Source of the DNA: a virus
Reading direction: 5' to 3' (one strand)
DNA length: 64,000 nucleotides
Virus record (IMG/VR): IMGVR_UViG_3300045988_056969
Coordinates: 46,751-110,750 of that record
Shown: one piece after another, positions 1 through 64,000 of the stretch
Layout of the letters: each line of letters starts with the position of its first letter
Position numbering within the stretch: the stretch's first letter is position 1
The notes under the pieces: generated by a model
Told to the model about the DNA's origin: nothing
Seen by the model: only the letters and a program-made list of their open reading frames with translations
The model's database searches: none
Made by a program: the position numbers and the translations under genes

Positions 1-308
1 TTACCATTTCTATATATCATAATTTAGCAAAATCTTCCTTGACTTTAGCTTTTATCTATTTTAATATGTTAAGATATTCCTTATATTCATTAATAACTTC
101 AGAATCAGAAGTAAGATTTTCTGAATAGCTATTATATGAATTGATTAAATCAAATTCTTCATCGACTGTAAGGAATCTTCTAACTATAGCTTTTACACAA
201 TCTTTGTAATTAGGCTGTCCATTTAATAATACCTAGATAAAACTATAGTAAGTTTTTTCTTTTATGGTATTGTCTAAATCAAGTACTTCAACACTAATTT
301 CTTTTATA

Positions 309-1589
309 TCATAGTTATAGTAATAAGTACCGTTCCCAAGTTTTTGGATTGTCTAAGGATAAACGTCCATTTGTATTCTATTCGGCTCTAACATAAGGTG
401 TTATTTTAAAATTTATAGGAAATTTGTATCTAAGCAAAGAATAGTGTAATCTCCTATTCTTACTTTTAAAATAGTAGGGTTTATTGTTATACATGAAATG
501 CACTCGAAAATGATTGTCATAATCAATAACCTCTACAATGTGAATATATTTATTATAAAACTTAGATATGTTAACTTCTTTTCCATTCCAGTTAGAGAAT
601 TTCAATCCAGTTAACTCCTCTACCTTTCTCAGCAAGTTCTTAGAGTTGCAAAATTTCATCCATCCAAAATAAGACCTCATTCTTCTATTCAATTCATCTT
701 TATCAATCTTATTCTATTTATATAGATTTATAAGCCTAAACATCCTCATTTTTATAGATTTTCTCAGTAGAACATGAGTATGATAGAATTTATAGCCTAC
801 GAAATTAATACCTCTGCTTTCTACAGGGAATATTTGATAATTAGGCTTCAACTCTAGGTTAAGAACCTGTTTCAAATATAGTTTTATAGATACTAATACA
901 TTTCTCAAATAATTCTTGTCATTACCAAGAATCACAATATCGTCAGCATATCGAAAGTAGTACTTACATTTTAACTCCTCTTTTACCCAGTGGTCAAAAT
1001 ATGTCAGATATAAATTTGCAAAGAATTGTGATAGATAATTTCCAATAGGAACTCCCTTCGCTGAATAAATTATTTCTTTCAACAGTTTTAATAGTTTTTT
1101 ATCCTTTATCTTTCTCTATAACATTTCGTATAAAATGTCGTGAGTTATAGAAGGATAGAATTTTTTTATATCCATTTTCAAGCAATACTTTGTTTCTTCT
1201 GGATGTTTCTATAACACCTTAAACAAATCATACTCTACTTTATGAATACCTCTATTTCGTATAGAGGAATATGTTTGGTCTATAAATATACTAGTCCAAA
1301 TAGGCTCCATAATATTCATTATAGCATGGTGAGTTATTCTATCTGGATAGTATGGAAGTCTAAAGATTAATCTTTCTTTAGGTTCGTATATTATAAAGGT
1401 ACTATATTCAGAGGTTTGATAAATCAAATCCCTTAACTTATCGGATAATTCCTTATTTTCTTTTAATCTATTCTTATCATGCTGCTTGATTCCACATCTA
1501 ATAGACTTATTTCTTCTGGCTTTATCGTCAGCTAGTTCGATGTTATCTTCAGCGTATACTTTCTCGTGCAAATATCCTACACGTTTCAA
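309..1589 (-). CDS. DGR reverse transcriptase; single gene requiring read-through of 4 in-frame TAG codons; real stop TGA at 309-311; start codon uncertain (TTG at 1587-1589)
   Basis: ORF-track fragments 1209-1589, 714-1082 and 378-692 share one frame and are separated only by TAG (plus-strand cta at 1209-1211, 1116-1118, 714-716, 378-380). RT motifs YPDRITHHAIM, FYPSITHDIL, PIGNYLSQFFANLYL (DGR-type I/LGxxxSQ), YADD. Lies next to a TR/VR pair. Confidence 0.8.
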
Positions 1590-1731
1590 TTTTTTATATA
1601 TTTCATCGGAAGCGTTCGAGAATTAACCTACTAACACCCTTCATTCAACACTACGTTATCTTTTGCCTAGAGGCAAGGATATTACTTAGCAAACTAAAAA
1701 AAATAATAAAATGTTTCTAAATATATAATAA

Positions 1732-1827
1732 CTTGACATTGGAATTGGCATTGCTGACGTCATTGTTAGAATTGAAATAGCTGAGACCTGCATTGCTGCC
1801 ATTATTCGCGTTGCTGCCTACTAGCAG
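1732..1827. repeat. DGR template repeat (TR), about 96 bp, non-coding, between RT and target gene
   Basis: Near-identical to 1932-2027 and (as reverse complement) to 29286-29375. Almost all differences fall where TR carries A in the coding sense. Confidence 0.8.
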
Positions 1828-1905
1828 TACTTTTTTGCCAATCAACGGTTTTTAGAAGTAATATCCTACGATTTATCATCTAAATCGATTTTTATATTGT
1901 ATATC

Positions 1906-3723
1906 TTAAGATACTCTATTCAGAGTCCTGAACCCGACATAGGAACCGGCATTGCCGACGCCAGCGCCAGAATAGAAATAGCCGAGACCCGCAAAGCCGC
2001 CATCATTCGCGCCGCCGCCCACCCGCAGCGTGCGAAGCGCTGTGCTGCTTGCGTTGCAGTAATGGTAATCGCAAATATAAGTAGTAGTACTTCCTCCAAC
2101 AGCGGATGGAATTATTTCAGCGGTTTCACCTAAGTCAAATGCCTTAATATAACCATCCGATGCTACTTCGTATCCTGCAACGGTTTTCTCTCCAACTACG
2201 TCTGTAAATTCCGATATGTTAGTAGTTGTATAGACAGTGCTAATCTCATTAGCAGCTGCTCTCACTACAACTACTCCGTCCAGGTTAGTCCAAATGTCTC
2301 CAAACGGATTATCGAATCCTCTCCAGCGAGGTACTTTAAATGTATGAGTTGCTACTGTATTTGTGCCATCTTGAGCTGTACATTCTGGAATAACTAAATC
2401 TTTTACTCCAGTGAAGTTACCAAGTTCATTGCAGTAACCACAAGGTGTAAGTGGATATGTTGCATTATACCCTAACCAACTTGTAGCTGCGTTAGCCCAA
2501 TCTGTAACTCCAGATCCTAAACCTCCTTGATGATATCCATCTGCAATTAACTCTGCATTATATGCAGCCTAAGAATTAAAATTAGCATATTCAATGACAT
2601 AATTCCAGTAGAATATCCATTTGTAATATTCATAGCATAGCAATTCTGAACCAGCATTTGTTGCATATGTTCTCATAGTAGCTCTAGAAATATTAGTTCT
2701 AGGCTTTCCTAAATCACTTCTGAATATATCCTTAGTTTCTAATTCTGTAGTTAGATAATCATCGTAGTTAGCTCTATTTCCTCCACCTCTAAATGCAGTA
2801 GTAGTATTAACTACTGATACAGCTTTTGGAGTTGCGGAGACTGTGGTATCAACTGTACTTCTGTATGCATCTATTAATAGTTCAGGAATTTCTACCCATG
2901 AATCATCAATTTTGACAGTAGAAGTTCTAACCCATCTTTTGTTTCCATCGCTGCCAGATTTTCCATAAAATTTAGGAGTATTAACTCTTACTGTTCCATC
3001 AGTTCCATCTAAGACAGATGGAGTTTCGCCGTCTTCTTTATAAGACCAGTCATCTGGAAACAGATAGTAATTTACTACATCATTGTTTGCTACACAACCT
3101 CTATACGCTGACTGAATAGGAAGAGATTTATGCAACAAAGGATTACCTATTCTAGTAAGTTCCGGAGATGCTACTGTAACATCCCATTCTACTCCATAGG
3201 AATATAAATCCATATTACTATTTAGCTCAGTAACCTACTTATCAAGCTTTTGTTGTGCCTTCTACAATTCTTCCCAAGCCTCATTTAGTGCTGTAAATTG
3301 CTCTTCTAGCTTAGAACTTGAATCTGCCCATTCAGCAGTACCATCTGCTGAGAAAACTAGCATCTATCCAGACGCTCCTCCAGATGGAATATGTTTATTT
3401 CCAGAAGTAGTTGGGTGTACATAATTATTAGCATTATTAGCTATAGTACTTAACTTTTCCTTCTCAGTTTCAGTATAATTGGCTTCAGAAAGTCCCTTTC
3501 CTAACTCCTTATCTACTTTGCCTTCAAGCTCACCCTTAGTAGCTAATTCACTAATATCCTAATGCTCAGTCAAATATCCACTATCATTCTGTAACTAAGA
3601 AGTTTTAGTTGGAATTGCATTAGCTTTGGCATATGTCGTATCTATAACATTTCCAGCACCATCGTAAGTAGCTTTTAAATCGTATGTGGTTTCCCCAACC
3701 TTTATAGATTTGATTGCTGCCAT
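1906..3723 (-). CDS. DGR target protein 1 (tail-fibre/receptor-binding-like, about 605 aa) with C-terminal VR; contains in-frame TAG codons; stop TAA at 1906-1908
   Basis: Frame-0 fragments 1906-2265 and 2569-3213 are joined by TAG (e.g. 2569-2571, 3235-3237, 3262-3264, 3364-3366). ATG at 3721-3723 lies just after an upstream in-frame TAA TAA (3733-3738). N-terminus MAAIKSIKVGETTYDL; Gly/Ala-rich C-terminus covers VR1. Confidence 0.65.
1932..2027. repeat. DGR variable repeat 1 (VR1) in the 3' end of a minus-strand target gene
   Basis: Alignment to TR gives about 25 substitutions, 24 at plus-strand T of TR (coding-sense A to N); one a-to-c change near the end. Confidence 0.8.
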
Positions 3724-3732
3724 ATCATTGTA

Positions 3733-6700
3733 TTATTAAAGTTTCACCAACTACATCGTGATCTATTCTCTCTATGGAAGCAGTTAGGTCCTCAACAGCC
3801 TTCTACAATTCTGCTTTAGTAGCATAGTTCTTGAGAACTTCCTAGTCTACTCCAGAGCCTCCTCCTATACTTCCTCCAACAACTTTTACTGGTTTGGCAG
3901 AACTCTTAAACTGTCCTTCAATATAAATTGTTCCCATATTGTTTAAAATATTAATTGTTCATTTTCTCCATCTACCTCTACACTAGAACCTGGCTATAAA
4001 GCGTCTATCTTTTTCTACAATTCGGCTACGGCCTAGCTAATTAGTTCTTCTACCTCAGCTTTGGTGTAGTATCTCTCTATAAGATATTCGCTCCTAACAT
4101 ATCCAGTATCTTGTAAATCTTTTTCTCCATAGGTGCAATAATAAGTATCTTCTTCAGTCTTACTATTCTCAACTAGGTCATCATAATCAGCTTGTGGTAA
4201 GCATACAAGTTTTGGTACTTCTTCAGTAATAGCAACTTGCTTGCCTCCAGCAAATAGCCTGTTATCTTCTGTGGTAAGTTTAACAGAACTCTCAATAACT
4301 TGCTCAGTTCCTGTTTCCTCAGAAGGTTCTCCAGTTGTTCCCTATTGTACTTCTTTTTCTCCAATTTTCTAAATAGTAATATCAGAAGTTTCTACTGATG
4401 TAGATTTCAAAAGCTCAGTGCTAAATTCTTTAGCAGCAGCAGCCTAATCATCCTGATATTTTTTCTAGGTAACAAATATGAAATCATCATCTCCGGTTTC
4501 AGGAGAGTCTCCCCTTAAACTTTCTTTTGTTACGTAATCTTCGGCTATCTAATCTGATAAATTAGATAATGACTATTGAGTAGCATAAGTAGACTGAGCA
4601 TTTTCCTTAGTAAGAAATTTGTCATCAACCTGCTAAATAGTATAATAAGCCTTAATATCTTCTGTAGTAACGTAGTTTCCAAGTTTTTGCAAACCTTGAA
4701 CTATTTCATCAATCTACTTCTTGGAGTAATAATTTGTAGCAACCCAGGACTGATATTGATTAGTAGTATGATAATTCTAATCCAAATATTCCTTAGTAAT
4801 ATAAACCTTTGCATCATTTGTAACGTCATATACATAGTAATATGTATCAGGCTCTACCGTCCCTTCCTCTACTAACTTTAGATACTCTTCTTCAGTTAAT
4901 GTTACTAAGTTCGGAATATCCGATTCAGTAGCAATCTAATCTTCACCTATAAATAATCCTTCAGACTTAACGTCTACTACTAACTAGCCCTCTCCCTCCA
5001 CTACAGGAGATTTTATCTACCCAACAGTGATGCTTTCTAAGGAGCCATCTCCATCTACCTTAAGAGTTTTATCTAACTCGTCTTGGATAGCCTACTAATC
5101 TTCCTCATATTCTTTCTTTGTAACGAAGACAAAATCATCTCCTTCCATTCCCTCTCCTCTAAGGCTTTCTTTAGTAACGAAAATATCGTTTGTTTCTTCC
5201 TTAGTATAATACTTAGTCAGTGATAGAGCTAAAGAATCGTTAGAGACATAATTAGTAGTTAATTCTTCCAGTGTAGCATAATCTGATAGGCTAGCAATAG
5301 TGTTATCTAAGTCTGTTCTAATCTATACTACAGTAGTATTAAGAGCCTTCTATTTTAATTGCTCTTCTATCTTTTTCCCCCATTCCGCGGATAGGTAAAA
5401 CTAGTTATCGTCTAAGCTATCCTCATATATATAATAATATGTCTCAGCATGAAGATATGGTTTACTTTCATCTATGGGCCTAAAATCGTCTGTAGTATTC
5501 TCAGACCATTCTTTATATTCAGCCTCTGTACAGGTGATTATCTAGATAGATTCATAGGATGCTTTCCATCCTTCCTTGTATTTAATCTTAGACTTATCAA
5601 TCAGCATATAAATATTTCCGTTATCTATGTTAGCAACGGTCATACCTTGATAAGCATACTTCTCTGGAATAGAATAAAGTTCGTCTAAGTTATTAACGAC
5701 TGTTCTATTATCGAGAGGCTTCGGAGTTTCTACGGTTAAAGCGACACCTAAGGTAGCATCACCTGTATATTTAAATGCCATTATTGTGATAGAATAAAGT
5801 TAATTTGATGTGGCAATGCTGAGGAGTAAGTATCTTTCTTAGTCCATACCTTGTAAGTAAATCCATTTATCTACTCGGTAGACGTTTCCCAACCACTTAG
5901 GTCTACATTTAAATATCCAAGTCCTCCATCTACGGTAAATGAATTTAACTATGTGTTACTTCCTGGCAATTTTATAATAGCCTTACCACTTAGTGAAAAT
6001 GTGATAGTTCCAGACGATTGTCCAAAAGGAACTAGCGCCTATTTAATCACACCATCAGTATTACCAGAATACCAAGGATATGTGGCTACTACCTAAGCGG
6101 TAGCGGAAATAGAACCAGCTTCTACTCTCTTATCTGTAACTTCTCCTTTATTATTTATCAAATATTCTCCAGCGGCATAACTCACTGTACCAGAGTGAGT
6201 ATAAGTACCAATAGAATTATATGTATCAGACTCTACAGGAGAACTGTTATAAGTAATAGTTTCTCGTCTGTCAGTTTCTTCTCCAGCATCATTCTTTATA
6301 AATGTAAGTGTAGGAGTTAATAAAGCAGTTCCCACTTCTACTATTTGAGAAGTAAAACTATAATAAAGCTATGGGTATACTAAATCTCTAACTACTGTTG
6401 GAAACAGTAAAGTATCAATAATTTCATTAAAGGGCTTGCCCTTAAGTTTCTCTACTGTAGTCCCTTCAATTACTGTTGAAGTAGTATCATCTGGGAGTTC
6501 CGTCTAATAAGTAGCTATAGTTTCTAAGTTAGTTTGTATATTAGTAATACTTTCAGTATTAGCTTCTACTTTAGTATTTGTCTCTTGTTGTGCTTCCTAA
6601 GTTTTCTATACTTCTTTCTTTGTTTCTTCTAGAGCAGGTTCAAGATTCTTAACATAGATACCTGGAAGGATAATAGAAGAGGTTTCCTCTCCAATCTCCT

Positions 6701-9700
6701 ATTCTATTAAATGAATAGCATTATCTTCCTAAGTAGATAAAATCACCTCTAAGGAATTATTTTCCTTTAGTTCTATAGTTTTGGAATTTTGGAGACTATT
6801 CTTAATCCAATTAAGAATGTTTTTATCAACATCTATATTCTCAATAGCATTGTTCAACTCAACTATAGCTTCATTGATTTTTACTATTTCTTCAGATAGA
6901 TTATTAATTCCTTTTCTATTAGTATCAATTTCTCGCTGTAAATCCTCCTTCAATACAGATATAGAAGTTCTAATATTGCTTATATCGACTTTCAGTTCTT
7001 CTATTGCTTCTGTATTAGATTCATATTCGCTAATAAAGTATAGGGCATAGTCTAGGGCATCCTTCACAGTATTAATGCCTTCTGCAACGTCACTAGTATA
7101 GGTCCATTTTTGTTCTATATACTATACTAGGTCTTTTTGCAGTTCTATGGTTCCACTAATGTTTCCCCACAATAGACTCTACTCATCAGCAATACCTAAG
7201 TTCTTTCTTACTTTAGCTTTTTCTAGTTCTGTCCTATATTCTCCTAAATAGTTATTTCTTAAGAGAGGTATAGGCTCACATTTTATAGGCTTACCCTTTT
7301 TACCACAAGGCACTATATCTGCGTTACTTACCGAAGTGTAAATAGACTGTATCATTCTAGTTTAATAATTGCTATTTAATAAATTCGTGATTATCTAGTC
7401 TTACAGGTAGGTTAATAAAACAAATTAGATTAAGAATATCTTGATAATCTGGTTTATATCCCTTTTTGAGTTTTCTTAGAAAATCCTCATACCTTTTAAT
7501 AGCCTTTCTCTTAAGAGCATCCACAACCTATACGTTTATGTCCATGGTAGTGATTGTCACAGAATCCTCCACAGGTACGGAACATCGCTAGTAATCTTTC
7601 AGCCTCCATGAATTGTTTAAAGCATATTAAATAATCTATAATGTTAAGAGTCATCCATATAAAATCTCGAGCAAATATATCTGCTTCCTAATCTCTAGTT
7701 AGACACTTATTTAGTAAAGCATCAAAGAGTTTCTTACAATAATTAATGTAACACTACTACAAGTTTCCTGTAAAGAAAACATCTACCTTACATTTTTTTA
7801 TAGTAGTTCCTTCTATGTTTCGTTCAAGAACTTCTTTAACTGTACACTCTTCTAGCTTACCTTCTACTTCTTTATATAATTTTTCTCCATCAGTAACATA
7901 GATAGTCTCATAGTATTCCTTGTATTCGTCCGATGAATTTTCATACCATTTCATATTAGGAATAATGATATGGTCTACTACGTAATAACCATCATCCTTG
8001 ACCTTAAACATACACGAGTCTAAGTCTTCTGTATGGTCATTAAGTAGGACATCTATCAGAGTAGCATCGCTTATACTAACTTTGATGATAGTATTCAAGG
8101 TAGCACTCTCACTATACTTATAGGAGTCGTAAGAAGTTACTACCTCTACATCTTCATCAATATACTAGCCATATTCTTTTGAGAAATCTTCTATCAGTAT
8201 TTCCCCATTAATTTGGGTATGTATATCAATACTAAATTCCATATTGCAATAATATTAAGTGTTAGGCCATTGACCGTATTGAGCTGGTGTAGAAAAAGGT
8301 CCCCACTTTCCAGATTGCTTTATACGTCTAGACATAAAAACAGAAGTAAAAGATAAACTAATATCTTGTGGATAGTCAGTCCAGGTATAAGACTATCCAT
8401 CTGGAGTAGGAGGTAATTTATCAATCCCAGAGGAGGGCTGTCCATTCCAGTAGTAGTTATAGTCATAGGCTTTAATAGAGGTTACTTCTGTGGTTTCTCT
8501 CCCGTCAGAATCTATATAGAGAGGATCTCCTTTTTCATTCGTTTTTTGTTTATACTCTATAACTGGTGTTATTCCCTCGGTTCTAGTATATATAGTCTAT
8601 ATAATAGTAGAGACATCACTCGCTACTATTTCATAGATAGTAGTTCCCTATGATTCATCAGCTCCCTAAAAAGTAAATTTAGTTCTTTTCCATATATATG
8701 GATTCTCTTCTGTTGGAAGCTCAAAAGTATCAGACCACTACTTACTTGATAGTTTTATTTCAGATTCATCGGCAGTATTAGCAGGGAGATAATGTATTTT
8801 AATAATAATACTATTAACTGCTTCACTTGAACCGGATAAATCTGATACCTACTTAAATAATTTTTTTAAGTCGTCTTCTACATTTGATTTAGAACCGGAA
8901 GCATTACTTATAATTACTGTCCCATCAGAGATAGGATAAATCTACTACTAATCTTTGTTGTATACAATTGTTCCAGTTGCCATATTAATGTATTTGTCTT
9001 ATTTTGTCATTATATGGATTTCCATCATGAAGCTAAGCCAACTCTATTTCAGTTCTTTTTTCTTCAATATCCATTTGTCTATCTTTATAAGTAGAATCAG
9101 ACTGAGCTTTAAGCCAGTTAACTTTATATTCTAACTGCATCTTCTACTATTCTAATCCCAGTCTCTATTCATCTAAGCTTTCAATCTTTTGCTGAGCTTT
9201 CTATAATTCTTGCTGTAACTACTAAGCCTATTGAGAGGTTTCTTCTAATTTTTCTTGTAGTTGCTGAAGCTGATTATTTTCCTCTTTGCGAACTTGAACA
9301 GCTTTCTTAACCTTATATTTAAGGTCTGTCAGACTCTTAGATGTAAGAGCCTCAAAAATAATATCTGGATCCATCTGTTGACTTTTTACGAACTCTGGAA
9401 TGATTGCTTTTATAGTCTATAGATCTTCCATCACTTCTGAACTAGCAGTAATATGAATATCGTAGTCAGTAACAGTAAAATACTCAGGAAGTGCTGTAAA
9501 TATCTGTTGATATTTATCCCCAAGTATAATAGTTCCAGTTAATCCTTTCTTATAAGTAACTTTAGCCTAATTAAGACTATCTAGTAGTATCTCGCAGGTT
9601 ATTAAATCCATCTGCTAAAAATAGTGCTTAGTTACTATATACGAGTTAGCTACTCCCTACTTAATATTAGTAACTGCATCTCTAGTTTCTATACCGTTAA

Positions 9701-11347
9701 GTCGTTCCCTAAATACTCCAGTTATTGATGATGTAGTTTGTTCTACTGATTGAATAGCTAATTCAATAGCCTATACAGCCTATGCTTTTAAGGTATCATC
9801 AAATCCGTTATATATCTAGTTTGGAGCTTGCTGTCCGTCATTCCTACCTTCTTGGCTTGAGTCTATCCACATGATACCACCTTTTTTATAAGCTAACCAT
9901 TTTTGTACTCGTTCTGGCCATTTAACTCCTAAGTTGGTAGGCAACAGAGACATATCCATAATAACTCCAGCAGTACCACTATTAGCTATTAGATTATCTC
10001 TATAATAGTTTAATAAGTCGTATCTATCCTACAGATGTGCACATTTTAATATAAGAGAATAAGGCTACTAAGAGCGATTTAAGAAATATACTCCATTTAC
10101 CGATAAAGAACAGAAGTTGGGATTATCTTTAGACCTCATAACAGTCTTGTCTAATCCTCTAAGAATATATATCTCTTCTCCTATTCTGATAGTATTGTAT
10201 CTCTACATCACAAAATCATCATCTGTTTCAATCCATTCAACATCATAGACTGGGATTAACTAGAACCTATGAGCACTATATTCATTGTCTGGATAGCCGG
10301 GAATGGTTTCATGATTCTAATCTTCATTTACTACTGTACAAGTATCTCCATATACTCTTCTATAAACAGCAGCTGAATCATCAGCTCGCCATTCATCTTT
10401 TAGTCTTCTTAAATCTTCTCTAGATATTTCTTTGCCATATTTAGCTAAAATCTAACTCTTACTCATCCACTTTCTTACTACAACTCTATATGAGTTCCTT
10501 ACATATGGAGATTCTGGATTTCTATCAACAAATGTATTAAGTGGGTTTAATACCTCTATTTCAATATTAGTTCCAGAAGCCGATGATTTCACTCTAAAGA
10601 ATGTATAACCAGTAATTAATAAGTCTGTTAGTAACTAACGTAACTTAGTAATTAAATCGGTTTCTCTGGATTGCATAATATAATGTACTATATTCTAAGC
10701 TGCAATTTCATATTGAGAAATAAAGGATTGGTCAATATCCTATATAATTTTATCTAACTAAGTCTTTACAGCTTTATCAGTAATATCCTTGCCATCAATA
10801 AACTTAAGAATTGAATTACTTAAATGGTCTTTCAAAAACTTTACTATTCCCTTGGTTATTTCTAGCTATTTTTCTCTTGTTATATTACTGATAGTATCTG
10901 AATCTTTGCAAGAAATTTTCGGAAGTATAGGAGTTCCTAAATATTCTCCAACTAGAGCATCTACGTGTTTCTTTAATAAAGGCGTAAACTCTACCGAAGT
11001 GGGGCTACCTATTCCGAAGTTTTCTTCCAGATAACGGAACTATTCAGGATCTCTTTTACCATTATAATAATTATAAGCTTTCTGTAACTCATACTTATCA
11101 TATACAAGTTCCGCAATAGCCTCGTTTGTCTTGTCTATCAATTCCTTCTCTTTCATAACATAAATTATGTTGTTCTGGAGGAAGTTTAGTAGCGTTATAA
11201 TACTTAACTCTTTGTAACTTCCTACTTCTTAATTCTTCCTTAATAAATGGCAGAAATTCTTCGTCTGGTAAATCTGCTATTATTACTAATGGCATTTCTG
11301 ACCTATCAAAGTTAAAAGAGACTTTATACCCAACTGGGTCTAAACTC
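3733..11347 (-). other. Late virion-structural gene block on the minus strand; genes fragmented by very frequent in-frame TAG; includes coiled-coil fibre-like fragments and a portal-like C-terminal region near 9.0-9.96 kb
   Basis: Only short same-strand ORF fragments (4173-4364, 5542-5781, 6093-6335, 6729-7067, 7757-8098) and none of 60 aa or more between 8.1 and 11.1 kb. Manual translation of 9003-9960 with TAG=Q gives a continuous protein with a portal-like Gln-rich coiled-coil C-terminus. Confidence 0.45.
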
Positions 11348-13711
11348 TCAATATCTAGTCCGCCTATATACTCCATTTTGTACAAGTCCCTCATATATTC
11401 TAGGATCACTTGTTTCAACTCTGTATGGGTCATCATATTCGTTTCTTTGCATATTAAGTTCAGGAGTTTTCTTAGTTGGAATAACTCCAAATCTTTTAAT
11501 TCCTCTCTCGTCGTAATAGTAACCAAAATCTTGGAACTATTCAACTTCTTTCTCCACAAGTACGGGCTGTCTTCCTGATAGCTCTTGGTCTGCTAACTCA
11601 GTCATACCTACAGCGGCTACAATATCATACTTACCCTTATTTTCATCATTATATGCAGTGAACTATTCTAGCATTTCTTCGAACCATATAGTATGGCAAT
11701 AGTCTTCTATAAAGGCGGCTGTTAAATCAGTATGCTATTCGATTATAGTTTTTGTAGCAGGAGTTCCATACTATTTAGTAGTTCCATTTCTAACGTCAGT
11801 TAGAGTAGCTCTTGGGCGCTTCATAAAATAGTTAAGGCATCCTTTTTCTCTAGCCCAAGTAACCATACCCATACGAGTAGCTTCTATATTTATTTTACAA
11901 TTATAATAGCGAGCTAAACACATAGCTATTTTATAGGCTTCTCTGATGTCTCCAGGTCTATCCTTGTACATAGCAACATACTGAGGGTCATTCATACCAA
12001 ACGCACGTTTCTTAATCATTATGCAGAAATCAGACGGGTCTCTGGTTTCCTTAGAAGTCTAATTCGCTCCAATATCAATACCGTCTATACCTGCTACATA
12101 TAAGTCTCGCATCTCTTTATAAACTGGAACTTCAAAATCCTAGCCATTATCTTCTGCCTCCTATCTAAGCTTTTCCATTTGTTCTTTATATAAGTCAGAC
12201 CATATTGGATGCTCTAGAATTTTTACTTTGCCATTGCTGTTAGGAATCCATTTAAAACCATCAATATTATCCTAAGTATGTTTATTATTTTTGTAAAAAT
12301 AATCAATATAACCACATTCGGGTCTTGGGCCAATTTGTTTAAGTCTTATATTAGCTATCTATTCGGCAACTAAAATTTTATTAAACTTATTAACACCTTC
12401 TAGATTAAATGCTTCTTCTGCATTCCAACAACGTTCAGCGCATTTCTTTAGGTAGTCTTCTGGTACAGCTAACAGATTATCTCGCTCCTCCTATAAGAAT
12501 TTCTTATATTCCACAGTATTACATACTCCTCTGTGGTCCATAAATTCTGGATTCAAAGATTGTATAAAGTATGGAATAAAGAATCCACTCTCTATAGTAG
12601 TCCCATCCTAAGTCCAATTATGTCTAAATGGAAGAATCTTATATGCTCTTGGATTATAGTAAATCTTTTTTAAGCCCTCTAGAGGAGCACCCATATCACC
12701 GCCAGTACCTCCAAACAACATTGTTCCACGAGGCATACCTTGAACTTCACAAAGTTCTTGACCTTGTACCACAGCGGTATCAAGTCCAGGCCAGGAACCA
12801 GCTTCATCATATATTAATAAATCTACACGGTCTCCACGAATATTAGATGGTTTAGCTCCGTTAATTGCTACAACCTCAGATTTAAATCCTACGTCTTCAA
12901 ACTAACCATTTATTTTGATTTGTTTACCTGATTTCTTTCTCAAATCCTGGTCAATAAGTCGCAATTTAAAAAATCCTCCTCCAGTACAGGTATTTAAGAA
13001 TGTAAGAGCATTATCAAACTTACTAAAGGTACCCTTAAGGAAGGTATCATTAAAGCAAGTAATCATAACCCTACTTCTTCTAATAACAGAGTACATACGA
13101 GCAGAAAGAGAGGCGTTTATTTCAGAGAATCCAATAGAACGAGCTTTCATTAAAGCTGCGTGCTTGTGTAGCACTCTAGCCATCTATAGATAATGAAAGA
13201 ACATATAATGTGATGCAAAGAATATTGGGAAGTCATTATCAGTACCCTCACCAGAGGCTTTCTGCTAGTCAATAGTAGGTAACTAATAGAAATTTAAGAA
13301 GAAGTAATTATCTCCAGTAATGGTGTATCCATTAACTGTCATTCCATACTTACATCTTCTATATTGCTCTTTCCAAAATTCGTTGTACCGCTTACTATCT
13401 CTAAGGTAGGGACAGTATTGACCAGTTCGTTTATATACTTCCCTAGTCTCGGTAAACCAATCTGGATTAAAGTCCAATCCATGAGTTTCGTCAATAGGTC
13501 TGTATCCAGTTATTTCATAAGATAAGGTAGGGTCAAATACTTCTATTTTATCTCCTATTTTAACATCCCAATAGTCAGAATTTCTGACCCTTTCCTCTCT
13601 TATTTTCTATACTAATTCTCTAGCTTCTTTAGCATCCTCTTTCTATTCTTTTTCTCTTACCTAATCTACAATATTCTATATTTCTTCAGGTAATATCTTT
13701 TTTCTTGGCAT
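11348..13711 (-). CDS. terL: Terminase large subunit (787 codons) with about 25 in-frame TAG codons; stop TGA at 11348-11350
   Basis: Same-frame fragments 11771-12019, 12902-13183 and 13283-13477 are joined by TAG. Walker-B-like VDLLIYDEAGSW; nuclease motif YVAGIDGIDIGAN...DPSDFC; length typical of TerL. Confidence 0.75.
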
Positions 13712-15823
13712 AATTAAAAGTCTCCTGGGTCAAAACCATCCACAGCTCCAGCTCTAACAGTAGATTGTTCAGTAAGTTCTTTCTTAACCTAGTCTTCTAG
13801 TGTTATGAGTTCTTCATGAACTTTGTGAAGAGTAGCCATTTCCTTCATTACTTTTTCAGCCTGGAATACTGGCTTGCCGTTATTATCACGCTCATTTAAA
13901 TCTACAATAGTTTCGAAATAATCAATAAACTAGTCTGCAGCTCTTTTAGCTGCTTCTAGTAATTTTATTGACTTGTTTGAATCTTGTAACGCTCTGTATT
14001 TCCTACAAGCTTCTCTAAATATAGGGTCATTAAATTCTGACTCTGTCAATCCAGAATCACTAATAGCTTCGTCATGTCGTTCATGTTCCGAATACTAACT
14101 GTACGGACTTTTCCAGTCTATAGCTAAATAAATGTAAGATAGTTCTCTAGTAGCTCTATCCTTTTCTGCAGATTTATCCCTCTAGATTAAAGCCTTAAAT
14201 TCCTTAACTAGTAATATCTCTGGTTCATTTATTTCTAGCTATTTAGTTAAAGTGTTATAGTTAAATACATTCATAATCATTAATCATTATCATACACATT
14301 AGATAATCTTATTATTTCTTTTTCATTTTGGAACCGCACTTATTGACTTTCATTTTTGAGCCACAAGCGTCTTTCTTAGCATATTGTTTTCTGTCAGGAA
14401 CCCATTTTCCTCCCTGGAAATTACCCTTATGTCCTTTATTGGCCATAGTTTCCTAATCATTGTATTTATTGATTGATATAGAATCTCTTGAGGCTTCGTC
14501 TCTAGCAGATTTCATATCTTTCTTATACTAAGCTCTTCCTGCCTTAAATTTATCAACTTCATTAGCTTTCTTAGTAACTTTAGTTCCTTTTTGTGCTTTC
14601 TGGCAAGCTTTACAGATTCTACCGCCTTGCTTAAAATATACAAGCTCTTCTCCTTCTGGACATACTCCTTTTAGCTTCTTATAATACTCAAGCTTAGCTC
14701 CAAGCCTAGCCATTACTCCTCCTTGCATTTTCTGCATAAATTCCTGATACTTAGCTTTAATGCCGTCTTCACCTAATTGTTCAGCATAAGCTTGTAAATC
14801 CTGTTCAGACTATATCTGAACTCCCTATGACTGCGCATCCTATATTAAATATGCCACAAACGCTTTTTGTAATTCTTGTTGATTATTCATTGTTCCTCCT
14901 TGTTGAAATTTAGTTGTATGTCCCGGAGATAATGTTAATGGTTTAGCTTCTGATTTTCTAGAATTCCATACATCTCCAAGATAATTAAATAATCTCTATA
15001 ACCCCCTATGTATCCCAAAATCTCCTCCTTGTACTGTATTTCCCATAGTATATCTAATGGTAGAAGGTTGTTTAGGCTTACTTGAAGGCTACTCGGCTCT
15101 TGTCTATTCACTAGCTGGCTAACTGCCTCTTGTAATAGTTGGTATTCCTCTACCCCAAGTAGTTCCTTTTGTTGTAGCAATTAGGTCTGGAGCTTCTATA
15201 CTAATCTAAGTATCTGACTAAGGAATCTGAATGGTAGAAGGTTGTTTAGGCTTACTTGAAGGCTGTCCTAAGTCTGTAGTATATACAGAATTTCCCCACA
15301 TAAACTGTTTTAGTCCTCTCTCTCTAGCAGCCCTAAAAGCTGTCTTAAAATCTTTAACACCTCTTAAATCATCCTAAGCTATTTCAGCAGTAGGAAGAGG
15401 TTCTAATCTTGTGGGTAATGAAGGCATTTCTGGAGCATCAAAATATGCCTCTTGTAACTTAGGCATTTTCTATTGTGCGGTTCTTCTAATAATGTCTGGA
15501 TTAGTTGCCCAAGTCTAATGCAACTACCTCAAGGTTCTCTCATCTAAGTCCGCATCTCCGTAAATAATTTTGATATTACGCATCAATTCAGGGTCAAACT
15601 ACACTTTAGCCATTACTTTTCTACTTTAATTAAATCCTTAGTATTAAACACTGCTTCCTACATAAGTCCGGAATCAGTAAACCATCTACATCTTAATCCT
15701 CGTAATCCTTGGTTATCTTTAAATAAAGCTGCTTCTCTTCTTAGAACAAGCATAACTGGAGAATGCATTACTTTACACTACCGTAAAGTAACACAATCCC
15801 CAGGCTTAAAATAAACTTTTTCA
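13712..15823 (-). other. Additional late genes with in-frame TAG (fragments 14528-14737 zinc-ribbon CxxC..CxxC; 14935-15180)
   Basis: Short minus-strand ORF fragments in several frames; boundaries not resolved. Confidence 0.3.
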
Positions 15824-16426
15824 TCAATTGTTTCCATACTTCAATTCGTTTCTTCTTTCAGTTAGATTTTCGTTAACTACAGCCATAATTCTGTTCTCAT
15901 TAACTACAACAAATCCAAACTTGTAGAACGGAACCATGCACTCGCTAGCTATTGTATAGAATACTATATCTCCAGGTTTTAGGAACTCACACTTGTGCCC
16001 GACCTCAATAACAGTACCCACTTTAATAAATTGTTGTTCTTCTTCTATTTCTCCTGTTTCATTAGATTTATATGTTGGAGCAAATCCACCTAAGTCTGTA
16101 ATTAATCCACTCTTAGTAGTTTTAATTTTTTGAAACGGATTTTGTTCGAAAGGTTTAATTAATGCATACCCATACATAGGCATAATTTCTACACCATTCA
16201 TATCCTCAGATAATGATTTGGCGTAAGATTCTAAAGCTGCATTATGTTTAGAGAATTTATCTTCTAATTCATCTACTGCTGTATTGAATCTTTCCTGTTT
16301 TTCTCTTAATAAAGTTTTATCTGCAGCTTCTCCATTTACTATAAGGTGCTGTCCTGTACCTTCCATACCAGTTATAGCTAGTGCTAGTTTCTCATTACTG
16401 TTCAATTCTGTTCTTAAAGTTTCCAT
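15824..16426 (-). CDS. Hypothetical protein (200 aa), TGA stop
   Basis: Intact ORF in the track; no confident homology. Confidence 0.5.
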   Translation of the reverse strand: METLRTELNSNEKLALAITGMEGTGQHLIVNGEAADKTLLREKQERFNTAVDELEDKFSKHNAALESYAKSLSEDMNGVEIMPMYGYALIKPFEQNPFQKIKTTKSGLITDLGGFAPTYKSNETGEIEEEQQFIKVGTVIEVGHKCEFLKPGDIVFYTIASECMVPFYKFGFVVVNENRIMAVVNENLTERRNELKYGNN

Positions 16427-16434
16427 AATTCATT

Positions 16435-16773
16435 TTACCATTTACATAAATCACAATGTTCATCTTCTATTCTAGTTTTGTTCTCTAGTATACAACCACA
16501 CTCCTCACATACTTCTCCAAATGAAGTCTGTAATTTATGAGGACAAGTATTACAAATATTTAATCTTGTGGTTGCTAAATCTTGATTAATTCCAAATATA
16601 TGGAAATATATACTCTTCAATATTACTAAAGGTTTAGTAAATATTGCTTTAATCCATTTCTTTGACATCTTTTCAGTAGGTTCTTGAGTCATAAGTATAT
16701 AAGCCTTAGTAGGGTTAGCCATTACTGGAGTCCCATATAGTAATAAATTATTTACCATTTCTTCGCAGGACAA
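16435..16773 (-). CDS. Cys-rich small protein (CNTCPH..CEECGC..HCDLCKW), paralog of 16752-16967
   Basis: ORF track; shares its C-terminal Cys motifs with the neighbour; TAA stop. Confidence 0.5.
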   Translation of the reverse strand: MSCEEMVNNLLLYGTPVMANPTKAYILMTQEPTEKMSKKWIKAIFTKPLVILKSIYFHIFGINQDLATTRLNICNTCPHKLQTSFGEVCEECGCILENKTRIEDEHCDLCKW

Positions 16774-16967
16774 TGCTTCTTCTCATTAGGTATCTTTAAT
16801 TCCAGTAGACATCCGCATCCTTTTATATATCCTTCTTTTGGACCAATACTTATGTCATTGTTTTCTGGATTTAAATACAACTGTCCATTACATATTGCAT
16901 CTTCTTGATTACATATTGGACAGCGTCTACATATTTTCCATCTTTCTTCTATTTCCTCTAGTGTCAT
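16752..16967 (-). CDS. Cys-rich small protein (CRRCPICN..GCGC..HCPAKKW)
   Basis: ORF track; paralog of 16435-16773. Confidence 0.5.
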   Translation of the reverse strand: MTLEEIEERWKICRRCPICNQEDAICNGQLYLNPENNDISIGPKEGYIKGCGCLLELKIPNEKKHCPAKKW

Positions 16968-16969
16968 AA

Positions 16970-17884
16970 TTAATATTCAATACGTTGACGTTTCTTTTTA
17001 TTTTCTGCCAATATAGATTCTTTCTTGTAAAAAGAAAGCATTCTTATTACTTCATCTTTTAAATATGGTAAGTGATATACTGTCATGTTGTCACTGTGGT
17101 CGAAGTGTACTAAAACTAAGTCTTCAATTTCAAATTCTGGGTTTTTCTTCTGAATCATCCAGGCGTAAGTACTTAGCTGAAGGGTATAATGCCAATAATT
17201 AACATCATCTAAATTATTTAGAGGATACTTCATCTTAACTGATGTCTTAGTTTTAGAATTAAAGAAACTCTTTGTTTCTATTTTTTTATTAGTCTTCCAG
17301 TCGCCAATAATTATCTTATTACCTCTTTTAACTAATAAGTCAATTTGTCCAGCTATTCTTAGTTTTCCGTCCTCAGATACTCTAGAGATTAGATACTCAG
17401 GATATACCCCATTCTCCAAATCTAGATTGTTATAGTCTTTTATACACTCAAACTTACCACCTATTTGATATTTACTTAGATCTATATCCTTCTTCTTTTT
17501 GTAAAAAGAGTTTTCCAAATCTGCATGGATTCTAGTTCCTCTCTCGCAAGAGTTTCTGTTCTCCATATCCCATGCATCTAAGATAGCTTGTTGTTCTTTA
17601 TTAAACTCGTCTTCTGTAATGTTATGAAGTTCAAGTAGAACTTTGTCAAATTTCTTAGTATTCAGCAGAGATTTTTTCTCGATAGCCCAATCTTCTTTAG
17701 GTAGAAGTTTCTCTAGTGCTTTATAAGCTGACCAGAACTCTTTATCAAAGGGTTGGGTGAAAGAATGAATTAAAGTCGTTACAGATATAAATTTCTGTTC
17801 TGGCTTTGTAACATCATAATAAATATGAGCTTCCTCTTCGAAAGCTATGTTCCCATTTTGTTTTGTAATTTTACTTTTGTCCAT
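16970..17884 (-). CDS. PD-(D/E)XK family exonuclease (RecB/Cas4-like fold)
   Basis: Motifs GQIDLL...GDWKT (D..E/D.K) and TLQLSTYAW (QxxxY); intact ORF, TAA stop. Confidence 0.6.
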   Translation of the reverse strand: MDKSKITKQNGNIAFEEEAHIYYDVTKPEQKFISVTTLIHSFTQPFDKEFWSAYKALEKLLPKEDWAIEKKSLLNTKKFDKVLLELHNITEDEFNKEQQAILDAWDMENRNSCERGTRIHADLENSFYKKKKDIDLSKYQIGGKFECIKDYNNLDLENGVYPEYLISRVSEDGKLRIAGQIDLLVKRGNKIIIGDWKTNKKIETKSFFNSKTKTSVKMKYPLNNLDDVNYWHYTLQLSTYAWMIQKKNPEFEIEDLVLVHFDHSDNMTVYHLPYLKDEVIRMLSFYKKESILAENKKKRQRIEY

Positions 17885-18007
17885 TAGTCATAATTCATTT
17901 AATCATTTATCACATTTATCTATATTTATTTGATACTTTTCAAGTATATTAATATTCTTTGTAAGATACAAATCAATAAATAATACATTATATTAAAAAT
18001 GTCTAAT

Positions 18008-18340
18008 ATGACAAAAATGGTAACATTTGGATGTCCAATTTTTAAAAACGGGTCAGGCATTCATATTAAAGAGAAAAACAAAGGTAAATTTACTGCCTCT
18101 GCTAAGGCTGCAGGATAGTCTGTACAGGAACATGCTAAATCTGTACTAAACAATCCTAATGCTACTTCTCTTCAGAAGAAGCGTGCTAACTTTGCTAGAA
18201 ACGCGGCTAAATGGAAACACGAAGATGGAGCTAAGATACATAAACCAAGTGGACATAGATCTATTCTAGATAATGGATGGATTCCTACTACTAGATTAAA
18301 GAAAGGAAATTATGGATTAATTAAAACAAGAAAGCAATGA
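18008..18340 (+). CDS. Small basic protein (110 aa) with one in-frame TAG (18116-18118); missed by the ORF track
   Basis: ATG at 18008 and TGA at 18338; a continuous reading frame if TAG is sense. Confidence 0.45.
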
Positions 18341-18415
18341 GCGCTGTAGTTAAATTAATTAAAGAATTTATACTTAAGATATATCTTTATTTACTATTTA
18401 TATTTAATAAGTAAT

Positions 18416-18607
18416 ATGGACTATAATAGAGCAACTCTTTATGCGGCTACTGGTCGTACTTTATTACTCCCTGGCTGGAAAGGGTATTTTTATTGGGACT
18501 ATACTAAGAATGAATTAAATTTTAGAAATGGAGACTATCATTTAGATAACAAATAGCTCAAGGAGAAAGGAGTTATGGAACGTAATGATTGGTATTATAT
18601 AATATGA
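18416..18607 (+). CDS. Small protein (63 aa) with one in-frame TAG; ATGA overlap with the next gene
   Basis: ATG at 18416 and TGA at 18605-18607 overlapping the ATG at 18604. Confidence 0.4.
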
Positions 18608-18996
18608 TAATTAAAAATAATATTATACCGTTTGGAGGTTATAAAGTAATTAATCTGTTTGGATTAATATTTACTAAGTCGGATTTGACTGATGAGGATA
18701 AGAATCACGAGAATATCCATTCAGTATAGATTTTAGAATGTGCAATAGCGTTTGCAATACTTATATCTATATTATTTGGATTAGAATGGGTATGGTTAGC
18801 TATTCCATCTTTCTATATCTGGTATGGATTAGAGTATTTAATTATACGACTATTAAGACTTAAAGATTCTCAAAATGATTGCTACAGAGATGTAAGCTTT
18901 GAAGAAGAAGCTTATATGAATGAAGACAATTTACAGTATCTAGAAGGATAGAGAAAGATGTTTTCATGGATAAAATATCTAAAAGTTAATGCATAA
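18604..18996 (+). CDS. Small membrane protein (130 aa, hydrophobic core ILECAIAFAILISILFGLEWVWLAIPSFYIWYGL) with 2 in-frame TAG; holin-like by composition only
   Basis: Manual translation; TAA at 18994-18996. Confidence 0.4.
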
Positions 18997-19040
18997 CAAA
19001 ATAGGCGAACTTAGACAATTAAGTCTAGGCTCGCCTATTT

Positions 19041-19253
19041 TTATTTACTATTATACGTACAAGTGATTCTGTTTGGCTCTTCCCACCAAGGTTTATCTGA
19101 AAGTGGAGTTCTGATGCTATTGGGCCAATTTATAATTGGAGTAGTTTCCTCTACTATAGCCTCCATTATTTTAAATAATGTATCCAAGTCTAGCTCTGGA
19201 AGCAGCTCATGAATATTAGTTATTGTTTTCTTATAATTTATCATACCCTTCAA
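19041..19253 (-). CDS. Hypothetical protein
   Basis: ORF track; no TAG needed. Confidence 0.4.
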   Translation of the reverse strand: MKGMINYKKTITNIHELLPELDLDTLFKIMEAIVEETTPIINWPNSIRTPLSDKPWWEEPNRITCTYNSK

Positions 19254-19599
19254 AAGTGTCGTTAATAATTGCTTTCTCTATTGTAGTATCTTTATATAAA
19301 CCATGTTGTAGTATATTTCTTACTTGATGGTCTACTTGATTCCATATATCTAATAATATAGAAGAATCATCTGAAAGACTATATTGTGGATAGCTAGCCC
19401 TTAAACTGCTAAGTACTTTGCCATTAATGTAAATGTCAAATACGAAATTTTTTATATCATCTGTAGTTTCTCCAGAAATTCCTGCAGCTCTTTGTAAAAG
19501 TTTAAGAGCCTTTTCATATACTTCCCTTTCTTCACGCTCAATTCTTGAAGAATTGAACATCATCATATTTGCGGCTACTGACATATTAGTACGATACAC
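19231..19599 (-). CDS. Hypothetical protein
   Basis: ORF track. Confidence 0.45.
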   Translation of the reverse strand: MYRTNMSVAANMMMFNSSRIEREEREVYEKALKLLQRAAGISGETTDDIKNFVFDIYINGKVLSSLRASYPQYSLSDDSSILLDIWNQVDHQVRNILQHGLYKDTTIEKAIINDTFEGYDKL

Positions 19600-19748
19600 T
19601 TAGCTTATTTAAGTTGTCTAGATAATCTAAGAACCATTGTTCGTTTTGTTTTCCTTCTTCTACAATAGTATTAATTAAAGATTCTGTAGCTAATAGTGTT
19701 ATTTCTGCTAGCTCCTCTAATTCCGATTTAGTAAGTTCGTTATATTTT

Positions 19749-20063
19749 TCAATCAAGTTTAACATAATCCATCCAGTCTTTTATATATGATTTACATTCT
19801 TCCAAATCTGGATAGATACTTGTTATAGAGCATCCAGTTTTCGGATTTTTAAAGTGATGCATCTTAGTCTCTTCTTTTTTCTCCTCTTCTGTATTTCTAT
19901 TTAATGTTCTATTCCAATAGTTGTACTTTTCATCTAACATTTCCATATCACATTCCTCTAATATTTTCATATTAGGGTTATTCATTATCTTGTCGTATTT
20001 TCTCTTTAAATTAGAGACTTTGACAACATCATTTCCATTTAATACAACTGCACACTGTTTCAT
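19749..20063 (-). CDS. Hypothetical protein
   Basis: ORF track. Confidence 0.45.
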   Translation of the reverse strand: MKQCAVVLNGNDVVKVSNLKRKYDKIMNNPNMKILEECDMEMLDEKYNYWNRTLNRNTEEEKKEETKMHHFKNPKTGCSITSIYPDLEECKSYIKDWMDYVKLD

Positions 20064-20287
20064 TTCAATACCTTATAAGTACATATCTTGCCTATCTGTT
20101 TTCCTTGAATTGTTATTTGCGGAAGAAAATAGCAGGCTTGATTCTCAAATTCTTGAGGTACAAAGATATAATCAAACTTACTTCCAACTACCTTCTCACA
20201 AACTTTATTCCAATCGTCTCCCTCTTCTATAATAAGAGTTTTAGCTCCTGTTGGAGTTACTACATAATTCTCATTTAATTTTATCAT
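20060..20287 (-). CDS. Hypothetical small protein (MIKLNENYVV...); the track ORF is trimmed to the first ATG so that it no longer overlaps the tRNA
   Basis: Upstream part of track ORF 20060-20362 overlaps the suppressor tRNA and is judged spurious. Confidence 0.4.
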   Translation of the reverse strand: MIKLNENYVVTPTGAKTLIIEEGDDWNKVCEKVVGSKFDYIFVPQEFENQACYFLPQITIQGKQIGKICTYKVLK

Positions 20288-20304
20288 AACTATTAATTTT
20301 GGCG

Positions 20305-20376
20305 TTGCCCTACTAGGATTCGAACCCAGACTAAATGATTTAGAGTCATCTGTGCTGACCATTACACCATAGGGCA
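20305..20376 (-). tRNA. Suppressor tRNA, anticodon CTA (reads UAG); clean cloverleaf; probably Gln-derived
   Basis: Minus-strand TGCCCTA-T-G-GTGT-AATGGTCA-GCAC-A-GATGA-CTCTAAA-TCATT-TAGT-CTGGG-TTCGAAT-CCTAG-TAGGGCA-A. All stems pair. The D-arm is identical to the tRNA-Gln(TTG)-like gene at 34198. Confidence 0.8.
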
Positions 20377-20514
20377 GTAACTTATTTCTCTTTTAGAGAT
20401 TTATTTTCTGCTGCCAATTTCTCTAGTTCTTTTCTTAATTGTTCATTTTCGTGAAATAAAGCCTGCATAGTAGCGTTGATATTAGCTAATAGTATTCTCA
20501 TTTGAGCAACCTAT

Positions 20515-20916
20515 TCATACATAAGCTTTCAGTTGTTCAATTCTCTTTTTAGCTATATCTGACAATGCCATTTTGAATTTAGCAATACCAGCTCTTACTG
20601 TTTCTAACTTGCCGCTTTCTAAGCATTCTTGTATTTTATGAACTTCAAGCTCTCCTAGATATTCGCATACATCTATAAATAAATCATCATCTAGAGATTC
20701 TAAATATTTCTGGAATTGGTCTACCTCTTCATTAGCTAGACAGCTTTCTTCCTTCTATCTTTCATAAGATATTAATAAGAACAAAGAATCGTCGGTAGAT
20801 TCGGACTTAATAGTTAGTCCATTACCAGACATATAATATTCTTGATTCGTATTAATTGCCCCAATTAGCTATTTAAACTAGTCCTAATTTAACAATGTTT
20901 CTAAGTCTGTAATCAT
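20515..20916 (-). CDS. Hypothetical protein (133 aa) with 4 in-frame TAG; stop TGA 20515-20517
   Basis: Manual translation MITDLETLLN-Q-D-Q-FK-Q-LIG...; continuous only with TAG as sense. Confidence 0.45.
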
Positions 20917-21039
20917 AATTGTTTTCTTTTTAGTTATATACAATAATAACCTCCGAAAAGTTAAACGCAAAGTTAAAAAATTCTAATTCAAATATTATAC
21001 ATATTTTATATATTAAGGGGAAAGCCGGTACAGGTACTT

Positions 21040-21180
21040 TATATAAATAGCCCCCTGGGGTTATTATAAATTCCGACTTTTATATTTGGAGGGCAATTAC
21101 CTAGATTCCAAAAATTCATAGAGTGAGTGTAGTGGCGGTCCACCACTACGTTAGACCCCCCTGGGGTTCGTAGTGGAAAA
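21040..21180 (+). promoter_or_regulatory. Leader of the first early operon with alternative hairpins (GTAGTGG-cggtc-CCACTAC, then a second GTAGTGG) and a duplicated CCCCCTGGGGTT motif; Bacteroides-type -7 like TAtaTTTG at 21078-21085
   Basis: Direct reading of the sequence; attenuator-like mutually exclusive pairing is possible. Confidence 0.3.
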
Positions 21181-21240
21181 TAAATATCCATATATATAAT
21201 CCCTAACCATATAAGAGTAATAATTATAAATTTTATAACA

Positions 21241-21687
21241 ATGGCAACAGAAAGAAACAGCCGAGAAAAGGGTGAAGCACTCGCAGCGGCACAGGGTACA
21301 CAAATCAAGGATTTTGCAGCAGCAGGAAAAACTAATTTACCACCTACGGAACTTGCAAACGTGGAAGTAGGGGAAGAGTTCACAATTCCCAATGACTACA
21401 AAATCTATGAACGTGAATTTAACGGTAACAAATATCAGTTTGTTGTTACCGAAGAAGGAAAATTCTTTTACGTTTCATGGCTCACACGTGGAGCAAAGCC
21501 CAAAGACGGGGGAGATTTTGTAAGACCTAAAGGTACAGTAATCGAAAAATTTTACAAAAATCCTAATGCCTCTTACGATGAGGCATTTAAGGGCATCACT
21601 GGGAAACCTATGATAGTAAAAGAATTTACCAAAGTTGAAGGTGAAAACTTTACCACAAAGGTGGCAACCATCGACTTTGTAAAATAG
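21241..21687 (+). CDS. Early hypothetical protein, paralog of 22121-22579; ends with a genuine TAG stop
   Basis: ORF track; shared motif LTRGA.P.DG.DFVRP.GTV; TAG 21685-21687 followed by a terminator hairpin. Confidence 0.6.
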   Translation: MATERNSREKGEALAAAQGTQIKDFAAAGKTNLPPTELANVEVGEEFTIPNDYKIYEREFNGNKYQFVVTEEGKFFYVSWLTRGAKPKDGGDFVRPKGTVIEKFYKNPNASYDEAFKGITGKPMIVKEFTKVEGENFTTKVATIDFVK

Positions 21688-21696
21688 TTTAACATT

Positions 21697-21719
21697 GGGT
21701 AGGGGTGACAGACCTACCC
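21697..21719 (+). terminator. Stem-loop GGGTAGG-ggtgacagac-CCTACCC followed by a T-rich tract
   Basis: Perfect 7-bp inverted repeat right after the TAG stop. Confidence 0.5.
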
Positions 21720-21735
21720 TATAAATTTAAACATT

Positions 21736-22002
21736 ATGACAAAAGAATACGTTGAAGAAAGATATAACCTATTATTTGAACTTTATGGGGTTCAATCTCG
21801 TGGTTGGTCAATGTTGCATGAGCAATTTAATAGATACGTGTTTTGCCCAGATAACCGCAAATCATTAATAGCGGAATATTTAGTTTGGGAAGACTTTGTA
21901 GAAGACGCAAAGAAATTCAATGTTCCTTATTATATGGGAATTGATAACTTTCTGAAAGAATACAAAAACGCTGTTTATTCATGCTTAACTAACTTACAAT
22001 AA
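21736..22002 (+). CDS. Hypothetical protein
   Basis: ORF track. Confidence 0.5.
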   Translation: MTKEYVEERYNLLFELYGVQSRGWSMLHEQFNRYVFCPDNRKSLIAEYLVWEDFVEDAKKFNVPYYMGIDNFLKEYKNAVYSCLTNLQ

Positions 22003-22120
22003 TATAAAGTTGCGCACGACACGAATTAATATAAAGGTATAAATAGCCTGTATACAGGCCCCAACATTACCCGAGTGAACAATAAATGTATAATTACTAA
22101 CAAAAAAAAATTATTAGATT

Positions 22121-22579
22121 ATGGCAACTGAAAAGAATGCTAGACAGATTAGTGAAGAAAGAGCTGCTGCTCAAGGTGAAGTATTCAACTCTTTCAAAGA
22201 TGCAGGTGTAGGGGCTGTTCGCTCTCTTGAATTGAACAATATCAATGAAGGAGAAACGGTGACGATTCCTAAAGACTTTAAAATCTTCTTAATGCCTATT
22301 AGCGGAACAACCAACAAAGCTGCCAAAGTTATTACTGAAGAAGGTAAGGACTTCTGGATTGGCTGCTTGACTCGTGGCGCTCGTCCTGCTGACGGTAGTG
22401 ATTTTGTACGTCCAACTGGTACTGTTGTTGATGCTGTTCAGAAGCACGCTACAATGGATGAAGCTTTCAAGGAAGAGCTTGCCGGTAAGAAGATTAAGTT
22501 TGAAAAGAAAACCGTTGTGGTAGCCGAGTTCAATGGCGAAACAAGAAACGTCAACGTGTGGACGCTTAACTTCGCTTAA
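22121..22579 (+). CDS. Early hypothetical protein, paralog of 21241-21687
   Basis: ORF track; TAA stop. Confidence 0.6.
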   Translation: MATEKNARQISEERAAAQGEVFNSFKDAGVGAVRSLELNNINEGETVTIPKDFKIFLMPISGTTNKAAKVITEEGKDFWIGCLTRGARPADGSDFVRPTGTVVDAVQKHATMDEAFKEELAGKKIKFEKKTVVVAEFNGETRNVNVWTLNFA

Positions 22580-23343
22580 ACGAAGTTTTGTAACTCTTAA
22601 AGGCAAAATGTATAAGGATTGGTTAGTCACCGGTCCTTATACTCGATACAAAGTGAAAAACGGTGAGAATTATCACTTAAAAAGTGGATATTTTCTTATC
22701 AGAAATCACTTAGTATTGAGATATATTCCTGGATAGAAGTTTACACTGTAACTGTTATTAGTATTTTCAATGTTCAACGCGAAAATTCGGTAAAGGAAGG
22801 AGAAATTGTCCACTAAAAAGACCCTCAATTTCCGGACTTTTTCCGATTTTCAAAAAATCCGCCAGAGTAGGAGTTATATAGCTCACACTCTCTATGGACA
22901 TTATTTAGTATTTAGCCTATAAAAAGGCAACAAAAAGCGAGGCTACGCAGAAGAGCCTAACACCAAAAATAACTGCTACAAATTCTATGTGCATATTCGC
23001 AAACTTGAGCACTATAGGATTTAGGTTGAGCTACAAGGATTGGTCACTTATAGCAATATTATGAGTACTGCTGATATGTCAGTGACCGTACATATCACAT
23101 ATAAAATATGTTATACAATTATGTTAGAAGTTGCCAGGTCTAAGAAGCCTGATTAAAATCTCTAGATAGTAAGAGAGAACCTCATAAGGGTTCATTTTCC
23201 ATCTCGAACCTATTCGCAAGTTTATAGACTAGCTATCTATAAATTTAGTGATGGAATACCAACGAAGTTGGTGTTCCCGCTTTGCGAACGTCCTCAGCAT
23301 AGAAAACTGAGAAATAATCTCCTATCTTATTCTAGATAGGATT

Positions 23344-23413
23344 TCCCTACTAGTATAATGGATTGCGTCTCCCTTTAAAGGAGAAGATTCTGGTTCAAGT
23401 CCAGAGTAGGGAT
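23344..23413 (+). tRNA. tRNA with anticodon TTA (UUA; would read UAA, and UAG by wobble); ochre-suppressor-like
   Basis: TCCCTAC/GTAGGGA acceptor; anticodon arm TCTCC-CTTTAAA-GGAGA; T-arm TCTGG-TTCAAGT-CCAGA. Confidence 0.6.
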
Positions 23414-23448
23414 CTTCATAGTTATATTATTTGTGATTATTACTTTTC

Positions 23449-23474
23449 AGCTACAGTTCGTGAGAATAGTAGCT
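23449..23474 (+). other. Conserved stem-loop motif, copy a (AGCTAC-AGTTCGTGAGAATA-GTAGCT)
   Basis: The same loop sequence recurs at 34165-34190 and 43205-43230 with different, compensatory stems. Confidence 0.5.
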
Positions 23475-23814
23475 TTAACTAGAATATTAATTTAAAACTA
23501 TATAGATATGATAATCATAATCATTTTATACATAATAGCTATCATAGGCTATAAATGTAAGAGTGCAGAAGTATGCCTGTTTTTCGGACTTTTAGCTACA
23601 ATACTACTTTGTTTGAGAATAGGCTCAGAAATAGGACATGCAATATAATTAAAATAAAGTAAAAATGAAAAAGATTAAAACTTATCCAAATCATTTAGAG
23701 ATTATAACCTCAGTCTTTATAAAGATTTTGATTTAGAAGGCATCAGAACAGTTACAGAAACATTTGTGAATGGAAAATTAGCAAGAAAAGATTTAACGAA
23801 TTAAAAAGAAAACC

Positions 23815-24048
23815 ATGAGAAAAAGATTCAAAGCTGCGAGAATAGCATCTTCAGACAACTACGAATTGTCTAGAAGAATACATTCTCAGTATTTAAAGAG
23901 ATGGCACAATGCTAACATCGAGGTAATCACTGAAATTACCACATCATTAGTAATCAAAGAACAAAAATACATAAGAGTATTTGGAGAATTAATTCCGATT
24001 TCGGAAGAGGAATTGAGAATCCATAACACTCTGATAGTTGAGAACTAA
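23815..24048 (+). CDS. Hypothetical protein
   Basis: ORF track. Confidence 0.4.
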   Translation: MRKRFKAARIASSDNYELSRRIHSQYLKRWHNANIEVITEITTSLVIKEQKYIRVFGELIPISEEELRIHNTLIVEN

Positions 24049-24289
24049 TATGGAAGATTTATTAGCAATTGTTAGATGGGGCATTACTTTACCCGTTTGG
24101 TTATTAGAACATATACTGAAAGGTTTAACTTTCATTGTTCTAGTATTTGGACTTGTCGTTATGGCGATTTTATTCCCGCTATTTCGATCTACTTGGCGTC
24201 GTACAGGCGATTCTCGTGTATTTAAGTATGCAACAAAGTGGAGAGGAAACTATCCACTAACAAAAAAAGTATTTAGTTTATGGCAATAA
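24038..24289 (+). CDS. Small membrane protein
   Basis: ORF track; hydrophobic segment. Confidence 0.4.
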   Translation: MRTNMEDLLAIVRWGITLPVWLLEHILKGLTFIVLVFGLVVMAILFPLFRSTWRRTGDSRVFKYATKWRGNYPLTKKVFSLWQ

Positions 24290-24569
24290 TGAGAAAAATC
24301 ACCGAAATAAACGGTGAGATAATTATGGTGGAAACTATGATTATTGTAGGCAATATAATCCTTTGTACAATTCATATTAATGGAGAGCTAGTTAAGTATG
24401 AAATATTATCTGTTGGACAGTTACGGGAAGATCGTTAGGTCTTTCCGTAGCTGGTCAGAAGCTAACAAATTCAGAATAGTGATGAATAGATTGGATTGGA
24501 GGATTGTACCATGACCTATATAGTAGTATTCATAATATTAATTATCATTTGGAAGGCAATTGAAGAACA

Positions 24570-25529
24570 ATGAAGACAATACTTACTCACATAGGAAAGA
24601 TTTATGTTGATACAGAACATAAACTTGAATTTCTAACCGTAGGAGACTATGGAAAAGAGAACAATATCAAAGCTAATTTCCTAGGATTAACTAAGGAGAT
24701 TAACGGAGTAGCTAATACTGAAGTTGACCTTAGTAAGAAGTGGGTTGCAACTATTTCAACTCAGAAAGGCTGTCCTATGCATTGTAAATTCTGTGATGTT
24801 CCCAAGTTTGGATTCTATGGAAATGCTTCTATAGAAGATATGGATAGACAAATCCGAACTATTATAGAAGGCGAAAGTGTCAGAGAAACAGACAGGTTTA
24901 ATGTACACTTTGCTAGAATGGGAGAACCAACATGGAATGATAATGTATTAGCATTTGGACTTGCTCTCAGAGGTGTGGTTAAGTCTGCAGGGTTAATAGC
25001 TAAAACTGTTCATCCAGTAGTTTCCACGATGCTTCCGAAAGCAAATAATAAGCTTGGAAACTTCTTACAGGTTTGGTGTAGCATAAAAAATGAGTTCTAC
25101 AATGGAGAAGCAGGCTTGCAGTTTTCAATCAATTCTACAGACGATGAACAGAGAAATGAGCTGTTTGACTCTAAGAGTTTGTCACTAGCACAAATTTCCC
25201 GGTTGGCTGACGAGTTACCAATGCCAGTAGGCAGAAAGTATACTCTAAATTTTCCAGTAACCTCACAAACTATTCTCGATGCGAAGGAATTGTCAAAGCT
25301 ATTTGATAGGGAGAAATTTATTGTTAAAATCACTCCTATACATGAAACAGCTTCTGCTATAGAGAATGGTTTCCAGGTAACTGGATACTCTGATTATGAC
25401 GTTTATCGTCGCTTTGAACAACCTTTATTGAAAGAAGGTTGGGATGTTATAGTGTTTGTTCCATCTAAGGAGGAAGATTCTGACCGAATTACTTGTGGGA
25501 ACGCACTAATCTCTGAAGAGAAGATTTAA
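24570..25529 (+). CDS. Radical-SAM RNA methyltransferase of the RlmN/Cfr family
   Basis: STQKGCPMHCKFCDV (RlmN GCALECKFC), ARMGEPTWN (MGMGEPLLN), INSTDDEQR (LHAPNDEIR), C-terminal ITCGNAL (AACGQL). Confidence 0.7.
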   Translation: MKTILTHIGKIYVDTEHKLEFLTVGDYGKENNIKANFLGLTKEINGVANTEVDLSKKWVATISTQKGCPMHCKFCDVPKFGFYGNASIEDMDRQIRTIIEGESVRETDRFNVHFARMGEPTWNDNVLAFGLALRGVVKSAGLIAKTVHPVVSTMLPKANNKLGNFLQVWCSIKNEFYNGEAGLQFSINSTDDEQRNELFDSKSLSLAQISRLADELPMPVGRKYTLNFPVTSQTILDAKELSKLFDREKFIVKITPIHETASAIENGFQVTGYSDYDVYRRFEQPLLKEGWDVIVFVPSKEEDSDRITCGNALISEEKI

Positions 25530-25591
25530 CAATTCTTAACTAAGAGAAATCTAGATTATACTATATAATAGTAGGCAAACTCTTAGTTATC

Positions 25592-25663
25592 CTTTCCTTA
25601 GTTCAATGGATAGAACCTCTGTCTTCTAAACAGATAATTCCAGTTCGAATCTGGAAGGAAAGA
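25592..25663 (+). tRNA. tRNA-Arg (anticodon TCT)
   Basis: CTTTCCT/AGGAAAG acceptor; D GTTC/GAAC; anticodon arm TCTGT-CTTCTAA-ACAGA; T-arm TCCAG-TTCGAAT-CTGGA. Confidence 0.75.
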
Positions 25664-25670
25664 CTATTAT

Positions 25671-25742
25671 TCTCCCCTTAGCTCAACGGTAGAGCTTTCG
25701 ACTTTTAATCGAAAGACAAGAGTTCGACTCTCTTAGGGAGAA
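25671..25742 (+). tRNA. tRNA-Lys (anticodon TTT)
   Basis: D GCTC/GAGC; anticodon arm TTCGA-CTTTTAA-TCGAA; T-loop TTCGACT; encoded CCA. Confidence 0.7.
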
Positions 25743-25763
25743 CCAACTTTAAATAATTAAGCT

Positions 25764-26137
25764 ATGATAAATGTAGACGAATTAAGAAACAAAAAGTAGC
25801 TCGGAGAAATAGGAGAGCGTATAGCCATTGGTGAATTATCAAAATATGGATTAGATATTTTATTACCAATGTCTGACAATCTACCATTTGATTTTGTTAT
25901 AATAACAAGTTTTACAGAACTTAGGTGAAAACTACTGCGAGTAAAACTGTAAATAACTCGTTGAACTTTAGTTTAACAAGTAATAATTATAACAAAGGGA
26001 CCGTTCACAAATACAACGAGGATGAAATAGATATTATGATATGTTGCGACCTTCATAACATCTATATATTTCCAGAATGTGATGTTGCTAATAGAAATTC
26101 TATTACTATTAGGGAGGAACCTCCAGCTAATAATTAG
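25764..26137 (+). pseudogene. YraN/UPF0102-like PD-(D/E)xK endonuclease paralog, apparently frameshifted; carries TAG at the motif-III position
   Basis: 25764-25927 gives MINVDELRNKK-Q-LGEIGERIAIGELSKYGLDILLP...FDFVIITSF, then TGA. A different frame (25925-26137) continues RT-Q-VKTTASKT..., parallel to the 27326-27727 protein. Confidence 0.4.
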
Positions 26138-26284
26138 ACAAAAGGTATAAACTTTGCAAAAGATTGCATCATATCTATAGAAAGATTAAATTATACTTTC
26201 TCTAAGATAGAGAAATAATTCCCTATTAATAGGGAAGTCTTTTATTCCGCTAGTAAACATTTGTTGTGAAACACGTGTTTGCAT

Positions 26285-26357
26285 CTGGGTATAGTCGAGT
26301 TGGTAAGATGCTACATTTGGGATGTAGAGACCGCAGGTTCGAGTCCTGCTATCCAGA
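26285..26357 (+). tRNA. tRNA-Pro (anticodon TGG); D-stem irregular
   Basis: CTGGGTA/TATCCAG acceptor; anticodon arm CTACA-TTTGGGA-TGTAG; T-arm GCAGG-TTCGAGT-CCTGC. Confidence 0.6.
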
Positions 26358-26569
26358 CAAGAAGTAATCAACATTCACTATTAGTACAGCAATTAGGACT
26401 GTAGGGTGCCTTTTAGATGAATCCCCGATTACTCCAATTAACAGAGGTGAGTTCCCTTAAAATTGTTACCACGCACTAGTGCGGCTATTAGCTACTAGAG
26501 GACTTGGGGTGCCAAGAGGAAGAATTGTAGTAGCTATGTTAATTAGAACAAATCTGTTAATTGCTTTAT

Positions 26570-26653
26570 GGGATAGCGCCAACGATGGAGAGTTGGGACG
26601 GACTGTAAATCCGTTGCCTTTAGGCTTAGTAGGTTCGAATCCTACCTATCCCA
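26570..26653 (+). tRNA. tRNA-Tyr (anticodon GTA), long variable arm
   Basis: GGGATAG/CTATCCC acceptor; anticodon arm ACGGA-CTGTAAA-TCCGT; 14-nt variable arm; T-arm GTAGG-TTCGAAT-CCTAC. Confidence 0.75.
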
Positions 26654-26680
26654 CAATTATGTAAAATAACTTACCAAAAG

Positions 26681-27052
26681 ATGATAAGAATTTCTAGAAT
26701 TGTAGCTAAGGATAGAATAGCAGATTTGCTAGACTTGAATTTCGTATCTAAGATAACTCTTAGACAAGGTAGACAAGGATTCAAAAATCCTGCAATTTGC
26801 AGAGTGGAAATCTATCTCCAAGTAGATAATGATACAGAATACTTTAATAGTGTTATGAGTAACATTGTTGACTGGGGAAAGGAGCGTAATTGTAATATTG
26901 CTGTTACCACAGCAAATATGGCTCTACATGATGGATTTATTAAAGAGTCTGCATTTGATGACTTTGATTATCCTATGCCAAAAAAGTATAAGGACTTATG
27001 CAGCGTATATTCTGACGAATATTTTAGACTATTTAATAGGAGAAAGATATAA
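26681..27052 (+). CDS. Hypothetical protein
   Basis: ORF track. Confidence 0.45.
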   Translation: MIRISRIVAKDRIADLLDLNFVSKITLRQGRQGFKNPAICRVEIYLQVDNDTEYFNSVMSNIVDWGKERNCNIAVTTANMALHDGFIKESAFDDFDYPMPKKYKDLCSVYSDEYFRLFNRRKI

Positions 27053-27265
27053 TGGAAGACAAATATGAAGGGCTATCTGATGAAGAACTCAAAGAAATCT
27101 TCGAAGATATGCAGGCAGACTATTGGATAGATTATTATCAATCTATCTATGAATAAAACCCTATTAGCGAGACCTAGGATATGGATTTTAGAAATATGTA
27201 TACCCACTGCATATAGGTTAGTCATATTTAAATGAGGAAACCAGGGTTCTCTACTAGGTCGATTC

Positions 27266-27300
27266 GGGATTGTAACCGGTAATTGGTAGCCGCGCAGATT
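27266..27300 (+). tRNA. 5' half (exon 1) of a split type-II tRNA: acceptor GGGATTG, D-arm, 5' strand of the anticodon stem GCAGA
   Basis: Pairs perfectly with the 3' half at 27826-27872 (acceptor 7/7 bp, anticodon stem GCAGA/TCTGC). Confidence 0.5.
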
Positions 27301-27325
27301 AAACTAATAATTAAAAATTAAATTT

Positions 27326-27727
27326 ATGGAATTAAGAGAATTTTCTACTTTTACTAAATAGGGAAATGTAGGACTTGCTTATGCTATTGCCTATTATTCT
27401 AAATTAGGGTATACTATTAGTATTCCCTTAACTGATTCACAAGATTATGACATAATAGTTGATACTGGAAATACCTTACTAAAAGTGTAGGTAAAGACTA
27501 CAACTTGTAGAAGAGATAGTGGAAACTACTAGTTAAACTTAAAAGTAAGTGGCGGAAATAGAAGCGGAACAGGAAAAGTAAAGACCTTCGATTTAAATAA
27601 ATGCGACCTGATATTCGCAATGACTGAGTAGTTTGAATTTTATTCTATTCCGAGGTCTGAAATTTCTGCAGCATCTTCTATTACTCTTGGAGAAAAGTAT
27701 TTACCTTTCAAGGTGTCTTTAATTTAA
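27326..27727 (+). CDS. YraN/UPF0102-like PD-(D/E)xK endonuclease (133 aa) with 4 in-frame TAG; sits inside the interrupted tRNA; absent from the ORF track
   Basis: MELREFSTFTK-Q-GNVGLAYAIAYYSKLGYTISIPLTDSQDYDIIVDTGNTLLKV-Q-VKTTT... fits the G.GE..A..YL...GY.IL...GEIDLI...VEVK pattern; TAA at 27725-27727. Confidence 0.55.
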
Positions 27728-27733
27728 TAAGAG

Positions 27734-27817
27734 GGGAGATTATTCCGTAGATGGTAGCGGGGCGCACTGTAAATGCGCTGCCTAACGGCTCGGGGTGTTC
27801 GACTCACTCATCTCCCA
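27734..27817 (+). tRNA. tRNA-Tyr-like (anticodon GTA) with a long variable arm, lying inside the tRNA-interrupting insertion
   Basis: GGGAGAT/ATCTCCC acceptor; anticodon arm GCGCA-CTGTAAA-TGCGC; T-arm GGGTG-TTCGACT-CACTC; weak D-stem. Confidence 0.5.
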
Positions 27818-27825
27818 CTACTAAT

Positions 27826-27872
27826 AAATCTGCTCTCTTTTGAGACTGGAGGTTCGAGTCCTCCCAATCCCA
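27826..27872 (+). tRNA. 3' half (exon 2) of the split tRNA: TCTGC anticodon-stem strand, variable hairpin CTCTC-ttt-GAGA, T-arm GGAGG-TTCGAGT-CCTCC, acceptor CAATCCC, discriminator A
   Basis: Complementary to exon 1 at 27266-27300. Confidence 0.5.
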
Positions 27873-28112
27873 CACTAATTTCAATATATTATGATGATAT
27901 TTGTATATTCAGCATTTATATACATAATAAGCATGTACATAGTTGGCCTTTATATGGCAGTAAATGAACGATTTGTTACAGTTAGAAGACTCGCAATAAT
28001 GGCATTACCAGTAATAAATACTATATTTGTTATTGTAATACTATTATTTGGTATTAAACCATTTATAAAAACAGTTATAAACGAATTTAAAGAAATTACA
28101 AAATGACAAATT

Positions 28113-28358
28113 ATGAGTACGGAGAAGGATACTTACCAGAAATCTGGTACTAGTGTAGTATTTCAAAAAGAAATTAAGCAGTGTAGAGAATGTCCGCACT
28201 GCTTAATTGTTCCTGACCCAGATCCTAATGACTGGTTCAATGATGACGACGAGAAAGCGCTCTGTAAGGAGTCTGAGAATAAACTAATTGAAGGAATGTT
28301 AAGACCTTACGAAAGGGTATTAATTCCAGATTGGTGTCCATTAAAAACTAATAAATAA
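28113..28358 (+). CDS. Small zinc-binding protein (CxxC...CxxC...C)
   Basis: ORF track. Confidence 0.45.
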   Translation: MSTEKDTYQKSGTSVVFQKEIKQCRECPHCLIVPDPDPNDWFNDDDEKALCKESENKLIEGMLRPYERVLIPDWCPLKTNK

Positions 28359-28359
28359 A

Positions 28360-28827
28360 ATGAATAAAATGAATAAAATGAATAAAACAAAAGCTTGCCT
28401 TGAAATAACTTTAGAACAGGCACGTAAATGGTATGAGAGTGGCAATGAAGACTTGAAAAAATTAGCTCTTACCGCTTTTAGTGAAGAAGTTCTAGTCCCT
28501 TCTCTTGGAGAAATATTAGAATCTGAAAAGGATTGGGATGTGCTATTTTTACCTTTAGGGATATCAGAGCAAACTAAGTCTCTAATTTGTCTACAAATAG
28601 TAGCTAATTACTTAAACAATGGTTGGAATAAAACAGAGAGTAACAGCGGTTATTTCCTTGGAAGGGGTTCTTCTCTATCTGGAAAGACGGAAACTGATAT
28701 AAAAGGAGTGTACGTCGTTATGCATCAAAACGTAAAATATCCAGGTGTTGTTTATTTTAGAACTGTAGCTGATGTACAGAAAGCGGTGAAGATACTAGGA
28801 AAGAAGTTGCTGCCGCTATTCGAATAA
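28360..28827 (+). CDS. Hypothetical protein (N-terminal MNK x3 repeat)
   Basis: ORF track. Confidence 0.45.
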   Translation: MNKMNKMNKTKACLEITLEQARKWYESGNEDLKKLALTAFSEEVLVPSLGEILESEKDWDVLFLPLGISEQTKSLICLQIVANYLNNGWNKTESNSGYFLGRGSSLSGKTETDIKGVYVVMHQNVKYPGVVYFRTVADVQKAVKILGKKLLPLFE

Positions 28828-28834
28828 TTTGATG

Positions 28835-28908
28835 GTGTTATTAGTTCAGTTGGTCAGAACGCTACATTGTGGCTGTAGAGGTCAGCGGTTCGAATCCGCT
28901 ATAACACC
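28835..28908 (+). tRNA. tRNA-His (anticodon GTG) with G-1 and discriminator C73
   Basis: G-1 then GTGTTAT/ATAACAC; D GTTC/GAAC; anticodon arm CTACA-TTGTGGC-TGTAG; T-arm AGCGG-TTCGAAT-CCGCT. Confidence 0.75.
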
Positions 28909-28938
28909 CAAACCATGTTTTATTAAATATTATAACAA

Positions 28939-29499
28939 ATGAAAAGAACTATTGAAATTGAATGTCCAGATGGTTATAAACCCATCTATAATGCCGAAAC
29001 TGGCAATGTTGAAATCGTTCCAGAAAACATTATGGGACGAATAAAGACCTATGAGGACGCTAGAGACTATCTTGGGTACTTATTTAATAGTGAAATCCAT
29101 TACACTGAATCTGTAAAGGCTCTAGCTAAGTTGCAAACAATTCTGGATGCGCTGAACGAAAAGCACAAGTTCAATCTGCTGACTGGTACTATATGGTATC
29201 CCTGGGTTCGCTTCTTTAGAATGAAATCAGTTCCGAAGGATGCAGAAGTCATTGGTCACTTCCGTTATCAGGGCGAGAAATTCGCGTTGGTGGGCGGCGA
29301 CGCGGCTATTGGCGGCACTGCGGGTCTCGGCTGTTTCTGTTCTGCCTTTGGCGTCGGCTTTGCCTATTCCAATGTTGGGATGCTTGCGTGCAAATCTGAA
29401 GAGATTGCCAAATACGTATCAACCCAGTTTGGAAAGCTAGTGTTCGATGCTTGTTTTGCAAGACATTTCAAGGGTGAAGAATTTGAATGGCTTGACTAA
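28939..29499 (+). CDS. DGR target protein 2 (186 aa) with VR2 at codons about 116-146 (FALVGGDAAIGGTAGLGCFCSAFGVGFAYSNVGM)
   Basis: 29286-29375 matches the reverse complement of TR with about 25 differences, all at TR adenines in the coding sense. Confidence 0.75.
   Translation: MKRTIEIECPDGYKPIYNAETGNVEIVPENIMGRIKTYEDARDYLGYLFNSEIHYTESVKALAKLQTILDALNEKHKFNLLTGTIWYPWVRFFRMKSVPKDAEVIGHFRYQGEKFALVGGDAAIGGTAGLGCFCSAFGVGFAYSNVGMLACKSEEIAKYVSTQFGKLVFDACFARHFKGEEFEWLD
29286..29375. repeat. DGR variable repeat 2 (VR2), about 27 kb from TR
   Basis: See the alignment against the reverse complement of TR 1732-1825. Confidence 0.75.
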
Positions 29500-29978
29500 T
29501 GAAAAAGTTCCTTGTAATTATGCTTGCTATGCTCTGGATGAGCGTAGCAGCTTTTTCTCAGATAACTATATCACAAGAAGACTATGATAAGTTGCCTAGT
29601 GATACTAGAACTCAAATTGAGAAGATAACAACAGAGAAAGCTATAAAGGGTGAAATCAAGGAAGTTTCTGAGTATGCTAACCTTGGTAAGGAAATAGGCG
29701 TGGCTGTTAATGAAACTCTTAAAGCAGTTGAAGATTCCGCCATCAGAATAGCAGACTCTAATTTGGGACAAACAGCAATAACTATCGTAGTATGGAAATT
29801 ACTTTACAAAGAGATAGCAGGTGTTGTAATAGGTATCATATTATTAGGAATATCCTTGTTTATGCTACTAACTGGTAGAGGAAAGCTATCTAAGAATGAC
29901 GAAGATGCTGGAGGTTGGATAAGTGTAGTAGGAGGAGCTGTATTCTTTATATCTTCAATGATTTGTATATTTGGCTGA
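29499..29978 (+). CDS. Membrane protein with a signal peptide; translationally coupled (ATGA) to DGR target 2
   Basis: ORF track; N-terminal signal MKKFLVIMLAMLWMSVAAFSQ and a C-terminal TM helix. Confidence 0.5.
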   Translation: MKKFLVIMLAMLWMSVAAFSQITISQEDYDKLPSDTRTQIEKITTEKAIKGEIKEVSEYANLGKEIGVAVNETLKAVEDSAIRIADSNLGQTAITIVVWKLLYKEIAGVVIGIILLGISLFMLLTGRGKLSKNDEDAGGWISVVGGAVFFISSMICIFG

Positions 29979-30072
29979 GGAGCAATCCAGGCTATAGGCT
30001 GGTGTATTCTAGCTATATTCTGTGTAATATTGCTTCTTGTATGATTTTTGGCTAGTCATAAGACTAGCTTTT

Positions 30073-30162
30073 GGAAGGGTGGCAGAGTCAGGTTTATTGC
30101 AACGCTCTTGAAAAGCGTCGGGCGTGATGAGCGTCCCCAGGGTTCGAATCCCTGTCCTTCCG
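30073..30162 (+). tRNA. tRNA-Ser (anticodon TGA), type II
   Basis: GGAAGGG/TCCTTCC; anticodon arm ACGCT-CTTGAAA-AGCGT; long variable arm; discriminator G. Confidence 0.75.
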
Positions 30163-30167
30163 CAAAT

Positions 30168-30241
30168 ACGTCCGTACTCAAGTGGTTTAAGAGGATAGTC
30201 TCCAAAACTATTATTCCTAGGTTCGAATCCTAGCGGGCGTG
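30168..30241 (+). tRNA. tRNA-Trp (anticodon CCA)
   Basis: ACGTCCG/CGGGCGT; anticodon arm ATAGT-CTCCAAA-ACTAT; T-arm CTAGG-TTCGAAT-CCTAG; discriminator G. Confidence 0.7.
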
Positions 30242-30264
30242 CTATTTAATTAATAAATTAGATT

Positions 30265-30492
30265 ATGAAAAGATTAGTAATTGTTTTATTGGGGCTTATG
30301 TTGCTATATAGCTGTGGTCCAGTACCAGAGTCAAAAGCGACTATGAGCGCTCCAGACGGGATTATTCCGTTTGATAACGCAGTTCACTTCAAGTACAAGA
30401 ATCATCAGTACATTAAGTTTGTTGAAGGATTTGGACAGTATAAGATTTCCGGAGTAGTTCATGACCCAGATTGTAAATATTGTAAGAGATGA
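30265..30492 (+). CDS. Small lipoprotein (signal plus Cys: LLYSCG)
   Basis: ORF track; lipobox. Confidence 0.5.
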   Translation: MKRLVIVLLGLMLLYSCGPVPESKATMSAPDGIIPFDNAVHFKYKNHQYIKFVEGFGQYKISGVVHDPDCKYCKR

Positions 30493-31007
30493 GTGAAGTG
30501 TATTATCTTTTGGCAGCCATTTCATATGGCATTTTTCTAGTTCAATTCATTTTATCTTGGTTTGGTGGAGACACTGACTTAGATGTTGATTTAGATGGAG
30601 AACTAGATATGAACGTGAGTGATATTGTCTCATTTAAGGGATTAATCCATTTTATAATGGGAGCTAGTGGATGGCTTTGTGTTAAGCAATCCGTATCTCA
30701 TTCTGTAGAATGGTATGATTATCTAATCGCATTAGTATGCGGTATTCTTTTCGTGGTTATACTTTACTACTTATATAAACTCTGTTTAAAACTCCAGCAT
30801 CAAGTTATTCCAGAAGAGGGTGAAGCCTTGATTGGAAGGGTTGGAATTATCACAGTTCCTTGTGAAAACCATTTCTTCATTACTATTGAAGTAAATGGAG
30901 GTTCTGAGGAAATTGTAGCCTATCCAGAAGTCCCAAAAATGGGATATATGGTTGGTACTCGTGTGGTAATTTCTAAATTTGAGAATGGAAAGTATTATTT
31001 TAACTAA
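30489..31007 (+). CDS. NfeD-like membrane protein (TM helices plus a C-terminal OB-fold beta-barrel)
   Basis: Hydrophobic N-terminus; C-terminus GRVGIITVP...GYMVGTRVVISKFENGKYYF; located directly upstream of the flotillin gene, as in yqiJ-yqiK / yuaF-floT operons. Confidence 0.6.
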   Translation: MSEVYYLLAAISYGIFLVQFILSWFGGDTDLDVDLDGELDMNVSDIVSFKGLIHFIMGASGWLCVKQSVSHSVEWYDYLIALVCGILFVVILYYLYKLCLKLQHQVIPEEGEALIGRVGIITVPCENHFFITIEVNGGSEEIVAYPEVPKMGYMVGTRVVISKFENGKYYFN

Positions 31008-31024
31008 AAAAGAATTTTTAAAAA

Positions 31025-32983
31025 ATGACAACAGAAACTCTTATTGTAGCAGGTGTTATTGTATTGCTAGTAGTTTTAACCTTTATTGGACTTTTGTCAC
31101 GGTATCGTAAGTGTGCTAGTGATGAAATCTTGGTTGTGTTTGGTAAGGCTGGCAAGAAAAAGGTAGTTAACGAAAAGACTGGAAAGTCGGAGGAAGTTAT
31201 TCTGCCGTCCAAAATCATTCATGGTGGAGGTACATTCGTAATGCCAGTAATTCAAGACTGGGCTAAAATGTCCTTGAAACCTATCCAAATTCAAGTAAAT
31301 GTTACTGGTGTTTCCAGTCAAATGATTAAGGTAACTATTCCTGTAACATTGACCACTGGTATTGGAACTACTCAAACATTAATGCAAAATGCTGCAAGTA
31401 GATTCTTAACAGCTAAAACTTCTGAAATCTCAGACCAAATCAAGGATATTCTCATTGGTGAAGTGAGAAGCTTGATGGCTACAATGACGATTGAGGAAAT
31501 TAACGCTGATAGAATCAAGTTTATCGGCAAAGCTAAGGAGAATATTGAGACCGAGTTAAATAAGGTAGGTTTCAGTATTATCAACATTAACAATGCTGAT
31601 ATTTCGGATGATGCAAACTATATCAAGAATCTAGGTCAGAAAGCTGCAACTAAAGCTCTTGCTCAGGCACAAGCAGACATTGCAGAAGAGAAAAAGAAAG
31701 GAGATATTCAGATTGCAGAAACCAACAAGCAACGTGAAATTGCTGTAGCAGACGCTGAGAAAGAGCGTGAAACTACTGTTGCTCAGACTAGACAAGAGCA
31801 AGAGGTTCGTGTGGCAGAGATTAACCAGGAGAAGGAAATCAAACTTGCAGAAGCTGAGAAGAATAAGCAATCAGGTATTGCTAATCAGAAAGCTGAACAA
31901 GCTGCCAATATTGCTAAAGCTAATACTGCAGCGGAATCAGAGAAAGCTAAAGCAGAAGCTGAGAAAATTTCAGCTATAGCTAAAGCTCAAGCAGAAGCCG
32001 ATTCTAACAGAGCAGAGTCTGAATCACTGGCTGAGGCTAATGTAGCTAAGGCTAAAGCAGAAGCTGACTCTAAGAAAGCAGAAGCAGAAGCAGAGAAACA
32101 AACTCGTATTGCTCAGGCTAAACAAAAACAGGAAGCTGAGACGCAAAAGGCAATTAACGAACAGGAAGCTGCAGTTGCTAAGTATGAGTCAGACAAGCGT
32201 GTAAAGGCAGCTGAAGCTGATAAGATTGCAGGAGTGGCAGAACAAAATGCCACAATTGAAGTCTCTAAAGCTAAGGGAGAGGCCGAGAAAGCTAAGGCTG
32301 AAGCTGAAAAGGTAGCAGGAACTTCTAAGGTAGAAGCTCAAATGACTATCGAGAAAACTAAGCAAGAAAAGCAACTGGAAGTAAACGAAGCAGCTGCATT
32401 AGCTATGGAAGCTAAGCTTCATGCTGAGACGATTGTTCCTGCTCAAAAGGAGAAGGAACGTATCACGATTGAAGCAGAAGCTGTTAAGCAGAAAGCTGTA
32501 CTTGAAGCAGAAGCTAAGGCTGCTGAAATTCTGAAAGAAGCAGAAGCTAAAGCGAATGCTACAAAGTTGCAGCTAGAAGCCGAAGCTGAAGGTACAAGAA
32601 AGAAACTGCTTGCTGAAGCTGAGGGTAAGAGAGCATCTTTGATGGCTGAGGCTGATAAAGTCCAGGCTATTGAAATGGCTCCTGCTCTGGCAGTCCAGAA
32701 GATGATTGAATCTGGCTTGACTCCTGAAATGGTGGTTCAGTACAAGACAGTTGACCAGTTGACAGGTATTGCAGAAGCATCTGCTCAGATGTTTGAACAC
32801 GTTCACCTTGGACAGGTTACTGTTTATGGTAATGAGAATACCGCTGGTAATTTCATGGCTAAGACTGCTGAGAACTTGAATCCTGCTCTTGACTTATTAC
32901 GTTCTATTCCTTTCGCTGACACAGTAAAGGAAATGTTCGGAAAGAAGCAAGTAGAAGCTACTGAGTTTGAAGAAGTGAAGTAA
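31025..32983 (+). CDS. Flotillin-like SPFH/band-7 protein (652 aa) with a long Ala/Glu/Lys-rich coiled coil
   Basis: N-terminal TM segment plus SPFH core; EA/AEAEK repeats typical of FloT/YqiK. Confidence 0.8.
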   Translation: MTTETLIVAGVIVLLVVLTFIGLLSRYRKCASDEILVVFGKAGKKKVVNEKTGKSEEVILPSKIIHGGGTFVMPVIQDWAKMSLKPIQIQVNVTGVSSQMIKVTIPVTLTTGIGTTQTLMQNAASRFLTAKTSEISDQIKDILIGEVRSLMATMTIEEINADRIKFIGKAKENIETELNKVGFSIININNADISDDANYIKNLGQKAATKALAQAQADIAEEKKKGDIQIAETNKQREIAVADAEKERETTVAQTRQEQEVRVAEINQEKEIKLAEAEKNKQSGIANQKAEQAANIAKANTAAESEKAKAEAEKISAIAKAQAEADSNRAESESLAEANVAKAKAEADSKKAEAEAEKQTRIAQAKQKQEAETQKAINEQEAAVAKYESDKRVKAAEADKIAGVAEQNATIEVSKAKGEAEKAKAEAEKVAGTSKVEAQMTIEKTKQEKQLEVNEAAALAMEAKLHAETIVPAQKEKERITIEAEAVKQKAVLEAEAKAAEILKEAEAKANATKLQLEAEAEGTRKKLLAEAEGKRASLMAEADKVQAIEMAPALAVQKMIESGLTPEMVVQYKTVDQLTGIAEASAQMFEHVHLGQVTVYGNENTAGNFMAKTAENLNPALDLLRSIPFADTVKEMFGKKQVEATEFEEVK

Positions 32984-32988
32984 TCACA

Positions 32989-33038
32989 GCGAAGGGGCTT
33001 TACAAAGAATTAGTAAAGTATAACAAAAGCCCCTTCGC
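32989..33038 (+). terminator. Large stem-loop GCGAAGGGGCTTT...AAAGCCCCTTCGC after the flotillin gene
   Basis: Perfect 13-bp inverted repeat right after the TAA stop. Confidence 0.4.
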
Positions 33039-33043
33039 AATTT

Positions 33044-33131
33044 GGAGGTATGGGTGAGCGGTCTAAACCAGAGTCCTGCTAAGACTCCGGGCCTCAAAAG
33101 GGTCCCGCTGGTTCGAATCCAGCTGCCTCCG
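33044..33131 (+). tRNA. tRNA-Ser (anticodon GCT), type II
   Basis: GGAGGTA/TGCCTCC; anticodon arm GAGTC-CTGCTAA-GACTC; long variable arm; T-arm GCTGG-TTCGAAT-CCAGC; discriminator G. Confidence 0.75.
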
Positions 33132-33155
33132 CATTAACTTAAATAATTATTAGAT

Positions 33156-33575
33156 ATGAGCGAATGGAAATACATAGATTCAATCGCAGAGCTATCCGAT
33201 TTTGAATGTGCACACTGCGATACAAGAGATTTTTATATGGTTACTTATGATACTATAAGTCAACCTTGGAAAGTATTAAATAAATTCCTGAAAAAGAATA
33301 GAATTATAGTAGAACAATGTTCGTTTAATAAGGACGAGATTATTCCCTTACTAAAGAGTTTAGAGACTGCATCGGGTGGTGAGGGAGACTGGAGGCATTT
33401 GGTATTGGATTCTATTGACCATTGGTGGATAAAGTATATCCGTTTCCAGAGACTTAGTAATGGACAATACTTTTGTTTTACTGATTCTGCTGATACTATT
33501 ATTCCGCTTTATAAGGATAAACTTAAGGCAGAGTTCGTGAATCAGGATGAAAATCATAAAGTTCATGGAAGATAA
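33156..33575 (+). CDS. Hypothetical protein
   Basis: ORF track. Confidence 0.45.
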   Translation: MSEWKYIDSIAELSDFECAHCDTRDFYMVTYDTISQPWKVLNKFLKKNRIIVEQCSFNKDEIIPLLKSLETASGGEGDWRHLVLDSIDHWWIKYIRFQRLSNGQYFCFTDSADTIIPLYKDKLKAEFVNQDENHKVHGR

Positions 33576-33801
33576 AATTGAAATATTTAGAAGCCTTCAT
33601 AAAGAATTTCTCAGTATGCTTCTAGATGATACTTGGCTATGTGAGGAGCCTATTGAACTAGCAGAAGTAGAAGCGTGTTGGCAGTGGGCTATAGAAGTAG
33701 GAGAAGAAGTTGTTCCGTTAGAAGACTTTGAAAAAGAATTTAAGTTTTCTTTACAGGATTTAACTAACTGGTGGAACAAAAAAATACTAGAATTGGAATA
33801 A
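33547..33801 (+). CDS. Hypothetical protein
   Basis: ORF track. Confidence 0.4.
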   Translation: MKIIKFMEDKIEIFRSLHKEFLSMLLDDTWLCEEPIELAEVEACWQWAIEVGEEVVPLEDFEKEFKFSLQDLTNWWNKKILELE

Positions 33802-34056
33802 CTGATAGTTGAAAGTGCACTTAGTAGACTATCGACTGCATAGACCCCTTATGTAGTATATAGAGTGGATGGCTGAGGGATAAATCCAGCAAAACGTTAT
33901 TAGTAGTGCACAATGCTAATAACCTTAAGTCCGTTGAAGTCGCCTTAGTACGTGCGTAACATACTCGGAAATGCATAACTTGCTTTGGGACTCTTTTCCA
34001 TAGATGAAGGTTTTATCCGTTTACTTCATCTATGCCTTTACATTATAAACGGATAT

Positions 34057-34133
34057 GGGACGATAGCTCAGTAGGTAGAGCGCTGGACTGAAAATCCAGG
34101 ACGTTAGCGGCAGTTCGATCCTGCCTCGTCCCA
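34057..34133 (+). tRNA. tRNA-Phe (anticodon GAA); unusual 9-nt variable region
   Basis: GGGACGA/TCGTCCC; D GCTC/GAGC; anticodon arm CTGGA-CTGAAAA-TCCAG; T-arm GGCAG-TTCGATC-CTGCC. Confidence 0.7.
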
Positions 34134-34164
34134 CTTGCATTGTGTGTTTTTCATGGTAAATAGA

Positions 34165-34190
34165 CTTAGTGGTTCGTGAGAATAGCTAAG
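34165..34190 (+). other. Conserved stem-loop motif, copy b (CTTAG-TGGTTCGTGAGAATAG-CTAAG), 7 nt upstream of the next tRNA
   Basis: Same loop sequence as copies a and c with a different stem. Confidence 0.5.
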
Positions 34191-34197
34191 CCAAAAT

Positions 34198-34270
34198 TGG
34201 GCTATGGTGTAATGGTTAGCACTACAGATTTTGATTCTGTCAGTCTAGGTTCGAGTCCCTCCTACCCTAC
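34198..34270 (+). tRNA. tRNA-Gln-like (anticodon TTG); D-arm identical to the CTA suppressor; T-arm and acceptor irregular, so possibly degenerate
   Basis: TGGGCTATGGTGTAATGGTTAGCAC...ACAGA-TTTTGAT-TCTGT; acceptor TGGGCTA/TACCCTA with one C-C mismatch; T-stem pairs only 2-3 bp. Confidence 0.45.
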
Positions 34271-34455
34271 AACTTTTATTTATTAAGTAATATGAAAGAG
34301 TTAAGTGAAATTATTCAGGAGATGGTAGACAATGGCAATTCCATGGGTCAAATGGACCTAAAAACTGCCATAGTGTTTGTTACAGAGGCTTACGAATCTG
34401 GTATGGAAAAGGCTCGTTCTCTCATAACTAATGAACATAACGAGGAGGATTACTA

Positions 34456-35868
34456 ATGACCGTAGAAGAATTAGAAGGTAAGCTGACTAATATCTACCAT
34501 GAATTTGCTGAAACAATCTCTGAAAATGAGACTGATGAGCAAATAGTTGCCCGTTCTAAAGAGTGGTTTGTAAAAAGACTCTCAGAGGAAACTGATAACA
34601 AAGAAGCTATAGAATCTATAGCTAATCAATTAGTAGGATGTCTCAAACAGGCATCTGTTTTAAGTAACCTAGAAAAAGAAAAAATGAACAAAGTTTGGAT
34701 GTGTTCTGGGTCTACATATACCCAGGTAAGCTCAGGCTATAGCGTTGAGCAGTCTCTCCCAGTTGGAATCTACAGTATTTGTCTGACAATGACAGGTTAT
34801 CACCTAGACAGATATGCGGATAAGTTTGTATTCCCGTACAAAATGTATGGTTTGCAGAACGAGTTTATTGACCATGTAATTAAGACGTATCACGCTACAG
34901 AAGGCAATCTCGGAATTATGCTTACTGGTACAAAGGGCACTGGAAAGACTGTTACCGCTAAGGAACTAGCTAACAAGCTAAATCTGCCCATCATTATCGT
35001 AAAGGATATGGGAGACCATAATCAATCTATGATTGAGTTCCTTTCTGGTATTGAAGGAGATTGCATTCTGTTCTTGGATGAATTTGAAAAGAATTTCAGT
35101 GAATCGGATTCTACTATCTTGCAAATCATGGACGGTGTTTACAACTCTAAGTATCGCAAGGTTTTCCTGCTTACTACTAATGCCATGACCATCAATGAGA
35201 ATATGGTAGGACGTCCGTCTAGAATCCGTTATGTCAAGGAATTTGGCAACTTGGATTTGAAGGTTGTGAACGAATATCTGGACGACGCACTTCAAGTGCC
35301 GGAAGCTCGTCAAGATTTGCTTGATTTCATTGATTCTTTGACTATATCTACTATTGATATTCTCAAAACTATAGTTAATGAGGTCAATATTCACGGTATA
35401 GAAGGATTGAGAAGAGCTAAGAGCTTCTTCAATGTAGTAACTAATGAGTATGACTATTCCTGCGTCAGAGGTTATGCATATGCTTATGAGATTTCTGCTG
35501 ATAAGAATAAATTCTCTATTGAAGAGTTCTCTAAAGCTGTTGAGAGATTCAACAATCCGATGCCAAAGCCCATTGTAGACGATGAGGATAACTGTACTGT
35601 TGAGGAAAGAAAAGCTCTTAACGAGTATTATGAATATCGCCGCCACAATTTCCACAGTCTGTCATATTTCTATGTATCCTCGGATATTAAGTTCGCAAAT
35701 CTGTCAGTTGGAGACGACTTCTATGATGAGGAAATCATTGCGATTGACAAAAAGTTGGGAATCGTAGTTACTAAGGAAAATAATGAGGTTAACTACTACT
35801 GGGTTAAAGATCCAAATAGTAAACCGTCTCTGTATCGTAGAGGTACTTACAACTCTTTGGTACTATAA
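34456..35868 (+). CDS. AAA+ ATPase (470 aa), function unknown
   Basis: Walker A GTKGTGKT; Walker B ILFLDEFEK. Confidence 0.6.
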   Translation: MTVEELEGKLTNIYHEFAETISENETDEQIVARSKEWFVKRLSEETDNKEAIESIANQLVGCLKQASVLSNLEKEKMNKVWMCSGSTYTQVSSGYSVEQSLPVGIYSICLTMTGYHLDRYADKFVFPYKMYGLQNEFIDHVIKTYHATEGNLGIMLTGTKGTGKTVTAKELANKLNLPIIIVKDMGDHNQSMIEFLSGIEGDCILFLDEFEKNFSESDSTILQIMDGVYNSKYRKVFLLTTNAMTINENMVGRPSRIRYVKEFGNLDLKVVNEYLDDALQVPEARQDLLDFIDSLTISTIDILKTIVNEVNIHGIEGLRRAKSFFNVVTNEYDYSCVRGYAYAYEISADKNKFSIEEFSKAVERFNNPMPKPIVDDEDNCTVEERKALNEYYEYRRHNFHSLSYFYVSSDIKFANLSVGDDFYDEEIIAIDKKLGIVVTKENNEVNYYWVKDPNSKPSLYRRGTYNSLVL

Positions 35869-35895
35869 AACTTGGGGAGCTAGTCTCCCCTTTAT

Positions 35896-35969
35896 GTCTA
35901 GATGCCCGAGCGGTCTAAGGGAACGGTCTGCAAAACCGTGTTTCGTGGGTTCGAATCCCACTCTAGATT
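35896..35969 (+). tRNA. tRNA-Cys (anticodon GCA), discriminator U
   Basis: GTCTAGA/TCTAGAT; anticodon arm ACGGT-CTGCAAA-ACCGT; T-arm GTGGG-TTCGAAT-CCCAC. Confidence 0.7.
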
Positions 35970-35989
35970 CTACACTAATCTTATTGCTT

Positions 35990-36418
35990 ATGGATAGAGA
36001 ATTGAGAAGAGAACTTTCTAAAAGAAAGTGGATTTCGAGAGCTAAAAAGGTTTACAACGCTTGCGGTAAATTTTACGTACCTGTTGCCGGGATTAAAGCC
36101 AATGTAAGGTATAATGTTCCTATAATAAGGAATAAGGCGTTGAAGGTCTGTGAGTCAATTACGGATTTCCTTGATAGTTCTAAATACGCAAAGATGCTTA
36201 AGAATTGTACTTCTCCTTATAGAAGCAGAATGATGCAATATGAATACAAGAAAGAGAATAGAAAGGACAGATATAAAGCAAAAAGAGATATTCAAGAAGG
36301 TATTCAAGAATATGAATCTAGGGACAATCTTTCGTGTTCATCCTGCATTTTCTATGATAAAGGCTTTTGCGAAAAGGGATTATTAATGACTGAAAACTGC
36401 CCAGAATATTGGGATTAA
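35990..36418 (+). CDS. Hypothetical Cys-containing protein (track ORF trimmed to the ATG downstream of the tRNA)
   Basis: ORF 35783-36418 overlaps tRNA-Cys; the first ATG after the tRNA is at 35990. Confidence 0.45.
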   Translation: MDRELRRELSKRKWISRAKKVYNACGKFYVPVAGIKANVRYNVPIIRNKALKVCESITDFLDSSKYAKMLKNCTSPYRSRMMQYEYKKENRKDRYKAKRDIQEGIQEYESRDNLSCSSCIFYDKGFCEKGLLMTENCPEYWD

Positions 36419-36421
36419 AGT

Positions 36422-36781
36422 ATGGACAAGTATATTAATGGAAGTTTAGTAAAGAGAGTTTTAGTTTTTAAAACTAGAAAGCATCCTGATTGGGTACATT
36501 ATGTGAACGATTACCGATTCTTGTTTTGGAAAATACATCGAGATTATTGGTATTATTGGGACCCATGTTTTGGAACTTATACGGAAGAAAAAATGATTTC
36601 ATCTTTAGAGAAGAGATATGCCTTCTACAAGGATGGAATAGTATATCAGAAACCTCATATCATTTTAGAGTTCTCTAAAAGACATGATGAATCTATCTAT
36701 TTTGATAGTGACGAAGAAATGGAGGGATGGTTTGAATCCTTCATGGAAGAATTTGGAAAACCGTTTATTTACATAGACTAA
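36422..36781 (+). CDS. Hypothetical protein
   Basis: ORF track. Confidence 0.45.
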   Translation: MDKYINGSLVKRVLVFKTRKHPDWVHYVNDYRFLFWKIHRDYWYYWDPCFGTYTEEKMISSLEKRYAFYKDGIVYQKPHIILEFSKRHDESIYFDSDEEMEGWFESFMEEFGKPFIYID

Positions 36782-36902
36782 TACCTTTATCCCAGTTTAG
36801 AGCTTAGCTCAAATAGTGAATAATAGTAGCTATTGGTTAAAACGAGGTGGAGTGCCAGACGAAAGACTGGAATTAACATAGTTTAACTTTGAATCTCTGA
36901 CT

Positions 36903-37247
36903 ATGCGGAGTGTTATTATGGCAGAATTGATTTTCTTAGCTAATGGAAAATGCGACTTGAAGTTCCACGCTCATCCCAAGAATTTCAAAAGGGTTGAGAA
37001 GTTCAACTACAAAAAGAACTTTTTCAAGGTTTACGTTGACCGAAACGACAGCGTTTACGAGATAACTCGCTGCGAGGTGGTTACATGGAAAACCATAGAG
37101 AAAGGCAAGAAGAAATTTAACGTCCCTGACGAGGTGAAAGAAACTCGTGATGCTCACTTGTTTGACAAAATTAAGGGGAATCCGTTCAAAATCGCTATTA
37201 CTAAGATAGCTGGCGAGATTGATATGCAGGAGCTGTTATCTGAGTAA
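36903..37247 (+). CDS. Hypothetical protein
   Basis: ORF track. Confidence 0.45.
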   Translation: MRSVIMAELIFLANGKCDLKFHAHPKNFKRVEKFNYKKNFFKVYVDRNDSVYEITRCEVVTWKTIEKGKKKFNVPDEVKETRDAHLFDKIKGNPFKIAITKIAGEIDMQELLSE

Positions 37248-37282
37248 TTCGTTTAGGAGAGTATCGTAAAACTCTCCATTAT

Positions 37283-37357
37283 GCAGGTGTGGTGTTAATG
37301 GATTGAGCACGCCAGACTTCCAATCTGGAGGGGAGAGTTCGAGTCTCTCTACCTGCA
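37283..37357 (+). tRNA. tRNA-Gly (anticodon TCC)
   Basis: GCAGGTG/TACCTGC; D GTGT/GCAC; anticodon arm CCAGA-CTTCCAA-TCTGG; T-arm GAGAG-TTCGAGT-CTCTC. Confidence 0.75.
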
Positions 37358-37362
37358 CATTT

Positions 37363-37434
37363 GTGGGCATAGCACAACGGTTAGTGCATCGGCTTGCCAT
37401 GCCGAGGATGTGAGTTCGATTCTCATTACCTACT
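37363..37434 (+). tRNA. tRNA-Gly (anticodon GCC); one acceptor mismatch
   Basis: GTGGGCA/TACCTAC; D GCAC/GTGC; anticodon arm TCGGC-TTGCCAT-GCCGA; T-arm GTGAG-TTCGATT-CTCAT. Confidence 0.6.
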
Positions 37435-37449
37435 CAAAATTTAAGTTTT

Positions 37450-37674
37450 ATGAAAATAAAGTGTACAGTATGTAATAAAGAATTTTATTATGGAGACCAT
37501 AACTCTCCAATGTTTATTGATGAGGTTTGGAACAAGATAATAAATTACTTTAAGCTAACCAATTTTGAAAAAGAAGCTGCAAAGAAATTCTCCTCTTATT
37601 ACAAAGGGGAGGTAAAGATTATTATCCAGACCACCATGTGTTTATCTGTAGCGAATGTGCGGAGAAGGCTCTAG
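37450..37674 (+). CDS. Small zinc-ribbon protein; the C-terminal CxxC continues in the -1 frame (frameshift or sequencing error)
   Basis: CTVC...then HHVFICSECAEKALGREITDKD is encoded in another frame around 37615. Confidence 0.35.
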   Translation: MKIKCTVCNKEFYYGDHNSPMFIDEVWNKIINYFKLTNFEKEAAKKFSSYYKGEVKIIIQTTMCLSVANVRRRL

Positions 37675-37752
37675 GTAGGGAAATAACTGATAAGGATATT
37701 AATGATTCATTATTTAATATCCCATTTAGAGAGAAGTACTTTAAATCTTAAT

Positions 37753-37837
37753 ATCCGTGTGGGTGAATGGTTTAGCCATCAGTCTGCAAAACTGAAAAGA
37801 GAAATCTTTAATGAGGGTTCGAATCCCTCCACGGATT
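37753..37837 (+). tRNA. Atypical type-II tRNA with anticodon GCA (Cys), a 17-nt variable arm and discriminator U
   Basis: ATCCGTG/CACGGAT perfect acceptor; anticodon arm TCAGT-CTGCAAA-ACTGA; variable hairpin AAAGA-gaaa-TCTTT; T-arm GAGGG-TTCGAAT-CCCTC. Confidence 0.55.
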
Positions 37838-37848
37838 CTAATTTTAAA

Positions 37849-38493
37849 TTTAAAAATATGGCATATATTTATTGCATTACAAATTTAATTAATAGCAAGC
37901 GATACGTAGGAAAAACTACTACTTCTATAGAAGAGCGCTGGAAGGAACATTGTTATGACTTTTAGAAAGAAAGATGCAACAAAAGACCTTTATATGATGC
38001 CATGAATAAGTATGGTGTTGAGAACTTTATGATAGAGGAATTGGAATATGTAGATAGTAACTCTGAATTATCTGAAAGAGAAATCTATTGGATAAAAGAG
38101 CTAGGAACTTATGGTTCTAATGGGTACAATGCCTCTAAAGGAGGAGATGGCACTATTCTATACAATCATAGTGAAATTGTAGAATTAGCTAGATTGGGAT
38201 ATACTAGTTCTTAGATACAAGAAAAAATAGGGTGCTGTAAAGACACTATTTACAAAGTTTTGAAGGCAAATAATATAAAAATTAGAAAAAGTAACGCAAA
38301 GTTAATTGCTTAGTATGACTTAGCAGGTAATTTTATACAGGTATTCTTTGGTTCCAGAGAAGCTTAGGAATGGTTAATTAATAACGGAATTACTGACAAT
38401 AAATCTGCATAGAGTCATATTATAGGATGCTGTAAGAATAAAACCAAATCATAGTATGGCTACATTTGGAAATATCTTCCAGAGCCTATTTAA
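37849..38493 (+). CDS. GIY-YIG homing endonuclease (about 214 aa) with 6 in-frame TAG; track fragments 37702-37965 and 38002-38214 are pieces of it
   Basis: MAYIYCITNLINSKRYVGKTT...EERWKEHCYDF-Q-KERC...NKYGVENFMIEELE...REIYWIKELGT..GYN is collinear with I-TevI. The C-terminus IGCCKDTIYKVLK...KSQYGYIW (NUMOD-type DNA-binding region) is reached only by reading through TAG at 38212, 38338, 38386, 38428 and 38464. Confidence 0.7.
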
Positions 38494-38610
38494 TCTTTAA
38501 ATCACTGTTTCGACATTTTCAGTCTAAATGCCGTGTCTGAAGACGTTACCAACCAGTCGTGCTATACGGTTAGAATAGTCCGTGCCTCACTGGTGATAGA
38601 GGCATCCCTG

Positions 38611-38634
38611 GGTAGCGGATGTAAAGTGGCTACC
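38611..38634 (+). other. Stem-loop GGTAGC-ggatgtaaagtg-GCTACC immediately 5' of a tRNA (same stem as motif copy c, different loop)
   Basis: Direct reading. Confidence 0.35.
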
Positions 38635-38639
38635 AATAT

Positions 38640-38718
38640 CGTGGAGTAGAGAAGTGGTCATCTCGCTAGGCTCATAACCTAGAAATCGTCATAAACGGTT
38701 CGAATCCTACCTCCGCAA
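38640..38718 (+). tRNA. Initiator-like tRNA-Met (anticodon CAT; C1 x A72 mismatch); T-arm poorly paired, so possibly degenerate
   Basis: CGTGGAG/CTCCGCA-A; D GAGA/TCTC; anticodon arm CTAGG-CTCATAA-CCTAG; the T region AAACGGTTCGAATCCTAC pairs poorly. Confidence 0.4.
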
Positions 38719-38962
38719 CGAAACTCCTTTTGTGGCCCTGAATTAGATTAATTATTAACAATTTTAAACTTTGATGTTATGAAGAAAGTAATTAATGTTG
38801 TGAAGAAAGCTGCTAAGTGGTATTTTGAACAGAGTTCTAAGAGCTATACATGGTTAGTTTCTGGAACTATTCCGCCTCCTTATAGAGGTCTAGAGTAAAG
38901 ATACTACTAAAAGGTAAGTACCAAAGGGGTACTTATCTACACCCGTGGAGAAAATTAACTAT

Positions 38963-39034
38963 TGGGGTATAGTTCAAAGGTCAGAACTTTTGACTGTTAA
39001 TCAAAGAATCATGGTTCGAGTCCATGTGCCCCAG
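38963..39034 (+). tRNA. tRNA-Asn (anticodon GTT)
   Basis: TGGGGTA/TGCCCCA; D GTTC/GAAC; anticodon arm TTTGA-CTGTTAA-TCAAA; T-arm CATGG-TTCGAGT-CCATG. Confidence 0.75.
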
Positions 39035-39559
39035 CTATTGACCTTATATTAGATTATGCATCAGTGTGATTATTGTTGTTGGTACTACAGTGGAAATTGT
39101 GATTGTCCATATGTAATGAAGAAACAAGCGTGTGAAAATGCTTTGAAAACTAAAGAGAGAAATGAAAGACCTATTAGAAAAGTACAAAATGTTTCAAACT
39201 CCAAAACTAGCTAATGAGATTTCATGGAAAGACATGAAGGAATTTAACTCTTATATGAAAGAAGTAGTTCGTGATTATAAGATTAAACAGGCTAAATCAA
39301 TTCAGAGTGCTAGAAACGTAATAATATCCTGACCTGGCAAGGTAAAAATCCATTCGGGGTTTAAGTTGAAGCCAGTCCCTGCGAAATCATAGAGACCTTT
39401 TCTGACACGATAGTCGATGAACTGAGAGTAGCATGGTTGCGGACTTATGCTACTAGAACATGATTCAAACAAAAAAACTTATCTGGTGTTGTTAAGTTGT
39501 GGAATCTTAACAGTGGAAATTTATGGGTATGTCACCAATTAAAAAGAAAATCCCAAAAA

Positions 39560-39632
39560 TGGGCCGTTAGCTCAAATGGCTAGAGCGCTGGTTTTGCACA
39601 CCGGAAGATAGGGTTCGAGTCCCTGCGTGTCC
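39560..39632 (+). tRNA. tRNA-Ala (anticodon TGC) with G3-U70, but acceptor positions 5-7 are not complementary
   Basis: GGGCCGT vs CGTGTCC; D GCTC/GAGC; anticodon arm CTGGT-TTTGCAC-ACCGG; T-arm TAGGG-TTCGAGT-CCCTG. Confidence 0.5.
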
Positions 39633-39841
39633 ACAAACTTTATTTAAAAAATTATGAAAGTATATGTAGTTGTAGTAAATTATCACCAGCTAATGCTCCT
39701 CAAAATTATGAAACTGATTGCCAAATCTTCTTAGACAAGAAACAGGCAGAGAAGTATAAAGAGGCTAAGGAAAAAGAGTTTCCTATTAGATGGGGAGGAG
39801 AGTATAATCATTGTAAACTAATTAAAAAGCATTTGTAATAT

Positions 39842-39915
39842 CGCGGGATGATAGCAGAGGTAGCTAGTCAGGCTCATAACCTGAAGGTCGTCGGTTCGAA
39901 TCCGAGTGGGGGATC
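39842..39915 (+). tRNA. fMet-like tRNA (anticodon CAT), close to E. coli initiator up to the T-loop, but the 3' acceptor strand TGGGGGA is not complementary to 5' CGCGGGA
   Basis: D TAGC/GCTA; anticodon arm TCAGG-CTCATAA-CCTGA; AGGTC-GTCGG-TTCGAAT-CCGAG, then TGGGGGATC. Confidence 0.4.
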
Positions 39916-39941
39916 TTAACCATTAAATTAGATTAATTTTT

Positions 39942-40616
39942 ATGACTAGATTAGAAAAGTATTTAGTGGCAACTGCTACTGAGATTATCGAAGCGGAAAC
40001 AACTGTTTCTCGCTACTTTGTCATTGGAAACGTCAAAGTTAGAGTATCAGACCATTTAAGTAAAATGAGTGATGCAGACTTACAAGTGATTATTCCATTG
40101 AACGGAGGGACTAAGTATATAGTTACTGTTAAGGATAGTCCTGGAAAATTTCTTGTATGGAATGCAACTCAAATAAAAGACTTTATTCCTTCATTGCAGA
40201 TTATTAAGGGCTTGAAGGAAGGAGTGCAACTTAAGCCAAAACCTAAAGACTCTGCAGTTCAGAAGATTCAGCTAGCATTAAATAATAGTAATACCGATGG
40301 AGGTTCGTTAACGTTTGATGGTACTATTATTGAGTCTAGATTGAAAGAAAAGCAACTTACTTCCAAACAGCGGGAAGTTTTCAGGAGAACTAAATCTACT
40401 TGGGATATTTCTCAGATTGGGACATTACCCAGTATGATTAAAGTAGATTTAGGATTGTCAAATGGTTCTGTAAACGAAGATGTGCAGATATTTCTAACTT
40501 GTACATCTTTAACCTACAAAGAAATTCTGAACATTTATAAAATAATAGTTGTTGATAACCGTATGGTTCCAACTATTAAACTGTTGCAAGAAGCTTATAG
40601 CTTGATTGTGCAGTAG
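39942..40616 (+). CDS. Hypothetical protein (224 aa)
   Basis: ORF track. Confidence 0.5.
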   Translation: MTRLEKYLVATATEIIEAETTVSRYFVIGNVKVRVSDHLSKMSDADLQVIIPLNGGTKYIVTVKDSPGKFLVWNATQIKDFIPSLQIIKGLKEGVQLKPKPKDSAVQKIQLALNNSNTDGGSLTFDGTIIESRLKEKQLTSKQREVFRRTKSTWDISQIGTLPSMIKVDLGLSNGSVNEDVQIFLTCTSLTYKEILNIYKIIVVDNRMVPTIKLLQEAYSLIVQ

Positions 40617-40619
40617 GAT

Positions 40620-40691
40620 AGCGCCATCATCTAATGGTTAGGATTCAGGCTTTTCACGCCTGCCATACGGGTTCGAATCCCGTTGGCGTTA
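40620..40691 (+). tRNA. tRNA-Glu (anticodon TTC)
   Basis: AGCGCCA/TGGCGTT; D ATCT/GGAT; anticodon arm CAGGC-TTTTCAC-GCCTG; T-arm ACGGG-TTCGAAT-CCCGT. Confidence 0.7.
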
Positions 40692-40741
40692 CTATGTACC
40701 CCAGCAGCGAAAGTTGTTGGGTATTTTTTGTTTAATTTAAT

Positions 40742-41068
40742 TTGTGTTTAATGCGAAAAACATTTGAATTTGTAAAAGTGGGAGGAGTCTGGTTTTATTG
40801 GTGGCCAGACTTCGATGGAGACCCAGGAGAGTTGGCTATGGTTGGCGGGGCTGACGATCTTCTTGATTCTCTTGATGATAGATTTGTTAGGTTGCAGATG
40901 GTTGACCCTTCTGTAGCTAAGATTGTTCTATCTAAGATTGAAGAAGATGAGAATGGAGCTACTTACTTGTGTAAAAGTAAGAATTATAACGATAGAGTTT
41001 GGATTTGTCCAGTAACTCTACTAGTATTTAACGAATATCCTCAAAACATTTATTTGTCTGAATTATAA
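40742..41068 (+). CDS. Hypothetical protein
   Basis: ORF track. Confidence 0.45.
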   Translation: MCLMRKTFEFVKVGGVWFYWWPDFDGDPGELAMVGGADDLLDSLDDRFVRLQMVDPSVAKIVLSKIEEDENGATYLCKSKNYNDRVWICPVTLLVFNEYPQNIYLSEL

Positions 41069-41517
41069 TGAAAACATTAGATGAAATCGTAAACAATTAC
41101 GAAGAATGGTCTGTATTTCTTGACGATAGATTTGGAGTTAGATTAGCTCAATTTCTGACACAGGAACAGTTAGAGAAAATAGGTTTTAAGTGGAATAGTG
41201 ATGAACCTTATCCTGAACCCAAAGAGTGGACTAGAGAGAATATTCTTTCCCAACTTAAAGAAGATGTAGAGTTCGGATTTGAAAAAGCCCTTGACAAGAG
41301 AGGTATTTCTGCAAGTCTGATGTTTGCTGTAGTTCTTAGATGGAATAGAGTTCTTGAGGAAGGCTTGGAGGATTATCCAGAGGATAACTATGCTATGTAT
41401 TTGCCATTATTTAAGGCTACTGCGGAAAAGTATGGCTGGGAGAATCCTATCGGAGATGATAGTGGAAGCGAGGACTATTATAACGAAGAGTATGATGAAG
41501 GATTGTACTGCGATTAA
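41068..41517 (+). CDS. Hypothetical acidic protein
   Basis: ORF track. Confidence 0.5.
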   Translation: MKTLDEIVNNYEEWSVFLDDRFGVRLAQFLTQEQLEKIGFKWNSDEPYPEPKEWTRENILSQLKEDVEFGFEKALDKRGISASLMFAVVLRWNRVLEEGLEDYPEDNYAMYLPLFKATAEKYGWENPIGDDSGSEDYYNEEYDEGLYCD

Positions 41518-41683
41518 AGTCATTGCCGAAGCTCTGGAAGAATATGAAAATAATTTCAACCATAAGATAAATATCTTAGAAAGCAAGATTATTCTCTATG
41601 AAAAGGAGAGAAAAGCTATTATAAGACATCTTAAGGAAGGGAATATAGAATTATTAAAGAGTTATTTTGGAATTGAAAAATGA
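41492..41683 (+). CDS. Small coiled-coil protein (track ORF 41354-41683 trimmed to the internal ATG)
   Basis: The upstream part overlaps 41068-41517 in another frame. Confidence 0.35.
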   Translation: MMKDCTAIKVIAEALEEYENNFNHKINILESKIILYEKERKAIIRHLKEGNIELLKSYFGIEK

Positions 41684-41840
41684 AGGAATACTACCTGATT
41701 AAGTGCAGAAATAATATCCCATTCATTATAGGTCAGTATGATACCGAAGAAGATGCCAGGAAGGCGAAGAATCGTGAGAATCCTAATTCCGAGCTTATGA
41801 TAGTAGTTAACATAGAAAAGGATAAGCCTGAGAAAACATC

Positions 41841-42137
41841 ATGATTACTGAGATTTCATACGATAAGGACTTATTAGGAAAGGAAGTTAGGGGTACAAAT
41901 ACTTCCTACTGGGGTATATCAGCTTTACAGGCAGGCCACGATGACATCCGCCAAGATATTTCAAAATATTTATTTAGAGACTGTGTGGTAGATAGTGGAC
42001 ATAAAGGGATAATTATAGGGTTCGAAGATAATAACCAATTCTTTGATTACTATTATATAGTCTATGTCCCAGAACTTGATAAAGTTGTTTATCAACTATG
42101 TAATGATGCAAGATTTATTAATTCTATTGAGATATGA
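41841..42137 (+). CDS. Hypothetical protein
   Basis: ORF track. Confidence 0.45.
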   Translation: MITEISYDKDLLGKEVRGTNTSYWGISALQAGHDDIRQDISKYLFRDCVVDSGHKGIIIGFEDNNQFFDYYYIVYVPELDKVVYQLCNDARFINSIEI

Positions 42138-42631
42138 AAAAGAGAGTTTTAATTATTTTAATGATTAGTATTGTATTCGGATTTGCAACTGGTTATTCCT
42201 TGCACCACTGGATACATTCTGCGAGGTTTCTAGAGGAGAAAATTATGCTGATGCCGGAACATCCATTCTATTTGATGGAGGAGGTGAATGAGGAAGTATT
42301 GTATAATACTCTTAAACACTATGATTTCCCAAGTCCTGCTATCATAACAGCTCAGGCTATTCTAGAATCTGGTAACTTCAAGTCTAAACTTTGTAAGGAC
42401 AACAATAATTTGTTCGGACTGTATAATTCAAGAACGATGTCCTATTTCAAGTTTGATAGTTGGATAAGCTGTGTATTTGCTTATAAGCAATTTATTCTAA
42501 GTAGGTACGATCCAGAAGAGGACTATTATAGATTCCTAGATAGGATTGGATATGCCGAAGATCCTCTATATGAGAGTAAGGTTAAAGAATTAGAGTTAGA
42601 TATTATCAACAAGTATGGAAGCCCAGATTGA
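42134..42631 (+). CDS. Peptidoglycan hydrolase, N-acetylglucosaminidase family (FlgJ-like), with an N-terminal TM anchor; endolysin/SAR-endolysin candidate
   Basis: AQAILESGNFKSKLCKDNNNLFGL matches the glucosaminidase signature AQAxLESGWG...NNLFGI. Confidence 0.65.
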   Translation: MKKRVLIILMISIVFGFATGYSLHHWIHSARFLEEKIMLMPEHPFYLMEEVNEEVLYNTLKHYDFPSPAIITAQAILESGNFKSKLCKDNNNLFGLYNSRTMSYFKFDSWISCVFAYKQFILSRYDPEEDYYRFLDRIGYAEDPLYESKVKELELDIINKYGSPD

Positions 42632-42836
42632 AAAGGCTATTGAGCTTAGAAAACAAGCTAACTTTAAGATTTTAACTAGACTAGCTCAAATCATAGAATG
42701 CAGTCCGCATTTGCGATTCCAGCAAATATTATCCAATTACAAAGTCTGTGAATTAGGTAAGGATAAGTTCTATGAAGAGAGTATAGAAACTCTTAGGAAT
42801 TTAGAAGGAGAAATGAACAAAAAGTTGAACACTTAA
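42615..42836 (+). CDS. Hypothetical protein
   Basis: ORF track. Confidence 0.4.
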   Translation: MEAQIEKAIELRKQANFKILTRLAQIIECSPHLRFQQILSNYKVCELGKDKFYEESIETLRNLEGEMNKKLNT

Positions 42837-43204
42837 TAGATTTAAAATGGAATTTAAGAATTTTAAGAAAGATGTAGAAGCTGCTTTCAATAATATGATT
42901 GCAGAAAATCTGTTTGTTGCGAATTTGAAGGAGTAGCCTGGTTGACATTCAGTCCTGGACTACCCTTTGATATTCATGGAGAGGGTTACGATTTTGAAGA
43001 GCTTGGGTTAATAGGCACAGAAGCTAATCTAAGATACTTTGAAAAAGTTACCCCTAACTATATTGATTGTGGAACTGATGTTGATAAGTTTATTAACACC
43101 TGTCTACAGTTTAAGTAAGTTAACAGTTTTTAACTTTGAATTTAACAATTCGGAGACTAATCTAGTAAGAAGATTAGAAAAATGATACTTTAGGATTATC
43201 TCTC

Positions 43205-43230
43205 GGTAGCGGTTCGTGAGAATAGCTACC
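43205..43230 (+). other. Conserved stem-loop motif, copy c (GGTAGC-GGTTCGTGAGAATA-GCTACC), overlapping the 5' end of tRNA-Leu
   Basis: Same loop as copies a and b; stem differs by compensatory changes. Confidence 0.5.
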
Positions 43231-43312
43231 GGATGGTGGAATTGGTAGACACGTCAGATTTAAGCTCTGATGCCCATTGAGGGCGTGTGGGTTCGAGTCC
43301 CACTTCGGGTAC
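43227..43312 (+). tRNA. tRNA-Leu (anticodon TAA), type II
   Basis: TACCGGA/TCGGGTA (one G-G mismatch); D GTG/CAC; anticodon arm TCAGA-TTTAAGC-TCTGA; long variable arm; T-arm GTGGG-TTCGAGT-CCCAC. Confidence 0.6.
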
Positions 43313-43328
43313 TATAAAATGTTTTGAT

Positions 43329-43505
43329 ATGGAAAGATACATAAAAGAACTAGTAGAGATTTATACTAGCAATACTCTTAAGTCAAAAGAGGAGCTAGAA
43401 AGTTTGAAGAAACTTATTATGAATGCTCATAGAGCTGGTTTCATAGCTGGTTTCATAGCTGGAGAAGAATCTATAGTAAATGTAATTGATAAGTTAACAA
43501 AATGA
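43329..43505 (+). CDS. Small protein with an AGFI tandem repeat (track ORF 43287-43505 trimmed past the tRNA)
   Basis: 12-bp tandem duplication gctggtttcata x2 at 43427-43450. Confidence 0.35.
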   Translation: MERYIKELVEIYTSNTLKSKEELESLKKLIMNAHRAGFIAGFIAGEESIVNVIDKLTK

Positions 43506-44416
43506 AAGAAAGTGTATTTTTTGGAAACGAAGGATTGACTTCTACATCTGCTAACTATTATGCTAATGTTGCGCAGGAAATGATTCAGGCTGCTACTGAG
43601 CGTCTGAATAGTGTGAGGTTCTATCAAGTGTTTGTAGCCTCTATAGGAGGTGGGGAGAAGCAATTAATGACAGTAGGTCAAACTTCCCTAGACTTTATTA
43701 AGGACGACTTAGAAAAGTCAGCGGAAATGAATAGCTTCTGTGCTTGGGTGCGGGAGGCTATTAAGAAAAAGGAGGAATTGATTTCCTATACTACTGCTTG
43801 CTCTATCGAAAAATGGGCTAGAGAAAACAATGTCGAGATTCCAGAACAACCTCAATATCCTGATTCACCTATTAAGGCGGATGAGAAAGAGGTAATGGAT
43901 TCATGGGATGCCAATAAGAGAAACAAGTACCTAAGACTTGAAGCGTTTGCTTCTACTTATGGGAAATATATTCACCCAAAAGGAGCTTTTAGCAAAGCTA
44001 GAAAAGATGTTCATGCTGCTGAAAACTGCCCAATCTACAAGGAAGGAACTGGTAGAGACTTAATTCTCTATTACCAAGACCCGACTATTAAGGTAGAGGA
44101 TGTTGATGCGATGTTTATGTCTCTTCAAGATACGTATCGTTCTTATGAAAAAGAACTGAACGCTATGAAGGCAGAACTTAAAGAGACTGTAAATAAACTT
44201 GATATGACTAGAGAAAGGGAATATCAAGATAGAGTAGCAGAATTTAAGGCTGACTATGAGAGATATAATTCTAAAATGCAAGAGTTTAGAAGTCAGTTTA
44301 ATAACTGGAGAACGTCTGAACAGGAGAGAATCTCTCAACTAAAGATTACCTTGCCAACGAATCTTCTAGGAATTTTCGAAGAAATTAGGAAACAAGGCGA
44401 TCCCTCCTCTAAGTAA
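43502..44416 (+). CDS. Hypothetical protein (304 aa)
   Basis: ORF track. Confidence 0.5.
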   Translation: MKESVFFGNEGLTSTSANYYANVAQEMIQAATERLNSVRFYQVFVASIGGGEKQLMTVGQTSLDFIKDDLEKSAEMNSFCAWVREAIKKKEELISYTTACSIEKWARENNVEIPEQPQYPDSPIKADEKEVMDSWDANKRNKYLRLEAFASTYGKYIHPKGAFSKARKDVHAAENCPIYKEGTGRDLILYYQDPTIKVEDVDAMFMSLQDTYRSYEKELNAMKAELKETVNKLDMTREREYQDRVAEFKADYERYNSKMQEFRSQFNNWRTSEQERISQLKITLPTNLLGIFEEIRKQGDPSSK

Positions 44417-44419
44417 TTA

Positions 44420-44805
44420 GAGGAATTTTCTGTAGGAAGCTAACAATTTATATATACGTTAGGAATAATATATGAATCTTTATTTGGAAATCTAAGGATT
44501 TCTGACTTACACATTCGCTGGTCTCACAAAAATCTTGAAATTACTCTCTTATTGAGAGTCTTTGTCTTAGTCTTCGCTAGTGTGACCAGGTCTTCGACTT
44601 TGATTTCATCTTTGCCTGCGTGTTAGCTTCCTACTATAGCTCACCAACCAAGTTGTTGGAGGAGTTACGAAGCCCTGTTAAGGGTTTCAGCATTTGCTTC
44701 AGTTACAAGTAATCTTTAAACTTGGTGACTATTATCCCAAATTCTCAACAAGATGAAGAGGGAGGTTGGCCGACCTAATAACGGTACAAGCTCTTCGGAG
44801 TGATA
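44420..44805 (+). ncRNA. Candidate structured non-coding RNA (about 390 nt) with several strong hairpins, e.g. GAAGCCCT-gtta-AGGGTTTC and a UUCG-type loop
   Basis: No ORF on either strand even when TAG is allowed as sense; ends at the nested terminator. Confidence 0.3.
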
Positions 44806-44858
44806 GGAGTGGGGAAAGTATCTGAGAAGCACAGATACTGGAACCACTCTTTTTTTTG
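44806..44858 (+). terminator. Nested hairpin (GAGTGG...GTATCTG-agaagca-CAGATAC...CCACTC) followed by T8
   Basis: Inverted repeats plus the U-tract tttttttt at 44851-44858. Confidence 0.5.
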
Positions 44859-44894
44859 ATAGATAAAATGTTTAACTAATTAAAAATTATTAAA

Positions 44895-45053
44895 ATGAAG
44901 AAGTTACTATTGCTTTTTGTGTTAGTTGCCGCTATGTCGGCTTGCACACACAAGACTCAACCAGCAACTGCAGAGGACTCTGTTGTAGTCGTTGAGAATG
45001 TTGTAGACACAACTGCTGTCGATTCTATAGTATCTAACGATAGTATTCAGTAA
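44895..45053 (+). CDS. Small lipoprotein (52 aa; MKKLLLLFVLVAAMSAC)
   Basis: Manual translation; lipobox AMSAC. Confidence 0.45.
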   Translation: MKKLLLLFVLVAAMSACTHKTQPATAEDSVVVVENVVDTTAVDSIVSNDSIQ

Positions 45054-45055
45054 GT

Positions 45056-45370
45056 ATGGATTTCATCGCAACTAGAGTCAGTGAACTCTTAGAAAAGGTT
45101 TCACCCATTAGACGATGGCTTATTTCCGATGTTGCGAATGAATACTACCGTGAAGGTTATCAAGATGGTCAGAAGCTAGTCTATAGAAATGTATTGAAAG
45201 GTAACGCATTGAAAGAGTTTATCGAAATTCTTAATCATTGCGGAATCAAATTGAGTTACAATCTGCGGAAAGGAGGTTTAATTGTCAGTGTGAGAACTGA
45301 CAAACTTCCCAATCTGCAACGCCTCGTTGAATGTTATAAAAATGAAAGTAAAGAAGACAAGAAATTTTAG
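45056..45370 (+). CDS. Hypothetical protein
   Basis: ORF track. Confidence 0.45.
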   Translation: MDFIATRVSELLEKVSPIRRWLISDVANEYYREGYQDGQKLVYRNVLKGNALKEFIEILNHCGIKLSYNLRKGGLIVSVRTDKLPNLQRLVECYKNESKEDKKF

Positions 45371-45716
45371 TGATGCCCCACCTCTTGATGTTCAGTGTGA
45401 CTACATCATGAAGAACTTTGACTTTGATAAGGTTCTAGAATACATGAGTTGGGACAAGAGTCATAGAACATATGACGATGATGGGAAATGTGTAGGAAAG
45501 TCTCCTTGGAGGATGTATATAAGTCCTGGAGAGTATAGAGTTCCATCTATTTCTGACCTAAGAGCACTAGCTAGAGACTTACTTACGCAAGTAATAAGAA
45601 ATTATAGAAACAGTAAATCAACATTTGTTTCTATATCTACTGGGCCATTTAAGGCTATGTGTAGATATGGTATGCTAGAGTTGATTGGTGTTATAGAATC
45701 TTGGAGCGGTGATTGA
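45327..45716 (+). CDS. Hypothetical protein
   Basis: ORF track. Confidence 0.45.
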   Translation: MNVIKMKVKKTRNFSDAPPLDVQCDYIMKNFDFDKVLEYMSWDKSHRTYDDDGKCVGKSPWRMYISPGEYRVPSISDLRALARDLLTQVIRNYRNSKSTFVSISTGPFKAMCRYGMLELIGVIESWSGD

Positions 45717-46104
45717 GTTCAATGAAGTGTTCTGTTTAGATTTAAAAGATGATTTTGAGGAATTAGGAAGGCATGAGAGAAATTTCGAGCTAGATGAATT
45801 CATTCAGAAGGATTTGAGTAGAGCTTTTGCTTTTGGTTATTGTCACTTAGATTGGATAAAAGAAAAAATGTGGTTTCCAGTCTCTATTAGAAAAGCCTTG
45901 AGGCATCTTGGAGATAATTTGGAAGACTTTATTCCACAAATTAAGTGGCTTAATGGGAAGTATGGAGCTGTAGGAAAGAGAGTTAGAATAAGTGATTACG
46001 CAAACTATATTTTAGATAATATATTTTGTGATAACCAAGACGACCTGCTAAAGATAGCAATACTACTAGGAACTAATCTCAGGACTAATACTCAGAATGA
46101 GTAA
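45709..46104 (+). CDS. Hypothetical protein
   Basis: ORF track. Confidence 0.45.
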   Translation: MIEFNEVFCLDLKDDFEELGRHERNFELDEFIQKDLSRAFAFGYCHLDWIKEKMWFPVSIRKALRHLGDNLEDFIPQIKWLNGKYGAVGKRVRISDYANYILDNIFCDNQDDLLKIAILLGTNLRTNTQNE

Positions 46105-46558
46105 TTTAGAGGTCTTTACTGACGGAGCTTTTAGTTCATCTAGAAATACAGGAGGAGTAGGAGTTGTATTCGTAATTGATGGGAAAAAATCCTATGAATT
46201 TAGCAAGATGATTCCAAATACTACTAACAACAAATGTGAGTTGTTAGCTGTAATATATGCTCTCAATGCAGTAAGCCGTAAGATAGAATCTCTTACTATC
46301 TATTCAGATTCTCAGTATGTCATAGGATGTGCTACAAAAGGATGGAAAAGAAAAAAGAATGTAGAGTTGTGGAACTTATATGACAAGGTTTTTGCTAAGG
46401 CAAGCCAGTTTTGCCCTGACATAAAATTTTGTTGGGTTAAGGGACATACTTCAAATTCTGATTTCTTTTCTGAGATGAATAATTTAGCAGATAAATTAGC
46501 AGTTGAAGCAAGTCAAGAATATGAAACTAAGAAAGAACAAAAACAAGAGACTCATTAA
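46097..46558 (+). CDS. rnhA: Ribonuclease H
   Basis: TDGA...NNKCELLAVIYAL...YSDSQYV...WVKGH...LADKLA collinear with RNase HI. Confidence 0.8.
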   Translation: MSNLEVFTDGAFSSSRNTGGVGVVFVIDGKKSYEFSKMIPNTTNNKCELLAVIYALNAVSRKIESLTIYSDSQYVIGCATKGWKRKKNVELWNLYDKVFAKASQFCPDIKFCWVKGHTSNSDFFSEMNNLADKLAVEASQEYETKKEQKQETH

Positions 46559-46565
46559 AGAGGCT

Positions 46566-46937
46566 ATGAAGTTCTATCCGTTTGATTATGGTTTTGTTCT
46601 CTCCCTAGAGAAACAAGCTTTAATTAGAATGTATGAATACTTCAAAGTATCTAGAATTGCTGAAGGTAACGAAGTTGTTGAAAAGAATCTAAAACTCGCA
46701 CTAGGACTTTTAGATATTGTTCTAGAGATAGATTCTGCCTATCATTGTGATTTCAGACCTGGGTCTGAAGGATTCGTAGATAGGCACATAAACATTAAGA
46801 ACTGGAAACGATTCTGGCCTAAAGCTGCTGATCTTGATTTGAGTAAACCTATTCTTCAAGACCATTTGAGAAGAGAAAAAGCCTGGTACTTGTACAATAA
46901 ACTTAGGTTTGAACGTATGAGAACTTGGTGGGATTAA
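46566..46937 (+). CDS. Hypothetical protein (track ORF 46503-46937 trimmed to the ATG after the rnhA stop)
   Basis: Same frame as the track ORF; the upstream part overlaps rnhA. Confidence 0.4.
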   Translation: MKFYPFDYGFVLSLEKQALIRMYEYFKVSRIAEGNEVVEKNLKLALGLLDIVLEIDSAYHCDFRPGSEGFVDRHINIKNWKRFWPKAADLDLSKPILQDHLRREKAWYLYNKLRFERMRTWWD

Positions 46938-46953
46938 TTTAACTAATTTAATT

Positions 46954-47970
46954 ATGAAGAGAATTTTTAGTATTATTTGTTTGTGTTTGATGTGTGCATT
47001 TGCTAGCGCACAAGTTGTTGAGACTGGAAGTATGAAGGATAACTGGTATATTTCTGGTAATGTTGGAACTACTATTTGGGATAACCATAGAAGTTGGGCA
47101 GAACCAAATGATGTACTAGTAAACATTGCTATTGGTAAGGAGATTACTCCTATCTTTGGCTTGGAGTTAGACATGATGGCTGGAATGAACCAAGGAAATA
47201 AAACATTCTTTGATTCACATAATTTGACAGCTAACGTTACTACCAATCTTACTAACCTGATATGTGGATATAACGGAGATAGACGTCTGTTTGAGCCTAT
47301 ATTAATCATTGGTGCTGGTTGGTATCATACTTATGGAGGTGTCTATAATAATGTATCCGCCCGTGGAGCCGTTAGATGTAACTTTAATATCTCTAATAGA
47401 TGGGCATTAAATGTTACTCCTGAGTATATGTTACTTCCCAAGACTTCTCCTCTGAATCATGAGTTTAACGTCTATATTGGTGCTACCTATCGCTTTAAGT
47501 CTAGCAAAGGGGACTTTCCAATTATGAAGTTGTATAGTGATGCCGAGGTTGAAAGCCTAAACGCTTCTATTAATGAGTTGAGAGCCAAGAATGAGGAACT
47601 TATGGCTCGTAAACCAATAGAAATTGTTAAGACGGACACAATCGAAATTACTAAAGTAGAGCTTTTGACTCCAAAAATTCAATTCCTTCAAAATTCTTCA
47701 GAGATTTCTAAAACTTCCAATGTGGCTGTCTCAGAACTAGCTTCCTATATTTCTAATAGTGGAAAAACTTATGTGATTGAGGGATATGCTTCGGAAGAAG
47801 GTCCAGAAGAGTTTAATAATAACCTTGCTGTAGCTAGGGCAGAATCTATGAAGAAGGCTCTGATTAGCTATGGTGCTCCAGAGGATAAATTGGTTGTTAA
47901 GGGATGCGGAATTACCACTGAATTTGGAGATAATGAATTTAATCGTATCGTAATAATTTCCGAACAATGA
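46954..47970 (+). CDS. OmpA-family outer-membrane protein (signal peptide, beta-barrel-like N-domain, C-terminal OmpA peptidoglycan-binding domain)
   Basis: Signal peptide MKRIFSIICLCLMCAFASAQ; C-terminus YVIEGYASEEGPEEFNNNLAVARAESMKKAL...VKGCG. Confidence 0.65.
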   Translation: MKRIFSIICLCLMCAFASAQVVETGSMKDNWYISGNVGTTIWDNHRSWAEPNDVLVNIAIGKEITPIFGLELDMMAGMNQGNKTFFDSHNLTANVTTNLTNLICGYNGDRRLFEPILIIGAGWYHTYGGVYNNVSARGAVRCNFNISNRWALNVTPEYMLLPKTSPLNHEFNVYIGATYRFKSSKGDFPIMKLYSDAEVESLNASINELRAKNEELMARKPIEIVKTDTIEITKVELLTPKIQFLQNSSEISKTSNVAVSELASYISNSGKTYVIEGYASEEGPEEFNNNLAVARAESMKKALISYGAPEDKLVVKGCGITTEFGDNEFNRIVIISEQ

Positions 47971-48211
47971 AGTATAAGAAAAAAGTAGCTTGGTTAAAAG
48001 CAAAGCAAGCATGGTGGGATAAACAAGGAAAAGACTTTCAGGCTGCAACTACCAGACCTGGGTCTATTAAAACTCGATAAATCATGATTGCGTTTATAAT
48101 TGTGTGCATAATGTTTGCCGCGTATATTTATTATGACCCGTATGTAGATATTACAGAGGATAATGTACTACTATGGTATAATAAAAGCGGCAATAGAGAA
48201 TATATTATTCT

Positions 48212-48424
48212 ATGGTCGAGAAAAACTTAATTAAGGCATTTGTTGCCGTTCTATTAATCGTTGTAATTTACAACATCAGCTTATGGTTATTATCCGAATC
48301 ATTGTATGCTGCAAATATCTTGGGGTTGTTACTATTACTAGTGGCAATCCCAAGTTTAGTTTATAGGATATTCAAATATATTAAGAAACATTACTTAAAT
48401 AAGGAAAATGAAGACAATTATTAA
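48212..48424 (+). CDS. Small membrane protein (2 TM)
   Basis: ORF track; hydrophobic. Confidence 0.4.
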   Translation: MVEKNLIKAFVAVLLIVVIYNISLWLLSESLYAANILGLLLLLVAIPSLVYRIFKYIKKHYLNKENEDNY

Positions 48425-49235
48425 GATTTTGTGCGTATTAACTTTAGTGTTTGGCTTATCTAGTTGTGGCTATGAGAGAATTGATGCTGGTTATGAAGGC
48501 ATCAAGGTAAATCTATACGGAGATGGTAAAGGAGTAGACGATGTGTCTCTTGTTACTGGTGCGGTATGGTACAATCCTGTTACTACGGCTGTATATGAAT
48601 ATCCTACATTCGTACAGACTGTGGACTATCCTCCTTTCAGTATTAATGCTAAAGATGGATCATCATTTACTGTAGACCCTACAATTTCTTTGAAGATTGT
48701 TGACGGGAAATCACCAGAAGTATTTAAGAAGTATAGAAAGGAAGATATTGTAGAGGTAATTAACACTACTTTGTATAATTACGTAAAGAATGCTTTTCGC
48801 ATTCAGCTGAATAACTATACTACTGATGAACTAGTAAGTAAACGTGAGGAGTTTGAGAAGTCTATAGAAGATAGACTGTCAAAGGAACTCTTGGCTGAGA
48901 ATTTTCAGCTTGAACAAATGACTTCTGGTCTTCAATATCCACAGACGCTAGTCAATTCTATTGATGCTAAGAATGCTGCAATTCAACAGGCTTTGAAGGC
49001 AGAGAATGAAGTTAAGACTATTGAGGCAGAAGCTAAAAAGAAAGTAGCAGCTGCACAAGGAGAGGCAGAAGCTCTTAAGATTAAGGGTGATGCAGAAGCT
49101 GAATATAATAGAAAGATTTCAGCATCTTTGTCAGTTCTCATAGTTCAGCAGGATATGATTAAGAAGTGGGATGGAAAACTTCCTACTTATGGTCAGGTTC
49201 CCACCTTATTTAAAGATGTAGCTAATAACAAATGA
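48408..49235 (+). CDS. SPFH/band-7 (HflC/prohibitin-like) lipoprotein
   Basis: Lipobox LSSCG; SPFH-like core with a C-terminal Ala/Glu/Lys coiled coil (EAEAKKKVAAAQGEAEALKIKGDAEAE). Confidence 0.55.
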   Translation: MKTIIKILCVLTLVFGLSSCGYERIDAGYEGIKVNLYGDGKGVDDVSLVTGAVWYNPVTTAVYEYPTFVQTVDYPPFSINAKDGSSFTVDPTISLKIVDGKSPEVFKKYRKEDIVEVINTTLYNYVKNAFRIQLNNYTTDELVSKREEFEKSIEDRLSKELLAENFQLEQMTSGLQYPQTLVNSIDAKNAAIQQALKAENEVKTIEAEAKKKVAAAQGEAEALKIKGDAEAEYNRKISASLSVLIVQQDMIKKWDGKLPTYGQVPTLFKDVANNK

Positions 49236-49579
49236 TGTATCTAGTAATATGCACTGTGATGGTAATCATCACGGTGCTTATCTTGAAAGATACCCATGTA
49301 ACCGTTTATTACAATGGGTATAGCAGAAGTGTGGCACTTATAGAAGAAGACTATGACCTTAAAGTTCCAGTGTGGCTAGTTTTAGTAATACTAATCCTAG
49401 GATTTATCCCAGTACTGAACATTATGCTATACACAGTAGGATATTTATTCTATATAGTTCATGCTGTGTGGAATCCAGATAAGTTGTCTGGATATACACA
49501 TAAGTTCAATCTAAGAGGAAATAATTTTCTAACTAGAATAGTGAAGAAGATATGGAAATTCTTAAATGTATGTGTATAA
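49232..49579 (+). CDS. Small membrane protein
   Basis: ORF track; 2 TM helices. Confidence 0.4.
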   Translation: MMYLVICTVMVIITVLILKDTHVTVYYNGYSRSVALIEEDYDLKVPVWLVLVILILGFIPVLNIMLYTVGYLFYIVHAVWNPDKLSGYTHKFNLRGNNFLTRIVKKIWKFLNVCV

Positions 49580-50076
49580 CACTGAAACATCTTAGGCGAA
49601 TACTTAGACATAAGTTTTGGGTAGCTTATTACTGTTTTCAGTTAGGTTTATACAAACAGGGCATCTTGCACGACTTATCTAAATTCGGATGGTATGAGTT
49701 CTCTCGTTCTGTAAAATTTTACGATGATAACACATCTCCCTTAAACAAGGAAAAAGAAATTCTAGGATATTCTAGGTCTTATTTACATCACAGAGGAAGA
49801 AATCCACACCATTATGAATACTGGGTAACTAAGCTAGACATTGGCGGTGTTCCAGTGAAGATGCCTAAAGAGTATGCTCTAGAATTGGTATGCGATTATC
49901 TGGCTGCTGGTAAAGTATACAACGGTAATAGTTTTCAAGGAGAATATAACTGGTGGATTAAGTATATAAATTCTCCTAGGGCTATCCATCCAGAAACGAA
50001 GGAATTTATCACTCAGTGTTTTAAGAATTTAGCTAGTGGTAAAGGCATGAAAAGTTTATTAACAATTAGTTATTAA
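49552..50076 (+). CDS. Hypothetical protein with HD-like His/Asp motifs (LHDLSKF...HHRGRNPHH)
   Basis: ORF track; motif-level resemblance only. Confidence 0.3.
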   Translation: MEILKCMCITLKHLRRILRHKFWVAYYCFQLGLYKQGILHDLSKFGWYEFSRSVKFYDDNTSPLNKEKEILGYSRSYLHHRGRNPHHYEYWVTKLDIGGVPVKMPKEYALELVCDYLAAGKVYNGNSFQGEYNWWIKYINSPRAIHPETKEFITQCFKNLASGKGMKSLLTISY

Positions 50077-50089
50077 AATAATTTTTAGA

Positions 50090-50839
50090 ATGGAAATAAT
50101 TAATGCTACAGATGGTTACAAGTTGGGCCATCACAGAATGTACCCCGAAGGTACTGAACAAGTTTATAGTAACTGGACTCCTAGAAGTAATAAATACTTC
50201 CCAGAAGCAACCGAAGGTTCAGTAGTATTTGGTATTCAATACCTAATCAAAGAATATCTCATTAAACAGTTTGAGAAAAACTTCTTTAATCTACCAAAGA
50301 AGGAAGCTGTGGAGATGTTCTATCGTAGAGTAAACAACTTTGTTGGTATTGAATCCGTTGGGTACAGACATATTGAAGCTTTATATGACCTTGGGTATCT
50401 ACCAATTCGCATAAAGGCTCTTCCTGAAGGTTCTGTGTGCCCTATTCGGGTTCCCATGATGACCATTACAAATACTCTACCCGAGTTCTTTTGGTTAACT
50501 AACTACTTAGAGACTATTATCAGCTGTACCTTGTGGATGCCATGCACATCTGCTACTAGAGCTAGGCTTTATAAGAAAGAGCTACATCGTCATGCTTGCA
50601 AGACTGGTTTTCCAACAGATGTAAATCTTGGTTTTTGTTGTCATGATTTCTCAATGCGAGGTATGGCGGGAATGGAAGCCGCAATTATATCTGGTATGGC
50701 GCATATGACTTCTTTTGTGGGAAGTGAAACTATTCCAGCTATTGCTGCTTTGGAAGAATATTATGGAGCTAATTCAGACTATGAAATCTTAAAATATGTA
50801 GTAGATGAAATTAAACTTAATCAACAAGGAAATCAGTGA
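50090..50839 (+). CDS. Nicotinamide phosphoribosyltransferase (NAMPT/NadV)-like, N-terminal half only (249 aa): truncated, or frameshifted against the next ORF
   Basis: NATDGYKLGHHRMYP (ATDSYKVTHYKQYP), ...EFFWLTNYLETI..., HDFSMRGMAGMEAA...EEYYG collinear with NAMPT residues 1-245; ORF ends inside the Prs-like gene start. Confidence 0.55.
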   Translation: MEIINATDGYKLGHHRMYPEGTEQVYSNWTPRSNKYFPEATEGSVVFGIQYLIKEYLIKQFEKNFFNLPKKEAVEMFYRRVNNFVGIESVGYRHIEALYDLGYLPIRIKALPEGSVCPIRVPMMTITNTLPEFFWLTNYLETIISCTLWMPCTSATRARLYKKELHRHACKTGFPTDVNLGFCCHDFSMRGMAGMEAAIISGMAHMTSFVGSETIPAIAALEEYYGANSDYEILKYVVDEIKLNQQGNQ

Positions 50840-51614
50840 AATTAAGTACGATGTTACTAGATTTCCTGATGGAGAGCCTCAGTTTTTCCTTACTGAGGAA
50901 TTAAACAGAAAGGAATCTATTGATGTCATTTGTAGAATATCTAATACTGAGGATTTATTCCTCTTAGTGCAAGTAGGAGATATTTTAGATAGACAAGAAG
51001 TAGAATGGGATTTACACATTACTTATTTAATGTCTATGCGTATGGATAGAGTAATGAGTTTTAATCGTCCATTCTCCTTGAAAGTAGTATGTAATATGTT
51101 AAATAGCTTAGGCTATAGAAACATATATGTTCTTGAGGCACATTCTAGTAGAACTTTTCATCTTCTTGGTGACAGATGTTTACCTTGGGAATTTGGACAC
51201 CACTCTTGGATTCCAGCCCAAAGTAATATCGTGTTCCCAGACCATGGGGCGAAGGACAGATATGGAAGTAACTATTCTCACTATGGTTATTTAGTCTTCA
51301 AAAAGGAAAGAAATCTAGAGACTGGAAGAATTGAGTCCTTTGAAATAGAGGAGTCTAAGAATTGCTACTATTCTACATTTGTGTTCATTGATGACTTGTG
51401 TGATGCCGGAGGAACTTTCCTAGGAGAGCTTAAGGTTCTCAAAGAGAGATATCCAAATAGCAAGTTTATCATAATCGTATGTCACGCAGTTAATGATAAA
51501 GGTCTGATTAATATGTGTAATAATTTTGACCAGGTTATTGTATCTAATTCTCATAGGGATATTAATTATCGTCCCAGCAACGAGAACTTAACTGTAATAG
51601 ACGTTTGTAAATAA
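50805..51614 (+). CDS. Ribose-phosphate pyrophosphokinase (Prs)-family protein; could be an ADP-ribose pyrophosphokinase of a phage NAD-reconstitution pathway
   Basis: RFPDGE (RFSDGE), LHITYLMSMRMDR (PYFGYARQDR), FIDDLCDAGGTF (VDDMIDTGGT). Confidence 0.65.
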   Translation: MKLNLINKEISEIKYDVTRFPDGEPQFFLTEELNRKESIDVICRISNTEDLFLLVQVGDILDRQEVEWDLHITYLMSMRMDRVMSFNRPFSLKVVCNMLNSLGYRNIYVLEAHSSRTFHLLGDRCLPWEFGHHSWIPAQSNIVFPDHGAKDRYGSNYSHYGYLVFKKERNLETGRIESFEIEESKNCYYSTFVFIDDLCDAGGTFLGELKVLKERYPNSKFIIIVCHAVNDKGLINMCNNFDQVIVSNSHRDINYRPSNENLTVIDVCK

Positions 51615-51624
51615 CAAAATAAAA

Positions 51625-51927
51625 ATGGTAATTGAAGGTCCTTTTTACAGACTTACTCCCATTAGTGAATCTTCTCCGAGGTTTGACTTGGAATTGTTGT
51701 ATGATATTGGTGGGAAAAATCCGAGAAAAGAATTTAAAGTGGAAGGCTATGGCTATCCCCTAGAAGCTGCTATAGAGCGATGTCGCCATTATGCAGTAAG
51801 AAAAAAGTTCGGAAAAGATGAAGTTATAACTTTAGGTAGGTACTTAGATGAGTTTAAAAAGGCAAAGGAGGAAATTAAACTCGAAGTCTCAGGAGATTCA
51901 GGAGATTCTAGCGGAGAGGCTGAATAA
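51625..51927 (+). CDS. Hypothetical protein
   Basis: ORF track. Confidence 0.4.
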   Translation: MVIEGPFYRLTPISESSPRFDLELLYDIGGKNPRKEFKVEGYGYPLEAAIERCRHYAVRKKFGKDEVITLGRYLDEFKKAKEEIKLEVSGDSGDSSGEAE

Positions 51928-52321
51928 GCTTTGTAGATTCTTAGATGAGGAATATGACGTTAATTGTGGAGGGTGTTGCTATATAGCATACTGTCTAGCT
52001 AGGCTACTAAGTAGAGATAAATTCAAGTTCAAAGTCATTATTTACGAGGATTATGAACTAGAAGAAAAGTTTAGCGAAGTAGCGAGAAGTCATTATCATT
52101 ATGCGATTTCTATTGGAAAGTACACCATAAACGCAGCAGATTGTGATGATGACGATAGCTTTTGCAGAAATGTGTATACTGGCGTAAAAGCTTCCGAACT
52201 ACTATCTCACTATCAGAAATGTAGCTGGAATGACTGTTATAATACTCAAAAGAATCAATTCATTTTTAAGACTATAAAGGTGTTTTATGACGACCTCACG
52301 GAGGACTTACGAGAAGGATAA
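51848..52321 (+). CDS. Hypothetical Cys-rich protein
   Basis: ORF track. Confidence 0.4.
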   Translation: MSLKRQRRKLNSKSQEIQEILAERLNKLCRFLDEEYDVNCGGCCYIAYCLARLLSRDKFKFKVIIYEDYELEEKFSEVARSHYHYAISIGKYTINAADCDDDDSFCRNVYTGVKASELLSHYQKCSWNDCYNTQKNQFIFKTIKVFYDDLTEDLREG

Positions 52322-52551
52322 ACAAATTGTGCATACGCACGATAAGTTTATCTACTGTAGTTCAGTATATCAAATATGGAGCTGGGGAGCTGCTCTAATG
52401 GAAGAAAAATACTACTCTTCTAATAAACCTATTGTATTGAAAAAGAATCAACTATGTTGTAAGAGGAAGAAGTACTCTTTGCATAGATTCTTTGAATTAC
52501 AATTTGCTCCCGAAGAATATTTAATTAATAACGGTTTTAAAATTGTAGAAA

Positions 52552-53136
52552 ATGAAACAGGATGTGATTGAGTACATGGTAGACTCATTTGTAGACTTTA
52601 AGGGTGAAGAACGTAAAATTGTAGCTTGTGCTTTAAGTCAGGCTGCTGAAGTAAGTGAGGATGATTGTGTCTTAGCAGTAGGTTGGGTAGCTCCCGATGA
52701 ATACATATGCACAAATGATCCGGACTATGCTAGAATCTGTAGAGTAGTAACCGTTGGTATTGCAGTATGTAATCCTAGTGATACCTTCGATTTGGCTAAG
52801 GGACAGAAGAAGGCTTACGATAAGGCTCTTCATGATCCAAAGTGTCCAGCTATTTATACTACATCTAGAGGTGTAGCAGGTAAAGTGCTGGTAAAAGCAT
52901 TCTTGGAACAGGAGCTTACTTTCTTGAAAGAAAATCCAGAGCGTATCATTAAGGGGTATAACCAAATGAAAGCTCGATTCGAAAGAAAAGAAGCCCTCAA
53001 GAACGAAATCAAAAATCTCTCTGATAAAGAGAAGCAAGCTTTGAATCTAGCTAAAGAAGGTATAGATGTAGTTAAATGCGCTGAACTGGTAACTAAAGCC
53101 AAGGCAATAGGCGTTGAGCTAAATGAACAGGACTAA
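52552..53136 (+). CDS. Hypothetical protein
   Basis: ORF track. Confidence 0.45.
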   Translation: MKQDVIEYMVDSFVDFKGEERKIVACALSQAAEVSEDDCVLAVGWVAPDEYICTNDPDYARICRVVTVGIAVCNPSDTFDLAKGQKKAYDKALHDPKCPAIYTTSRGVAGKVLVKAFLEQELTFLKENPERIIKGYNQMKARFERKEALKNEIKNLSDKEKQALNLAKEGIDVVKCAELVTKAKAIGVELNEQD

Positions 53137-53318
53137 GTTTTGCTATATCTTAATAGCCTTGATGGGATTGCTAATTATTTATTTGCTAATACCTAAGAAG
53201 GAAACCGCAGTTTCTCCGCCTAATGTGCAGGAAATAGTAAGGGATTCTATAATTAGAGATAGCATCTATATAGTTAACGATTCCATCGTGGAGAAAATTA
53301 AGTATATAGACAAAGAGT

Positions 53319-53693
53319 ATGATGAGAAAGTATCTACTATTATGTCTAGTTCTGATAGCATCAATTTGTGCTTTTTCTCAGAATACATCGACCGTTACAA
53401 TAACCAGCGAGCAACTAAAAACAACTAATCTGATATTTGCTGAGCATCAGAAGTTGTCTGAAACTGTTCCGTTATTGAATAAGCGAATAACTAATCTAGA
53501 ACTAATAAATAAGAGTTGGGAAAAAACGGATTCTCTTCGTAGAGTTCAGTTACTGTATTATGGAAACATAATTGAAGATAAAAATAGATCTATTGAAGGT
53601 CTTAATAAGTCTTTAAAAAAGAAGCAGAATGTCATTAAATATGGCACTGCTGGTTCATGTGTATTAATATTATTATGCCTATTACTGAAGTAA
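53319..53693 (+). CDS. Secreted/membrane-anchored coiled-coil protein
   Basis: ORF track; signal-like N-terminus and C-terminal hydrophobic tail. Confidence 0.35.
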   Translation: MMRKYLLLCLVLIASICAFSQNTSTVTITSEQLKTTNLIFAEHQKLSETVPLLNKRITNLELINKSWEKTDSLRRVQLLYYGNIIEDKNRSIEGLNKSLKKKQNVIKYGTAGSCVLILLCLLLK

Positions 53694-53847
53694 TGTTTAA
53701 GGACAAAGATGGTTTTCACTACAAACATCCTGAACGTAGCTGCACTAGGTGTAAGAATTACCCTTGCTTGCCTAACATGGATAAGCTGCAAGGAGACTTC
53801 GCTTCTTATGGTTGTAGGAAGTTCAAGGATATTAATACATTTGAAGT

Positions 53848-54171
53848 GTGGAAACCAAAGAAGTAACTTACCATGTCAAATTTGTTGCTGAATGTGAGGA
53901 CGGGATGGGATACGCTAATTATGTCTTTGAAAGGCTAGAATATGATAATCTAGATTACAAGGATATAATGTGTGTTCGATTCCCGAATTGGAACCAGTGT
54001 TCTATGAAATTAGGAGATGTCGGCTATGTTTCACTAAGATACGTAGAAGAAGGCATCGATAAATGGTACGATGGTAAAGATTTTGTTCCATACAAGGATA
54101 GTAATATAATTTTCTTGAAATTTATTCATGAAAAGCCTATCATTGAAGATGGACAAATATTATTAGATTAA
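53848..54171 (+). CDS. Hypothetical protein
   Basis: ORF track. Confidence 0.4.
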   Translation: METKEVTYHVKFVAECEDGMGYANYVFERLEYDNLDYKDIMCVRFPNWNQCSMKLGDVGYVSLRYVEEGIDKWYDGKDFVPYKDSNIIFLKFIHEKPIIEDGQILLD

Positions 54172-54215
54172 CATTAAAAAGGAGATAAACTATGAGTATT
54201 TTTAAAGAATAATTT

Positions 54216-55079
54216 ATGACTGTATTAGGAGATAAGCTGAGAGAGGCTTTGAGCGATAAAGCAAACGACGTTAATAGCTATGTATGGAAAGGACCTAAGG
54301 TAAATGGGGTCCAGGAGGAAATTAAATTGGTAGACGCAGGTTATGACCAGCTAAGACGATTCTACAATCATTGTGAACAAATGTTGTACAACTCTGATAC
54401 CAAGAATCCGGGTCGTGTAACATTACTCGGAATTGTGTCCGACCAAATACAAAGATGTCGTGCAGAGCTTCTTATTAGATGGCTTAGAGCTGAAAAGCAA
54501 TACACAAACACACGTTGTTTGGAAGACTTGAAAGCTGTTATCAAAAACAATAAGGAAGTGTTAACTAATGAGGCTATTAAGGTCTATCCAATTGGAGAGA
54601 TTCTTAATGGAATCCCTGTAGAGTTTAGAGAAGTACCAGTAAGTTTAGTTATGGATGCTTGTTTAGATTCCTTGGGATTGTTTGACAACTCTCATTTGAC
54701 GCTTAACTTCATTGTAAAAATGGGACTGTGGTTTACACAGCAAGAAATGCAGAAAGACTTGTATCGTAAAGACCCAGTGACAGGTAAAGCTGTTAACAGA
54801 CTGTTAGTAGTAAGTAAGGAACTTCGTTTGAATCCTTCTATAGCTCTGAAAATCTGTGATACTGGATTAAGTTATGCTGAGTTTAGATCTATGTGTAGAT
54901 TGAAACGAGATAAATATGCTAACTTAACTAGTGATCAGCTCAGACTGCTATCAAACAAAGTTCTTTATCGCTTCCAAAATCAATGCGAGAACCAGGCTAA
55001 ACAATGGAAGGATAAGATGGAAGAAATCAAGAAAGTTGCAGAACTTAAAGGATGGGACATCACTAGGAATATAGATTGA
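54216..55079 (+). CDS. Hypothetical protein (287 aa)
   Basis: ORF track. Confidence 0.5.
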   Translation: MTVLGDKLREALSDKANDVNSYVWKGPKVNGVQEEIKLVDAGYDQLRRFYNHCEQMLYNSDTKNPGRVTLLGIVSDQIQRCRAELLIRWLRAEKQYTNTRCLEDLKAVIKNNKEVLTNEAIKVYPIGEILNGIPVEFREVPVSLVMDACLDSLGLFDNSHLTLNFIVKMGLWFTQQEMQKDLYRKDPVTGKAVNRLLVVSKELRLNPSIALKICDTGLSYAEFRSMCRLKRDKYANLTSDQLRLLSNKVLYRFQNQCENQAKQWKDKMEEIKKVAELKGWDITRNID

Positions 55080-56353
55080 TGAAAGACCTCTTTACTCCTG
55101 TTACTCGTGACGAGCGGCAGGAGCAATGTAAGAGAGCCTGGTTATTACATAAAGGAAGAGGCACCATAGAAGCCTGTACAGGCTTTGGTAAAACACGATG
55201 TGCTATTAATTGTTTAAAGGCTGTTCTATCTAAATATCCTACTATTAGAGCATTGGTAGTAGTCCCCACGGAACTTTTAAAGAATCAGTGGGTAGATATA
55301 TTAGATAAGGAAGGTCTAGGGTTAAATACAGAGGTGCAAGTTGTAAATACTACAGCAAAGAATGGATACGAATGTGACTTTTTAATCATTGATGAAATCC
55401 ATAGAACTGCTGCTGAGACTTTACAATTTGTATTTAGTAAGGTTAAATACAAGTTAATTCTTGGACTAACTGCTACTCTGGAAAGACTTGACGGTAGACA
55501 TACTATAGTCGAGAAATATTGCCCTGTAGTTGATAGTGTAACTATTGAAGTAGCCAAAGCCAATGGTTGGGTATCTGATTTTACTGAATATCAAGTAATT
55601 ATCACAGCAGAAGACATCGAAAGCTATCGAGAGCAAAATAGGGAATTTATAAGACATTTTGAATTCTTTAACTTTGATTTTAGACTCGCAATGAGTATGG
55701 TTGGTAAAGACGGCCTCAGAAATAGGCTTAATTACAGAAATCAGATTTGTAGTAGTTCGGATAAAGCTGAGCTGTCTAATGCTTTGAAGCAGATTACCTT
55801 TCATTCTACGGCTTTTATGAGAGCTTTACAAGCTAGAAAAAAGTTTATCCATAATCATCCGGCTAAATTAGAAGTGGCTAGGGAGATTATTGCTCACAGA
55901 GCAGACAAGAAAATTATTACATTCTCTGCCAACACTGCAATGGCAGAGAAGATAGGAGTAGGATATGTTTACACTGGCAAAGAAAGTAAAAAACAAAACA
56001 GAATTACACTTGAGGAGTTCGCCCTACTAGACAAGGGCGTAATTAATAGCTGTAAATTGGCTATTGAAGGTTTTGATTGTCCCGGTCTATCGGTCGGGAT
56101 AATGCTTGGAGTTGACTCTAGTAGCACAAAAAGCACTCAAGCCGCTGGTAGGGTCATTAGAAAAGAAGGTTCTAAATACTCTGAAATATTCACATTAGTG
56201 CTAGAAGATACCGTTGAACAAGAATGGTTTAAGAAGTCTCATCAAAAGAGCGAGTATGTTACTATTGATGTAGATAACTTACGAAAGTTACTTAATGGAG
56301 AGCCTTGGGAACCTTACAAGAAAAAATTGCAGAATTTTACCTATCGTTTTTAA
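55076..56353 (+). CDS. Superfamily-2 DNA helicase (DEAD/DEAH-box type)
   Basis: Motif I ACTGFGKT, II DEIH, III TAT, VI QAAGRVIRK. Confidence 0.8.
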   Translation: MMKDLFTPVTRDERQEQCKRAWLLHKGRGTIEACTGFGKTRCAINCLKAVLSKYPTIRALVVVPTELLKNQWVDILDKEGLGLNTEVQVVNTTAKNGYECDFLIIDEIHRTAAETLQFVFSKVKYKLILGLTATLERLDGRHTIVEKYCPVVDSVTIEVAKANGWVSDFTEYQVIITAEDIESYREQNREFIRHFEFFNFDFRLAMSMVGKDGLRNRLNYRNQICSSSDKAELSNALKQITFHSTAFMRALQARKKFIHNHPAKLEVAREIIAHRADKKIITFSANTAMAEKIGVGYVYTGKESKKQNRITLEEFALLDKGVINSCKLAIEGFDCPGLSVGIMLGVDSSSTKSTQAAGRVIRKEGSKYSEIFTLVLEDTVEQEWFKKSHQKSEYVTIDVDNLRKLLNGEPWEPYKKKLQNFTYRF

Positions 56354-56355
56354 TT

Positions 56356-56523
56356 ATGGAAACTTATTACACTAAAAAAGAGTTTAATGAGATGAAGTCT
56401 GCTTTGACTAAGAAGTGCAAAGCATTGGAAACTAAAGTTAGTAAGCTTACTGCTGAATTGAAGGAATTAAAGAAGGACTATGCAGTACTTCTTGAAACTG
56501 CCAGCGAAAAAGTTGAGGACTAA
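56356..56523 (+). CDS. Small coiled-coil protein
   Basis: Track ORF 56305-56523 trimmed to the ATG after the helicase stop. Confidence 0.35.
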   Translation: METYYTKKEFNEMKSALTKKCKALETKVSKLTAELKELKKDYAVLLETASEKVED

Positions 56524-56610
56524 AGTTTATCACGTAACCAAGTTTTAACGCTTTAACAAGTAAACTAGACTTGGTGTATAGATTAGTAGAAAATCTATTA
56601 ATTTGTACAC

Positions 56611-57216
56611 GTGAAAAATCTTGAACTGAAACAGCAACTTTTGTTTTGTGAAAAATATAGCATAAACCCAAGTGAGCTGTTGTTGTTAGAAATTCTTCTT
56701 ATCGCCCAAGAGGGTGATGAACCCGAAATTGTCCACGAGTATTTCTCTTCTAGAGTATGCGCTCGTGGTTTTACAATAGAACTATTAACTGGACTTCGCG
56801 ATGCTGGAGTTATTCATAAATCCTATAAGATTCCTGAGAAAGGGTCTGTATTTAACCCACTAGATGTTCCTCTAAATAAGTTAGTTGTGAAAGACTTTTA
56901 TAAGTGTTCATTCGACTTAGGTAAGGAATTGTGGGATACTTATCCATTATTTGGAATAGTTAATAATACACAAGTGGGTCTGAAAAGCGTATCTAAGAAA
57001 TTTGATACAATTGAAGACTTCTATAGGTTTTATGGTAAAACTATCAGATGGAAGCCAGAAACTCATAACCATATTATAGAGTTAGTTAAGTGGGCTAATG
57101 AACACAATATATTGTGTACCACAATAGCTAATTTTGTAATAGACCATAAGTGGGAAGAACTAGAGGCATTAAAGAATGAAGGCGGAGTTAATTATGATTC
57201 TATGAGATTACTATGA
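56611..57216 (+). CDS. Hypothetical protein, replication-module
   Basis: ORF track. Confidence 0.45.
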   Translation: MKNLELKQQLLFCEKYSINPSELLLLEILLIAQEGDEPEIVHEYFSSRVCARGFTIELLTGLRDAGVIHKSYKIPEKGSVFNPLDVPLNKLVVKDFYKCSFDLGKELWDTYPLFGIVNNTQVGLKSVSKKFDTIEDFYRFYGKTIRWKPETHNHIIELVKWANEHNILCTTIANFVIDHKWEELEALKNEGGVNYDSMRLL

Positions 57217-58307
57217 TTTCTGATAAACTTCTCAATGAAATTGATAGAGGTAGACAGGGACTAAATCATGGTATTTCTATGAAACTTCCTAAGCTAGAGA
57301 GTATTATTGATGGAGTTACTAGGGAAACCTATACTTTAATTCTATCAAACTCTGGTGCAGGTAAGACTTCGTTTGCCTTATATGCTTATGTATATCGACC
57401 ACTAATGGAACATCTTGATGATGATGATTTTAAGGTATTGTATTTCAGTCTTGAAATGGGAGAAGTAGCTTTGTATATTAAGCTGTTATCCATATATATA
57501 TTTGAGACCTATGGAATCCAACTATCTTTTAAGAAGATATTGTCAAGAGAAAAAGAATATATTTTATCTGATGAGCATTATGACTTAGTTAAGCAATGTA
57601 TGCCTTGGATAGATAAGATTAGTAAGAAGTTAGAAATCTATGACAAGAAGGTAACTCCGAAGAAGGTATATGCCATCTTGAAAACTAGGTTGGAGGAAAT
57701 GGGAACCTTTTCTGAAAGTGAAACCCGCCTCGTCTATACTCCAAATAATCCTAATCTTATTTATAATGTAGTTGTAGACCATATTGGTCTTGTTGGTACA
57801 AAGCCTGATATTGATTTGTTGTCTAGCTATCTTCTTTTTCTTAGAGATAAGTGTTTTATTAGTCCTGTAGTAATACAGCAAGCTAATAGGGAGCAAGGAA
57901 ATATTGAGAGGTTTAAACAAGGCAAAAGTGCGTTTACTATTCACGATGCTAAGGATTCAGGTAATACTGTGCAAGATTGTAATATCATGATTGCATTGTA
58001 TAATCCTCACAGAGATGGATTGAAGACTTATAAACATTACAATATTGAGTATCTAGGCTCTTATTATAGGAGTATTATGGTACTTAAGAACCGATATGGG
58101 GATTGCGATGTTGAGGTTGGAGTAAACTTCTTTGGATGGATTAATATGTTCTACGAGCTGCCGAAGCCCGATGAAATTTATGATTATGAGAGATATACAA
58201 GTCCAAACTATATATTAGAAGATAATAGTTCTATTGTAGAACAGGAGCTAGATGATATTACAGAATTAGATAATTCAAATTCGAATTTTAATTTTGCATT
58301 AGAATAA
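57213..58307 (+). CDS. DnaB-like replicative helicase (C-terminal RecA-like domain)
   Basis: LNHGISMKLPKLESIIDGVTRETYTLILSNSGAGKTSFALY resembles the DnaB Walker-A region. Confidence 0.65.
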   Translation: MISDKLLNEIDRGRQGLNHGISMKLPKLESIIDGVTRETYTLILSNSGAGKTSFALYAYVYRPLMEHLDDDDFKVLYFSLEMGEVALYIKLLSIYIFETYGIQLSFKKILSREKEYILSDEHYDLVKQCMPWIDKISKKLEIYDKKVTPKKVYAILKTRLEEMGTFSESETRLVYTPNNPNLIYNVVVDHIGLVGTKPDIDLLSSYLLFLRDKCFISPVVIQQANREQGNIERFKQGKSAFTIHDAKDSGNTVQDCNIMIALYNPHRDGLKTYKHYNIEYLGSYYRSIMVLKNRYGDCDVEVGVNFFGWINMFYELPKPDEIYDYERYTSPNYILEDNSSIVEQELDDITELDNSNSNFNFALE

Positions 58308-59002
58308 TGGCTGCTGAAACAATTGCTATCGTAGGTGAATCAGGTACTGGAAAAAGTACAAGTTTAAGAAATCTTAATCCCGAAACTACTTTTATTATAA
58401 GTACTACGGGTAAACCCCTTCCCTTCCGTGCATGGAAGAAGAAGTATATTCCCATCAAAATCGAAGGAAAGAACGTGAGTGGTAACTACTATGTAAGTTC
58501 AAAGTGGGACCAAATACTGAAAATTCTTCAAATTATTGATAAGATGATGCCACACATCAAGCAGGTAATCATTGATGACTTCCAATATGTTCTCTCTTAT
58601 GAGTTCGTTGATAGAGCAACTGAAGTTGGTTATACTAAGTTTAGTGAATTAGCTCAACACGCTATGGAAATTCTGAGATATTCAGAAAAGATGAGAGAGG
58701 ATTGCAAAATGATCTTCTTGACTCACTCAGAAAATGTTGGAGACAACGTTAATCCTAAGTATGTTATCAAGACTGTTGGTAAGTTGCTGTCTGAAAAAGT
58801 AACCTTGGAAGGTTTGTTTACATATATCTTCTTTACTAAAGTAAACGAAGGAGACTCCGGTAGAATGGAGTATAAGCTTATCACTAACAATGATGGTAGC
58901 TGTGTAGCAAAGACTTCTTTGGGAATGTTTGAAGACTTAGAAATTGATAATGATTTGGATGAGATTATTAAAGTTATTGACGCTTATAACGAAGGGGAAT
59001 AA
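58307..59002 (+). CDS. P-loop ATPase (AAA_24/Sak4-like or RecA-like recombination ATPase)
   Basis: Walker A GESGTGKST at the N-terminus; about 230 aa. Confidence 0.5.
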   Translation: MAAETIAIVGESGTGKSTSLRNLNPETTFIISTTGKPLPFRAWKKKYIPIKIEGKNVSGNYYVSSKWDQILKILQIIDKMMPHIKQVIIDDFQYVLSYEFVDRATEVGYTKFSELAQHAMEILRYSEKMREDCKMIFLTHSENVGDNVNPKYVIKTVGKLLSEKVTLEGLFTYIFFTKVNEGDSGRMEYKLITNNDGSCVAKTSLGMFEDLEIDNDLDEIIKVIDAYNEGE

Positions 59003-59577
59003 TGAAATTAGACATACTGTTTCACTATGATGTGAATGAGCAAACGGGTGAAATCACCTATATTGGTAAAGAAGAAATCCATGTTGACACCGTAGCTACT
59101 AAGAAAGCTGCAAGTAGTAAATCTTCATCTGCTAAGGTAGATGAAAATCCTGAACCTATTATTACGCTTGATTCTAACAAGTTGATTTTGACCCAAGGGG
59201 CAGTAGACTTGTTACAAGTCTGTGCAGATTGTCGTGTAGACATCAAGTATAAGAAAAAGGATAAGAAGGCAGTTCCTATTATTGGAACCGATGCCGCTTT
59301 CGGAACTAAAAGTGGAAACAAGTTAACGAAGAGTAATACTGTAAGTTATAGAGGTGCAGCTAATGAAAAGCTCTCAGCTTATGGTACTACCTTTAAACTA
59401 GAGCCTACAGAGGATAAAGGAATTTATTATCTAGTAGGAGATAAGATACAGGAAGAAAACTCTGTACCTGATGAGATAATTGATATTGAGAATGAACTCG
59501 ATATAGAATCATTAGATAATATAAACATAGACGAAGATGACAAAGACTTAGAAAAATTTGATTTTAATTTGAATTAA
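59002..59577 (+). CDS. Hypothetical acidic protein
   Basis: ORF track. Confidence 0.45.
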   Translation: MKLDILFHYDVNEQTGEITYIGKEEIHVDTVATKKAASSKSSSAKVDENPEPIITLDSNKLILTQGAVDLLQVCADCRVDIKYKKKDKKAVPIIGTDAAFGTKSGNKLTKSNTVSYRGAANEKLSAYGTTFKLEPTEDKGIYYLVGDKIQEENSVPDEIIDIENELDIESLDNINIDEDDKDLEKFDFNLN

Positions 59578-59579
59578 TT

Positions 59580-60275
59580 ATGGCATTTAATTTTGGTATA
59601 TCAGCAGACTCAGCAGTAAGAAACACACGTCGTCCTTTAACTCCTTGGAACATCCATGATGTAAAATTCATGGGATGTGAAATCAAAGAATTTGATGGTA
59701 AAAAGGATCCAACGGCTCATTATAAAGTTCTAGCAATCAACTTTGAGAACGAAGAGGGTTACTTCTCTGTAACCCAATTCTTCCCTAAAGCTGGCGATGA
59801 TGAGAGACGTGAGTTTGATAGTAAGAATGGTGGAAAGGTTATCATGCCTTCCAACTTCGAGACTTTGATGGCTGTAGTTAAGCAGACTGCACAGGTTCTC
59901 AATCCTGCAGGATTTGAAAAGATGCAAGCAGCTAGCTCTAAATTTAGGAGCTTCGATGATGTAGCTAAGGCTCTGATTACTATAACTGAAAAAGTTAAAG
60001 GTACAGAGACTAAGTTGAAGTTGATTGGTAGAAACCGTGATGGTAAAGTAGTTGCTGATATACCTCGTATCGTAGGTATTAACAAACAAGGTGAGTCGTT
60101 CATCTCTGATAACTATATTGGTGACAAGCTGTTCTTCTCTGACTATGAGGAGGGAGAACGTCAGAAGTATCTGAAAGCTAAGCCTACCGAAATGAAGTCA
60201 GAAGACCCGATTGCAGATGTTGCCGGTGTAGATGCTGCACCAGGAAATGACTTCGATCTTGACAACTTGCTATAA
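59580..60275 (+). CDS. Possible single-stranded-DNA-binding protein (acidic C-terminal tail DFDLDNLL)
   Basis: Position in the replication module and the acidic tail only. Confidence 0.35.
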   Translation: MAFNFGISADSAVRNTRRPLTPWNIHDVKFMGCEIKEFDGKKDPTAHYKVLAINFENEEGYFSVTQFFPKAGDDERREFDSKNGGKVIMPSNFETLMAVVKQTAQVLNPAGFEKMQAASSKFRSFDDVAKALITITEKVKGTETKLKLIGRNRDGKVVADIPRIVGINKQGESFISDNYIGDKLFFSDYEEGERQKYLKAKPTEMKSEDPIADVAGVDAAPGNDFDLDNLL

Positions 60276-60309
60276 TGATTTGTTAGTAGAGTAATTCATA
60301 AATTCCTTA

Positions 60310-61329
60310 GTGACTATGTTTGATTATACTTTTGAACCCAAAATTACTAAGGAATTTCTTCTATCTAAGAACAATGAGGAGACTTACATGACTTATTATC
60401 TGGGTATTCCAGTTAAGAAAGGACTGTTCAAGTCTCCTTTGCGTAGTGACAGTCATGTCACCTGCAGCTTTTTTAGAGGAAAATCTGGAAACTTATATTT
60501 TAAGGACTTTGCTTCCGGAAAATGTTTGACATTCGAAGGGGTAGTTATGGAAAAGTATAATTGTAACTATCACACTGCTTTAAAGATTATAGCTAAGGAC
60601 TTTGGATATACTAAGGATTCTCCTGTAAAGAAGATTGCAGTAAAAATCCAGCCGAAATTTGAGGAAGAAAAACAAACCTTCATCCAAATAGAAGCTAAGG
60701 AGTTCTCAGAACCTGAGTTGAAGTGGTGGGGAAGCTTTGGTATTACTAAAGATATTCTACATAGGTTTAAGGTATACAGTTGTAGTACTGTATTCTTAAA
60801 TGGAAATATATATGCACAGTCTGCCCAACATAGTCCTATCTATGGATATTATTTTGGGAAGAAAGAGAACATCGAGCAATGGCGTATTTATATGCCAAAA
60901 CGAAAGGAGTTTAGATTCATAGGTAATGTTTCTACTAAGACTATTCAAGGCTATAAACAATTAGCTAAGACTGGAAAACTGGTAGTAATAACTAAGTCTA
61001 TGAAAGATGTAATGTGTTTATATTCTTTAGGAATACCAGCTATAGCTCCCAACTCTGAGACTCAGTTTGTTTCTGACAAAGTTTTAGAAGAATTAAAGCA
61101 GAGATTCAAATACATTGTGTTGCTATATGATAATGACCTAACTGGAGTTCGTTTTACTAATAAGATTAGGAAACAACATCCAGAATTAATCGTATCAATG
61201 ATTCCCAGAAACACAGGAGCTAAGGATATAAGTGATTACTATAGGGACTATGGAAGAAAAGCTACTCAGGAGCTGATTAAGTTAACTATTGACAAATTTA
61301 AAAGAAATGGTATTTTACGTAGTAATTAA
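60310..61329 (+). CDS. DNA primase (zinc-binding plus TOPRIM domains)
   Basis: SDSHVTCSFFRGKSGNLYF...GKC zinc motif; TOPRIM region LVVITKSMKDVMC...LLYDNDLTG. Confidence 0.7.
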   Translation: MTMFDYTFEPKITKEFLLSKNNEETYMTYYLGIPVKKGLFKSPLRSDSHVTCSFFRGKSGNLYFKDFASGKCLTFEGVVMEKYNCNYHTALKIIAKDFGYTKDSPVKKIAVKIQPKFEEEKQTFIQIEAKEFSEPELKWWGSFGITKDILHRFKVYSCSTVFLNGNIYAQSAQHSPIYGYYFGKKENIEQWRIYMPKRKEFRFIGNVSTKTIQGYKQLAKTGKLVVITKSMKDVMCLYSLGIPAIAPNSETQFVSDKVLEELKQRFKYIVLLYDNDLTGVRFTNKIRKQHPELIVSMIPRNTGAKDISDYYRDYGRKATQELIKLTIDKFKRNGILRSN

Positions 61330-61524
61330 TGATACTGGAGAAAACTTTATTTCTGGAGACGAAGAAGCACTAATATCCAAATTTCCTAGACAGACAGTAT
61401 ATAGGTGTGAGCTTCCAGCCGGAGCGTGTGTAAATACACAAGACTTATTGGACTTTATAAATGAGCAACTCGTTATTGACTAGAGAAACCCTAGAGATGT
61501 AAAGTTAATGAAAAAATAAATAGA

Positions 61525-62079
61525 ATAAACGGAATGAAAAAGTAGACTAATACAAGTGTTACAGCTACATTTAAAAATGGAGAAAAGAAAACCTTCGAAA
61601 CTATAGAAGAAGCCTCAGAAGTAACTGGCTTAGAGATAAACTCTATTAAAGCTAGGGCTAATAAACCTGGCTCTGGAGCTAAATCGAAAGATGGAATTAC
61701 CTTTGAATGGGCAGATCCTGCAGTTAGAAGAAGTAAGCAAGCGAAGAAAAGTAAACAAAAAGGTTCTCAATATGAGTTAGAAATAATTCATAAATTGAGA
61801 GATGTTGGATATGAAGGATGTGTATCTAGTAGAAGCCAGAACAAACTGGCTGATGCTGACAAAATAGATATTGTTGATATGAACAATGAACTTCCAGTTA
61901 ATATCCAAGCCAAGTTTACCCAAAATATGCCAAACTATTTTGACATTAGGGACGCTTGTAGTGATAAATCTAAACCGTTCTGTATATGTTGGAAGAAGGC
62001 AGGAAAGAACGGGGCACCTAGCGTGGGTCAAGTAGCTGTAATACCTATAGAATATTTTTATGAATTGCTTAAGAAATGA
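61525..62079 (+). CDS. NUMOD1-containing nuclease-like protein (185 aa) with TAG at codon 4; track ORF 61795-62079 is its C-terminal part
   Basis: MKK-Q-TNTSVTATFKNGEKKTFETIEEASEVTGLEINSIKARANK (NUMOD1 helix-turn-helix pattern) continues in frame into YELEIIHKLRDVGYEG...KIDIVD. Confidence 0.4.
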
Positions 62080-62324
62080 AAAAGTTAATAGTTAAAGGTC
62101 CAATTCCTACGATTAAGAACTGTGTAGTTAATGACTTTGATGACGAGTATGCCCTCTATTTGAGGACAGCTAAGAAGAATTGGAGAACTGAGGAAGCATT
62201 TTCTCTAGAATTTGACTCTACATTATCTGATTTGAAAAAGAGTCACTTTGTCTACGTGGATAGAGAAGACCTTGAACTTTTAATTAAGAAGCGATTAAAT
62301 GTTATTGAAGTAATCGAGTTATGA
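62076..62324 (+). CDS. Hypothetical protein
   Basis: ORF track. Confidence 0.4.
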   Translation: MKKLIVKGPIPTIKNCVVNDFDDEYALYLRTAKKNWRTEEAFSLEFDSTLSDLKKSHFVYVDREDLELLIKKRLNVIEVIEL

Positions 62325-62542
62325 ACACATATTTATTTCCATGGCATACAGATGAAGTCTGTAGAATTGGTAAAGTGGTAGCTAGAAGCTACGAGGATTG
62401 TGAAGAAAAAATAAAGAGTATGTATATAAATAAGTACGACGATTTAGATGATCTTCTGGATTATGATGATTTCTGCGAAGAACTTGCCGATAAACATGGG
62501 ATATATTTAGGAGAAGTATCTGAGATAAATGAATTTATGTAA
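62321..62542 (+). CDS. Hypothetical acidic protein
   Basis: ORF track. Confidence 0.4.
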   Translation: MNTYLFPWHTDEVCRIGKVVARSYEDCEEKIKSMYINKYDDLDDLLDYDDFCEELADKHGIYLGEVSEINEFM

Positions 62543-63047
62543 TCCATTAAGGATAGCGTTAGACTTGGATGACACAATCTTCGATTTCTGGGGAGCATAT
62601 AAAACACTATTCCCTAGAGAATCAGATTTAGTCGAGCACGTAATTACACGAAACGTAGTAAGTCTTCGCTACAACAAGGAGTTTTGGGAAAATTTACCCT
62701 TGCTAGAAAAGCCGAATTTCGAGCCGCATATTTATGCGACTAAAAGAATTAACAGTAAAACTTATACTCGAAATTGTCTAGCTAAATACAATTTACCCAT
62801 AAGACCTATTTATCAAATGTATTATCAGCACGGAAACAAGGCTGACTTGATAAAAGGCAAATGCGATGTATTAATCGACGACAGTATTAGTAATGTGACT
62901 ATGGCAATAAACTCTGGACTTCCAGCATTGCTAATAGATAGGCCACATAACCAGAATGGAGATCCTTTATTCCGCATTTATAGTTTAGATATTGACGAAA
63001 TTAGATTTGCATATGAATTAGAATTAGCAACTTTAGGATGGAATTAA
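62529..63047 (+). CDS. HAD-superfamily 5'(3')-deoxyribonucleotidase-like
   Basis: Motif I ALDLDDTIFD (DxDxT) and a distal LIDDS. Confidence 0.5.
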   Translation: MNLCNPLRIALDLDDTIFDFWGAYKTLFPRESDLVEHVITRNVVSLRYNKEFWENLPLLEKPNFEPHIYATKRINSKTYTRNCLAKYNLPIRPIYQMYYQHGNKADLIKGKCDVLIDDSISNVTMAINSGLPALLIDRPHNQNGDPLFRIYSLDIDEIRFAYELELATLGWN

Positions 63048-64000
63048 AAGATATCAAGCTTAGGCCGCTGCTAGACACACTAAGATTGGAGAAGATAAGT
63101 GATAAGGTATATTTTTCTGAACAGTACAGTGGATACGTTAGTAATTCCCGTTTAGGATTAATTAATCCTCGGCAGGATGGTAATCCAGATAAATTCTTTA
63201 CTGGGTTTAAAAATACTTTCTCTTCTGCTCTGGAACTTGGAAGTGCTGTACACGAATTGGTGCTACAGCCAGATAGTTTTGAACTGTCAGAAGACATTGG
63301 TAAACCTACTGCAAAGTTAGGAGCAATGGCTAATGAACTCTATCCCGTTTTTCTAAAAGGAGAAGTGACATTTGACGATGTAAAGAAAGCATCAGACAAG
63401 GTCGAATATTATAAGGGAAAGCTTACCAAGGAACTAGCTAAATCTGTGATTGAAGCTTCTACTAACTATTGGAAGAATAGACAGCTAAAAGAATTTGATT
63501 TAACACAAGATAAGGAAATTATATATCTTGACAACAAATCACTAGAAATCGTAAAGTCTTGTGTATCAGCATTAAATAGCAATAAGCAAGTGCAGAAACT
63601 TTTACATCCTGAAGGGATAACTAAAACACCTATTTCTGAAAATGAGCAAGCTATTTTATTGGACGTGGAAGCTACTTGTCCCAACGGCAAGAAGTTCATT
63701 TTGCACTTAAAGTCCAAATTAGATAATTATACCATAGATATGGAGACTAACACTATTGTAGTGAATGATATAAAAACTATTGGTAAGATTGTCAGTGAAA
63801 TCGACAATAATATCAAGAAGTTTCATTACAGTAGAGAGTTTGCAATGTATTTATATCTTCTGAAGCTATGTGCTGAGAAGTTCTATCACCTAAAGAATCC
63901 TAAAATCCAAGCTAATTACTTGGTAGTTTCTACTATTCCAAACTTTTATAGTAAGGTTAGACCGGTTACTTATGGAGAATTACGTGAGGGATTTCATGAG
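63038..64000 (+). CDS. Hypothetical protein, possibly a PD-(D/E)XK-type nuclease; runs off the window end (partial)
   Basis: ATG at 63038 and an open frame to the window end; D...E.K-like LLDVEATC...LHLKSK. Confidence 0.35.
   Translation, partial: MELKDIKLRPLLDTLRLEKISDKVYFSEQYSGYVSNSRLGLINPRQDGNPDKFFTGFKNTFSSALELGSAVHELVLQPDSFELSEDIGKPTAKLGAMANELYPVFLKGEVTFDDVKKASDKVEYYKGKLTKELAKSVIEASTNYWKNRQLKEFDLTQDKEIIYLDNKSLEIVKSCVSALNSNKQVQKLLHPEGITKTPISENEQAILLDVEATCPNGKKFILHLKSKLDNYTIDMETNTIVVNDIKTIGKIVSEIDNNIKKFHYSREFAMYLYLLKLCAEKFYHLKNPKIQANYLVVSTIPNFYSKVRPVTYGELREGFHE

What the first reader, a model, noticed from the sequence alone, without database searches (positions are those of the whole stretch)
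28939..29499. Second DGR target gene 27 kb from the template repeat, on the opposite strand and inside the tRNA island
Positions 29286-29375 match the reverse complement of TR with about 25 mismatches that are again all A-to-N in this gene's coding sense. They fall in a Gly/Ala-rich segment of a 186-aa protein coupled to a membrane protein (29499-29978). So one TR/RT serves two targets of very different size and context: a virion fibre and a small early/middle-region protein.
Basis: seen in the sequence. Interest (0 to 1): 0.75.

Follow-up and report, generated by a model that had tools for sequence, protein, structure and literature searches.

The report
Second, remote DGR target in phage
A gut phage's mutagenic retroelement rewrites not only its tail-fibre tip but also, 27 kb away on the other strand, a 30-residue patch in a small protein of unknown function whose predicted fold is unlike any known diversified protein.

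Summary
Window 29288-29375 (+) matches the template repeat (TR, 1736-1823, minus strand). All 23 mismatches fall on TR adenines (P ~5e-16), and nothing else in the window apart from the fibre VR1 matches TR. In 26 related ~186-kb genomes, TR-to-VR2 mismatches are 547 at adenines and 16 elsewhere. VR2 follows non-A changes in its own TR. Genes identical over their other 472 nt differ at 11-17 of the 89 VR2 positions. VR1 and VR2 are equally near saturation and statistically independent of each other. VR2 is therefore an actively diversified second target of one Avd-less DGR in what looks like a Zeta crAss-like phage with TAG recoding. Diverged lineages aim their own TRs at the same small-protein family, and one genome targets two paralogues plus the fibre. 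The architecture has precedent: non-adjacent phage targets (Wu 2018) and the Quimbyvirus structural plus distal non-structural pair (Benler 2021). What is new is the target. It is a 186-aa protein in the non-recoded plus-strand block, with no Pfam, PDB, PADLOC or NCBIfam hit. Its confident model (pLDDT 93) matches no C-type-lectin or other solved fold, and it shares only the 35 VR columns with the fibre domain. Its function is unknown. The membrane-protein coupling is local, and no BPP-1-like IMH or hairpin was found.

The parts
29288..29375 (+). VR2: variable repeat in the small protein gene (codons 117-146). 29287 is a non-A mismatch at the 5' edge.
   Evidence: 23/23 mismatches to TR fall on TR adenines; hypervariable in the population only at A-templated columns.
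28939..29499 (+). Target gene 2: 186-aa protein of unknown function, with no in-frame TAG, no signal peptide, and VR internal (40 residues follow it).
   Evidence: ORF; only phrog_11581 'unknown function'; model pLDDT 93; no PDB fold match; family of 222 representatives at 50% identity.
1736..1824 (-). TR: template repeat, A-rich (29 A in 89 nt), non-coding, in the 316-nt spacer between the fibre stop (1906) and the RT start (1589).
   Evidence: Invariant in the core across related genomes.
1937..2025 (-). VR1: variable repeat at the extreme C-terminus of the fibre-like protein.
   Evidence: 21 A-site mismatches plus 1 T>G; varies at the same columns as VR2.
1906..3723 (-). Target gene 1: 605-aa fibre-like protein with 6 in-frame TAG codons (read as sense).
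   Evidence: Homologous fibre C-termini carry the VR in related lineages.
315..1589 (-). DGR reverse transcriptase, interrupted by in-frame TAGs (4 between TAA/TGA stops; the last one at 378-380 could be the true end if TAG still terminates there).
   Evidence: translation; IGNYLSQ and YADD motifs. RVT_1 E=8.6e-20; 307 relatives in IMG/VR.
20304..20376 (-). Suppressor tRNA (anticodon CTA), needed to translate the RT and fibre through TAG. It resembles the phage tRNA-Gln.
   Evidence: Rfam tRNA, 66 bits. (I3).
28360..28827 (+). Tandem partial paralogue (155 aa) that shares only the N-terminal module of the target family and has no VR.
   Evidence: hmmsearch E=2e-12, profile positions 3-93.
29499..29978 (+). 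Downstream 159-aa membrane protein whose start overlaps the target's stop (TAATG). The adjacency is not conserved in other lineages.

Best explanation
VR2 is a second, actively used target of the single diversity-generating retroelement encoded at the left end of the window. Shown: one TR and one RT per genome. There are two VRs (three in one relative), all differing from TR only at adenines. Both VRs read TR in the same frame, with adenines at codon positions 1-2 of AAY codons, so no stop codon can arise (about 2e15 possible protein variants). VR2 is hypervariable in the population only at those sites, tracks non-A changes in its own TR, is statistically independent of VR1, and has the same base spectrum and the same degree of saturation as VR1. 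Inferred from the established DGR mechanism (Bordetella phage BPP-1): TR is transcribed, the RT copies it into cDNA while misincorporating opposite adenines, and the cDNA replaces either VR. The 3' limit is set just after the last AAT codon, where every VR has a fixed GTCGG and TR has GTC(A/G)A. The 5' limit is set by homology and differs slightly between VR1 and VR2. Because the RT carries in-frame TAGs, it can be made in full only once the CTA suppressor tRNA is active, so diversification probably happens late in infection, on replicating progeny genomes. Function (inferred, about 55%): the 186-aa protein is a non-virion binding protein made before the late, recoded genes. Its diversified patch adapts to a polymorphic host partner, in counter-defence, host take-over or an envelope-related role. 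Selection would act at the next infection, just as it does for the fibre.
For: Adenine-specific match, unique in the window. 26 genomes: 547 A-site versus 16 non-A mismatches for VR2, and 494 versus 22 for VR1. TR substitutions C>T x3 (genomes 065173, 061465) and T>C (059915) are mirrored in both VRs. Entropy exceeds 3 bits only at AAY-templated residues. Column-by-column variability is identical in VR1 and VR2 while TR is invariant. 0/472 flank differences against 11-17/89 VR differences, r=0.02. VR1/VR2 independence p=0.66 and matching base spectra. Equal saturation, 14.6 versus 14.4 of 22 sites. At most 3 TR-like repeats per contig in IMG/VR. Diverged lineages hit the same protein family with their own TRs, E of 1e-58 to 1e-61, and one genome has three targets. 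RT has an RVT_1 domain and the GxxxSQ motif. TAG density is 2.6% of codons in late genes and 0/186 in the VR2 gene (P~0.009), and the plus-strand block also holds helicase, DnaB-like and Toprim (primase-type) domain genes.
Against: No Avd-like accessory gene was found. No BPP-1-type GC-rich IMH and no significant downstream hairpin at either VR. Target recognition is therefore unexplained, and the fixed GGG could simply reflect selection for glycine. All variation evidence is between genomes or samples; within-sample turnover was not demonstrated (inconclusive). Expression timing and non-virion status are inferred from gene position and codon usage only. No functional annotation exists for the protein or for most of its neighbours.
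Confidence: 0.93

Rival explanations
1. VR2 is a dead relic: a former target or an ancient duplicate of the VR/TR segment that is no longer diversified.
For: No Avd, no recognisable IMH or hairpin at VR2. VR2 is internal to its gene rather than C-terminal.
Against: 32 of 33 VR2 sequences are distinct. Genes identical elsewhere differ at 11-17 VR2 sites. Non-A positions are conserved while A sites are near saturation, exactly as in VR1. VR2 tracks its own TR's non-A substitutions.
Confidence: 0.02
2. VR2 varies through homologous recombination or gene conversion, either with VR1 or between co-infecting phages, rather than by retrohoming from TR.
For: VR1 and VR2 share about 80% identity over about 90 nt (I2), which is enough for recombination in principle.
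Against: VR1 and VR2 of the same genome agree at hypervariable sites no more often than those of different genomes (0.331 versus 0.338, p=0.66). Variation is restricted to TR-adenine columns. VR divergence is uncorrelated with flank divergence.
Confidence: 0.03
3. Functional rival: the 186-aa protein is a virion-associated accessory adhesin (for example, docking on a fibre or on the capsid through its N-terminal module), so both targets serve host recognition.
For: It shares the TR-encoded binding patch with the fibre tip. Previously known phage DGR targets are mostly structural (Roux 2021). Small stand-alone adhesins exist in other phages (own knowledge, T-even gp38). Neighbouring genes are envelope-related.
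Against: The gene lies 8 kb into the TAG-free plus-strand block, among tRNAs and upstream of the replication genes, and has 0 TAG where about 4.8 would be expected at late-gene density. There is no fibre-like or anchoring domain. The closest precedent, Quimbyvirus ORF84, is also read as non-structural.
Confidence: 0.28
4. Structural rival: the VR-bearing module is a very divergent or circularly permuted C-type lectin fold, not a new scaffold.
Confidence: 0.4

Closest known systems
Quimbyvirus ('Quimbyviridae') DGR, Benler et al. 2021 (PMC8008677)
   Same: A gut phage in which one RT/TR serves two targets: one next to the cassette in the structural module, the other distal, on the opposite strand and apparently non-structural. 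Adenine-specific variation was shown by comparing near-identical genomes.
   Different: Both Quimbyvirus targets have recognisable C-type lectin domains, and its distal target sits in a defence/counter-defence island. Here the distal target has no recognisable domain or fold, sits in a tRNA island beside envelope-type genes, and belongs to a ~186-kb TAG-recoded crAss-like genome. Its RT is interrupted by TAG codons rather than by frameshifts.
[quoted passage not shown]
   Same: Genome size, tRNA block, CTA suppressor, amber-interrupted RT with GxxxSQ, no Avd, and the TFP-VR-TR-RT order (one search compared).
   Different: In the passages read, that paper describes only cassette-proximal fibre targets (plus three TR-VR pairs in Lera and ct1yV3). 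The remote small-protein target is not mentioned there.
Non-adjacent targets of phage-associated DGRs, Wu et al. 2018 (PMC5758913)
   Same: One adjacent target and one non-adjacent target within about 50 kb of the RT. The 5' mutagenesis boundaries can differ between targets, and internal VRs place coding constraints on the IMH.
   Different: The VR classes there are CLec1-3, Ig1-2 or 'unknown VRs'. The present target family has not been placed in any of them.
Tentaclins, Baykov et al. 2023 (PMC10743442)
   Same: Second target genes of gut-phage DGRs, sharing a TR with a tail protein.
   Different: [quoted passage not shown] The 186-aa protein has neither.
Bordetella phage BPP-1 DGR (Mtd/Avd/TR/Brt)
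   Same: Adenine-specific TR-to-VR information transfer, AAY codon design, and a fibre-tip target.
   Different: BPP-1 has a single adjacent target, needs Avd, and has a GC-rich IMH with a downstream hairpin. None of these was found here.

Membership tests
Diversity-generating retroelement (DGR) | Reverse transcriptase of the DGR type (RVT_1 domain; motif 4 [LIV]GxxxSQ; YxDD) | tested here: met
   RVT_1 E=8.6e-20. IGNYLSQ and YADD are present in the TAG-read-through translation.
Diversity-generating retroelement (DGR) | TR/VR repeats that differ (almost) only at TR adenines | tested here: met
   VR2 23/23 and VR1 21/22 mismatches at A. 547:16 and 494:22 across 26 genomes.
Diversity-generating retroelement (DGR) | Population hypervariability confined to adenine-templated positions, with TR invariant | tested here: met
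Diversity-generating retroelement (DGR) | TR adenines placed at codon positions 1-2 (AAY design), so that no stop codons arise | tested here: met
   26 of 29 at positions 1-2 and 3 at synonymous third positions, in the same frame for both VRs.
Diversity-generating retroelement (DGR) | Accessory protein (Avd or HRDC) in the cassette | tested here: not met
   There is no ORF in the 316-nt fibre-RT spacer. The 117-aa ORF downstream of the RT has no Pfam match. Published Zeta crAss cassettes also mostly lack Avd. Avd is common but not universal.
Diversity-generating retroelement (DGR) | IMH at the 3' end of VR (GC-rich) with a downstream inverted repeat or hairpin, and a non-identical IMH* in TR | tested here: inconclusive
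   The only VR-specific element is a fixed GTCGG(G) where TR has GTC(A/G)A(G). Downstream DNA folds are not better than shuffles (z -1.0 and -0.2).
Diversity-generating retroelement (DGR) | VR displayed on a C-type lectin (or Ig-like) fold | tested here: not met
Quimbyvirus-type two-target phage DGR architecture | One cassette-adjacent structural target plus one distal opposite-strand target outside the structural module, served by one TR | tested here: met
   Precedent.
Tentaclins | [quoted passage not shown] | tested here: not met
   186 aa, no Ig or C-lec Pfam hit in 98 family members, and no such fold match.
Zeta crAss-like phages ('Echekviridae') | Placement by TerL/MCP/portal phylogeny within Crassvirales | not tested
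   Only circumstantial features match (about 186-kb relatives, tRNA block, CTA suppressor, amber recoding, Avd-less cassette). BFVD structural neighbours of the target are 'CrAss-like virus sp.' proteins.

The most novel reading that the evidence does not exclude
The 186-aa family is a new, non-C-type-lectin scaffold for DGR hypervariation. It would be made from the non-recoded (pre-late) gene block and would act inside the infected cell as a diversified binder of polymorphic host factors, in effect a phage 'antibody library' for counter-defence or take-over. It has been kept as a DGR target across Zeta crAss-like lineages and is sometimes duplicated.
Probability: 0.25. Interest if true: 0.8.

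Novelty: new variant of a known kind. Interest (0 to 1): 0.52.

Why it matters
DGR biology has largely equated phage targets with receptor-binding tail proteins built on the C-type lectin fold. Here a very abundant group of gut phages keeps a second target under the same TR, across diverged lineages. That target is a small protein outside the structural module, and its confidently predicted fold is not recognisably lectin-like. If it is non-virion, then DGR-driven adaptation in these phages extends to an intracellular or envelope step of infection. If the fold is truly new, it widens the set of scaffolds known to tolerate massive variation, which is useful for engineered binder libraries. In practical terms, cassette-window DGR finders and standard-code gene callers would miss both the TAG-interrupted RT and the target 27 kb away.

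Tried and rejected
(1) Pfam, PHROGs, NCBIfam, PADLOC and PDB sequence searches with the protein, its family profile and its neighbours gave only phrog_11581 'unknown function'.

(2) The first structure prediction, with close homologues only, was poor (pLDDT 54) and was discarded. The second, with a diverse alignment, was used.

(3) The AFDB50 fold library was unavailable, so cellular structural relatives could not be sought.

(4) Hairpin/IMH search: DNA folds downstream of VR1, VR2 and TR were no better than shuffles. A small TTCAG-GACT-CTGAA stem follows VR1, but nothing comparable follows VR2.

(5) Within-sample diversity: four variants on very short contigs all came from different samples, so this test was inconclusive.

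(6) Host or integration: a cluster member is labelled Gemmiger formicilis, but the genome-collection scan finds the element only on phage-sized contigs binned under conflicting names. No host call is made.

(7) GenBank phage search of the region found only tRNA-level matches.

(8) Conserved neighbourhood: the membrane-protein adjacency does not hold in other lineages, so a functional pairing was not pursued.

(9) Longer family members (284-319 aa) were checked for informative domain fusions, and none was found.

Full report
OBSERVATION. The minus strand at the left end of the window carries a DGR cassette. It consists of a 605-aa fibre-like gene (3723-1906) ending in VR1 (about 2025-1937), a 316-nt spacer containing an A-rich, non-coding TR (1824-1736), and a reverse transcriptase gene (1589-315). 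The repeat finder independently reported inverted matches between 29272-29379 and both TR (71%) and VR1 (80%). In a gapless register, TR 1736-1823 and VR2 29288-29375 differ at 23 positions, all of them TR adenines (13 A>G, 3 A>C, 7 A>T), and 6 adenines are retained. One C>T lies at the 5' edge, at 29287. The probability that all 23 mismatches fall on the 29 adenines of 88 positions is 5e-16. Using only the 60 non-A positions of TR, a scan of both strands finds nothing with 20 or fewer mismatches except TR, VR1 and VR2. VR2 lies in ORF 28939-29499 (186 aa, residues 117-146). It is flanked by tRNA-His and tRNA-Ser/Trp within a run of 19 plus-strand tRNAs. Its TAA stop overlaps the ATG of a 159-aa protein that has a signal-peptide-like N-terminus and two hydrophobic segments.

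IS VR2 ACTIVE? The protein has 830 homologues at E<=1e-3. The best 120 are 84-94% identical, yet each is its own 90%-identity cluster, and one cluster alone holds 1,393 distinct sequences. Per-column entropy over those 120 exceeds 3 bits (12-15 residue types) only at residues 121, 123, 124, 127, 134, 136, 137, 141, 143 and 145. These are exactly the ten AAY codons of TR. The TAT- and GAC-templated residues are intermediate, and the four AGC-templated residues are almost always Gly.

Thirty-eight related loci were fetched from IMG/VR contigs, mostly about 186 kb long, together with the RT/TR/VR1 cassettes of the same contigs. For 26 genomes, each TR was compared with its own VRs. TR-to-VR2 mismatches are 547 at A and 16 at non-A. 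TR-to-VR1 mismatches are 494 and 22. Most of the VR2 non-A cases lie in three genomes with shifted or odd 3' ends.

Where TR itself carries non-A substitutions, both VRs carry the same bases. This holds for three C>T changes in genomes 065173 and 061465 and for one T>C in 059915. It is the concerted pattern expected if information flows from TR to each VR. Column by column, VR1 and VR2 vary at the same positions while the TR core is invariant. Gene pairs with 0 differences in the other 472 nt of the gene differ at 11-17 of the 89 VR2 positions. 32 of 33 VR2 sequences are distinct, and VR divergence does not correlate with flank divergence (r=0.02).

VR1 and VR2 of one genome agree at hypervariable sites no more often than VRs of different genomes (0.331 versus 0.338; permutation p=0.66). 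Their base spectra are nearly identical. They are equally close to saturation (14.6 and 14.4 of 22 sites, against about 15.7 expected at saturation), and A is retained at 0.35 and 0.34. This excludes the relic and the VR1-to-VR2 gene-conversion rivals.

A degenerate TR-core pattern finds at most three copies per contig in IMG/VR: an adjacent pair plus one remote copy. This lineage therefore has two targets and no more.

CONSERVATION OF THE PAIRING. Lineages whose RT is about 74% identical have diverged TRs. Degenerate patterns built from those TRs again find a remote, opposite-strand VR. It lies in a member of the same small-protein family (family HMM E of 1e-58 to 1e-61), across three subfamilies that are only about 45-64% identical to the window protein. 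In contig 3300045988_106556 one TR serves three VRs: the fibre and two small paralogues. A-site mismatches number 16, 20 and 16, and non-A differences occur only at or beyond the 3' edge, plus one T>G. The DGR/small-protein association is therefore old and maintained.

GENOME CONTEXT. Minus-strand genes from 315 to 15625 carry 4-28 in-frame TAGs each (RT 4, fibre 6; density 2.6% of codons). Plus-strand genes from 24.5 to 64 kb carry essentially none, and the VR2 gene has 0 of 186 (P~0.009 at late-gene density). A bona fide CTA-anticodon tRNA resembling the phage tRNA-Gln lies at 20304-20376. The plus-strand block also encodes an AAA ATPase, a helicase, a DnaB-like helicase and a Toprim (primase-type) domain protein. 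GC skew changes sign where the gene strand switches, at about 18-22 kb. These features, and the Avd-less fibre-VR-TR-RT cassette with a GxxxSQ RT, match published Zeta crAss-like phages. Marker-gene phylogeny was not done. The host is unresolved, because MAG labels conflict and the contigs are phage-sized.

THE TARGET PROTEIN. It has no Pfam, NCBIfam, PADLOC or PDB sequence match, only phrog_11581 'unknown function'. An exhaustive search finds 222 representatives at 50% identity, nearly all 170-220 aa. They share a conserved scaffold: WYPW...LVGG.A..GS.AGLG.F.S..GVG.A.A.VGFL.C.S.EIA.H.SKYFGKLIFEA. With a 98-sequence alignment, AlphaFold2 gives pLDDT 93 and pTM 0.86. The model has an N-terminal hairpin and two helices, then three strands. 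The VR begins in the last strand (113-126) and continues through a loop into a short helix (144-149). Two further helices and a terminal strand follow.

Roux et al. 2021 state that annotated VR regions are systematically C-Lec, and they expect unknown VR domains to be new C-Lec variants. I cannot exclude a permuted or very divergent lectin fold (about 40%).

The upstream gene 28360-28827 shares only the family's N-terminal module (E=2e-12). The downstream membrane protein is adjacent in close relatives, lies about 1.5 kb upstream in one subfamily, and is absent in L037. The coupling is therefore a local feature.

MECHANISM. Shown: the repeat architecture, adenine specificity, the AAY codon design that avoids stops (26 of 29 A at codon positions 1-2; about 2.4e15 variants), population hypervariability, TR tracking, and independence and equivalence of the two VRs. 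Inferred from the BPP-1 paradigm: TR RNA is reverse-transcribed with misincorporation opposite A, and the cDNA replaces either VR. The 3' limit lies immediately after the last AAT codon, where all VRs in all lineages have GTCGG and TR has GTC(A/G)A. This could be a minimal IMH-like discriminator, or simply selection for glycine. No GC-rich IMH, no significant hairpin and no Avd were found. The 5' limits differ slightly (VR1 from TR position 1827, VR2 from 1823), as Wu et al. describe for multi-target DGRs.

Two further points are speculative. First, the RT needs amber suppression, so diversification is probably confined to the late phase. Second, both VRs are co-oriented with their gene blocks on either side of the skew switch. 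If that switch is an origin, the antisense cDNA would be complementary to the lagging-strand template at both sites.

COMPARISON AND NOVELTY. Non-adjacent targets within about 50 kb are documented for phage-associated DGRs. Two-target gut-phage DGRs include the tentaclin phages. The closest case is Quimbyvirus, with one structural target and one distal, opposite-strand, apparently non-structural target. The architecture is therefore known.

Three things differ here. The target family is uncharacterised, not recognisably C-Lec, has an internal VR, is conserved as a target across lineages, and is sometimes duplicated. The setting is a TAG-recoded crAss-like genome, with the RT in the recoded block and the target in the non-recoded block. 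And this remote target is absent from the passages I read in the Zeta crAss-like DGR description.

VERDICT. The finding is real and correctly interpreted. It is a new variant of a known kind, of moderate interest. Most of its value lies in the unexplained target protein.

Noticed in passing
window 23344-23414 (+): A genuine-looking tRNA with anticodon TTA, which would read UAA (ARAGORN; Rfam tRNA 57 bits). Yet TAA behaves as an ordinary stop: reading with only TAA/TGA as stops yields long, intact late genes. It may be an ochre suppressor of unknown role.
   Followed up: partly
window 315-15625 (-) versus 24500-64000 (+); tRNA 20304-20376 (-): TAG is a sense codon in the minus-strand late block (4-28 per gene) and is virtually absent from plus-strand genes. 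The CTA suppressor tRNA resembles the phage tRNA-Gln(TTG) at 34199-34270, which suggests TAG is read as Gln.
   Followed up: partly
window 29499-33000 and 46954-49235 (+): A cluster of envelope-type genes. It comprises a signal-peptide/2-TM protein, a 75-aa lipoprotein-like ORF (LLYSC), a 172-aa multi-pass membrane protein that by position could be an NfeD-type partner of the next gene (no family match), and a 652-aa SPFH/flotillin (FloT-like) protein with a long Ala/Glu/Lys repeat. Further along are an OmpA-like beta-barrel protein and a second SPFH protein. This is an unusual amount of membrane-organising machinery for a phage.
   Followed up: partly
window 28360-28827 (+): A 155-aa tandem partial paralogue of the DGR target. 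It shares the N-terminal module (motif ARKWYESGNEDLKKLALTAF, common in the wider family) but has a different C-terminal half without a VR.
   Followed up: partly
L193, L195, L196 (contig IMGVR_UViG_3300045988_106556): A related genome in which one TR serves three targets: the fibre and two paralogous small proteins of the same family.
   Followed up: yes
L072 / L011 (contig 3300045988_056908) and L042 / L009 (059870): The TRs of these genomes have lost 4-6 adenines (23-25 A instead of 29) through A>G/T changes, as if TR itself had been partly 'mutagenised' or is decaying. The VRs there show a few non-A mismatches at those columns.
   Followed up: no
window 18000-22000: GC skew changes sign and the cumulative skew reaches its minimum where the two divergent gene blocks meet. 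This could be a replication origin, or simply a coding-strand bias.
   Followed up: no
window 24570-25529 (+): A 319-aa protein with a weak radical-SAM match (E=1e-4, below the Pfam cut-off), located in the tRNA island and conserved in relatives.
   Followed up: no
P0271 / L213-L216: Copies of this phage are binned into MAGs labelled Gemmiger formicilis, Bacteroides sp. and uncultured Clostridium. The contigs are phage-sized (153-186 kb), so these labels are probably binning artefacts and the host is unknown.
   Followed up: partly

Follow-up and report, generated by a model that had tools for sequence, protein, structure and literature searches.

A conserved flotillin and NfeD-like gene pair in a putative large crAss-like phage

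What would a phage gain from an operon of the bacterial flotillin-NfeD type? The question is raised by a stretch of 64,000 nucleotides (the window), covering positions 46,751 to 110,750 of IMG/VR virus record IMGVR_UViG_3300045988_056969, in which three closely packed ORFs occupy positions 30265-32983 of the + strand, exactly where they had been placed in the original prediction. The first (30265-30492, ATG...TGA) encodes a small putative lipoprotein of 75 aa (here the 'type A' allele), the second (30489-31007, ATG...TAA) an NfeD-like protein of 172 aa and the third (31025-32983, ATG...TAA) a flotillin of 652 aa. The first and second genes overlap by ATGA, while the second and third are separated by 17 nt. 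As had been proposed, the arrangement is of the yuaF-floT / yqiJ-yqiK type, with the NfeD-like partner directly upstream of the flotillin.

The genome is predicted to be that of a large crAss-like phage in which TAG is recoded in the late genes, in agreement with its earlier assignment. The nearest named relatives of its TerL are Crassvirales, at just 26-29% identity, and its portal and terminase PHROGs match crAss-like phages. TAG is read as sense only in the structural genes of the left arm, and the cassette is located in the arm using the standard code. As recoding in crAss-like phages is confined to late genes (PMC7886860), we infer that the cassette is expressed before these.

The boundaries of the cassette are formed by tRNA genes of the + strand identified using ARAGORN: tRNA-Ser(TGA) and tRNA-Trp(CCA) upstream (30073-30242) and tRNA-Ser(GCT) downstream (33044-33132). 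All three are also kept in a relative (L004). A stem-loop (32989-33038, + strand), consisting of a 13-bp perfect stem and a 24-nt loop, starts right past the stop codon of the flotillin gene and ends 5 nt ahead of the downstream tRNA-Ser. Its RNA fold has a dG of -23 kcal/mol (z=-7.2), equalled by 0 of 200 shuffled sequences, and it is kept in relatives, one of which (L021) shows a compensatory G-C to A-U change. This element likely marks the transcript end or plays a role in processing or stability; the lack of a U-tract sets it apart from canonical intrinsic terminators. Most terminator-like matches were found inside coding sequence, and a promoter scan using a sigma-70 model, which is unsuited to Bacteroidota, was uninformative, returning 8 sites where chance alone would give 11.

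The product of the third gene is a flotillin, possessing a membrane anchor, an SPFH domain, a long EA-rich helix and a flotillin-type C-terminus. Pfam Band_7 (PF01145) is matched by residues 47-223 (nt 31163-31693; E=1.3e-19, 71.3 bits with a gathering cutoff of 23.6). An N-terminal hydrophobic segment, or membrane anchor, is present at aa 1-29, and aa 201-550 (nt 31625-32674) are 62-74% E+A+K+Q, with Pro and Gly nearly absent; this region of ~350 aa is predicted to form a coiled coil. The remaining residues, aa 551-652, form the flotillin-type tail. The SPFH domain and EA-rich region are those that had been described for this protein, and the hydrophobic N-terminus and E/A/K/Q-rich region are features of the definition of prokaryotic flotillins that was used for membership (PMC4312047). 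Among PDB sequences, phmmer analysis showed matches to flotillin-1/2 only (E 2e-17 to 1e-16), and the best NCBIfam match was FloT (E=1e-38): by both searches the protein is nearest to flotillins and not to stomatin, HflK/C or prohibitin. Its score against the FloT equivalog model NF058507 is 133.6 bits, below the cutoff of 700, and on sequence grounds it is considered a member of the flotillin family and not a FloT equivalog. The FloT model has 477 positions and FloT of Bacillus subtilis is ~509 aa in length, against 652 aa for the phage protein. No match to Pfam Flot (PF15975) was observed for the window flotillin at E<=0.1, whereas its homologue in phage csAssE-Sib reaches 38 bits (cutoff 27) and that of Paludibacteraceae is sub-threshold. 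The C-terminal regions of the window flotillin and its homologues align and have AEAEG motifs in common. With an ORF of 652 codons, a match to a curated domain, hundreds of homologues and a dN/dS of ~0.1, this is a real gene and not a chance ORF. Its AF2 model, built from a 19-sequence alignment, is poor (pLDDT 50.6, pTM 0.21) and was not used for fold searching; the geometry of any oligomer is thus pure analogy.

The second gene encodes the NfeD-like partner of this flotillin, with three transmembrane (TM) helices and an OB-like beta domain. Its AF2 model (pLDDT 79.6) shows helices at residues 2-24, 49-70 and 75-102, a short linker and a C-terminal domain of five strands (aa 118-171, nt 30840-31001), with a conserved acidic DxDxDG-like loop at aa 27-45 (nt 30567-30623). 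This is the layout of NfeD proteins (three hydrophobic helices, a hydrophilic linker and an all-beta C-terminal domain), at a length of 172 aa compared with the published ~140-150 aa. The C-terminal domain has the OB-like beta-barrel fold of NfeD, and the gene adjoins, and is co-inherited with, an SPFH gene. SPFH and NfeD domains had both been expected on formal search: the former was found as Band_7, while no match of the window partner to Pfam NfeD (PF01957) was obtained, and the name NfeD-like is therefore based on fold, profile and synteny. Among the partner's relatives, PF01957 is matched by 3 of 27 close ones, only at E>=0.039, and 2 of 37 distant ones reach E=4.4e-6. The 172-aa protein itself shows nothing significant in Pfam, NCBIfam or PHROG, the current models of which do not recognise its family (>1,000 representatives at 50% identity) as NfeD. 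Relatives of the partner number 1,016, and those of the flotillin more than 2,000. A close-family profile yielded only TM-helix noise among PDB sequences, for which a distant-family profile was needed. Similar divergence has been described for flotillin-associated NfeD2 proteins, with YuaF being 21% identical to PH0471 (PMC2636767).

A role for the two proteins in protease regulation has to be considered, as NfeD is annotated as 'implicated in regulation of membrane protease activity' (title of 3cp0). The flotillin and its partner might corral a host membrane protease of the FtsH/HtpX type, in the manner of HflK/C-FtsH or QmcA, and thereby spare membrane or regulatory proteins of the phage from degradation; FtsH has been described as an interaction partner of SPFH1 and SPFH3 proteins (PMC2636767), and SPFH cages enclose patches of membrane (PMC12624060). 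The ClpP-like serine protease domain of NfeD1b proteins is absent from the 172-aa partner, however, which is thus of the short NfeD type. Together with the assignment of the SPFH protein to the flotillin branch, and not to HflK/C or stomatin, and with the lack of an adjacent protease gene, this makes such a role very unlikely.

The flotillin and partner genes are adjacent in 50/51 and 80/80 viral loci, mostly on contigs of 90-193 kb, and their adjacency holds over 40-99% flotillin identity. With dN/dS values of 0.07-0.33 at the locus, both genes are under purifying selection. These data bear on whether the pair plays no part in infection, being either a passenger gained recently or bacterial DNA brought in by faulty assembly or binning. 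Its cellular origin is clear and flotillins are rare among deposited phages, but conservation and dN/dS effectively refute this explanation, which is considered extremely unlikely. At least 80 independent viral contigs, recovered from numerous samples, contain the pair, each time in one and the same setting between phage tRNAs and phage genes, and it is present also in the distantly related csAssE-Sib at 39% identity. Within the phage lineage it is subject to purifying selection, the phage versions carry insertions of their own, and GC content and strand agree with the surrounding phage arm. Bacterial contamination and misassembly were rejected on the viral-contig context, conservation and dN/dS.

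That a phage-borne module of this kind is unusual holds for its frequency, this flotillin type being found in 7 of 50,697 deposited phage records. A megablast search of the cassette against deposited phages returned only a match to a 600-bp fragment. As to novelty the claim holds less well: GenBank already contains annotated phage flotillins, in csAssE-Sib and Vibrio phage KIT04. The gene upstream of the KIT04 flotillin was rejected as an NfeD candidate, since it encodes an 82-aa membrane protein without a beta domain, and KIT04 therefore does not carry the pair. No papers were found on flotillins in crAss-like phages or on csAssE-Sib, and SPFH, flotillin and NfeD go unmentioned in the papers on crAss-like phage genomics that were examined.

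The first gene differs from the other two in its conservation. Its ORF encodes hydrophobic residues at positions 2-22 followed by LLYSC, and the L-x-[SG]-C motif with its Cys is kept in all full-length type A alleles, with a non-canonical residue (Y, F or C) at position -2. The small lipoprotein of the original prediction is accordingly retained as an ORF with a lipobox-like motif, and not as a conserved member of the operon: the type A lipoprotein is present in 19 of 51 viral loci, is replaced in others by an unrelated 72-aa ORF with a signal peptide and Cys, and is absent from divergent clades and csAssE-Sib. The 75-aa protein has no match in Pfam, PHROG or NCBIfam, and its family consists of 60 homologous clusters, on contigs of up to ~190 kb. 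Its dN/dS is 0.12-0.22, and its dS is 0.9 where flanking genes show a dS of 0.06-0.10. This putative lipoprotein is an optional, swappable add-on outside the conserved core, predicted to be translationally coupled to the partner gene through the ATGA overlap.

Small lipoproteins are known to act in exclusion, as with Llp of phage T5 and Cor of phages phi80 and N15. An upstream slot holding two unrelated lipoprotein alleles, each apparently coupled in translation to the partner gene, and the recombinational swapping indicated by the dS values form the kind of pattern that characterises the exclusion and moron loci of phages. The scaffold and its exchangeable lipoprotein may thus alter the envelope and block adsorption or DNA injection by other phages, and the further envelope proteins encoded in the genome (an OmpA-like OMP and an SPFH lipoprotein), as well as the flotillin of KIT04, a T5-like phage, would be in keeping with this. 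Such exclusion of superinfecting or competing phages is nonetheless an unlikely role for the pair, which persists in clades without the lipoprotein and is constrained by strong purifying selection (flotillin dN/dS 0.07-0.17), its slow evolution being unlike that of arms-race genes. We know of no exclusion system that uses a flotillin. PADLOC defence models gave no meaningful match for any cassette protein, and for this reason the cassette was also rejected as a known defence system.

The two envelope genes mentioned above lie apart from the cassette. The OmpA-like OMP (46954-47970; OMP_b-brl and OmpA matches) and the second SPFH lipoprotein (48408-49235; Band_7 E=3.4e-22) had been noted ~15 kb away from it. 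Their identities were confirmed by these domain matches. The SPFH lipoprotein is found in 565 phage records, with 58-68% identity in cr126_1, IAS virus and PhiCrAssBcn. It is a separate and widespread phage/Crassvirales gene that nothing ties to the cassette as one module. It is followed by an ORF of 115 aa (49232-49579), considered as a candidate NfeD partner, the product of which has multiple TM segments and no domain match.

What the conserved pair does is probably best explained by capture: a flotillin-NfeD (SPFH2-NfeD2) operon of Bacteroidales ancestry would have been acquired and stably kept by crAss-like gut phages of ~165-193 kb, as a scaffold that maintains the inner membrane of the infected cell. 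SPFH proteins form ringed, domed complexes on membranes (PMC12624060), and prokaryotic flotillins form MDa oligomers with an N-terminal hairpin anchor (PMC4312047); by analogy, a large membrane-bound oligomer may be expected of the phage flotillin. Following expression of the pair ahead of the late genes, the N-terminal anchor of the flotillin would insert in the host cytoplasmic membrane, and the protein would oligomerise into a ring or dome on its cytoplasmic face, as with solved SPFH proteins. The NfeD-like protein would be positioned within the enclosed membrane patch, its OB domain touching the flotillin, and the assembly would organise or stabilise the inner membrane by microdomain scaffolding, fluidity or stress buffering. 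Throughout a lengthy productive infection the cell could in this way stay intact and energised, the phage in effect bringing along a copy of a function by which the host maintains its envelope. With the coiled coil expanded by ~100 aa, the cage might stand taller than the one formed by the cellular homologue, and the upstream lipoprotein would be an optional, exchangeable accessory outside the conserved machine. The function of bacterial flotillin-NfeD systems is poorly defined and floT mutants show mild phenotypes, and membrane maintenance is consequently a weakly constrained description. The roles suggested in the original prediction, namely envelope organisation for assembly or egress, superinfection exclusion and counter-defence, were neither favoured nor contradicted by the computed results.

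Alternatively, the cage may shield or repair the inner membrane against membrane-permeabilising effectors of abortive infection, such that the cell survives until progeny are made. Expression before the late genes, as deduced from the standard-code arm, would suit this, as would the strict retention of the pair over a broad phage lineage. Bacterial flotillin/SPFH systems have been linked to envelope-stress responses (PMC2636767) and an SPFH protein to PspA recruitment (PMC8581546). All of this is circumstantial, however, and counter-defence is quite unlikely to be the role of a cassette whose neighbourhood consists of tRNAs and of replication and nucleotide-metabolism genes, with no associated defence or anti-defence genes. 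To our knowledge, no SPFH protein is among known anti-defence proteins. It is also conceivable, if quite improbable, that the coiled coil lengthened by ~100 residues, the SPFH insertion and the acidic loop of the partner build a larger, possibly cation-responsive inner-membrane cage specific to the phage, serving as a dedicated platform that might, for example, set aside a patch of membrane for genome replication or virion assembly, or close the membrane off from pore-forming abortive-infection effectors of the host. If true, this would be the first viral SPFH cage acting as an infection organelle in bacteria.

The finding overturns nothing, the type of system being well known and the pair an ordinary member of a bacterial operon family. 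What makes the locus important is that an entire lineage of large and abundant crAss-like gut phages has retained the full unit of flotillin and partner under purifying selection, beyond a lone SPFH domain. The pair is a concrete two-protein system, which can be expressed heterologously, for probing a flotillin cage during infection, and the partner family is useful for the annotation of Bacteroidales and phage genomes.

SPFH ORFs have been noted in phages since 2006, at least (PMC1524935), and the reason for their presence there has been called unclear by authors (PMC13239085). The SPFH/Band-7 lipoproteins of PHROG 200, which include ORFs of the T4-like phages 44RR, Aeh1 and RB43, those of Crassvirales cr126_1 and IAS virus, and the window's own gene at 48408-49235, are short (~275 aa) and bear a lipoprotein signal; they have neither the long coiled coil nor the flotillin tail, and no NfeD partner accompanies them. 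While these lipoproteins are common, with 565 records, only 7 records contain the rarer flotillin type. Among cellular systems, QmcA-YbbJ of Escherichia coli (SPFH1-NfeD1, PDB accession no. 8Z5G) belongs to the stomatin-type branch, in contrast to the flotillin-type SPFH protein of the phage, and the match to it is far weaker than that to isolated NfeD C-domains. In E. coli yqiJ-yqiK, the gene for an NfeD-type inner-membrane protein precedes a flotillin-type SPFH gene, as in the phage (PMC2636767); YqiJ-type Pfam models show no direct sequence match, and the likeness is one of operon logic only. The yuaF-floT(yuaG)-yuaI genes of B. subtilis form an SPFH2/NfeD2 operon (Hinderhofer et al. 2009, PMC2636767) under sigmaW/envelope-stress control (PMC2636767). 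The phage flotillin, by its score given above, is not an orthologue of FloT; the phage has no yuaI-like acetyltransferase, some phage genomes possess a lipoprotein gene upstream, and sigmaW control is not applicable.

Closer relatives are found in phage csAssE-Sib (OR575929.1, 151 kb, human gut) and in the Paludibacteraceae. The former encodes an adjacent pair consisting of a 'flotillin family protein' (WOZ57345; 566 aa against 652 aa in the window, 39% identical over 636 aa) and a partner annotated only as 'transmembrane protein' (WOZ57346, 38% identical), and its upstream gene is acyl-carrier-like (PP-binding) and not a lipoprotein. The closest cellular relatives found, a contig scan with the flotillin of locus L059 as query included, are chromosomal pairs of Paludibacteraceae (Bacteroidales; loci L059 and L063-L070), located between ribF and rpoN. 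Gene order and spacing are as in the phage, and the partner is likewise without a Pfam match. The flotillins are 40% identical in the N-terminal half and 31% in the C-terminal half, and the partners 43% over their membrane part. The Paludibacteraceae partner is longer than that of the phage (220 aa against 172 aa) and its flotillin shorter (508 aa against 652 aa), the phage flotillin containing insertions of ~100 aa in the coiled coil, ~14 aa within the N-terminal part of the SPFH domain and 22 aa near the C-terminus.

Three open reading frames (ORFs) were identified on the plus strand, at exactly the positions where the original prediction had placed a lipoprotein, NfeD and flotillin operon (30265-32983). 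They encode a 75-aa putative lipoprotein (30265-30492), a 172-aa NfeD-like partner (30489-31007) and a 652-aa flotillin (31025-32983). The end of the first gene overlaps the start of the second through an ATGA sequence, and an A/T-rich spacer of 17 bases separates the second from the third. The cassette is flanked by tRNA genes detected with ARAGORN, a tRNA-Ser and tRNA-Trp pair upstream (30073-30242, plus strand) and a further tRNA-Ser downstream (33044-33132, plus strand). At its 3' end RNA folding predicts a stem-loop (32989-33038, plus strand) with a perfect 13-bp stem (dG -23 kcal/mol, z = -7.2), which is kept in relatives, the related locus L021 showing a compensatory G-C to A-U change. 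Nineteen tRNA genes (25592-43312, plus strand) lie singly or in pairs among protein genes over some 18 kb rather than in one block, and several of them border gene cassettes of the standard-code arm, the flotillin unit among them. Directly 5' of the upstream tRNA pair, a 159-aa protein (29499-29978, plus strand; PHROG 33832, E = 6e-6) with a signal-like N-terminal segment and hydrophobic C-terminal segments is a further small putative envelope protein, present with the cassette in 34 of 51 related loci.

The 652-aa protein is assigned to the flotillins on its sequence, the formal domain match, the anchor and the EA-rich coiled coil all being present. Residues 47-223 match Pfam Band_7/SPFH far over the curated cutoff (E = 1.3e-19), residues 1-29 form a hydrophobic anchor, and residues 201-550 consist of 62-74% E, A, K and Q with Pro and Gly nearly absent. 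Its PDB sequence matches are eukaryotic flotillin-1 and -2 only (E ~1e-17). FloT is its top NCBIfam family (E = 1e-38), with a score of 134 bits against an equivalog cutoff of 700 bits, so the phage flotillin belongs to the family without being a FloT orthologue. It falls below the Pfam C-terminal "Flot" model, whereas its homologue in phage csAssE-Sib (OR575929.1; 39% identical) reaches it; the C-termini of the compared homologues align. The AF2 model of the protein is poor (pLDDT 50.6).

Direct searches of Pfam, NCBIfam, PHROGs and PADLOC returned no match for the 172-aa partner. The original prediction had been made to depend on SPFH and NfeD domain hits; of these, SPFH was formally found and a direct NfeD hit was absent. 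Several deeper lines of evidence nevertheless converge on an NfeD-like identity for this protein, namely its architecture, profile comparison and transitive Pfam matches. In a confident AF2 model (pLDDT 79.6), three transmembrane helices are joined by a short linker to a beta domain of five strands. An exhaustive profile search gathered 1,016 representatives of the family at E <= 1e-3; a profile of distant members has YuaF as its top PDB sequence match (E = 0.008, spanning the beta domain), and two distant members reach Pfam NfeD (E = 4.4e-6). Flotillin-associated NfeD2 proteins, of about 140-150 aa, possess three hydrophobic stretches that a short linker joins to an all-beta domain, and are only ~21% identical to canonical NfeD (Hinderhofer et al. 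2009, PMC2636767). The partner shares this layout, although it is longer at 172 aa. The loop between the first two helices (aa 27-45; 30567-30623), modelled with low pLDDT, contains a D-x-D-x-D-G-like motif that is acidic and conserved: D32 is invariant, while D34, D36 and G37 are shared by at least 90% of members. An invariant SFKG..HF motif comes next. An acidic, D-rich loop is also retained in distant and bacterial relatives, and the loop resembles one that binds cations.

Homologues of the flotillin were identified in 51 IMG/VR viral contigs (58-99% identity), most of 90-193 kb, with the partner directly 5' of it in 50 of these loci. A divergent-alignment scan extended the viral relatives to 242, and all 80 of the loci retained from these (40-99% identity) have the partner 4-85 nt upstream of the flotillin. 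The same pair is found in csAssE-Sib, a 151-kb GenBank phage of the human gut, labelled "transmembrane protein" and "flotillin family protein". In informative comparisons with relatives, the flotillin has a dN/dS of 0.07-0.17 and the partner one of 0.13-0.33. This viral spread, the adjacency and the low dN/dS argue for functional, long-kept phage genes; a passenger or an assembly artefact is effectively ruled out by the recurrence of the pair in viral contigs and by the dN/dS values. Few phages outside this lineage have the flotillin type, which matches only seven of 50,697 deposited phage records, two of them complete phage genomes.

In the 75-aa ORF the N-terminus is hydrophobic and an L-x-[S/G]-C motif is kept across the alleles; with 60 homologous clusters and a dN/dS of 0.12-0.22, the ORF is a real gene. 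Its distribution is not that of a core member of the operon: just 19 of the 51 loci have it, and it is replaced or absent elsewhere. In many close relatives the same slot holds an unrelated 72-aa signal-peptide/Cys ORF, joined to the partner by the same ATGA overlap, and neither the divergent clades nor csAssE-Sib carry a lipoprotein at this position. The flotillin and partner of the related locus L013 are almost the same as those of the window (dS 0.06-0.10), but its lipoprotein has diverged to a dS of 0.9, marking the slot as a recombination cassette. The lipoprotein is thus accessory, and the conserved unit consists of two genes, not three. Across the related loci L008-L058 the slot of 30265-30492 is mosaic, two unrelated alleles being swapped between otherwise near-identical genomes. 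Identities of the flotillin and partner are themselves discordant in close relatives (97% and 76% in L018; 89% and 99% in L055), indicating recombination breakpoints within the cassette. In csAssE-Sib the ORF overlapping the partner start (5182-5433 of locus L001) is acyl-carrier-protein-like (Pfam PP-binding, E = 3e-6, DSLD motif). It is mainly the swappable lipoprotein that suggests a role in superinfection exclusion, which we consider unlikely.

Both distal genes of the original prediction were recovered. The second SPFH protein (275 aa; 48408-49235, plus strand) is of the lipoprotein type, matching Band_7 (E = 3.4e-22) and the PHROG 200 "lipoprotein" (E = 3.7e-60), and the OmpA-like outer membrane protein (46954-47970, plus strand) possesses beta-barrel and OmpA domains. 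Sharing a genome is their only tie to the pair. The second SPFH protein matches 565 deposited phage records and is closest (58-68% identity) to classic Crassvirales genes (cr126_1, cr128_1, IAS virus and PhiCrAssBcn), whose existing annotation reads SPFH/band 7 or prohibitin; by sequence it represents a common phage gene, different in kind from the flotillin pair and unrelated to it. The outer membrane protein matches a total of 19 phage records, its full-length homologues (~30% identity) coming from Prevotella Lak megaphages and from only a few gut contigs, a distribution that hints at a shared envelope strategy for Bacteroidales/Prevotella-type hosts. Host-like cargo near the second SPFH gene, all on the plus strand, includes RNase H (46097-46558, E = 5e-25), DUF5662 (49552-50076, E = 5e-29) and a nicotinamide/nicotinate phosphoribosyltransferase-like gene (50090-51614). 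The last may be split over two overlapping ORFs (50090-50839 and 50805-51614), the Pfam evidence (NAMPT_N and partial NAPRTase) coming from the first.

The window probably belongs to a large crAss-like phage: it matches the TerL and portal PHROGs, and the nearest named relatives of its TerL are Crassvirales (26-29% identity). It encodes 21 tRNAs. Minus-strand genes of the left arm are open only with TAG as sense, when ORFs of at least 200 aa rise from four (947 aa) to eleven (5,164 aa). These late and structural genes (315-15625, minus strand), with 4-28 in-frame TAGs each, encode a reverse transcriptase, tail fibre-like proteins, the portal (8985-11228), TerL (11348-13729) and others, and an amber-suppressor tRNA (anticodon CTA; 20304-20376, minus strand) was found by ARAGORN. 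Such recoding is limited to late genes in crAss-like phages, whose largest genomes are those of the Zeta group (Yutin et al. 2021, PMC7886860). The right arm, including the flotillin cassette, uses the standard code, and the cassette lies there among tRNAs and genes of replication and nucleotide metabolism, suggesting that it is expressed before the late genes. ARAGORN also detected a second suppressor-like tRNA (anticodon TTA, ochre type; 23344-23414, plus strand), which occurs in the related locus L004 too (2473-2543). No ORF of the window gained length when TAA was read as sense, and TAA serves as a stop codon for the cassette genes; this tRNA might read TAG by wobble. A diversity-generating retroelement comprises the reverse transcriptase (315-1622, minus strand; PHROG 1423, E = 2e-89; four in-frame TAGs), a 98-nt intergenic template repeat (1730-1827) and a variable repeat 76% identical to it (1931-2028), in the 3' end of the adjacent tail fibre-like gene (1906-3732, minus strand); 23 of the 24 mismatches between the repeats fall at template adenines (coding strand). 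Such elements with amber-containing reverse transcriptase genes have been described in Zeta crAss-like phages (PMC12386605).

The identities, pairing, conservation, origin and genomic position of the two genes are established by these results; a role can be proposed for them from SPFH biology. SPFH proteins form ringed, domed cages on membranes (PMC12624060), prokaryotic flotillins have an N-terminal hairpin anchor and form MDa oligomers (PMC4312047), and the yuaF-floT operon of B. subtilis is part of an envelope-stress regulon (PMC2636767). By these precedents the phage flotillin would assemble on the cytoplasmic side of the host's inner membrane into a cage enclosing the NfeD-like protein, and its task would be to keep the membrane organised or stable while infection proceeds. 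A role in countering abortive-infection systems that target the membrane is improbable, a little more so than superinfection exclusion, and the corralling of a membrane protease by a flotillin-NfeD complex is the least probable of the three. The membrane-organising cage is the reading preferred here.

The SPFH2-NfeD2 operon is a well-known system type, SPFH genes in phages have been on record since 2006 (PMC1524935), and phage flotillins are already annotated in GenBank. No paper linking crAss-like phages with flotillin was found in the literature searched, and crAss-like genomics papers (PMC7886860, PMC12386605) are silent on flotillin. What is new is that the 172-aa partner is recognised as NfeD-like and as strictly coupled to the flotillin throughout a broad lineage of large phages of the gut, that the lipoprotein is an accessory, and that the pair originates from Bacteroidales. 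A 220-aa member of the partner family (P0353) lies directly 5' of a Band_7 flotillin of 508 aa on a bacterial chromosome, amid genes for a Na+/H+ exchanger, ribF, rpoN and alpha-2-macroglobulin; related loci come from Paludibacteraceae MAGs of the gut and rumen, and these are the closest cellular relatives found. As judged from these homologues, the pair is of a cellular operon type and came to the phage from Bacteroidales. The Paludibacteraceae partner is 43% identical to that of the phage over the membrane part, and the flotillins are 40% identical over the SPFH domain and first part of the coiled coil and 31% over the rest. The phage flotillin differs in possessing ~14 extra residues close to where the SPFH domain begins, 22 near the C-terminus and ~100 in the coiled coil, expanded coiled coils being a known variation among SPFH2 proteins (PMC2636767).

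Follow-up and report, generated by a model that had tools for sequence, protein, structure and literature searches.

An 801-bp interval between the tRNA-Cys and tRNA-Met genes of a phage tRNA array is occupied by a GIY-YIG homing endonuclease gene, which is designated here as HEG-A. Its carrier is an uncultured human-gut phage that is distantly related to the crAss-like phages, and related contigs are 94–192 kb long. All coordinates are positions in the window, which is the whole 64,000-nt stretch of DNA that was analyzed. The gene, its neighbors, and its six in-frame TAG codons are as follows.

37858–38493, plus strand: HEG-A, GIY-YIG homing endonuclease gene, 211 codons and a TAA, six sense TAGs
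37753–37838, plus strand: 86-nt tRNA-Cys(GCA) whose variable arm is long; the HEG-A ATG follows 20 nt after its 3′ end
38640–38719, plus strand: tRNA-Met(CAT), the downstream neighbor
37963–37965, plus strand: TAG codon 36; CAG (Gln) in the paralog at related locus L013, TAG also in L020, L100, and L102
38212–38214, plus strand: TAG codon 119; CAG (Gln) in L013, L020, and L043, Glu in distant homologs
38311–38313, plus strand: TAG codon 152; mostly CAA/CAG (Gln) in TAG-free homologs, Q invariant across 50 close homologs
38365–38367, plus strand: TAG codon 170; Gln in L024, Ala, Ser, or Gly in most homologs
38410–38412, plus strand: TAG codon 185; variable column, TAT (Tyr) in L020
38452–38454, plus strand: TAG codon 199; Ala conserved in nearly all homologs, Gln being an unusual substitution

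The reading frame extends from the ATG at 37858 to the terminal TAA at 38491–38493, and its internal stops are six TAGs with no TAA or TGA, in agreement with an earlier note on this DNA that had claimed six in-frame TAGs. That note had also placed the gene in the tRNA array, and both flanking tRNA genes are complete. The end and the frame that it gave for the interval 37849–38493 are correct, but the start is not: translation from 37849 reads FKN before the methionine at 37858, and the true ATG is thus 9 nt downstream. The two standard-code fragments that it described (37702–37965 and 38002–38214) are both present in the list of open reading frames, and standard-code annotation breaks the gene into two fragments. 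Gene callers using code 15 put the start 52 codons too early, through a tRNA gene (predicted protein P0001).

TAA and TGA together have a frequency of 0.051 per codon, so that the probability of 211 successive codons with neither is ~1.7e-5 per interval, and about 0.1 such stretches are expected by chance when the six frames of the window are taken together. TAG makes up 30% of the stop triplets, and the probability that six of six would be TAG by chance is ~7.5e-4. Since homology extends across every TAG of HEG-A, a chance explanation is irrelevant. Without suppression the product would end after 35 residues, and because this first TAG lies inside the catalytic domain, no enzyme would be made.

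Translation with TAG read as glutamine yields a protein of three parts.

37858–38136, plus strand: GIY-YIG catalytic domain, aa 1–93 (Pfam, I-TevI alignment, structure match)
38167–38271, plus strand: helix-turn-helix, aa 104–138, resolvase/homeodomain-like (sub-threshold Pfam hits, AlphaFold/Foldseek)
38299–38481, plus strand: C-terminal beta-beta-alpha-alpha-beta DNA-binding module, aa 148–208 (NUMOD1-like at sub-threshold level, pLDDT ~95)

The GIY-YIG identity, which had been proposed from the letters, was recovered by a profile search above the curated threshold: Pfam PF01541 (GIY-YIG) matched aa 1–91 over its entire profile (1–78/78, E = 6e-13, 49.3 bits vs. a cut-off of 22.6) and crossed TAG36. 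The "homing endonuclease" profile phrog_314 matched aa 1–206 (E = 4e-31). Matches ending at the TAGs, the outcome that was looked for as evidence against the reading, were absent; the matches run across the TAGs. Collinearity with I-TevI, encoded in the T4 td intron (PDB 1mk0, 1ln0), likewise held, with the catalytic domain of that enzyme aligning to aa 4–93 (E ~1e-9, 34–35% identity, TM 0.8). The catalytic residues Y5, Y16, R27, H31, E75, and N91, which correspond to Y6, Y17, R27, H31, E75, and N90 of I-TevI, are invariant in 50 homologs.

The AlphaFold model was made from P0001, which is 99% identical to HEG-A but begins with 52 spurious residues. In this model, the segments that follow the TAGs were predicted to fold confidently (pLDDT ~95 at aa 148–208), and Foldseek ranked I-TevI first (1mk0 and 1ln0; probability 1.00, TM 0.79–0.82), followed by I-HmuI and the helix-turn-helix of Tn3 resolvase. 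The C-terminal module showed a weak likeness to the DNA-binding region of I-HmuI (E = 0.05, probability 0.98). Read-through to a C-terminal DNA-binding region, as the earlier note had it, is therefore supported by the phrog_314 match, full-length homologs, and the modeled fold. Its NUMOD label fared less well: the region is real, but NUMOD1 (PF07453) scored 16.6 bits against a cut-off of 22.8 at aa 150–170 and was thus sub-threshold, and IGCCKDTIYKVLK is a helix-turn-helix. Taken together, the TAG=Gln reading of HEG-A gives, as judged from the sequence and the structural model, an intact GIY-YIG homing endonuclease composed of a nuclease, a helix-turn-helix, and a C-terminal DNA-binding module.

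HEG-A has more than 1000 homologs, and most of the 120 matches listed are 208–214 aa long. Full-length homologs occur in cultured phages that use the standard code, namely, Enterococcus phages BC611 and VD13 (aligned over aa 1–207) and Staphylococcus phage PH15 (aa 4–207); they are ~32–34% identical, are annotated as SegB-like, and are located within split terminase genes. The suggestion that homologs would have Gln at the TAG positions was borne out in part: it holds at position 152, mostly as CAA/CAG, and at positions 36 and 119, where the nearest paralogs have CAG, but not at positions 170, 185, and 199. Among the residues opposite the TAG columns, Q shows the strongest enrichment (2.7-fold). 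Because TAG199 replaces a conserved Ala, this substitution may be mildly deleterious. Paralogs at other tRNA-flanked sites have their TAGs at other positions, and a long residence in recoded genomes, also suggested earlier, fits the finding that TAG36 is common to several diverged family members while the other TAGs are lineage-specific.

The surrounding genome offers the following context for these codons. The assignment of its two modules as late and early is a putative one, made from gene content and by analogy.

315–15613, minus strand: recoded late module (terminase 11348–13711, portal 8985–11156, tail proteins), 124 in-frame TAGs, 50% of Gln codons
20304–20376, minus strand: suppressor tRNA(CUA) scoring 66.3 bits with the Rfam tRNA model and sharing its strand with the TAG-rich late module
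23344–23414, plus strand: tRNA(UUA), upstream of the tRNA array, homologous to the tRNA(CUA) in L020

TAG accounts for 124 of the 247 Gln codons in the late module, and profile matches span 19 TAGs in the terminase and 28 in the portal protein. The tRNA(CUA) most resembles tRNA-Gln(UUG) of the same phage, and the D-arms of the two are nearly identical. From the TAGs in hallmark genes, the tRNA(CUA), and the Gln-like signal, the phage is identified as TAG-to-Gln recoded (genetic code 15). The residue inserted at TAG is, on the evidence of the likeness of tRNA(CUA) to tRNA-Gln, the Q enrichment, and position 152, predicted to be glutamine; proteomic proof is reported for other crAss-like phages (PMC9523058). 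The tRNA(UUA), which is also homologous to a tRNA of L084 with a CUG (Gln) anticodon loop, could act as a second UAG reader by wobble. Since the phage has this tRNA, sense use of in-frame TAA was also examined, and no convincing case was found in which a single TAA linked two long segments in the same frame.

The replication/tRNA module on the plus strand presents a different picture. In this module, 39 ORFs contain no TAG in 8,329 codons (0 of 244 Gln codons), and the only exceptions with internal sense TAGs among the plus-strand ORFs examined are HEG-A and a second endonuclease gene, a contrast that the earlier note had not mentioned.

27326–27727, plus strand: PD-(D/E)XK endonuclease-family gene (PF11645, PDDEXK_5) with four sense TAGs, flanked by two tRNA-Tyr genes in the tRNA array

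In these two genes, 10 of 13 Gln codons are TAG (Fisher p ~1e-15 vs. the neighbors and 0.086 vs. the late genes). The idea that endonuclease genes are recoded beyond the late genes was rejected, because the difference was non-significant in the window and because, when endonuclease genes of different loci were combined, TAG made up 49% of their Gln codons, compared with 50% in late genes. The contrast with neighboring genes recurs at eight other loci, at which most same-strand neighbors are without TAG; the endonuclease genes have two to nine TAGs in L013, L020, L026, L028, L048, and L051, and two each in L100 and L102. In its codon usage, HEG-A thus follows the dialect of the late structural module despite its place in the TAG-avoiding replication/tRNA module. 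ORF 61534–62079 was considered as a third case: it has a TAG at codon 4 and an endonuclease-module-like motif but no Pfam match, and was left uncounted. Pfam scans of ~35 other plus-strand ORFs revealed no unrecoded homing endonuclease family.

Comparison with related contigs defined two further segments.

37865–38634, plus strand: presence/absence segment, 770 bp here vs. ~34 bp in L092 (contig 070130)
37370–38460, plus strand: mismatch-free block in comparison with L001

L092 lacks HEG-A, and its tRNA-Cys is followed by ~34 bp and then by tRNA-Met. Because this "empty" allele still carries the leader and codons 1 and 2 of HEG-A, it may have arisen by deletion and would then not represent a naive target. 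The mismatch-free run starts at 37676 in L002 and at 37606 in L009, while the left flank (35000–37250) is only ~82% identical. HEG-A is 99.8–100% identical in 12 contigs, the left flank being at the ~82% level in 7 of the 10 contigs with profiled flanks; the 100% identity across phages with diverged flanks argues that the gene moves horizontally. L002 has a second GIY-YIG gene, HEG-B, after tRNA-Met, flanked by a 15-nt repeat of the T-loop/3′ end of tRNA-Met, and a recombinant between HEG-A and HEG-B was seen among the relatives. The empty allele, the mosaic identity, and the paralogs elsewhere indicate that HEG-A is a free-standing gene of the Seg type that has been mobile recently. In a scan of 36800–39300, the only plus-strand terminator-like site adjoining HEG-A was the acceptor/T-arm hairpin of tRNA-Cys, and no promoter scored above shuffled sequences, Bacteroidetes-type and phage-RNAP promoters being outside the models of the tool.

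The closest functional parallel is SegB, a free-standing GIY-YIG homing endonuclease encoded in the T4 tRNA gene cluster, which recognizes the motif of the T-psi-C stem-loop and cleaves tRNA genes at their 3′ ends (PMC2330249). Like segB, HEG-A is a free-standing GIY-YIG gene between phage tRNA genes that is missing from some relatives and is co-inherited with flanking tRNA markers; the SegB-like label is borne by its best annotated full-length homologs, and the repeat around HEG-B fits SegB cutting at tRNA 3′ ends. Expression of segB is thought to be restrained after transcription, for which a hairpin hiding the ribosome-binding site (RBS) or RNA processing has been proposed (PMC2330249); unlike in our phage, this occurs under the standard code of T4 without stop-codon recoding. 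I-TevI shares with HEG-A the conserved Y, Y, R, H, E, and N residues and a modular build of nuclease, flexible linker, and C-terminal DNA-binding region with a helix-turn-helix, and is translated only late since its RBS is hidden in a hairpin (PMC2330249). However, I-TevI is intron-encoded and has a zinc finger, whereas HEG-A is free-standing and has the extra C-terminal beta-beta-alpha-alpha-beta module that weakly resembles part of I-HmuI.

Precedents for a recoded endonuclease among stop-avoiding neighbors are also known from recoded phages. Borges et al. (bioRxiv 10.1101/2021.08.26.457843) reported that a group I intron endonuclease within an early gene of Agate phages, in which TGA encodes Trp, is preferentially recoded, and proposed that in-frame stops block its production until late infection. 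The pattern of HEG-A and its neighbors matches this case of a selfish gene in an early region that is rich in the reassigned stop codon. The Agate endonuclease differs in its code (TGA/Trp), intron location, and phage clade, while here TAG/Gln recoding affects free-standing genes in a tRNA array and the pattern involves two endonuclease families and many paralogous loci. Yutin et al. (2021; PMC7886860) found that Zeta crAss-like gut phages have reassignments mostly in late genes and intron ORFs with multiple reassigned stops; their example is TGA in PolB introns, and the contrast with neighbors was not the point of that study.

We consider it probable that, as a whole, HEG-A is an intact free-standing Seg-type GIY-YIG gene in a phage in which TAG encodes Gln, with sense TAGs read by suppressors. 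Its six TAGs would be read by the Gln-like tRNA(CUA), possibly together with the tRNA(UUA). By analogy with T4 SegB, the enzyme may cut alleles lacking HEG-A at or beside tRNA genes, and the gene may spread by recombinational repair with co-conversion of flanks. Dependence on TAG may restrict synthesis of the nuclease to the phase in which suppressor tRNA is abundant, which would have the same effect as the RBS-hiding hairpin of I-TevI in T4. The tRNA(UUA) precedes the array on the plus strand, and its early production would weaken this gating idea.

Once fixed, homing endonuclease genes do decay, and a related locus (L017) has a frameshifted copy; HEG-A might by the same token be a dead gene with ordinary nonsense mutations, to which the TAG at the conserved Ala199 column could be added. 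We regard this as scarcely credible and rejected it, as it is already contradicted by the sequence. HEG-A has no frameshift and only TAG among its six stops, unlike the dead copy in L017, which has mixed TAG, TGA, and TAA after its frameshift; HEG-A is under purifying selection (dN/dS 0.14–0.22, with pN < pS downstream of the TAGs); its catalytic residues are intact and its downstream domains are predicted to fold confidently; and TAG is demonstrably sense in the rest of the phage. Only marginally more credible is that the ORF lies in a group I intron splitting a tRNA gene, like the tRNA introns of cyanobacteria. The full-length homologs within split terminase genes of Enterococcus and Staphylococcus phages and a 141-nt non-coding stretch 3′ of HEG-A would suit an intron, but the tRNAs on both sides are complete, the presence/absence segment lies between genes, and the downstream stretch is found in L013 without an adjoining endonuclease gene. 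Rfam scans, over the whole window at gathering thresholds and over 37200–39200 at E ≤ 5, detected only tRNAs and noise, with no intron family, and on these scans the intron was rejected. The minimum free energy of 38497–38722 was also no better than that of shuffled sequences (z = 0.35). A recent donor phage or module using TAG throughout could instead have supplied the TAGs, without adaptation in this lineage, and the complete identity of HEG-A among phages with diverged flanks would agree with such an import. This is improbable: every related locus examined has mostly TAG-free same-strand genes, so that such surroundings are usual for the family, and every carrier seen is itself TAG-recoded. 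The identity of HEG-A would be unchanged under such an import.

More serious is the alternative that the sense TAGs have no regulatory role and have drifted in, C-to-T changes (CAG to TAG) accumulating, as soon as a suppressor is present, wherever early translation is unselected, such as in a selfish endonuclease. Since the pooled TAG share equals, and does not exceed, that of the late genes, plain drift fits as well as selection; moreover, positions 36 and 119 are one transition away from the CAG of the nearest paralogs, and the genome is AT-rich (35% GC). On the other hand, relatives have residues other than Gln at positions 170, 185, and 199, which hence reflect no simple CAG-to-TAG change. 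Apart from the two endonuclease genes, no internal sense TAG occurs in the plus-strand ORFs that were examined, of which many are small and functionally uncharacterized and could plausibly be dispensed with, and the same contrast is found at unrelated loci. We judge drift to be a reasonable possibility, though short of an even chance. Slightly more doubtful, in our view, is the broad proposal that the recoding of stop codons is a general, selected translation lock on selfish nucleases of unrelated folds (GIY-YIG and PD-(D/E)XK), whose genes, set in the TAG-free replication/tRNA module of TAG-recoded phages, would systematically use the late dialect. If such a lock exists, synthesis of the nucleases would await the activity of the suppressor tRNA encoded by the phage, so that replicating phage DNA is protected early; marker-exclusion activity would be timed to late co-infection; and the elements would be confined to recoded phage lineages by a code barrier to their spread.

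With its sense TAGs, HEG-A provides a clean natural case of a mobile element that is wholly dependent on the non-standard code of its carrier. Taken with the second endonuclease gene of the array and the related loci, it extends the single-family case of Borges et al., which concerned TGA and an intron-encoded enzyme, to free-standing genes and to crAss-like phages with TAG recoding, and suggests that the genetic code may act as a timer or containment device for selfish nucleases. The tRNA arrays of such phages are mosaics shaped by endonuclease elements, which matters for comparisons of their tRNA content or of tRNA-based counter-defence.

The HEG-A frame, translated on the plus strand from 37849 to 38493, opens with FKN, has a Met codon at 37858 and runs from there for 211 codons to a TAA at 38491-38493. 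Its internal stops are six, all TAG, and internal TAA or TGA codons are absent. The earlier note had described six in-frame TAG codons in an endonuclease frame that fuses two standard-code fragments (37702-37965 and 38002-38214); translation and sequence reading bore out the codons, and both fragments appear in the mechanical ORF list. The frame given for 37849-38493 was correct but its start was not, the true start being 37858. The TAG codons, as read from the sequence, are as follows.

37963-65 (+), TAG codon at aa 36 of HEG-A
38212-14 (+), TAG codon at aa 119 of HEG-A
38311-13 (+), TAG codon at aa 152 of HEG-A
38365-67 (+), TAG codon at aa 170 of HEG-A
38410-12 (+), TAG codon at aa 185 of HEG-A
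38452-54 (+), TAG codon at aa 199 of HEG-A

On triplet counts over the whole window, a 211-codon run without TAA or TGA has p ~1.7e-5 per interval (~0.1 expected over six frames), and the probability that 6/6 stops are TAG is ~7.5e-4.

Profile searches on the TAG=Gln translation, proposed as a check, gave matches that span the TAGs and do not end there: Pfam GIY-YIG matched aa 1-91 (E=6e-13; 49.3 bits, cut-off 22.6) across TAG36, and PHROG 314, 'homing endonuclease', matched aa 1-206 (E=4e-31) across all six TAGs. Collinearity with I-TevI in the GIY-YIG domain also held, as aa 4-93 align with its catalytic domain (PDB 1mk0 and 1ln0), and the I-TevI catalytic residues correspond to Y5, Y16, R27, H31, E75 and N91 of HEG-A, none of which varies across 50 aligned homologues. 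In an AlphaFold model, made on a database copy of HEG-A with a spurious 52-residue N-terminal extension (P0001), the nuclease domain is followed by a linker of low confidence, then by a helix-turn-helix at aa 104-137 (pLDDT 82-91) and, at aa 148-208, by a beta-beta-alpha-alpha-beta module (pLDDT ~95). Foldseek ranked I-TevI (TM ~0.8) above the HNH homing endonuclease I-HmuI, followed by the Tn3 resolvase helix-turn-helix. Matches to helix-turn-helix families (E 0.005-0.016) and to NUMOD1 (16.6 bits vs a 22.8 cut-off) were sub-threshold. Even so, the TAGs of HEG-A are followed by a real homing-endonuclease-type DNA-binding region; the NUMOD label under which it had been predicted has only sub-threshold support.

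HEG-A has >1000 homologues in the protein database; among 120 of them that were listed, lengths are mostly 208-214 aa, which indicates full-length coverage. Full-length homologues annotated as SegB-like (~32-34% identity) are also present in cultured standard-code phages, and two of these standard-code homologues interrupt terminase genes.

Standard-code homologues of HEG-A
Enterococcus phage BC611, covering aa 1-207
Enterococcus phage VD13, covering aa 1-207
Staphylococcus phage PH15, covering aa 4-207

For the six TAG positions, codons were taken from the DNA of 28 other full-length homologues and compared. The expectation of Gln at these positions held for position 152, where most TAG-less homologues have CAA or CAG and three other recoded homologues have TAG, and for positions 36 and 119, where the nearest paralogues have CAG (at 119, distant homologues have Glu). 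It failed at positions 170 (mostly Ala or Ser), 185 (variable) and 199 (conserved Ala). Over all TAG-containing columns, Gln was the most enriched residue (2.7-fold), and we take TAG to stand for Gln in this phage. The dN/dS of HEG-A relative to paralogues in two related loci, L013 and L020, was 0.14-0.22, a rough value because synonymous sites are near saturation, and pN was well under pS in the segments downstream of TAGs. A truly dead copy exists in another related locus, L017, where TAG, TGA and TAA all occur after a frameshift. The window copy is quite unlike it, and given this and the dN/dS we rejected the view that HEG-A is a pseudogene.

In the minus-strand block 315-15613, the putative late module, reading TAG as sense yields long genes with 4-28 TAGs apiece; terminase and portal profile matches continue across in-frame TAGs, and TAG accounts for 124/247 Gln codons. 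Terminase identity is 26-29% with Crassvirales and 43-44% with unannotated human-gut phage contigs; contigs with the same gene as HEG-A are 94-192 kb long. The means of decoding UAG is encoded by the phage itself: a tRNA(CUA) lies at 20304-20376 (-), and of the tRNAs in the window it most resembles tRNA-Gln(UUG) of the same phage, the two D-arms being almost identical. Directly upstream of this gene in the minus direction, at the head of the minus-strand block, is a 133-aa ORF with four TAGs (20515-20916, -); the next five listed ORFs along that direction (15.8-20 kb) are free of TAG.

The recoding of the phage is partial: TAG is absent from 39 plus-strand ORFs (8,329 codons), including those for a DnaB-like helicase, a Toprim primase-like protein, an SF2 helicase, RNase H and ATPases. 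Internal sense TAGs on this strand occur only in HEG-A, where they make up 6/8 Gln codons, and in a second gene.

27326-27727 (+), putative homing endonuclease (Pfam PF11645 PDDEXK_5, E=1.8e-18)

Four sense TAGs represent 4/5 Gln codons of this ORF, which is flanked by two tRNA-Tyr genes (26570-26654 and 27734-27818); PF11645 is presumably the family of the intron-encoded endonuclease I-Ssp6803I. No other homing-endonuclease families were found among ~35 plus-strand ORFs scanned. In the remaining TAG-bearing plus-strand ORFs the codon precedes the probable true start, or stands last in the frame with a back-up TAA or TGA stop 0-6 codons downstream (21241-21708, 39942-40634 and 45056-45373, all +), which would limit the damage of TAG suppression. 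A 181-aa ORF at 61534-62079 (+) has a TAG as its fourth codon, and a motif near its N-terminus recalls the DNA-binding modules of endonucleases; no Pfam match was found for it.

HEG-A is free-standing: the tRNAs on both sides are complete, Rfam found no intron (whole window at gathering thresholds, 37200-39200 at E<=5), and the 141 nt behind the ORF showed no more stable folding than shuffled sequence. The upstream tRNA-Cys(GCA) (37753-37838, +; 86 nt, Rfam 56 bits) has a 14-nt variable-region insertion vs the tRNA model; a normal 75-nt tRNA-Cys lies at 35896-35970. The downstream tRNA-Met(CAT) (38640-38719, +; 80 nt) has an initiator-like C1:A72 mismatch, ~7 extra nucleotides before the T-arm and a low Rfam score (39 bits). 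Upstream of it, the non-coding 38502-38634 (+, 133 nt) had no Rfam match and folded no better than shuffles. The stretch 38502-39039 recurs at 98.7% identity in L013, after a normal tRNA-Cys and without an endonuclease gene. Rfam called three further tRNAs that ARAGORN missed or called differently: a 137-nt match at 27736-27872 (+) overlapping the second tRNA-Tyr, one at 39561-39633 (+) with a TGC (Ala) anticodon loop, and a partial Met-like one at 39851-39906 (+). A Zn-ribbon-like ORF (37450-37751, +) is split into overlapping frames (37450-37674 and 37638-37751) that a shift near AAAGGGGAGG (~37606-37615) would unite; an assembly error is unlikely because related contigs share this segment at 99-100% identity (0-2 mismatches). 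Elsewhere, a NAMPT-like ORF (50090-50839, +) covers NAMPT_N and, before its TGA, just 44 initial positions of the NAPRTase domain; it may be a truncated or interrupted gene.

In one related contig (070130, L092), tRNA-Cys and tRNA-Met are separated by ~34 bp, and 770 bp of the window (37865-38634), including segment 38502-38634, are missing; since the leader and the first two HEG-A codons are retained, this allele may be a deletion derivative. Across twelve contigs HEG-A differs by 0-1 nt. The left flank (35000-37250) is just ~82% identical in seven of the ten contigs whose flanks were profiled. Mismatches are absent from ~37370 to 38460 in L001, and the mismatch-free run begins at 37676 in L002 and 37606 in L009. 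Such a mosaic is expected for homing with co-conversion, or at least for very recent recombinational spread.

Paralogues of HEG-A occupy other tRNA-flanked sites, after tRNA-Leu in L013 and between tRNA-Pro and tRNA-Tyr in L020, the equivalent window site having no gene. A second GIY-YIG gene with three TAGs (HEG-B; L002, 6783-7600) forms an insertion behind tRNA-Met, and the 15-nt sequence ATCCTACCTCCGCAA, repeated from the tRNA-Met T-loop/3' end, bounds it; L018 and L019 (6001-6650) carry a HEG-A/HEG-B recombinant with tRNA-Met deleted. Endonuclease genes with 2-9 TAGs are found in L013, L020, L026, L028 (two copies), L048 and L051, and with two TAGs in each of L100 and L102; in all eight loci the same-strand neighbours are mostly TAG-free. 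TAG36 is common to several diverged family members and the other TAGs vary by lineage, which indicates that the family diversified inside recoded phages and agrees with the long residence in recoded genomes proposed from the sequence. Overall, the reading as a recoded GIY-YIG endonuclease is supported, with these refinements.

Full-length enzyme requires the decoding of six UAGs, the first of which lies inside the catalytic domain. TAG usage in HEG-A is that of late genes, and its neighbours have none; for the endonuclease genes, Fisher p was ~1e-15 in the comparison with neighbours and 0.086 in that with late genes. UAG dependence would confine endonuclease synthesis to the phase of abundant suppressor tRNA. 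Drift in a gene not needed early, instead of selection, explains the data about as well: pooled over endonuclease genes, the TAG share is 49%, level with the 50% of late genes and not above it. A tRNA(UUA) with an ochre-type anticodon (23344-23414, +) is a second possible UAG reader. Its homologues are a tRNA(CUA) in L020 (266-336) and a tRNA in L084 (~11534-11576) whose anticodon loop reads CUG (Gln), which suggests an anticodon series from Gln(CUG) through CUA to UUA; no convincing in-frame TAA use was found in the window. A similar Gln-to-UUA 'pre-emergent' suppressor was described by Yutin et al. (PMC7886860).

The closest experimentally characterised analogue of HEG-A is T4 SegB, a free-standing GIY-YIG endonuclease of the T4 tRNA cluster. 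Its recognition motif is T-psi-C, its cuts fall at the 3' ends of tRNA genes, and it drives the inheritance of adjoining tRNA genes along with its own gene (PMC2330249). In T4, a hairpin hides the I-TevI RBS, and the same restraint was proposed for SegB (PMC2330249). TAG-to-Gln recoding mostly limited to late genes is established in crAss-like phages (PMC7886860), and proteomic validation has been reported (PMC9523058). Zeta-group phages have intron ORFs with reassigned TGA codons (Yutin et al., PMC7886860), and Zeta crAss-like genomes commonly carry homing endonucleases, which vary between close relatives (PMC12386605). Borges et al. reported an Agate group I intron endonuclease in an early gene, preferentially TGA-recoded, and proposed that in-frame stops block endonuclease production until late infection (bioRxiv 10.1101/2021.08.26.457843). 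The structure and evolution of the HEG-A locus are clear, and the idea of a recoded endonuclease is already in the literature; to this the locus adds a TAG/Gln case, free-standing genes within a tRNA array, a genome that carries two unrelated endonuclease folds, and a pattern that recurs at many loci.

Follow-up and report, generated by a model that had tools for sequence, protein, structure and literature searches.

NARP1 counters bacterial defences that deplete NAD+ (Osterman et al., bioRxiv 10.1101/2024.02.11.579819). Of its two enzymes, the Prs-like Adps turns ADP-ribose and ATP into ADPR-PP, and the Nampt-like Namat joins ADPR-PP to nicotinamide to give NAD+ (bioRxiv 10.1101/2024.02.11.579819). 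The system is described from phages Bas63, SpbetaL1, Fado and ICP1, with structures available (PMC12774641, PMC13586617). A variant in Vibrio phage Gary, NARP1-AP, comprises Adps, the Macro-domain phosphatase Adpp, and Namat (bioRxiv 10.64898/2026.01.28.702374). Two other phage pathways, NARP2 (Nampt plus Nmnat, phage KVP40) and NARP3 (PnuC plus NadR, Bas30; PMC13464706), likewise restore NAD+ against depletion-based immunity.

The locus considered here lies in a 64-kb stretch of viral DNA (the window, meaning the whole stretch that was analysed), which is part of a genome of perhaps 100-190 kb. The window belongs to a crAss-like phage. Its nearest annotated relatives are Crassvirales of the family Steigviridae (cr126_1, cr85_1), with Bacteroides phage DAC15 also among the close matches, all of them distant at about 68% nucleotide identity. 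Like NARP1 in the four phages named above, the locus has a Prs-like and a Nampt-like gene as neighbours in a lytic phage; the Prs-like partner distinguishes it from NARP2 and NARP3, whose partners are Nmnat, NadR and PnuC. We conclude that a crAss-like gut phage here very probably carries a NARP1 anti-defence operon that a recent deletion has inactivated. Since crAss-like members of NARP1 are already catalogued, the window holds an inactivated member of a known pathway.

Identity of the Adps gene and the Namat remnant

The initial annotation had described a NAMPT-like and a Prs-like gene overlapping by 35 nt in different frames. The coordinates, the overlap and the families were all borne out, with homology far above chance. 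The first ORF (50090-50839, plus strand, 249 aa, stop TGA) matches PHROG 448 "nicotinamide phosphoribosyl transferase" (E 3.9e-87, at profile positions 15-242 of 500 only) and Pfam NAMPT_N (2.9e-10). The second ORF encodes a complete Prs-like protein and matches PHROG 619 "ribose-phosphate pyrophosphokinase" over its full length (E 2.3e-51); its Pfam phosphoribosyltransferase-domain matches are all sub-threshold. The features of the locus are collected in Table 1.

Table 1. Features of the Namat/Adps locus, in window coordinates.
Feature	Position	Strand	Evidence
Namat remnant, codons 1-230 of 516	50090..50779	+	PHROG 448 match, identity to intact alleles
Deletion junction	50779..50780	no strand	Base-by-base comparison with L008
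HAD-type phosphatase tail, last 19 codons and TGA stop	50780..50839	+	C-terminus match in L008 and P0121
Adps (Prs-like ADP-ribose pyrophosphokinase), intact, 269 aa	50805..51614	+	PHROG 619

The Prs-like protein carries the marks of Adps. When ICP1 Adps is aligned with the proteins of the window, cr126_1, cr85_1 and one Felixounavirus, all nine columns of interest are invariant: R87, H121, D161, K185, D212 and D213 (acceptor or catalytic residues) and C215, D216 and F221 (PP-loop), as assigned by mutagenesis or structure of ICP1 Adps and in its numbering. The Adps-type loop is present as DDLCDAGGTF, and the protein is 45% identical to its cr126_1 counterpart (E 1e-65). All NCBIfam Prs models, on the other hand, score far under their cut-offs (58 bits at best vs 113 required), the equivalog models among them reaching 15-48 bits vs cut-offs of 296-536, and Prs chains in the PDB match at 19-34 bits only. 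A hallmark of Adps is the loss of the C-terminal alpha11-alpha12 regulatory module of PRPS; here the comparison is of length alone, 269 aa vs about 315-320 aa for PRPS chains in the PDB. As judged from these scores, window Adps is a Prs-like fold outside the canonical ribose-phosphate diphosphokinase families.

The Nampt-like fragment points the same way. Its best PDB match is SpbetaL1 Namat (9W5X) at 232 bits, vs 135 bits for human NAMPT; an intact allele of the gene from a close relative (locus L008, discussed below) scores 489 bits vs SpbetaL1 Namat and 228 bits vs human NAMPT. The fragment is 70% identical to the corresponding cr126_1 protein and retains the selectivity-clamp loop (TPRSNKYF), in which Namat has Arg, Lys or Tyr as the third residue, followed by a stacking residue; here these are K35, at the position of R40 in SpbetaL1 Namat, and Y36. 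The published Namat-specific motif of the clamp helix, GSX-Phi-X-Phi-X-Phi-TRD, is fitted by the intact allele (residues 416-426, GSYSYQYASRD) in a part that is deleted from the window ORF.

The initial annotation had proposed either classical NAD+ salvage or the Adps/Namat pair. The link to an NAD+ module stands, and of its two forms the evidence favours the second. In classical salvage, NAMPT would make NMN from the PRPP supplied by a true PRPP synthetase. Pfam, PHROG and NCBIfam do name the families NAMPT/NAPRTase and ribose-phosphate pyrophosphokinase, and purified Namat accepts PRPP in vitro too. Such a reading is nevertheless improbable given the failure of the Prs-like protein against every curated Prs cut-off, its Adps-type loop and conserved Adps residues, and the aromatic clamp motif of the intact Namat, which scores twice as high vs Namat as vs NAMPT. 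In addition, the NARP1 paper counts crAss-like proteins among its Adps and Namat homologues: the orthologues of cr126_1, DAC15 and DAC17 appear in its supplementary tables, flagged "Yes" or "Adps-associated". These sequence signatures and the published phylogeny tables together place the pair in NARP1. The truncation would in any case kill NARP1 and classical salvage alike.

What the remnant has lost can be stated residue by residue. It keeps the N-terminal domain, F187 (the F189 equivalent) and E213 (the D215 equivalent; the position is Glu in the crAss-like lineage, unlike in characterised Namat), and it is without His243 of PATEHS, Arg305 (the R306 equivalent), the clamp helix and most of the barrel. 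We take His243 to be the catalytic His, equivalent to human His247; the His of HDFSMRG, also considered for this role, was dropped, as the catalytic His sits in PATEHS. The Namat core (equivalents of F189, D215, R306 and the catalytic His) is thus incomplete in the window, which keeps only residues 1-230 of Namat. In Namat, R306G or R306A alone abolishes NAD+ synthesis and anti-defence activity. The window is without the R306 equivalent and 285 further Namat residues, and from the effects of the R306 mutants the remnant is predicted to be inactive in NAD+ synthesis from ADPR-PP and nicotinamide. A second Namat copy in the part of the genome outside the window is unlikely, the gene being essentially single-copy across phage records (2,010 matching places in 2,008 records).

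A 1,228-bp deletion through Namat and a phosphatase gene

In intact relatives the order of genes is Namat (516 aa), a HAD-type phosphatase (145 aa) and Adps. Ten loci with an identical Adps protein were examined, and in 9 of them the 145-aa gene comes after a Namat that runs uninterrupted for 509-516 aa. Blastn blocks were compared between the window and 13 related loci; among these, L004, L008 and L012 match it at 98-99.7% identity on either side of the junction (L008 99.7% to its left and 99.3% to its right). The window is colinear with the intact alleles up to 50779 and then jumps by 1,228 nt. Base-by-base comparison with L008 maps the breakpoint to 50779/50780 (...AATTCAGAC/TATGAAATC...), with L008 4748-5975 missing. 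The breakpoint ends share no exact microhomology, only an imperfect match of GAGGAA to TATGAA (4 of 6).

The deletion removes Namat codons 231-516 and the first 126 phosphatase codons, and fuses Namat 1-230 in frame to the last 19 phosphatase codons. The Nampt-like frame continues into the frame of the middle gene because the frames of the two lost genes differ and 1,228 is 3n+1. The Nampt-like stretch, first put at about 245 residues, is therefore residues 1-230, and the remaining 19 residues of the 249-aa ORF, YEILKYVVDEIKLNQQGNQ, belong to another gene: they match the C-terminal end of the middle-gene product of L008 and P0121. The 35-nt overlap, by which the Adps start precedes the end of the remnant ORF, is likewise native, being that between the middle gene and Adps in intact phages (L008 5598-6035 vs 6001-6810).

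Fusion, frameshift, a split gene and decay had all been suggested as the origin of the truncation. Fusion and decay both apply, as the deletion joined Namat codon 230 to the tail of the lost middle gene. A frameshift is ruled out by the colinearity to 50779, the jump of 1,228 nt and the absence of the C-terminal coding sequence in every frame; tblastn with full-length homologues (E up to 1) finds no Nampt-like C-terminal half in the 64-kb window. Recoding of a stop codon was also considered. Among the 21 tRNA genes of the window are suppressors (anticodons CTA and TTA). Reading TAG as sense opens seven long minus-strand ORFs between 315 and 15625, so the late genes are clearly TAG-recoded. The Namat/Adps locus lies in a plus-strand block with the standard code, the stop of the chimeric ORF is TGA, and the sequence downstream of it is that of Adps, so recoding is ruled out as well. 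The truncation is a clean 1,228-bp deletion, not a frameshift, recoded stop, split gene or assembly error.

Chimeras can arise in metagenome assemblies of mixed strains, and the nearest entry in GenBank, MT836666.1, carries an UNVERIFIED flag and rearrangements of its own. An assembly or sequencing artefact that hides an intact Namat in the real phage is even so extremely unlikely. The junction evidence is the agreement among independent assemblies rather than reads: the same junction and the exact 249-aa chimeric protein occur on 8 contigs from different pipelines (SPAdes/ENA, JGI, Logan) and different samples, and three independent assemblies (L014, L015, L016) share the junction and show 100% identity to the window across 7 kb. 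As a control, a search was run with the 424-aa helicase encoded next to the locus; its 120 best matches included 115 of full length, so these assemblies do not generally produce internal deletions as artefacts.

The allele is rare. The frequencies rest on Adps-selected loci and exact junction scans, since a protein search with the 249-aa ORF lists targets of up to 432 aa and so passes over intact 516-aa proteins. A scan of IMG/VR for the exact 30-nt junction found 0 contigs with the window junction and 21 with the intact one, and public assemblies have 3,450 index blocks with the same Adps protein sequence. It is also young. Both the 690-nt remnant and the 810-nt Adps gene show 0 nucleotide differences from intact alleles (the remnant is 100% identical to those of L008, L004, L012, L019 and L026), which indicates a recent deletion.

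The middle gene, of which the window keeps just the last 19 codons, gives the intact operon three genes, like NARP1-AP of phage Gary, in which a small phosphatase-like gene also stands either between the core enzymes or next to them. (Its former presence between the pair could not be deduced from the letters of the window alone.) The order here is Namat, phosphatase, Adps, whereas the Prs-like gene comes first in Felixounavirus bumzen, ICP1 and, according to the NARP1 paper, Bas63. The 145-aa product has a HAD fold and no Pfam match, and is not a Macro-domain ADPR-1''-phosphate phosphatase as in NARP1-AP. It is an uncharacterised NARP1 accessory, distinct from Adpp. By analogy with Adpp, it may extend NARP1 to a phosphorylated ADP-ribose substrate.

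Recurrent loss of the module and split Namat in relatives

Deletions of the module recur in this lineage. Among 38 loci chosen solely by Adps presence (10 plus 28 from IMG/VR), three others have lost part of the Namat region: L011 (1,563 nt), L044 (689 nt) and L024 (the 5' part). None of the 38 shows a deletion within the 4-6 kb that follow downstream, and one has a deletion in an upstream accessory gene. Protein searches yield more alleles, some with internal Namat deletions, some with Namat fused to the tail of the middle gene at other points or to the C-terminal part of Adps, and some in which the upstream AAA ATPase is fused to the middle gene and Namat is gone. About 20 distinct deletion alleles of the module are found in the same lineage.

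Selection for the truncated arrangement, with the orphan Adps or the Namat N-fragment taking a stand-alone role (as an ADP-ribose drain or a decoy), might be proposed from the way the deletion leaves the Adps gene, the native overlap and the stop-start coupling unharmed, and from the spread of the allele over several samples. We consider this highly improbable. Some alleles of the lineage have Adps destroyed as well (for example P0007, P0008, P0010 and P0013), a pattern that speaks for a dispensable module lost without selection and not for selection of an orphan Adps. The allele is found on 8 contigs vs several thousand Adps index blocks (in IMG/VR, 0 vs 21 intact), and, as no substitution has accrued since the deletion, selection has had no time to show.

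A truly split Namat does occur in related crAss-like phages. In three more distant lineages (L047/L048, L070/L071 and L072) the protein is encoded by two ORFs, an N-half of 279-290 aa, at whose end ...PATEHSV is followed by a conserved tail of about 33 aa, and a C-half of 260-292 aa. Between the halves lies an ORF of 165-217 aa related to endonuclease VII/HNH (PHROG 1035, E down to 5.5e-22), the three copies of which are 46-65% identical to one another. The insertion replaces the equivalent of L008 4787-4827, and the window breakpoint lies 39 nt upstream of its left edge. An Rfam scan found no group I intron in L047 6500-7800. A split intein was considered, as the tail after PATEHSV starts A-C-S, which is intein-like, and was rejected by inspection: the C-half has about 17 extra residues, too few for a C-intein. 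A literature search returned nothing relevant on a crAss-specific or endonuclease-split NAMPT.

Free-standing homing endonucleases are known to create genes in pieces, for example the split nrdA of phage Aeh1 with mobE. The arrangement in L047, L070 and L072 is similar, with an endonuclease ORF inside Namat right after the catalytic-His motif. The window differs from genes in pieces of the Aeh1 type in having neither the endonuclease nor the C-terminal piece; by tblastn, the Namat C-half and the L047 endonuclease have no match in it.

The natural N-halves do show that an N-terminal piece of similar size can exist as a separate polypeptide, and one could suppose that the window fragment works with a C-fragment encoded elsewhere in the genome or by a co-infecting phage. 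That the window holds such a functionally split gene is very unlikely. Besides the missing C-terminal half and endonuclease gene, the remnant ends 15 codons before the natural split point and so is without PATEHS, it is without the conserved tail of about 33 aa, and it is identical to the unsplit allele up to the breakpoint. The suggestion of a split gene thus fails for the window itself, and the deletion stands as the source of the truncation.

The split alleles may still bear on where deletions start. Of 17 truncated or deleted alleles with mapped left ends, a sample biased by its collection, 8 have them within codons 225-245, a stretch that lies just upstream of the insertion site; this suggests that endonuclease cleavage of endonuclease-free alleles seeds deletions. 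Tentatively, and at rather long odds, a mobile endonuclease VII/HNH-like gene could target Namat of crAss-like phages directly after the catalytic-His codon, so that successful invasion would give split Namat (as in L047, L070 and L072) and failed repair of the cut in endonuclease-free genomes would give null deletions such as that of the window. If true, a selfish element, not host pressure, would drive the recurrent loss of an anti-defence function in an abundant human-gut phage.

A probable natural knockout of NARP1

The proposed course of events is as follows. In the intact form, Adps would pyrophosphorylate ADP-ribose using ATP to give ADPR-PP, and Namat would join ADPR-PP to nicotinamide, restoring the NAD+ cleaved by bacterial defence. 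Illegitimate recombination would then have deleted the 1,228 bp, leaving a chimera of 249 aa that lacks the catalytic histidine, the essential arginine and the adenine-clamp helix. The phage would thereafter be unable to reconstitute NAD+ by NARP1, and the case for this inactivation, as read from the sequence, is strong. Adps is probably still made, because the native translational overlap is preserved; alone it would yield only ADPR-PP, a dead-end intermediate. The allele would persist as the module is presumably dispensable on hosts without NAD+-depleting defences.

As a dead copy of a described anti-defence pathway, the locus is itself of modest importance, and what goes beyond the ordinary is limited to the decay at population level, the endonuclease-split relatives and the HAD accessory gene. 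The roughly 20 independent deletion alleles, the split Namat and the HAD phosphatase are leads that can be taken up in cultured Bacteroides phages such as DAC15. The allele also amounts to a natural knockout, in that an abundant uncultured gut phage exists with and without a working NARP1 in an otherwise identical background, and metagenomic time series could test whether NAD+ reconstitution pays in the human gut.

Deletion alleles and split Namat genes

The Namat, HAD and Adps module has about 20 distinct deletion alleles within the window's phage lineage, a count drawn from proteins P0001-P0028, P0109, P0110 and P0124-P0160 and from loci L001, L011, L024 and L044. Among truncated or deleted alleles, 17 left ends have been mapped, and 8 of these fall within Namat codons 225-245, in a sample biased by the way it was collected. 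This cluster lies just upstream of the site at which, in three related lineages, an insert carrying an endonuclease VII/HNH-like gene splits Namat into two ORFs (L047, L070 and L072), the break falling directly after the catalytic-His motif PATEHSV. The N-halves of the split lineages share a conserved extra tail of ~33 aa; an Rfam scan of L047 6500-7800 for a group I intron detected none. The closest GenBank record, MT836666.1 (flagged UNVERIFIED), is itself rearranged, with an in-frame fusion of a truncated AAA ATPase to Namat, an internal C-terminal deletion in Namat, and a broken HAD gene.

Coordinates of features in the window and in related loci (L-numbers)
Feature	Sequence	Coordinates	Strand	Remarks
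Split-Namat region	L047	6001-8366
Split-Namat region	L070	5001-7315
Split-Namat region	L072	5001-7240
Rearranged region	MT836666.1 (L001)	3485-5627
NadE-bearing segment	L047	8368-9258
NadE-bearing segment	L048	4202-5089
Cassette 1	window	48084-50076		SPFH/Band_7 protein + 174-aa DUF5662
Cassette 2	L005	2743-4066		170-aa DUF5662 + 272-aa AAA ATPase
DUF5662 gene	window	49552-50076	+	Pfam E 5e-29; adjoins Namat on upstream side
Long ORFs (TAG as sense)	window	315-15625	-	seven
Suppressor tRNAs (anticodons CTA and TTA)	window	20304-20376; 23344-23414	-; +	CTA reads TAG, TTA reads TAA

TAG recoding in the window

Reading TAG as a sense codon opens the seven long ORFs to 435-793 aa; under the standard code none of the seven exceeds 400 aa. 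Two suppressor tRNAs are among the window's 21 tRNA genes, which are spread over 20 to 43 kb. Together, the ORFs and suppressors represent late-gene TAG recoding, as known from crAss-like phages.

Genes surrounding Namat

Two alternative cassettes occur upstream of Namat among otherwise near-identical genomes, their DUF5662 genes being about 68% identical in nucleotide sequence; in the AAA variant, the ATPase gene separates DUF5662 from Namat. Judged by its His/Asp-rich motifs (HDLSKF, HHRGRNPHHYEYW), the window's DUF5662 protein looks like a metal-dependent hydrolase, and its gene may belong to the same module as Namat. In one split-Namat lineage (L047/L048), the HAD gene is separated from the Namat C-half by a gene for NAD synthase (NadE, Pfam E 3e-38), giving a larger NAD-related gene cluster.
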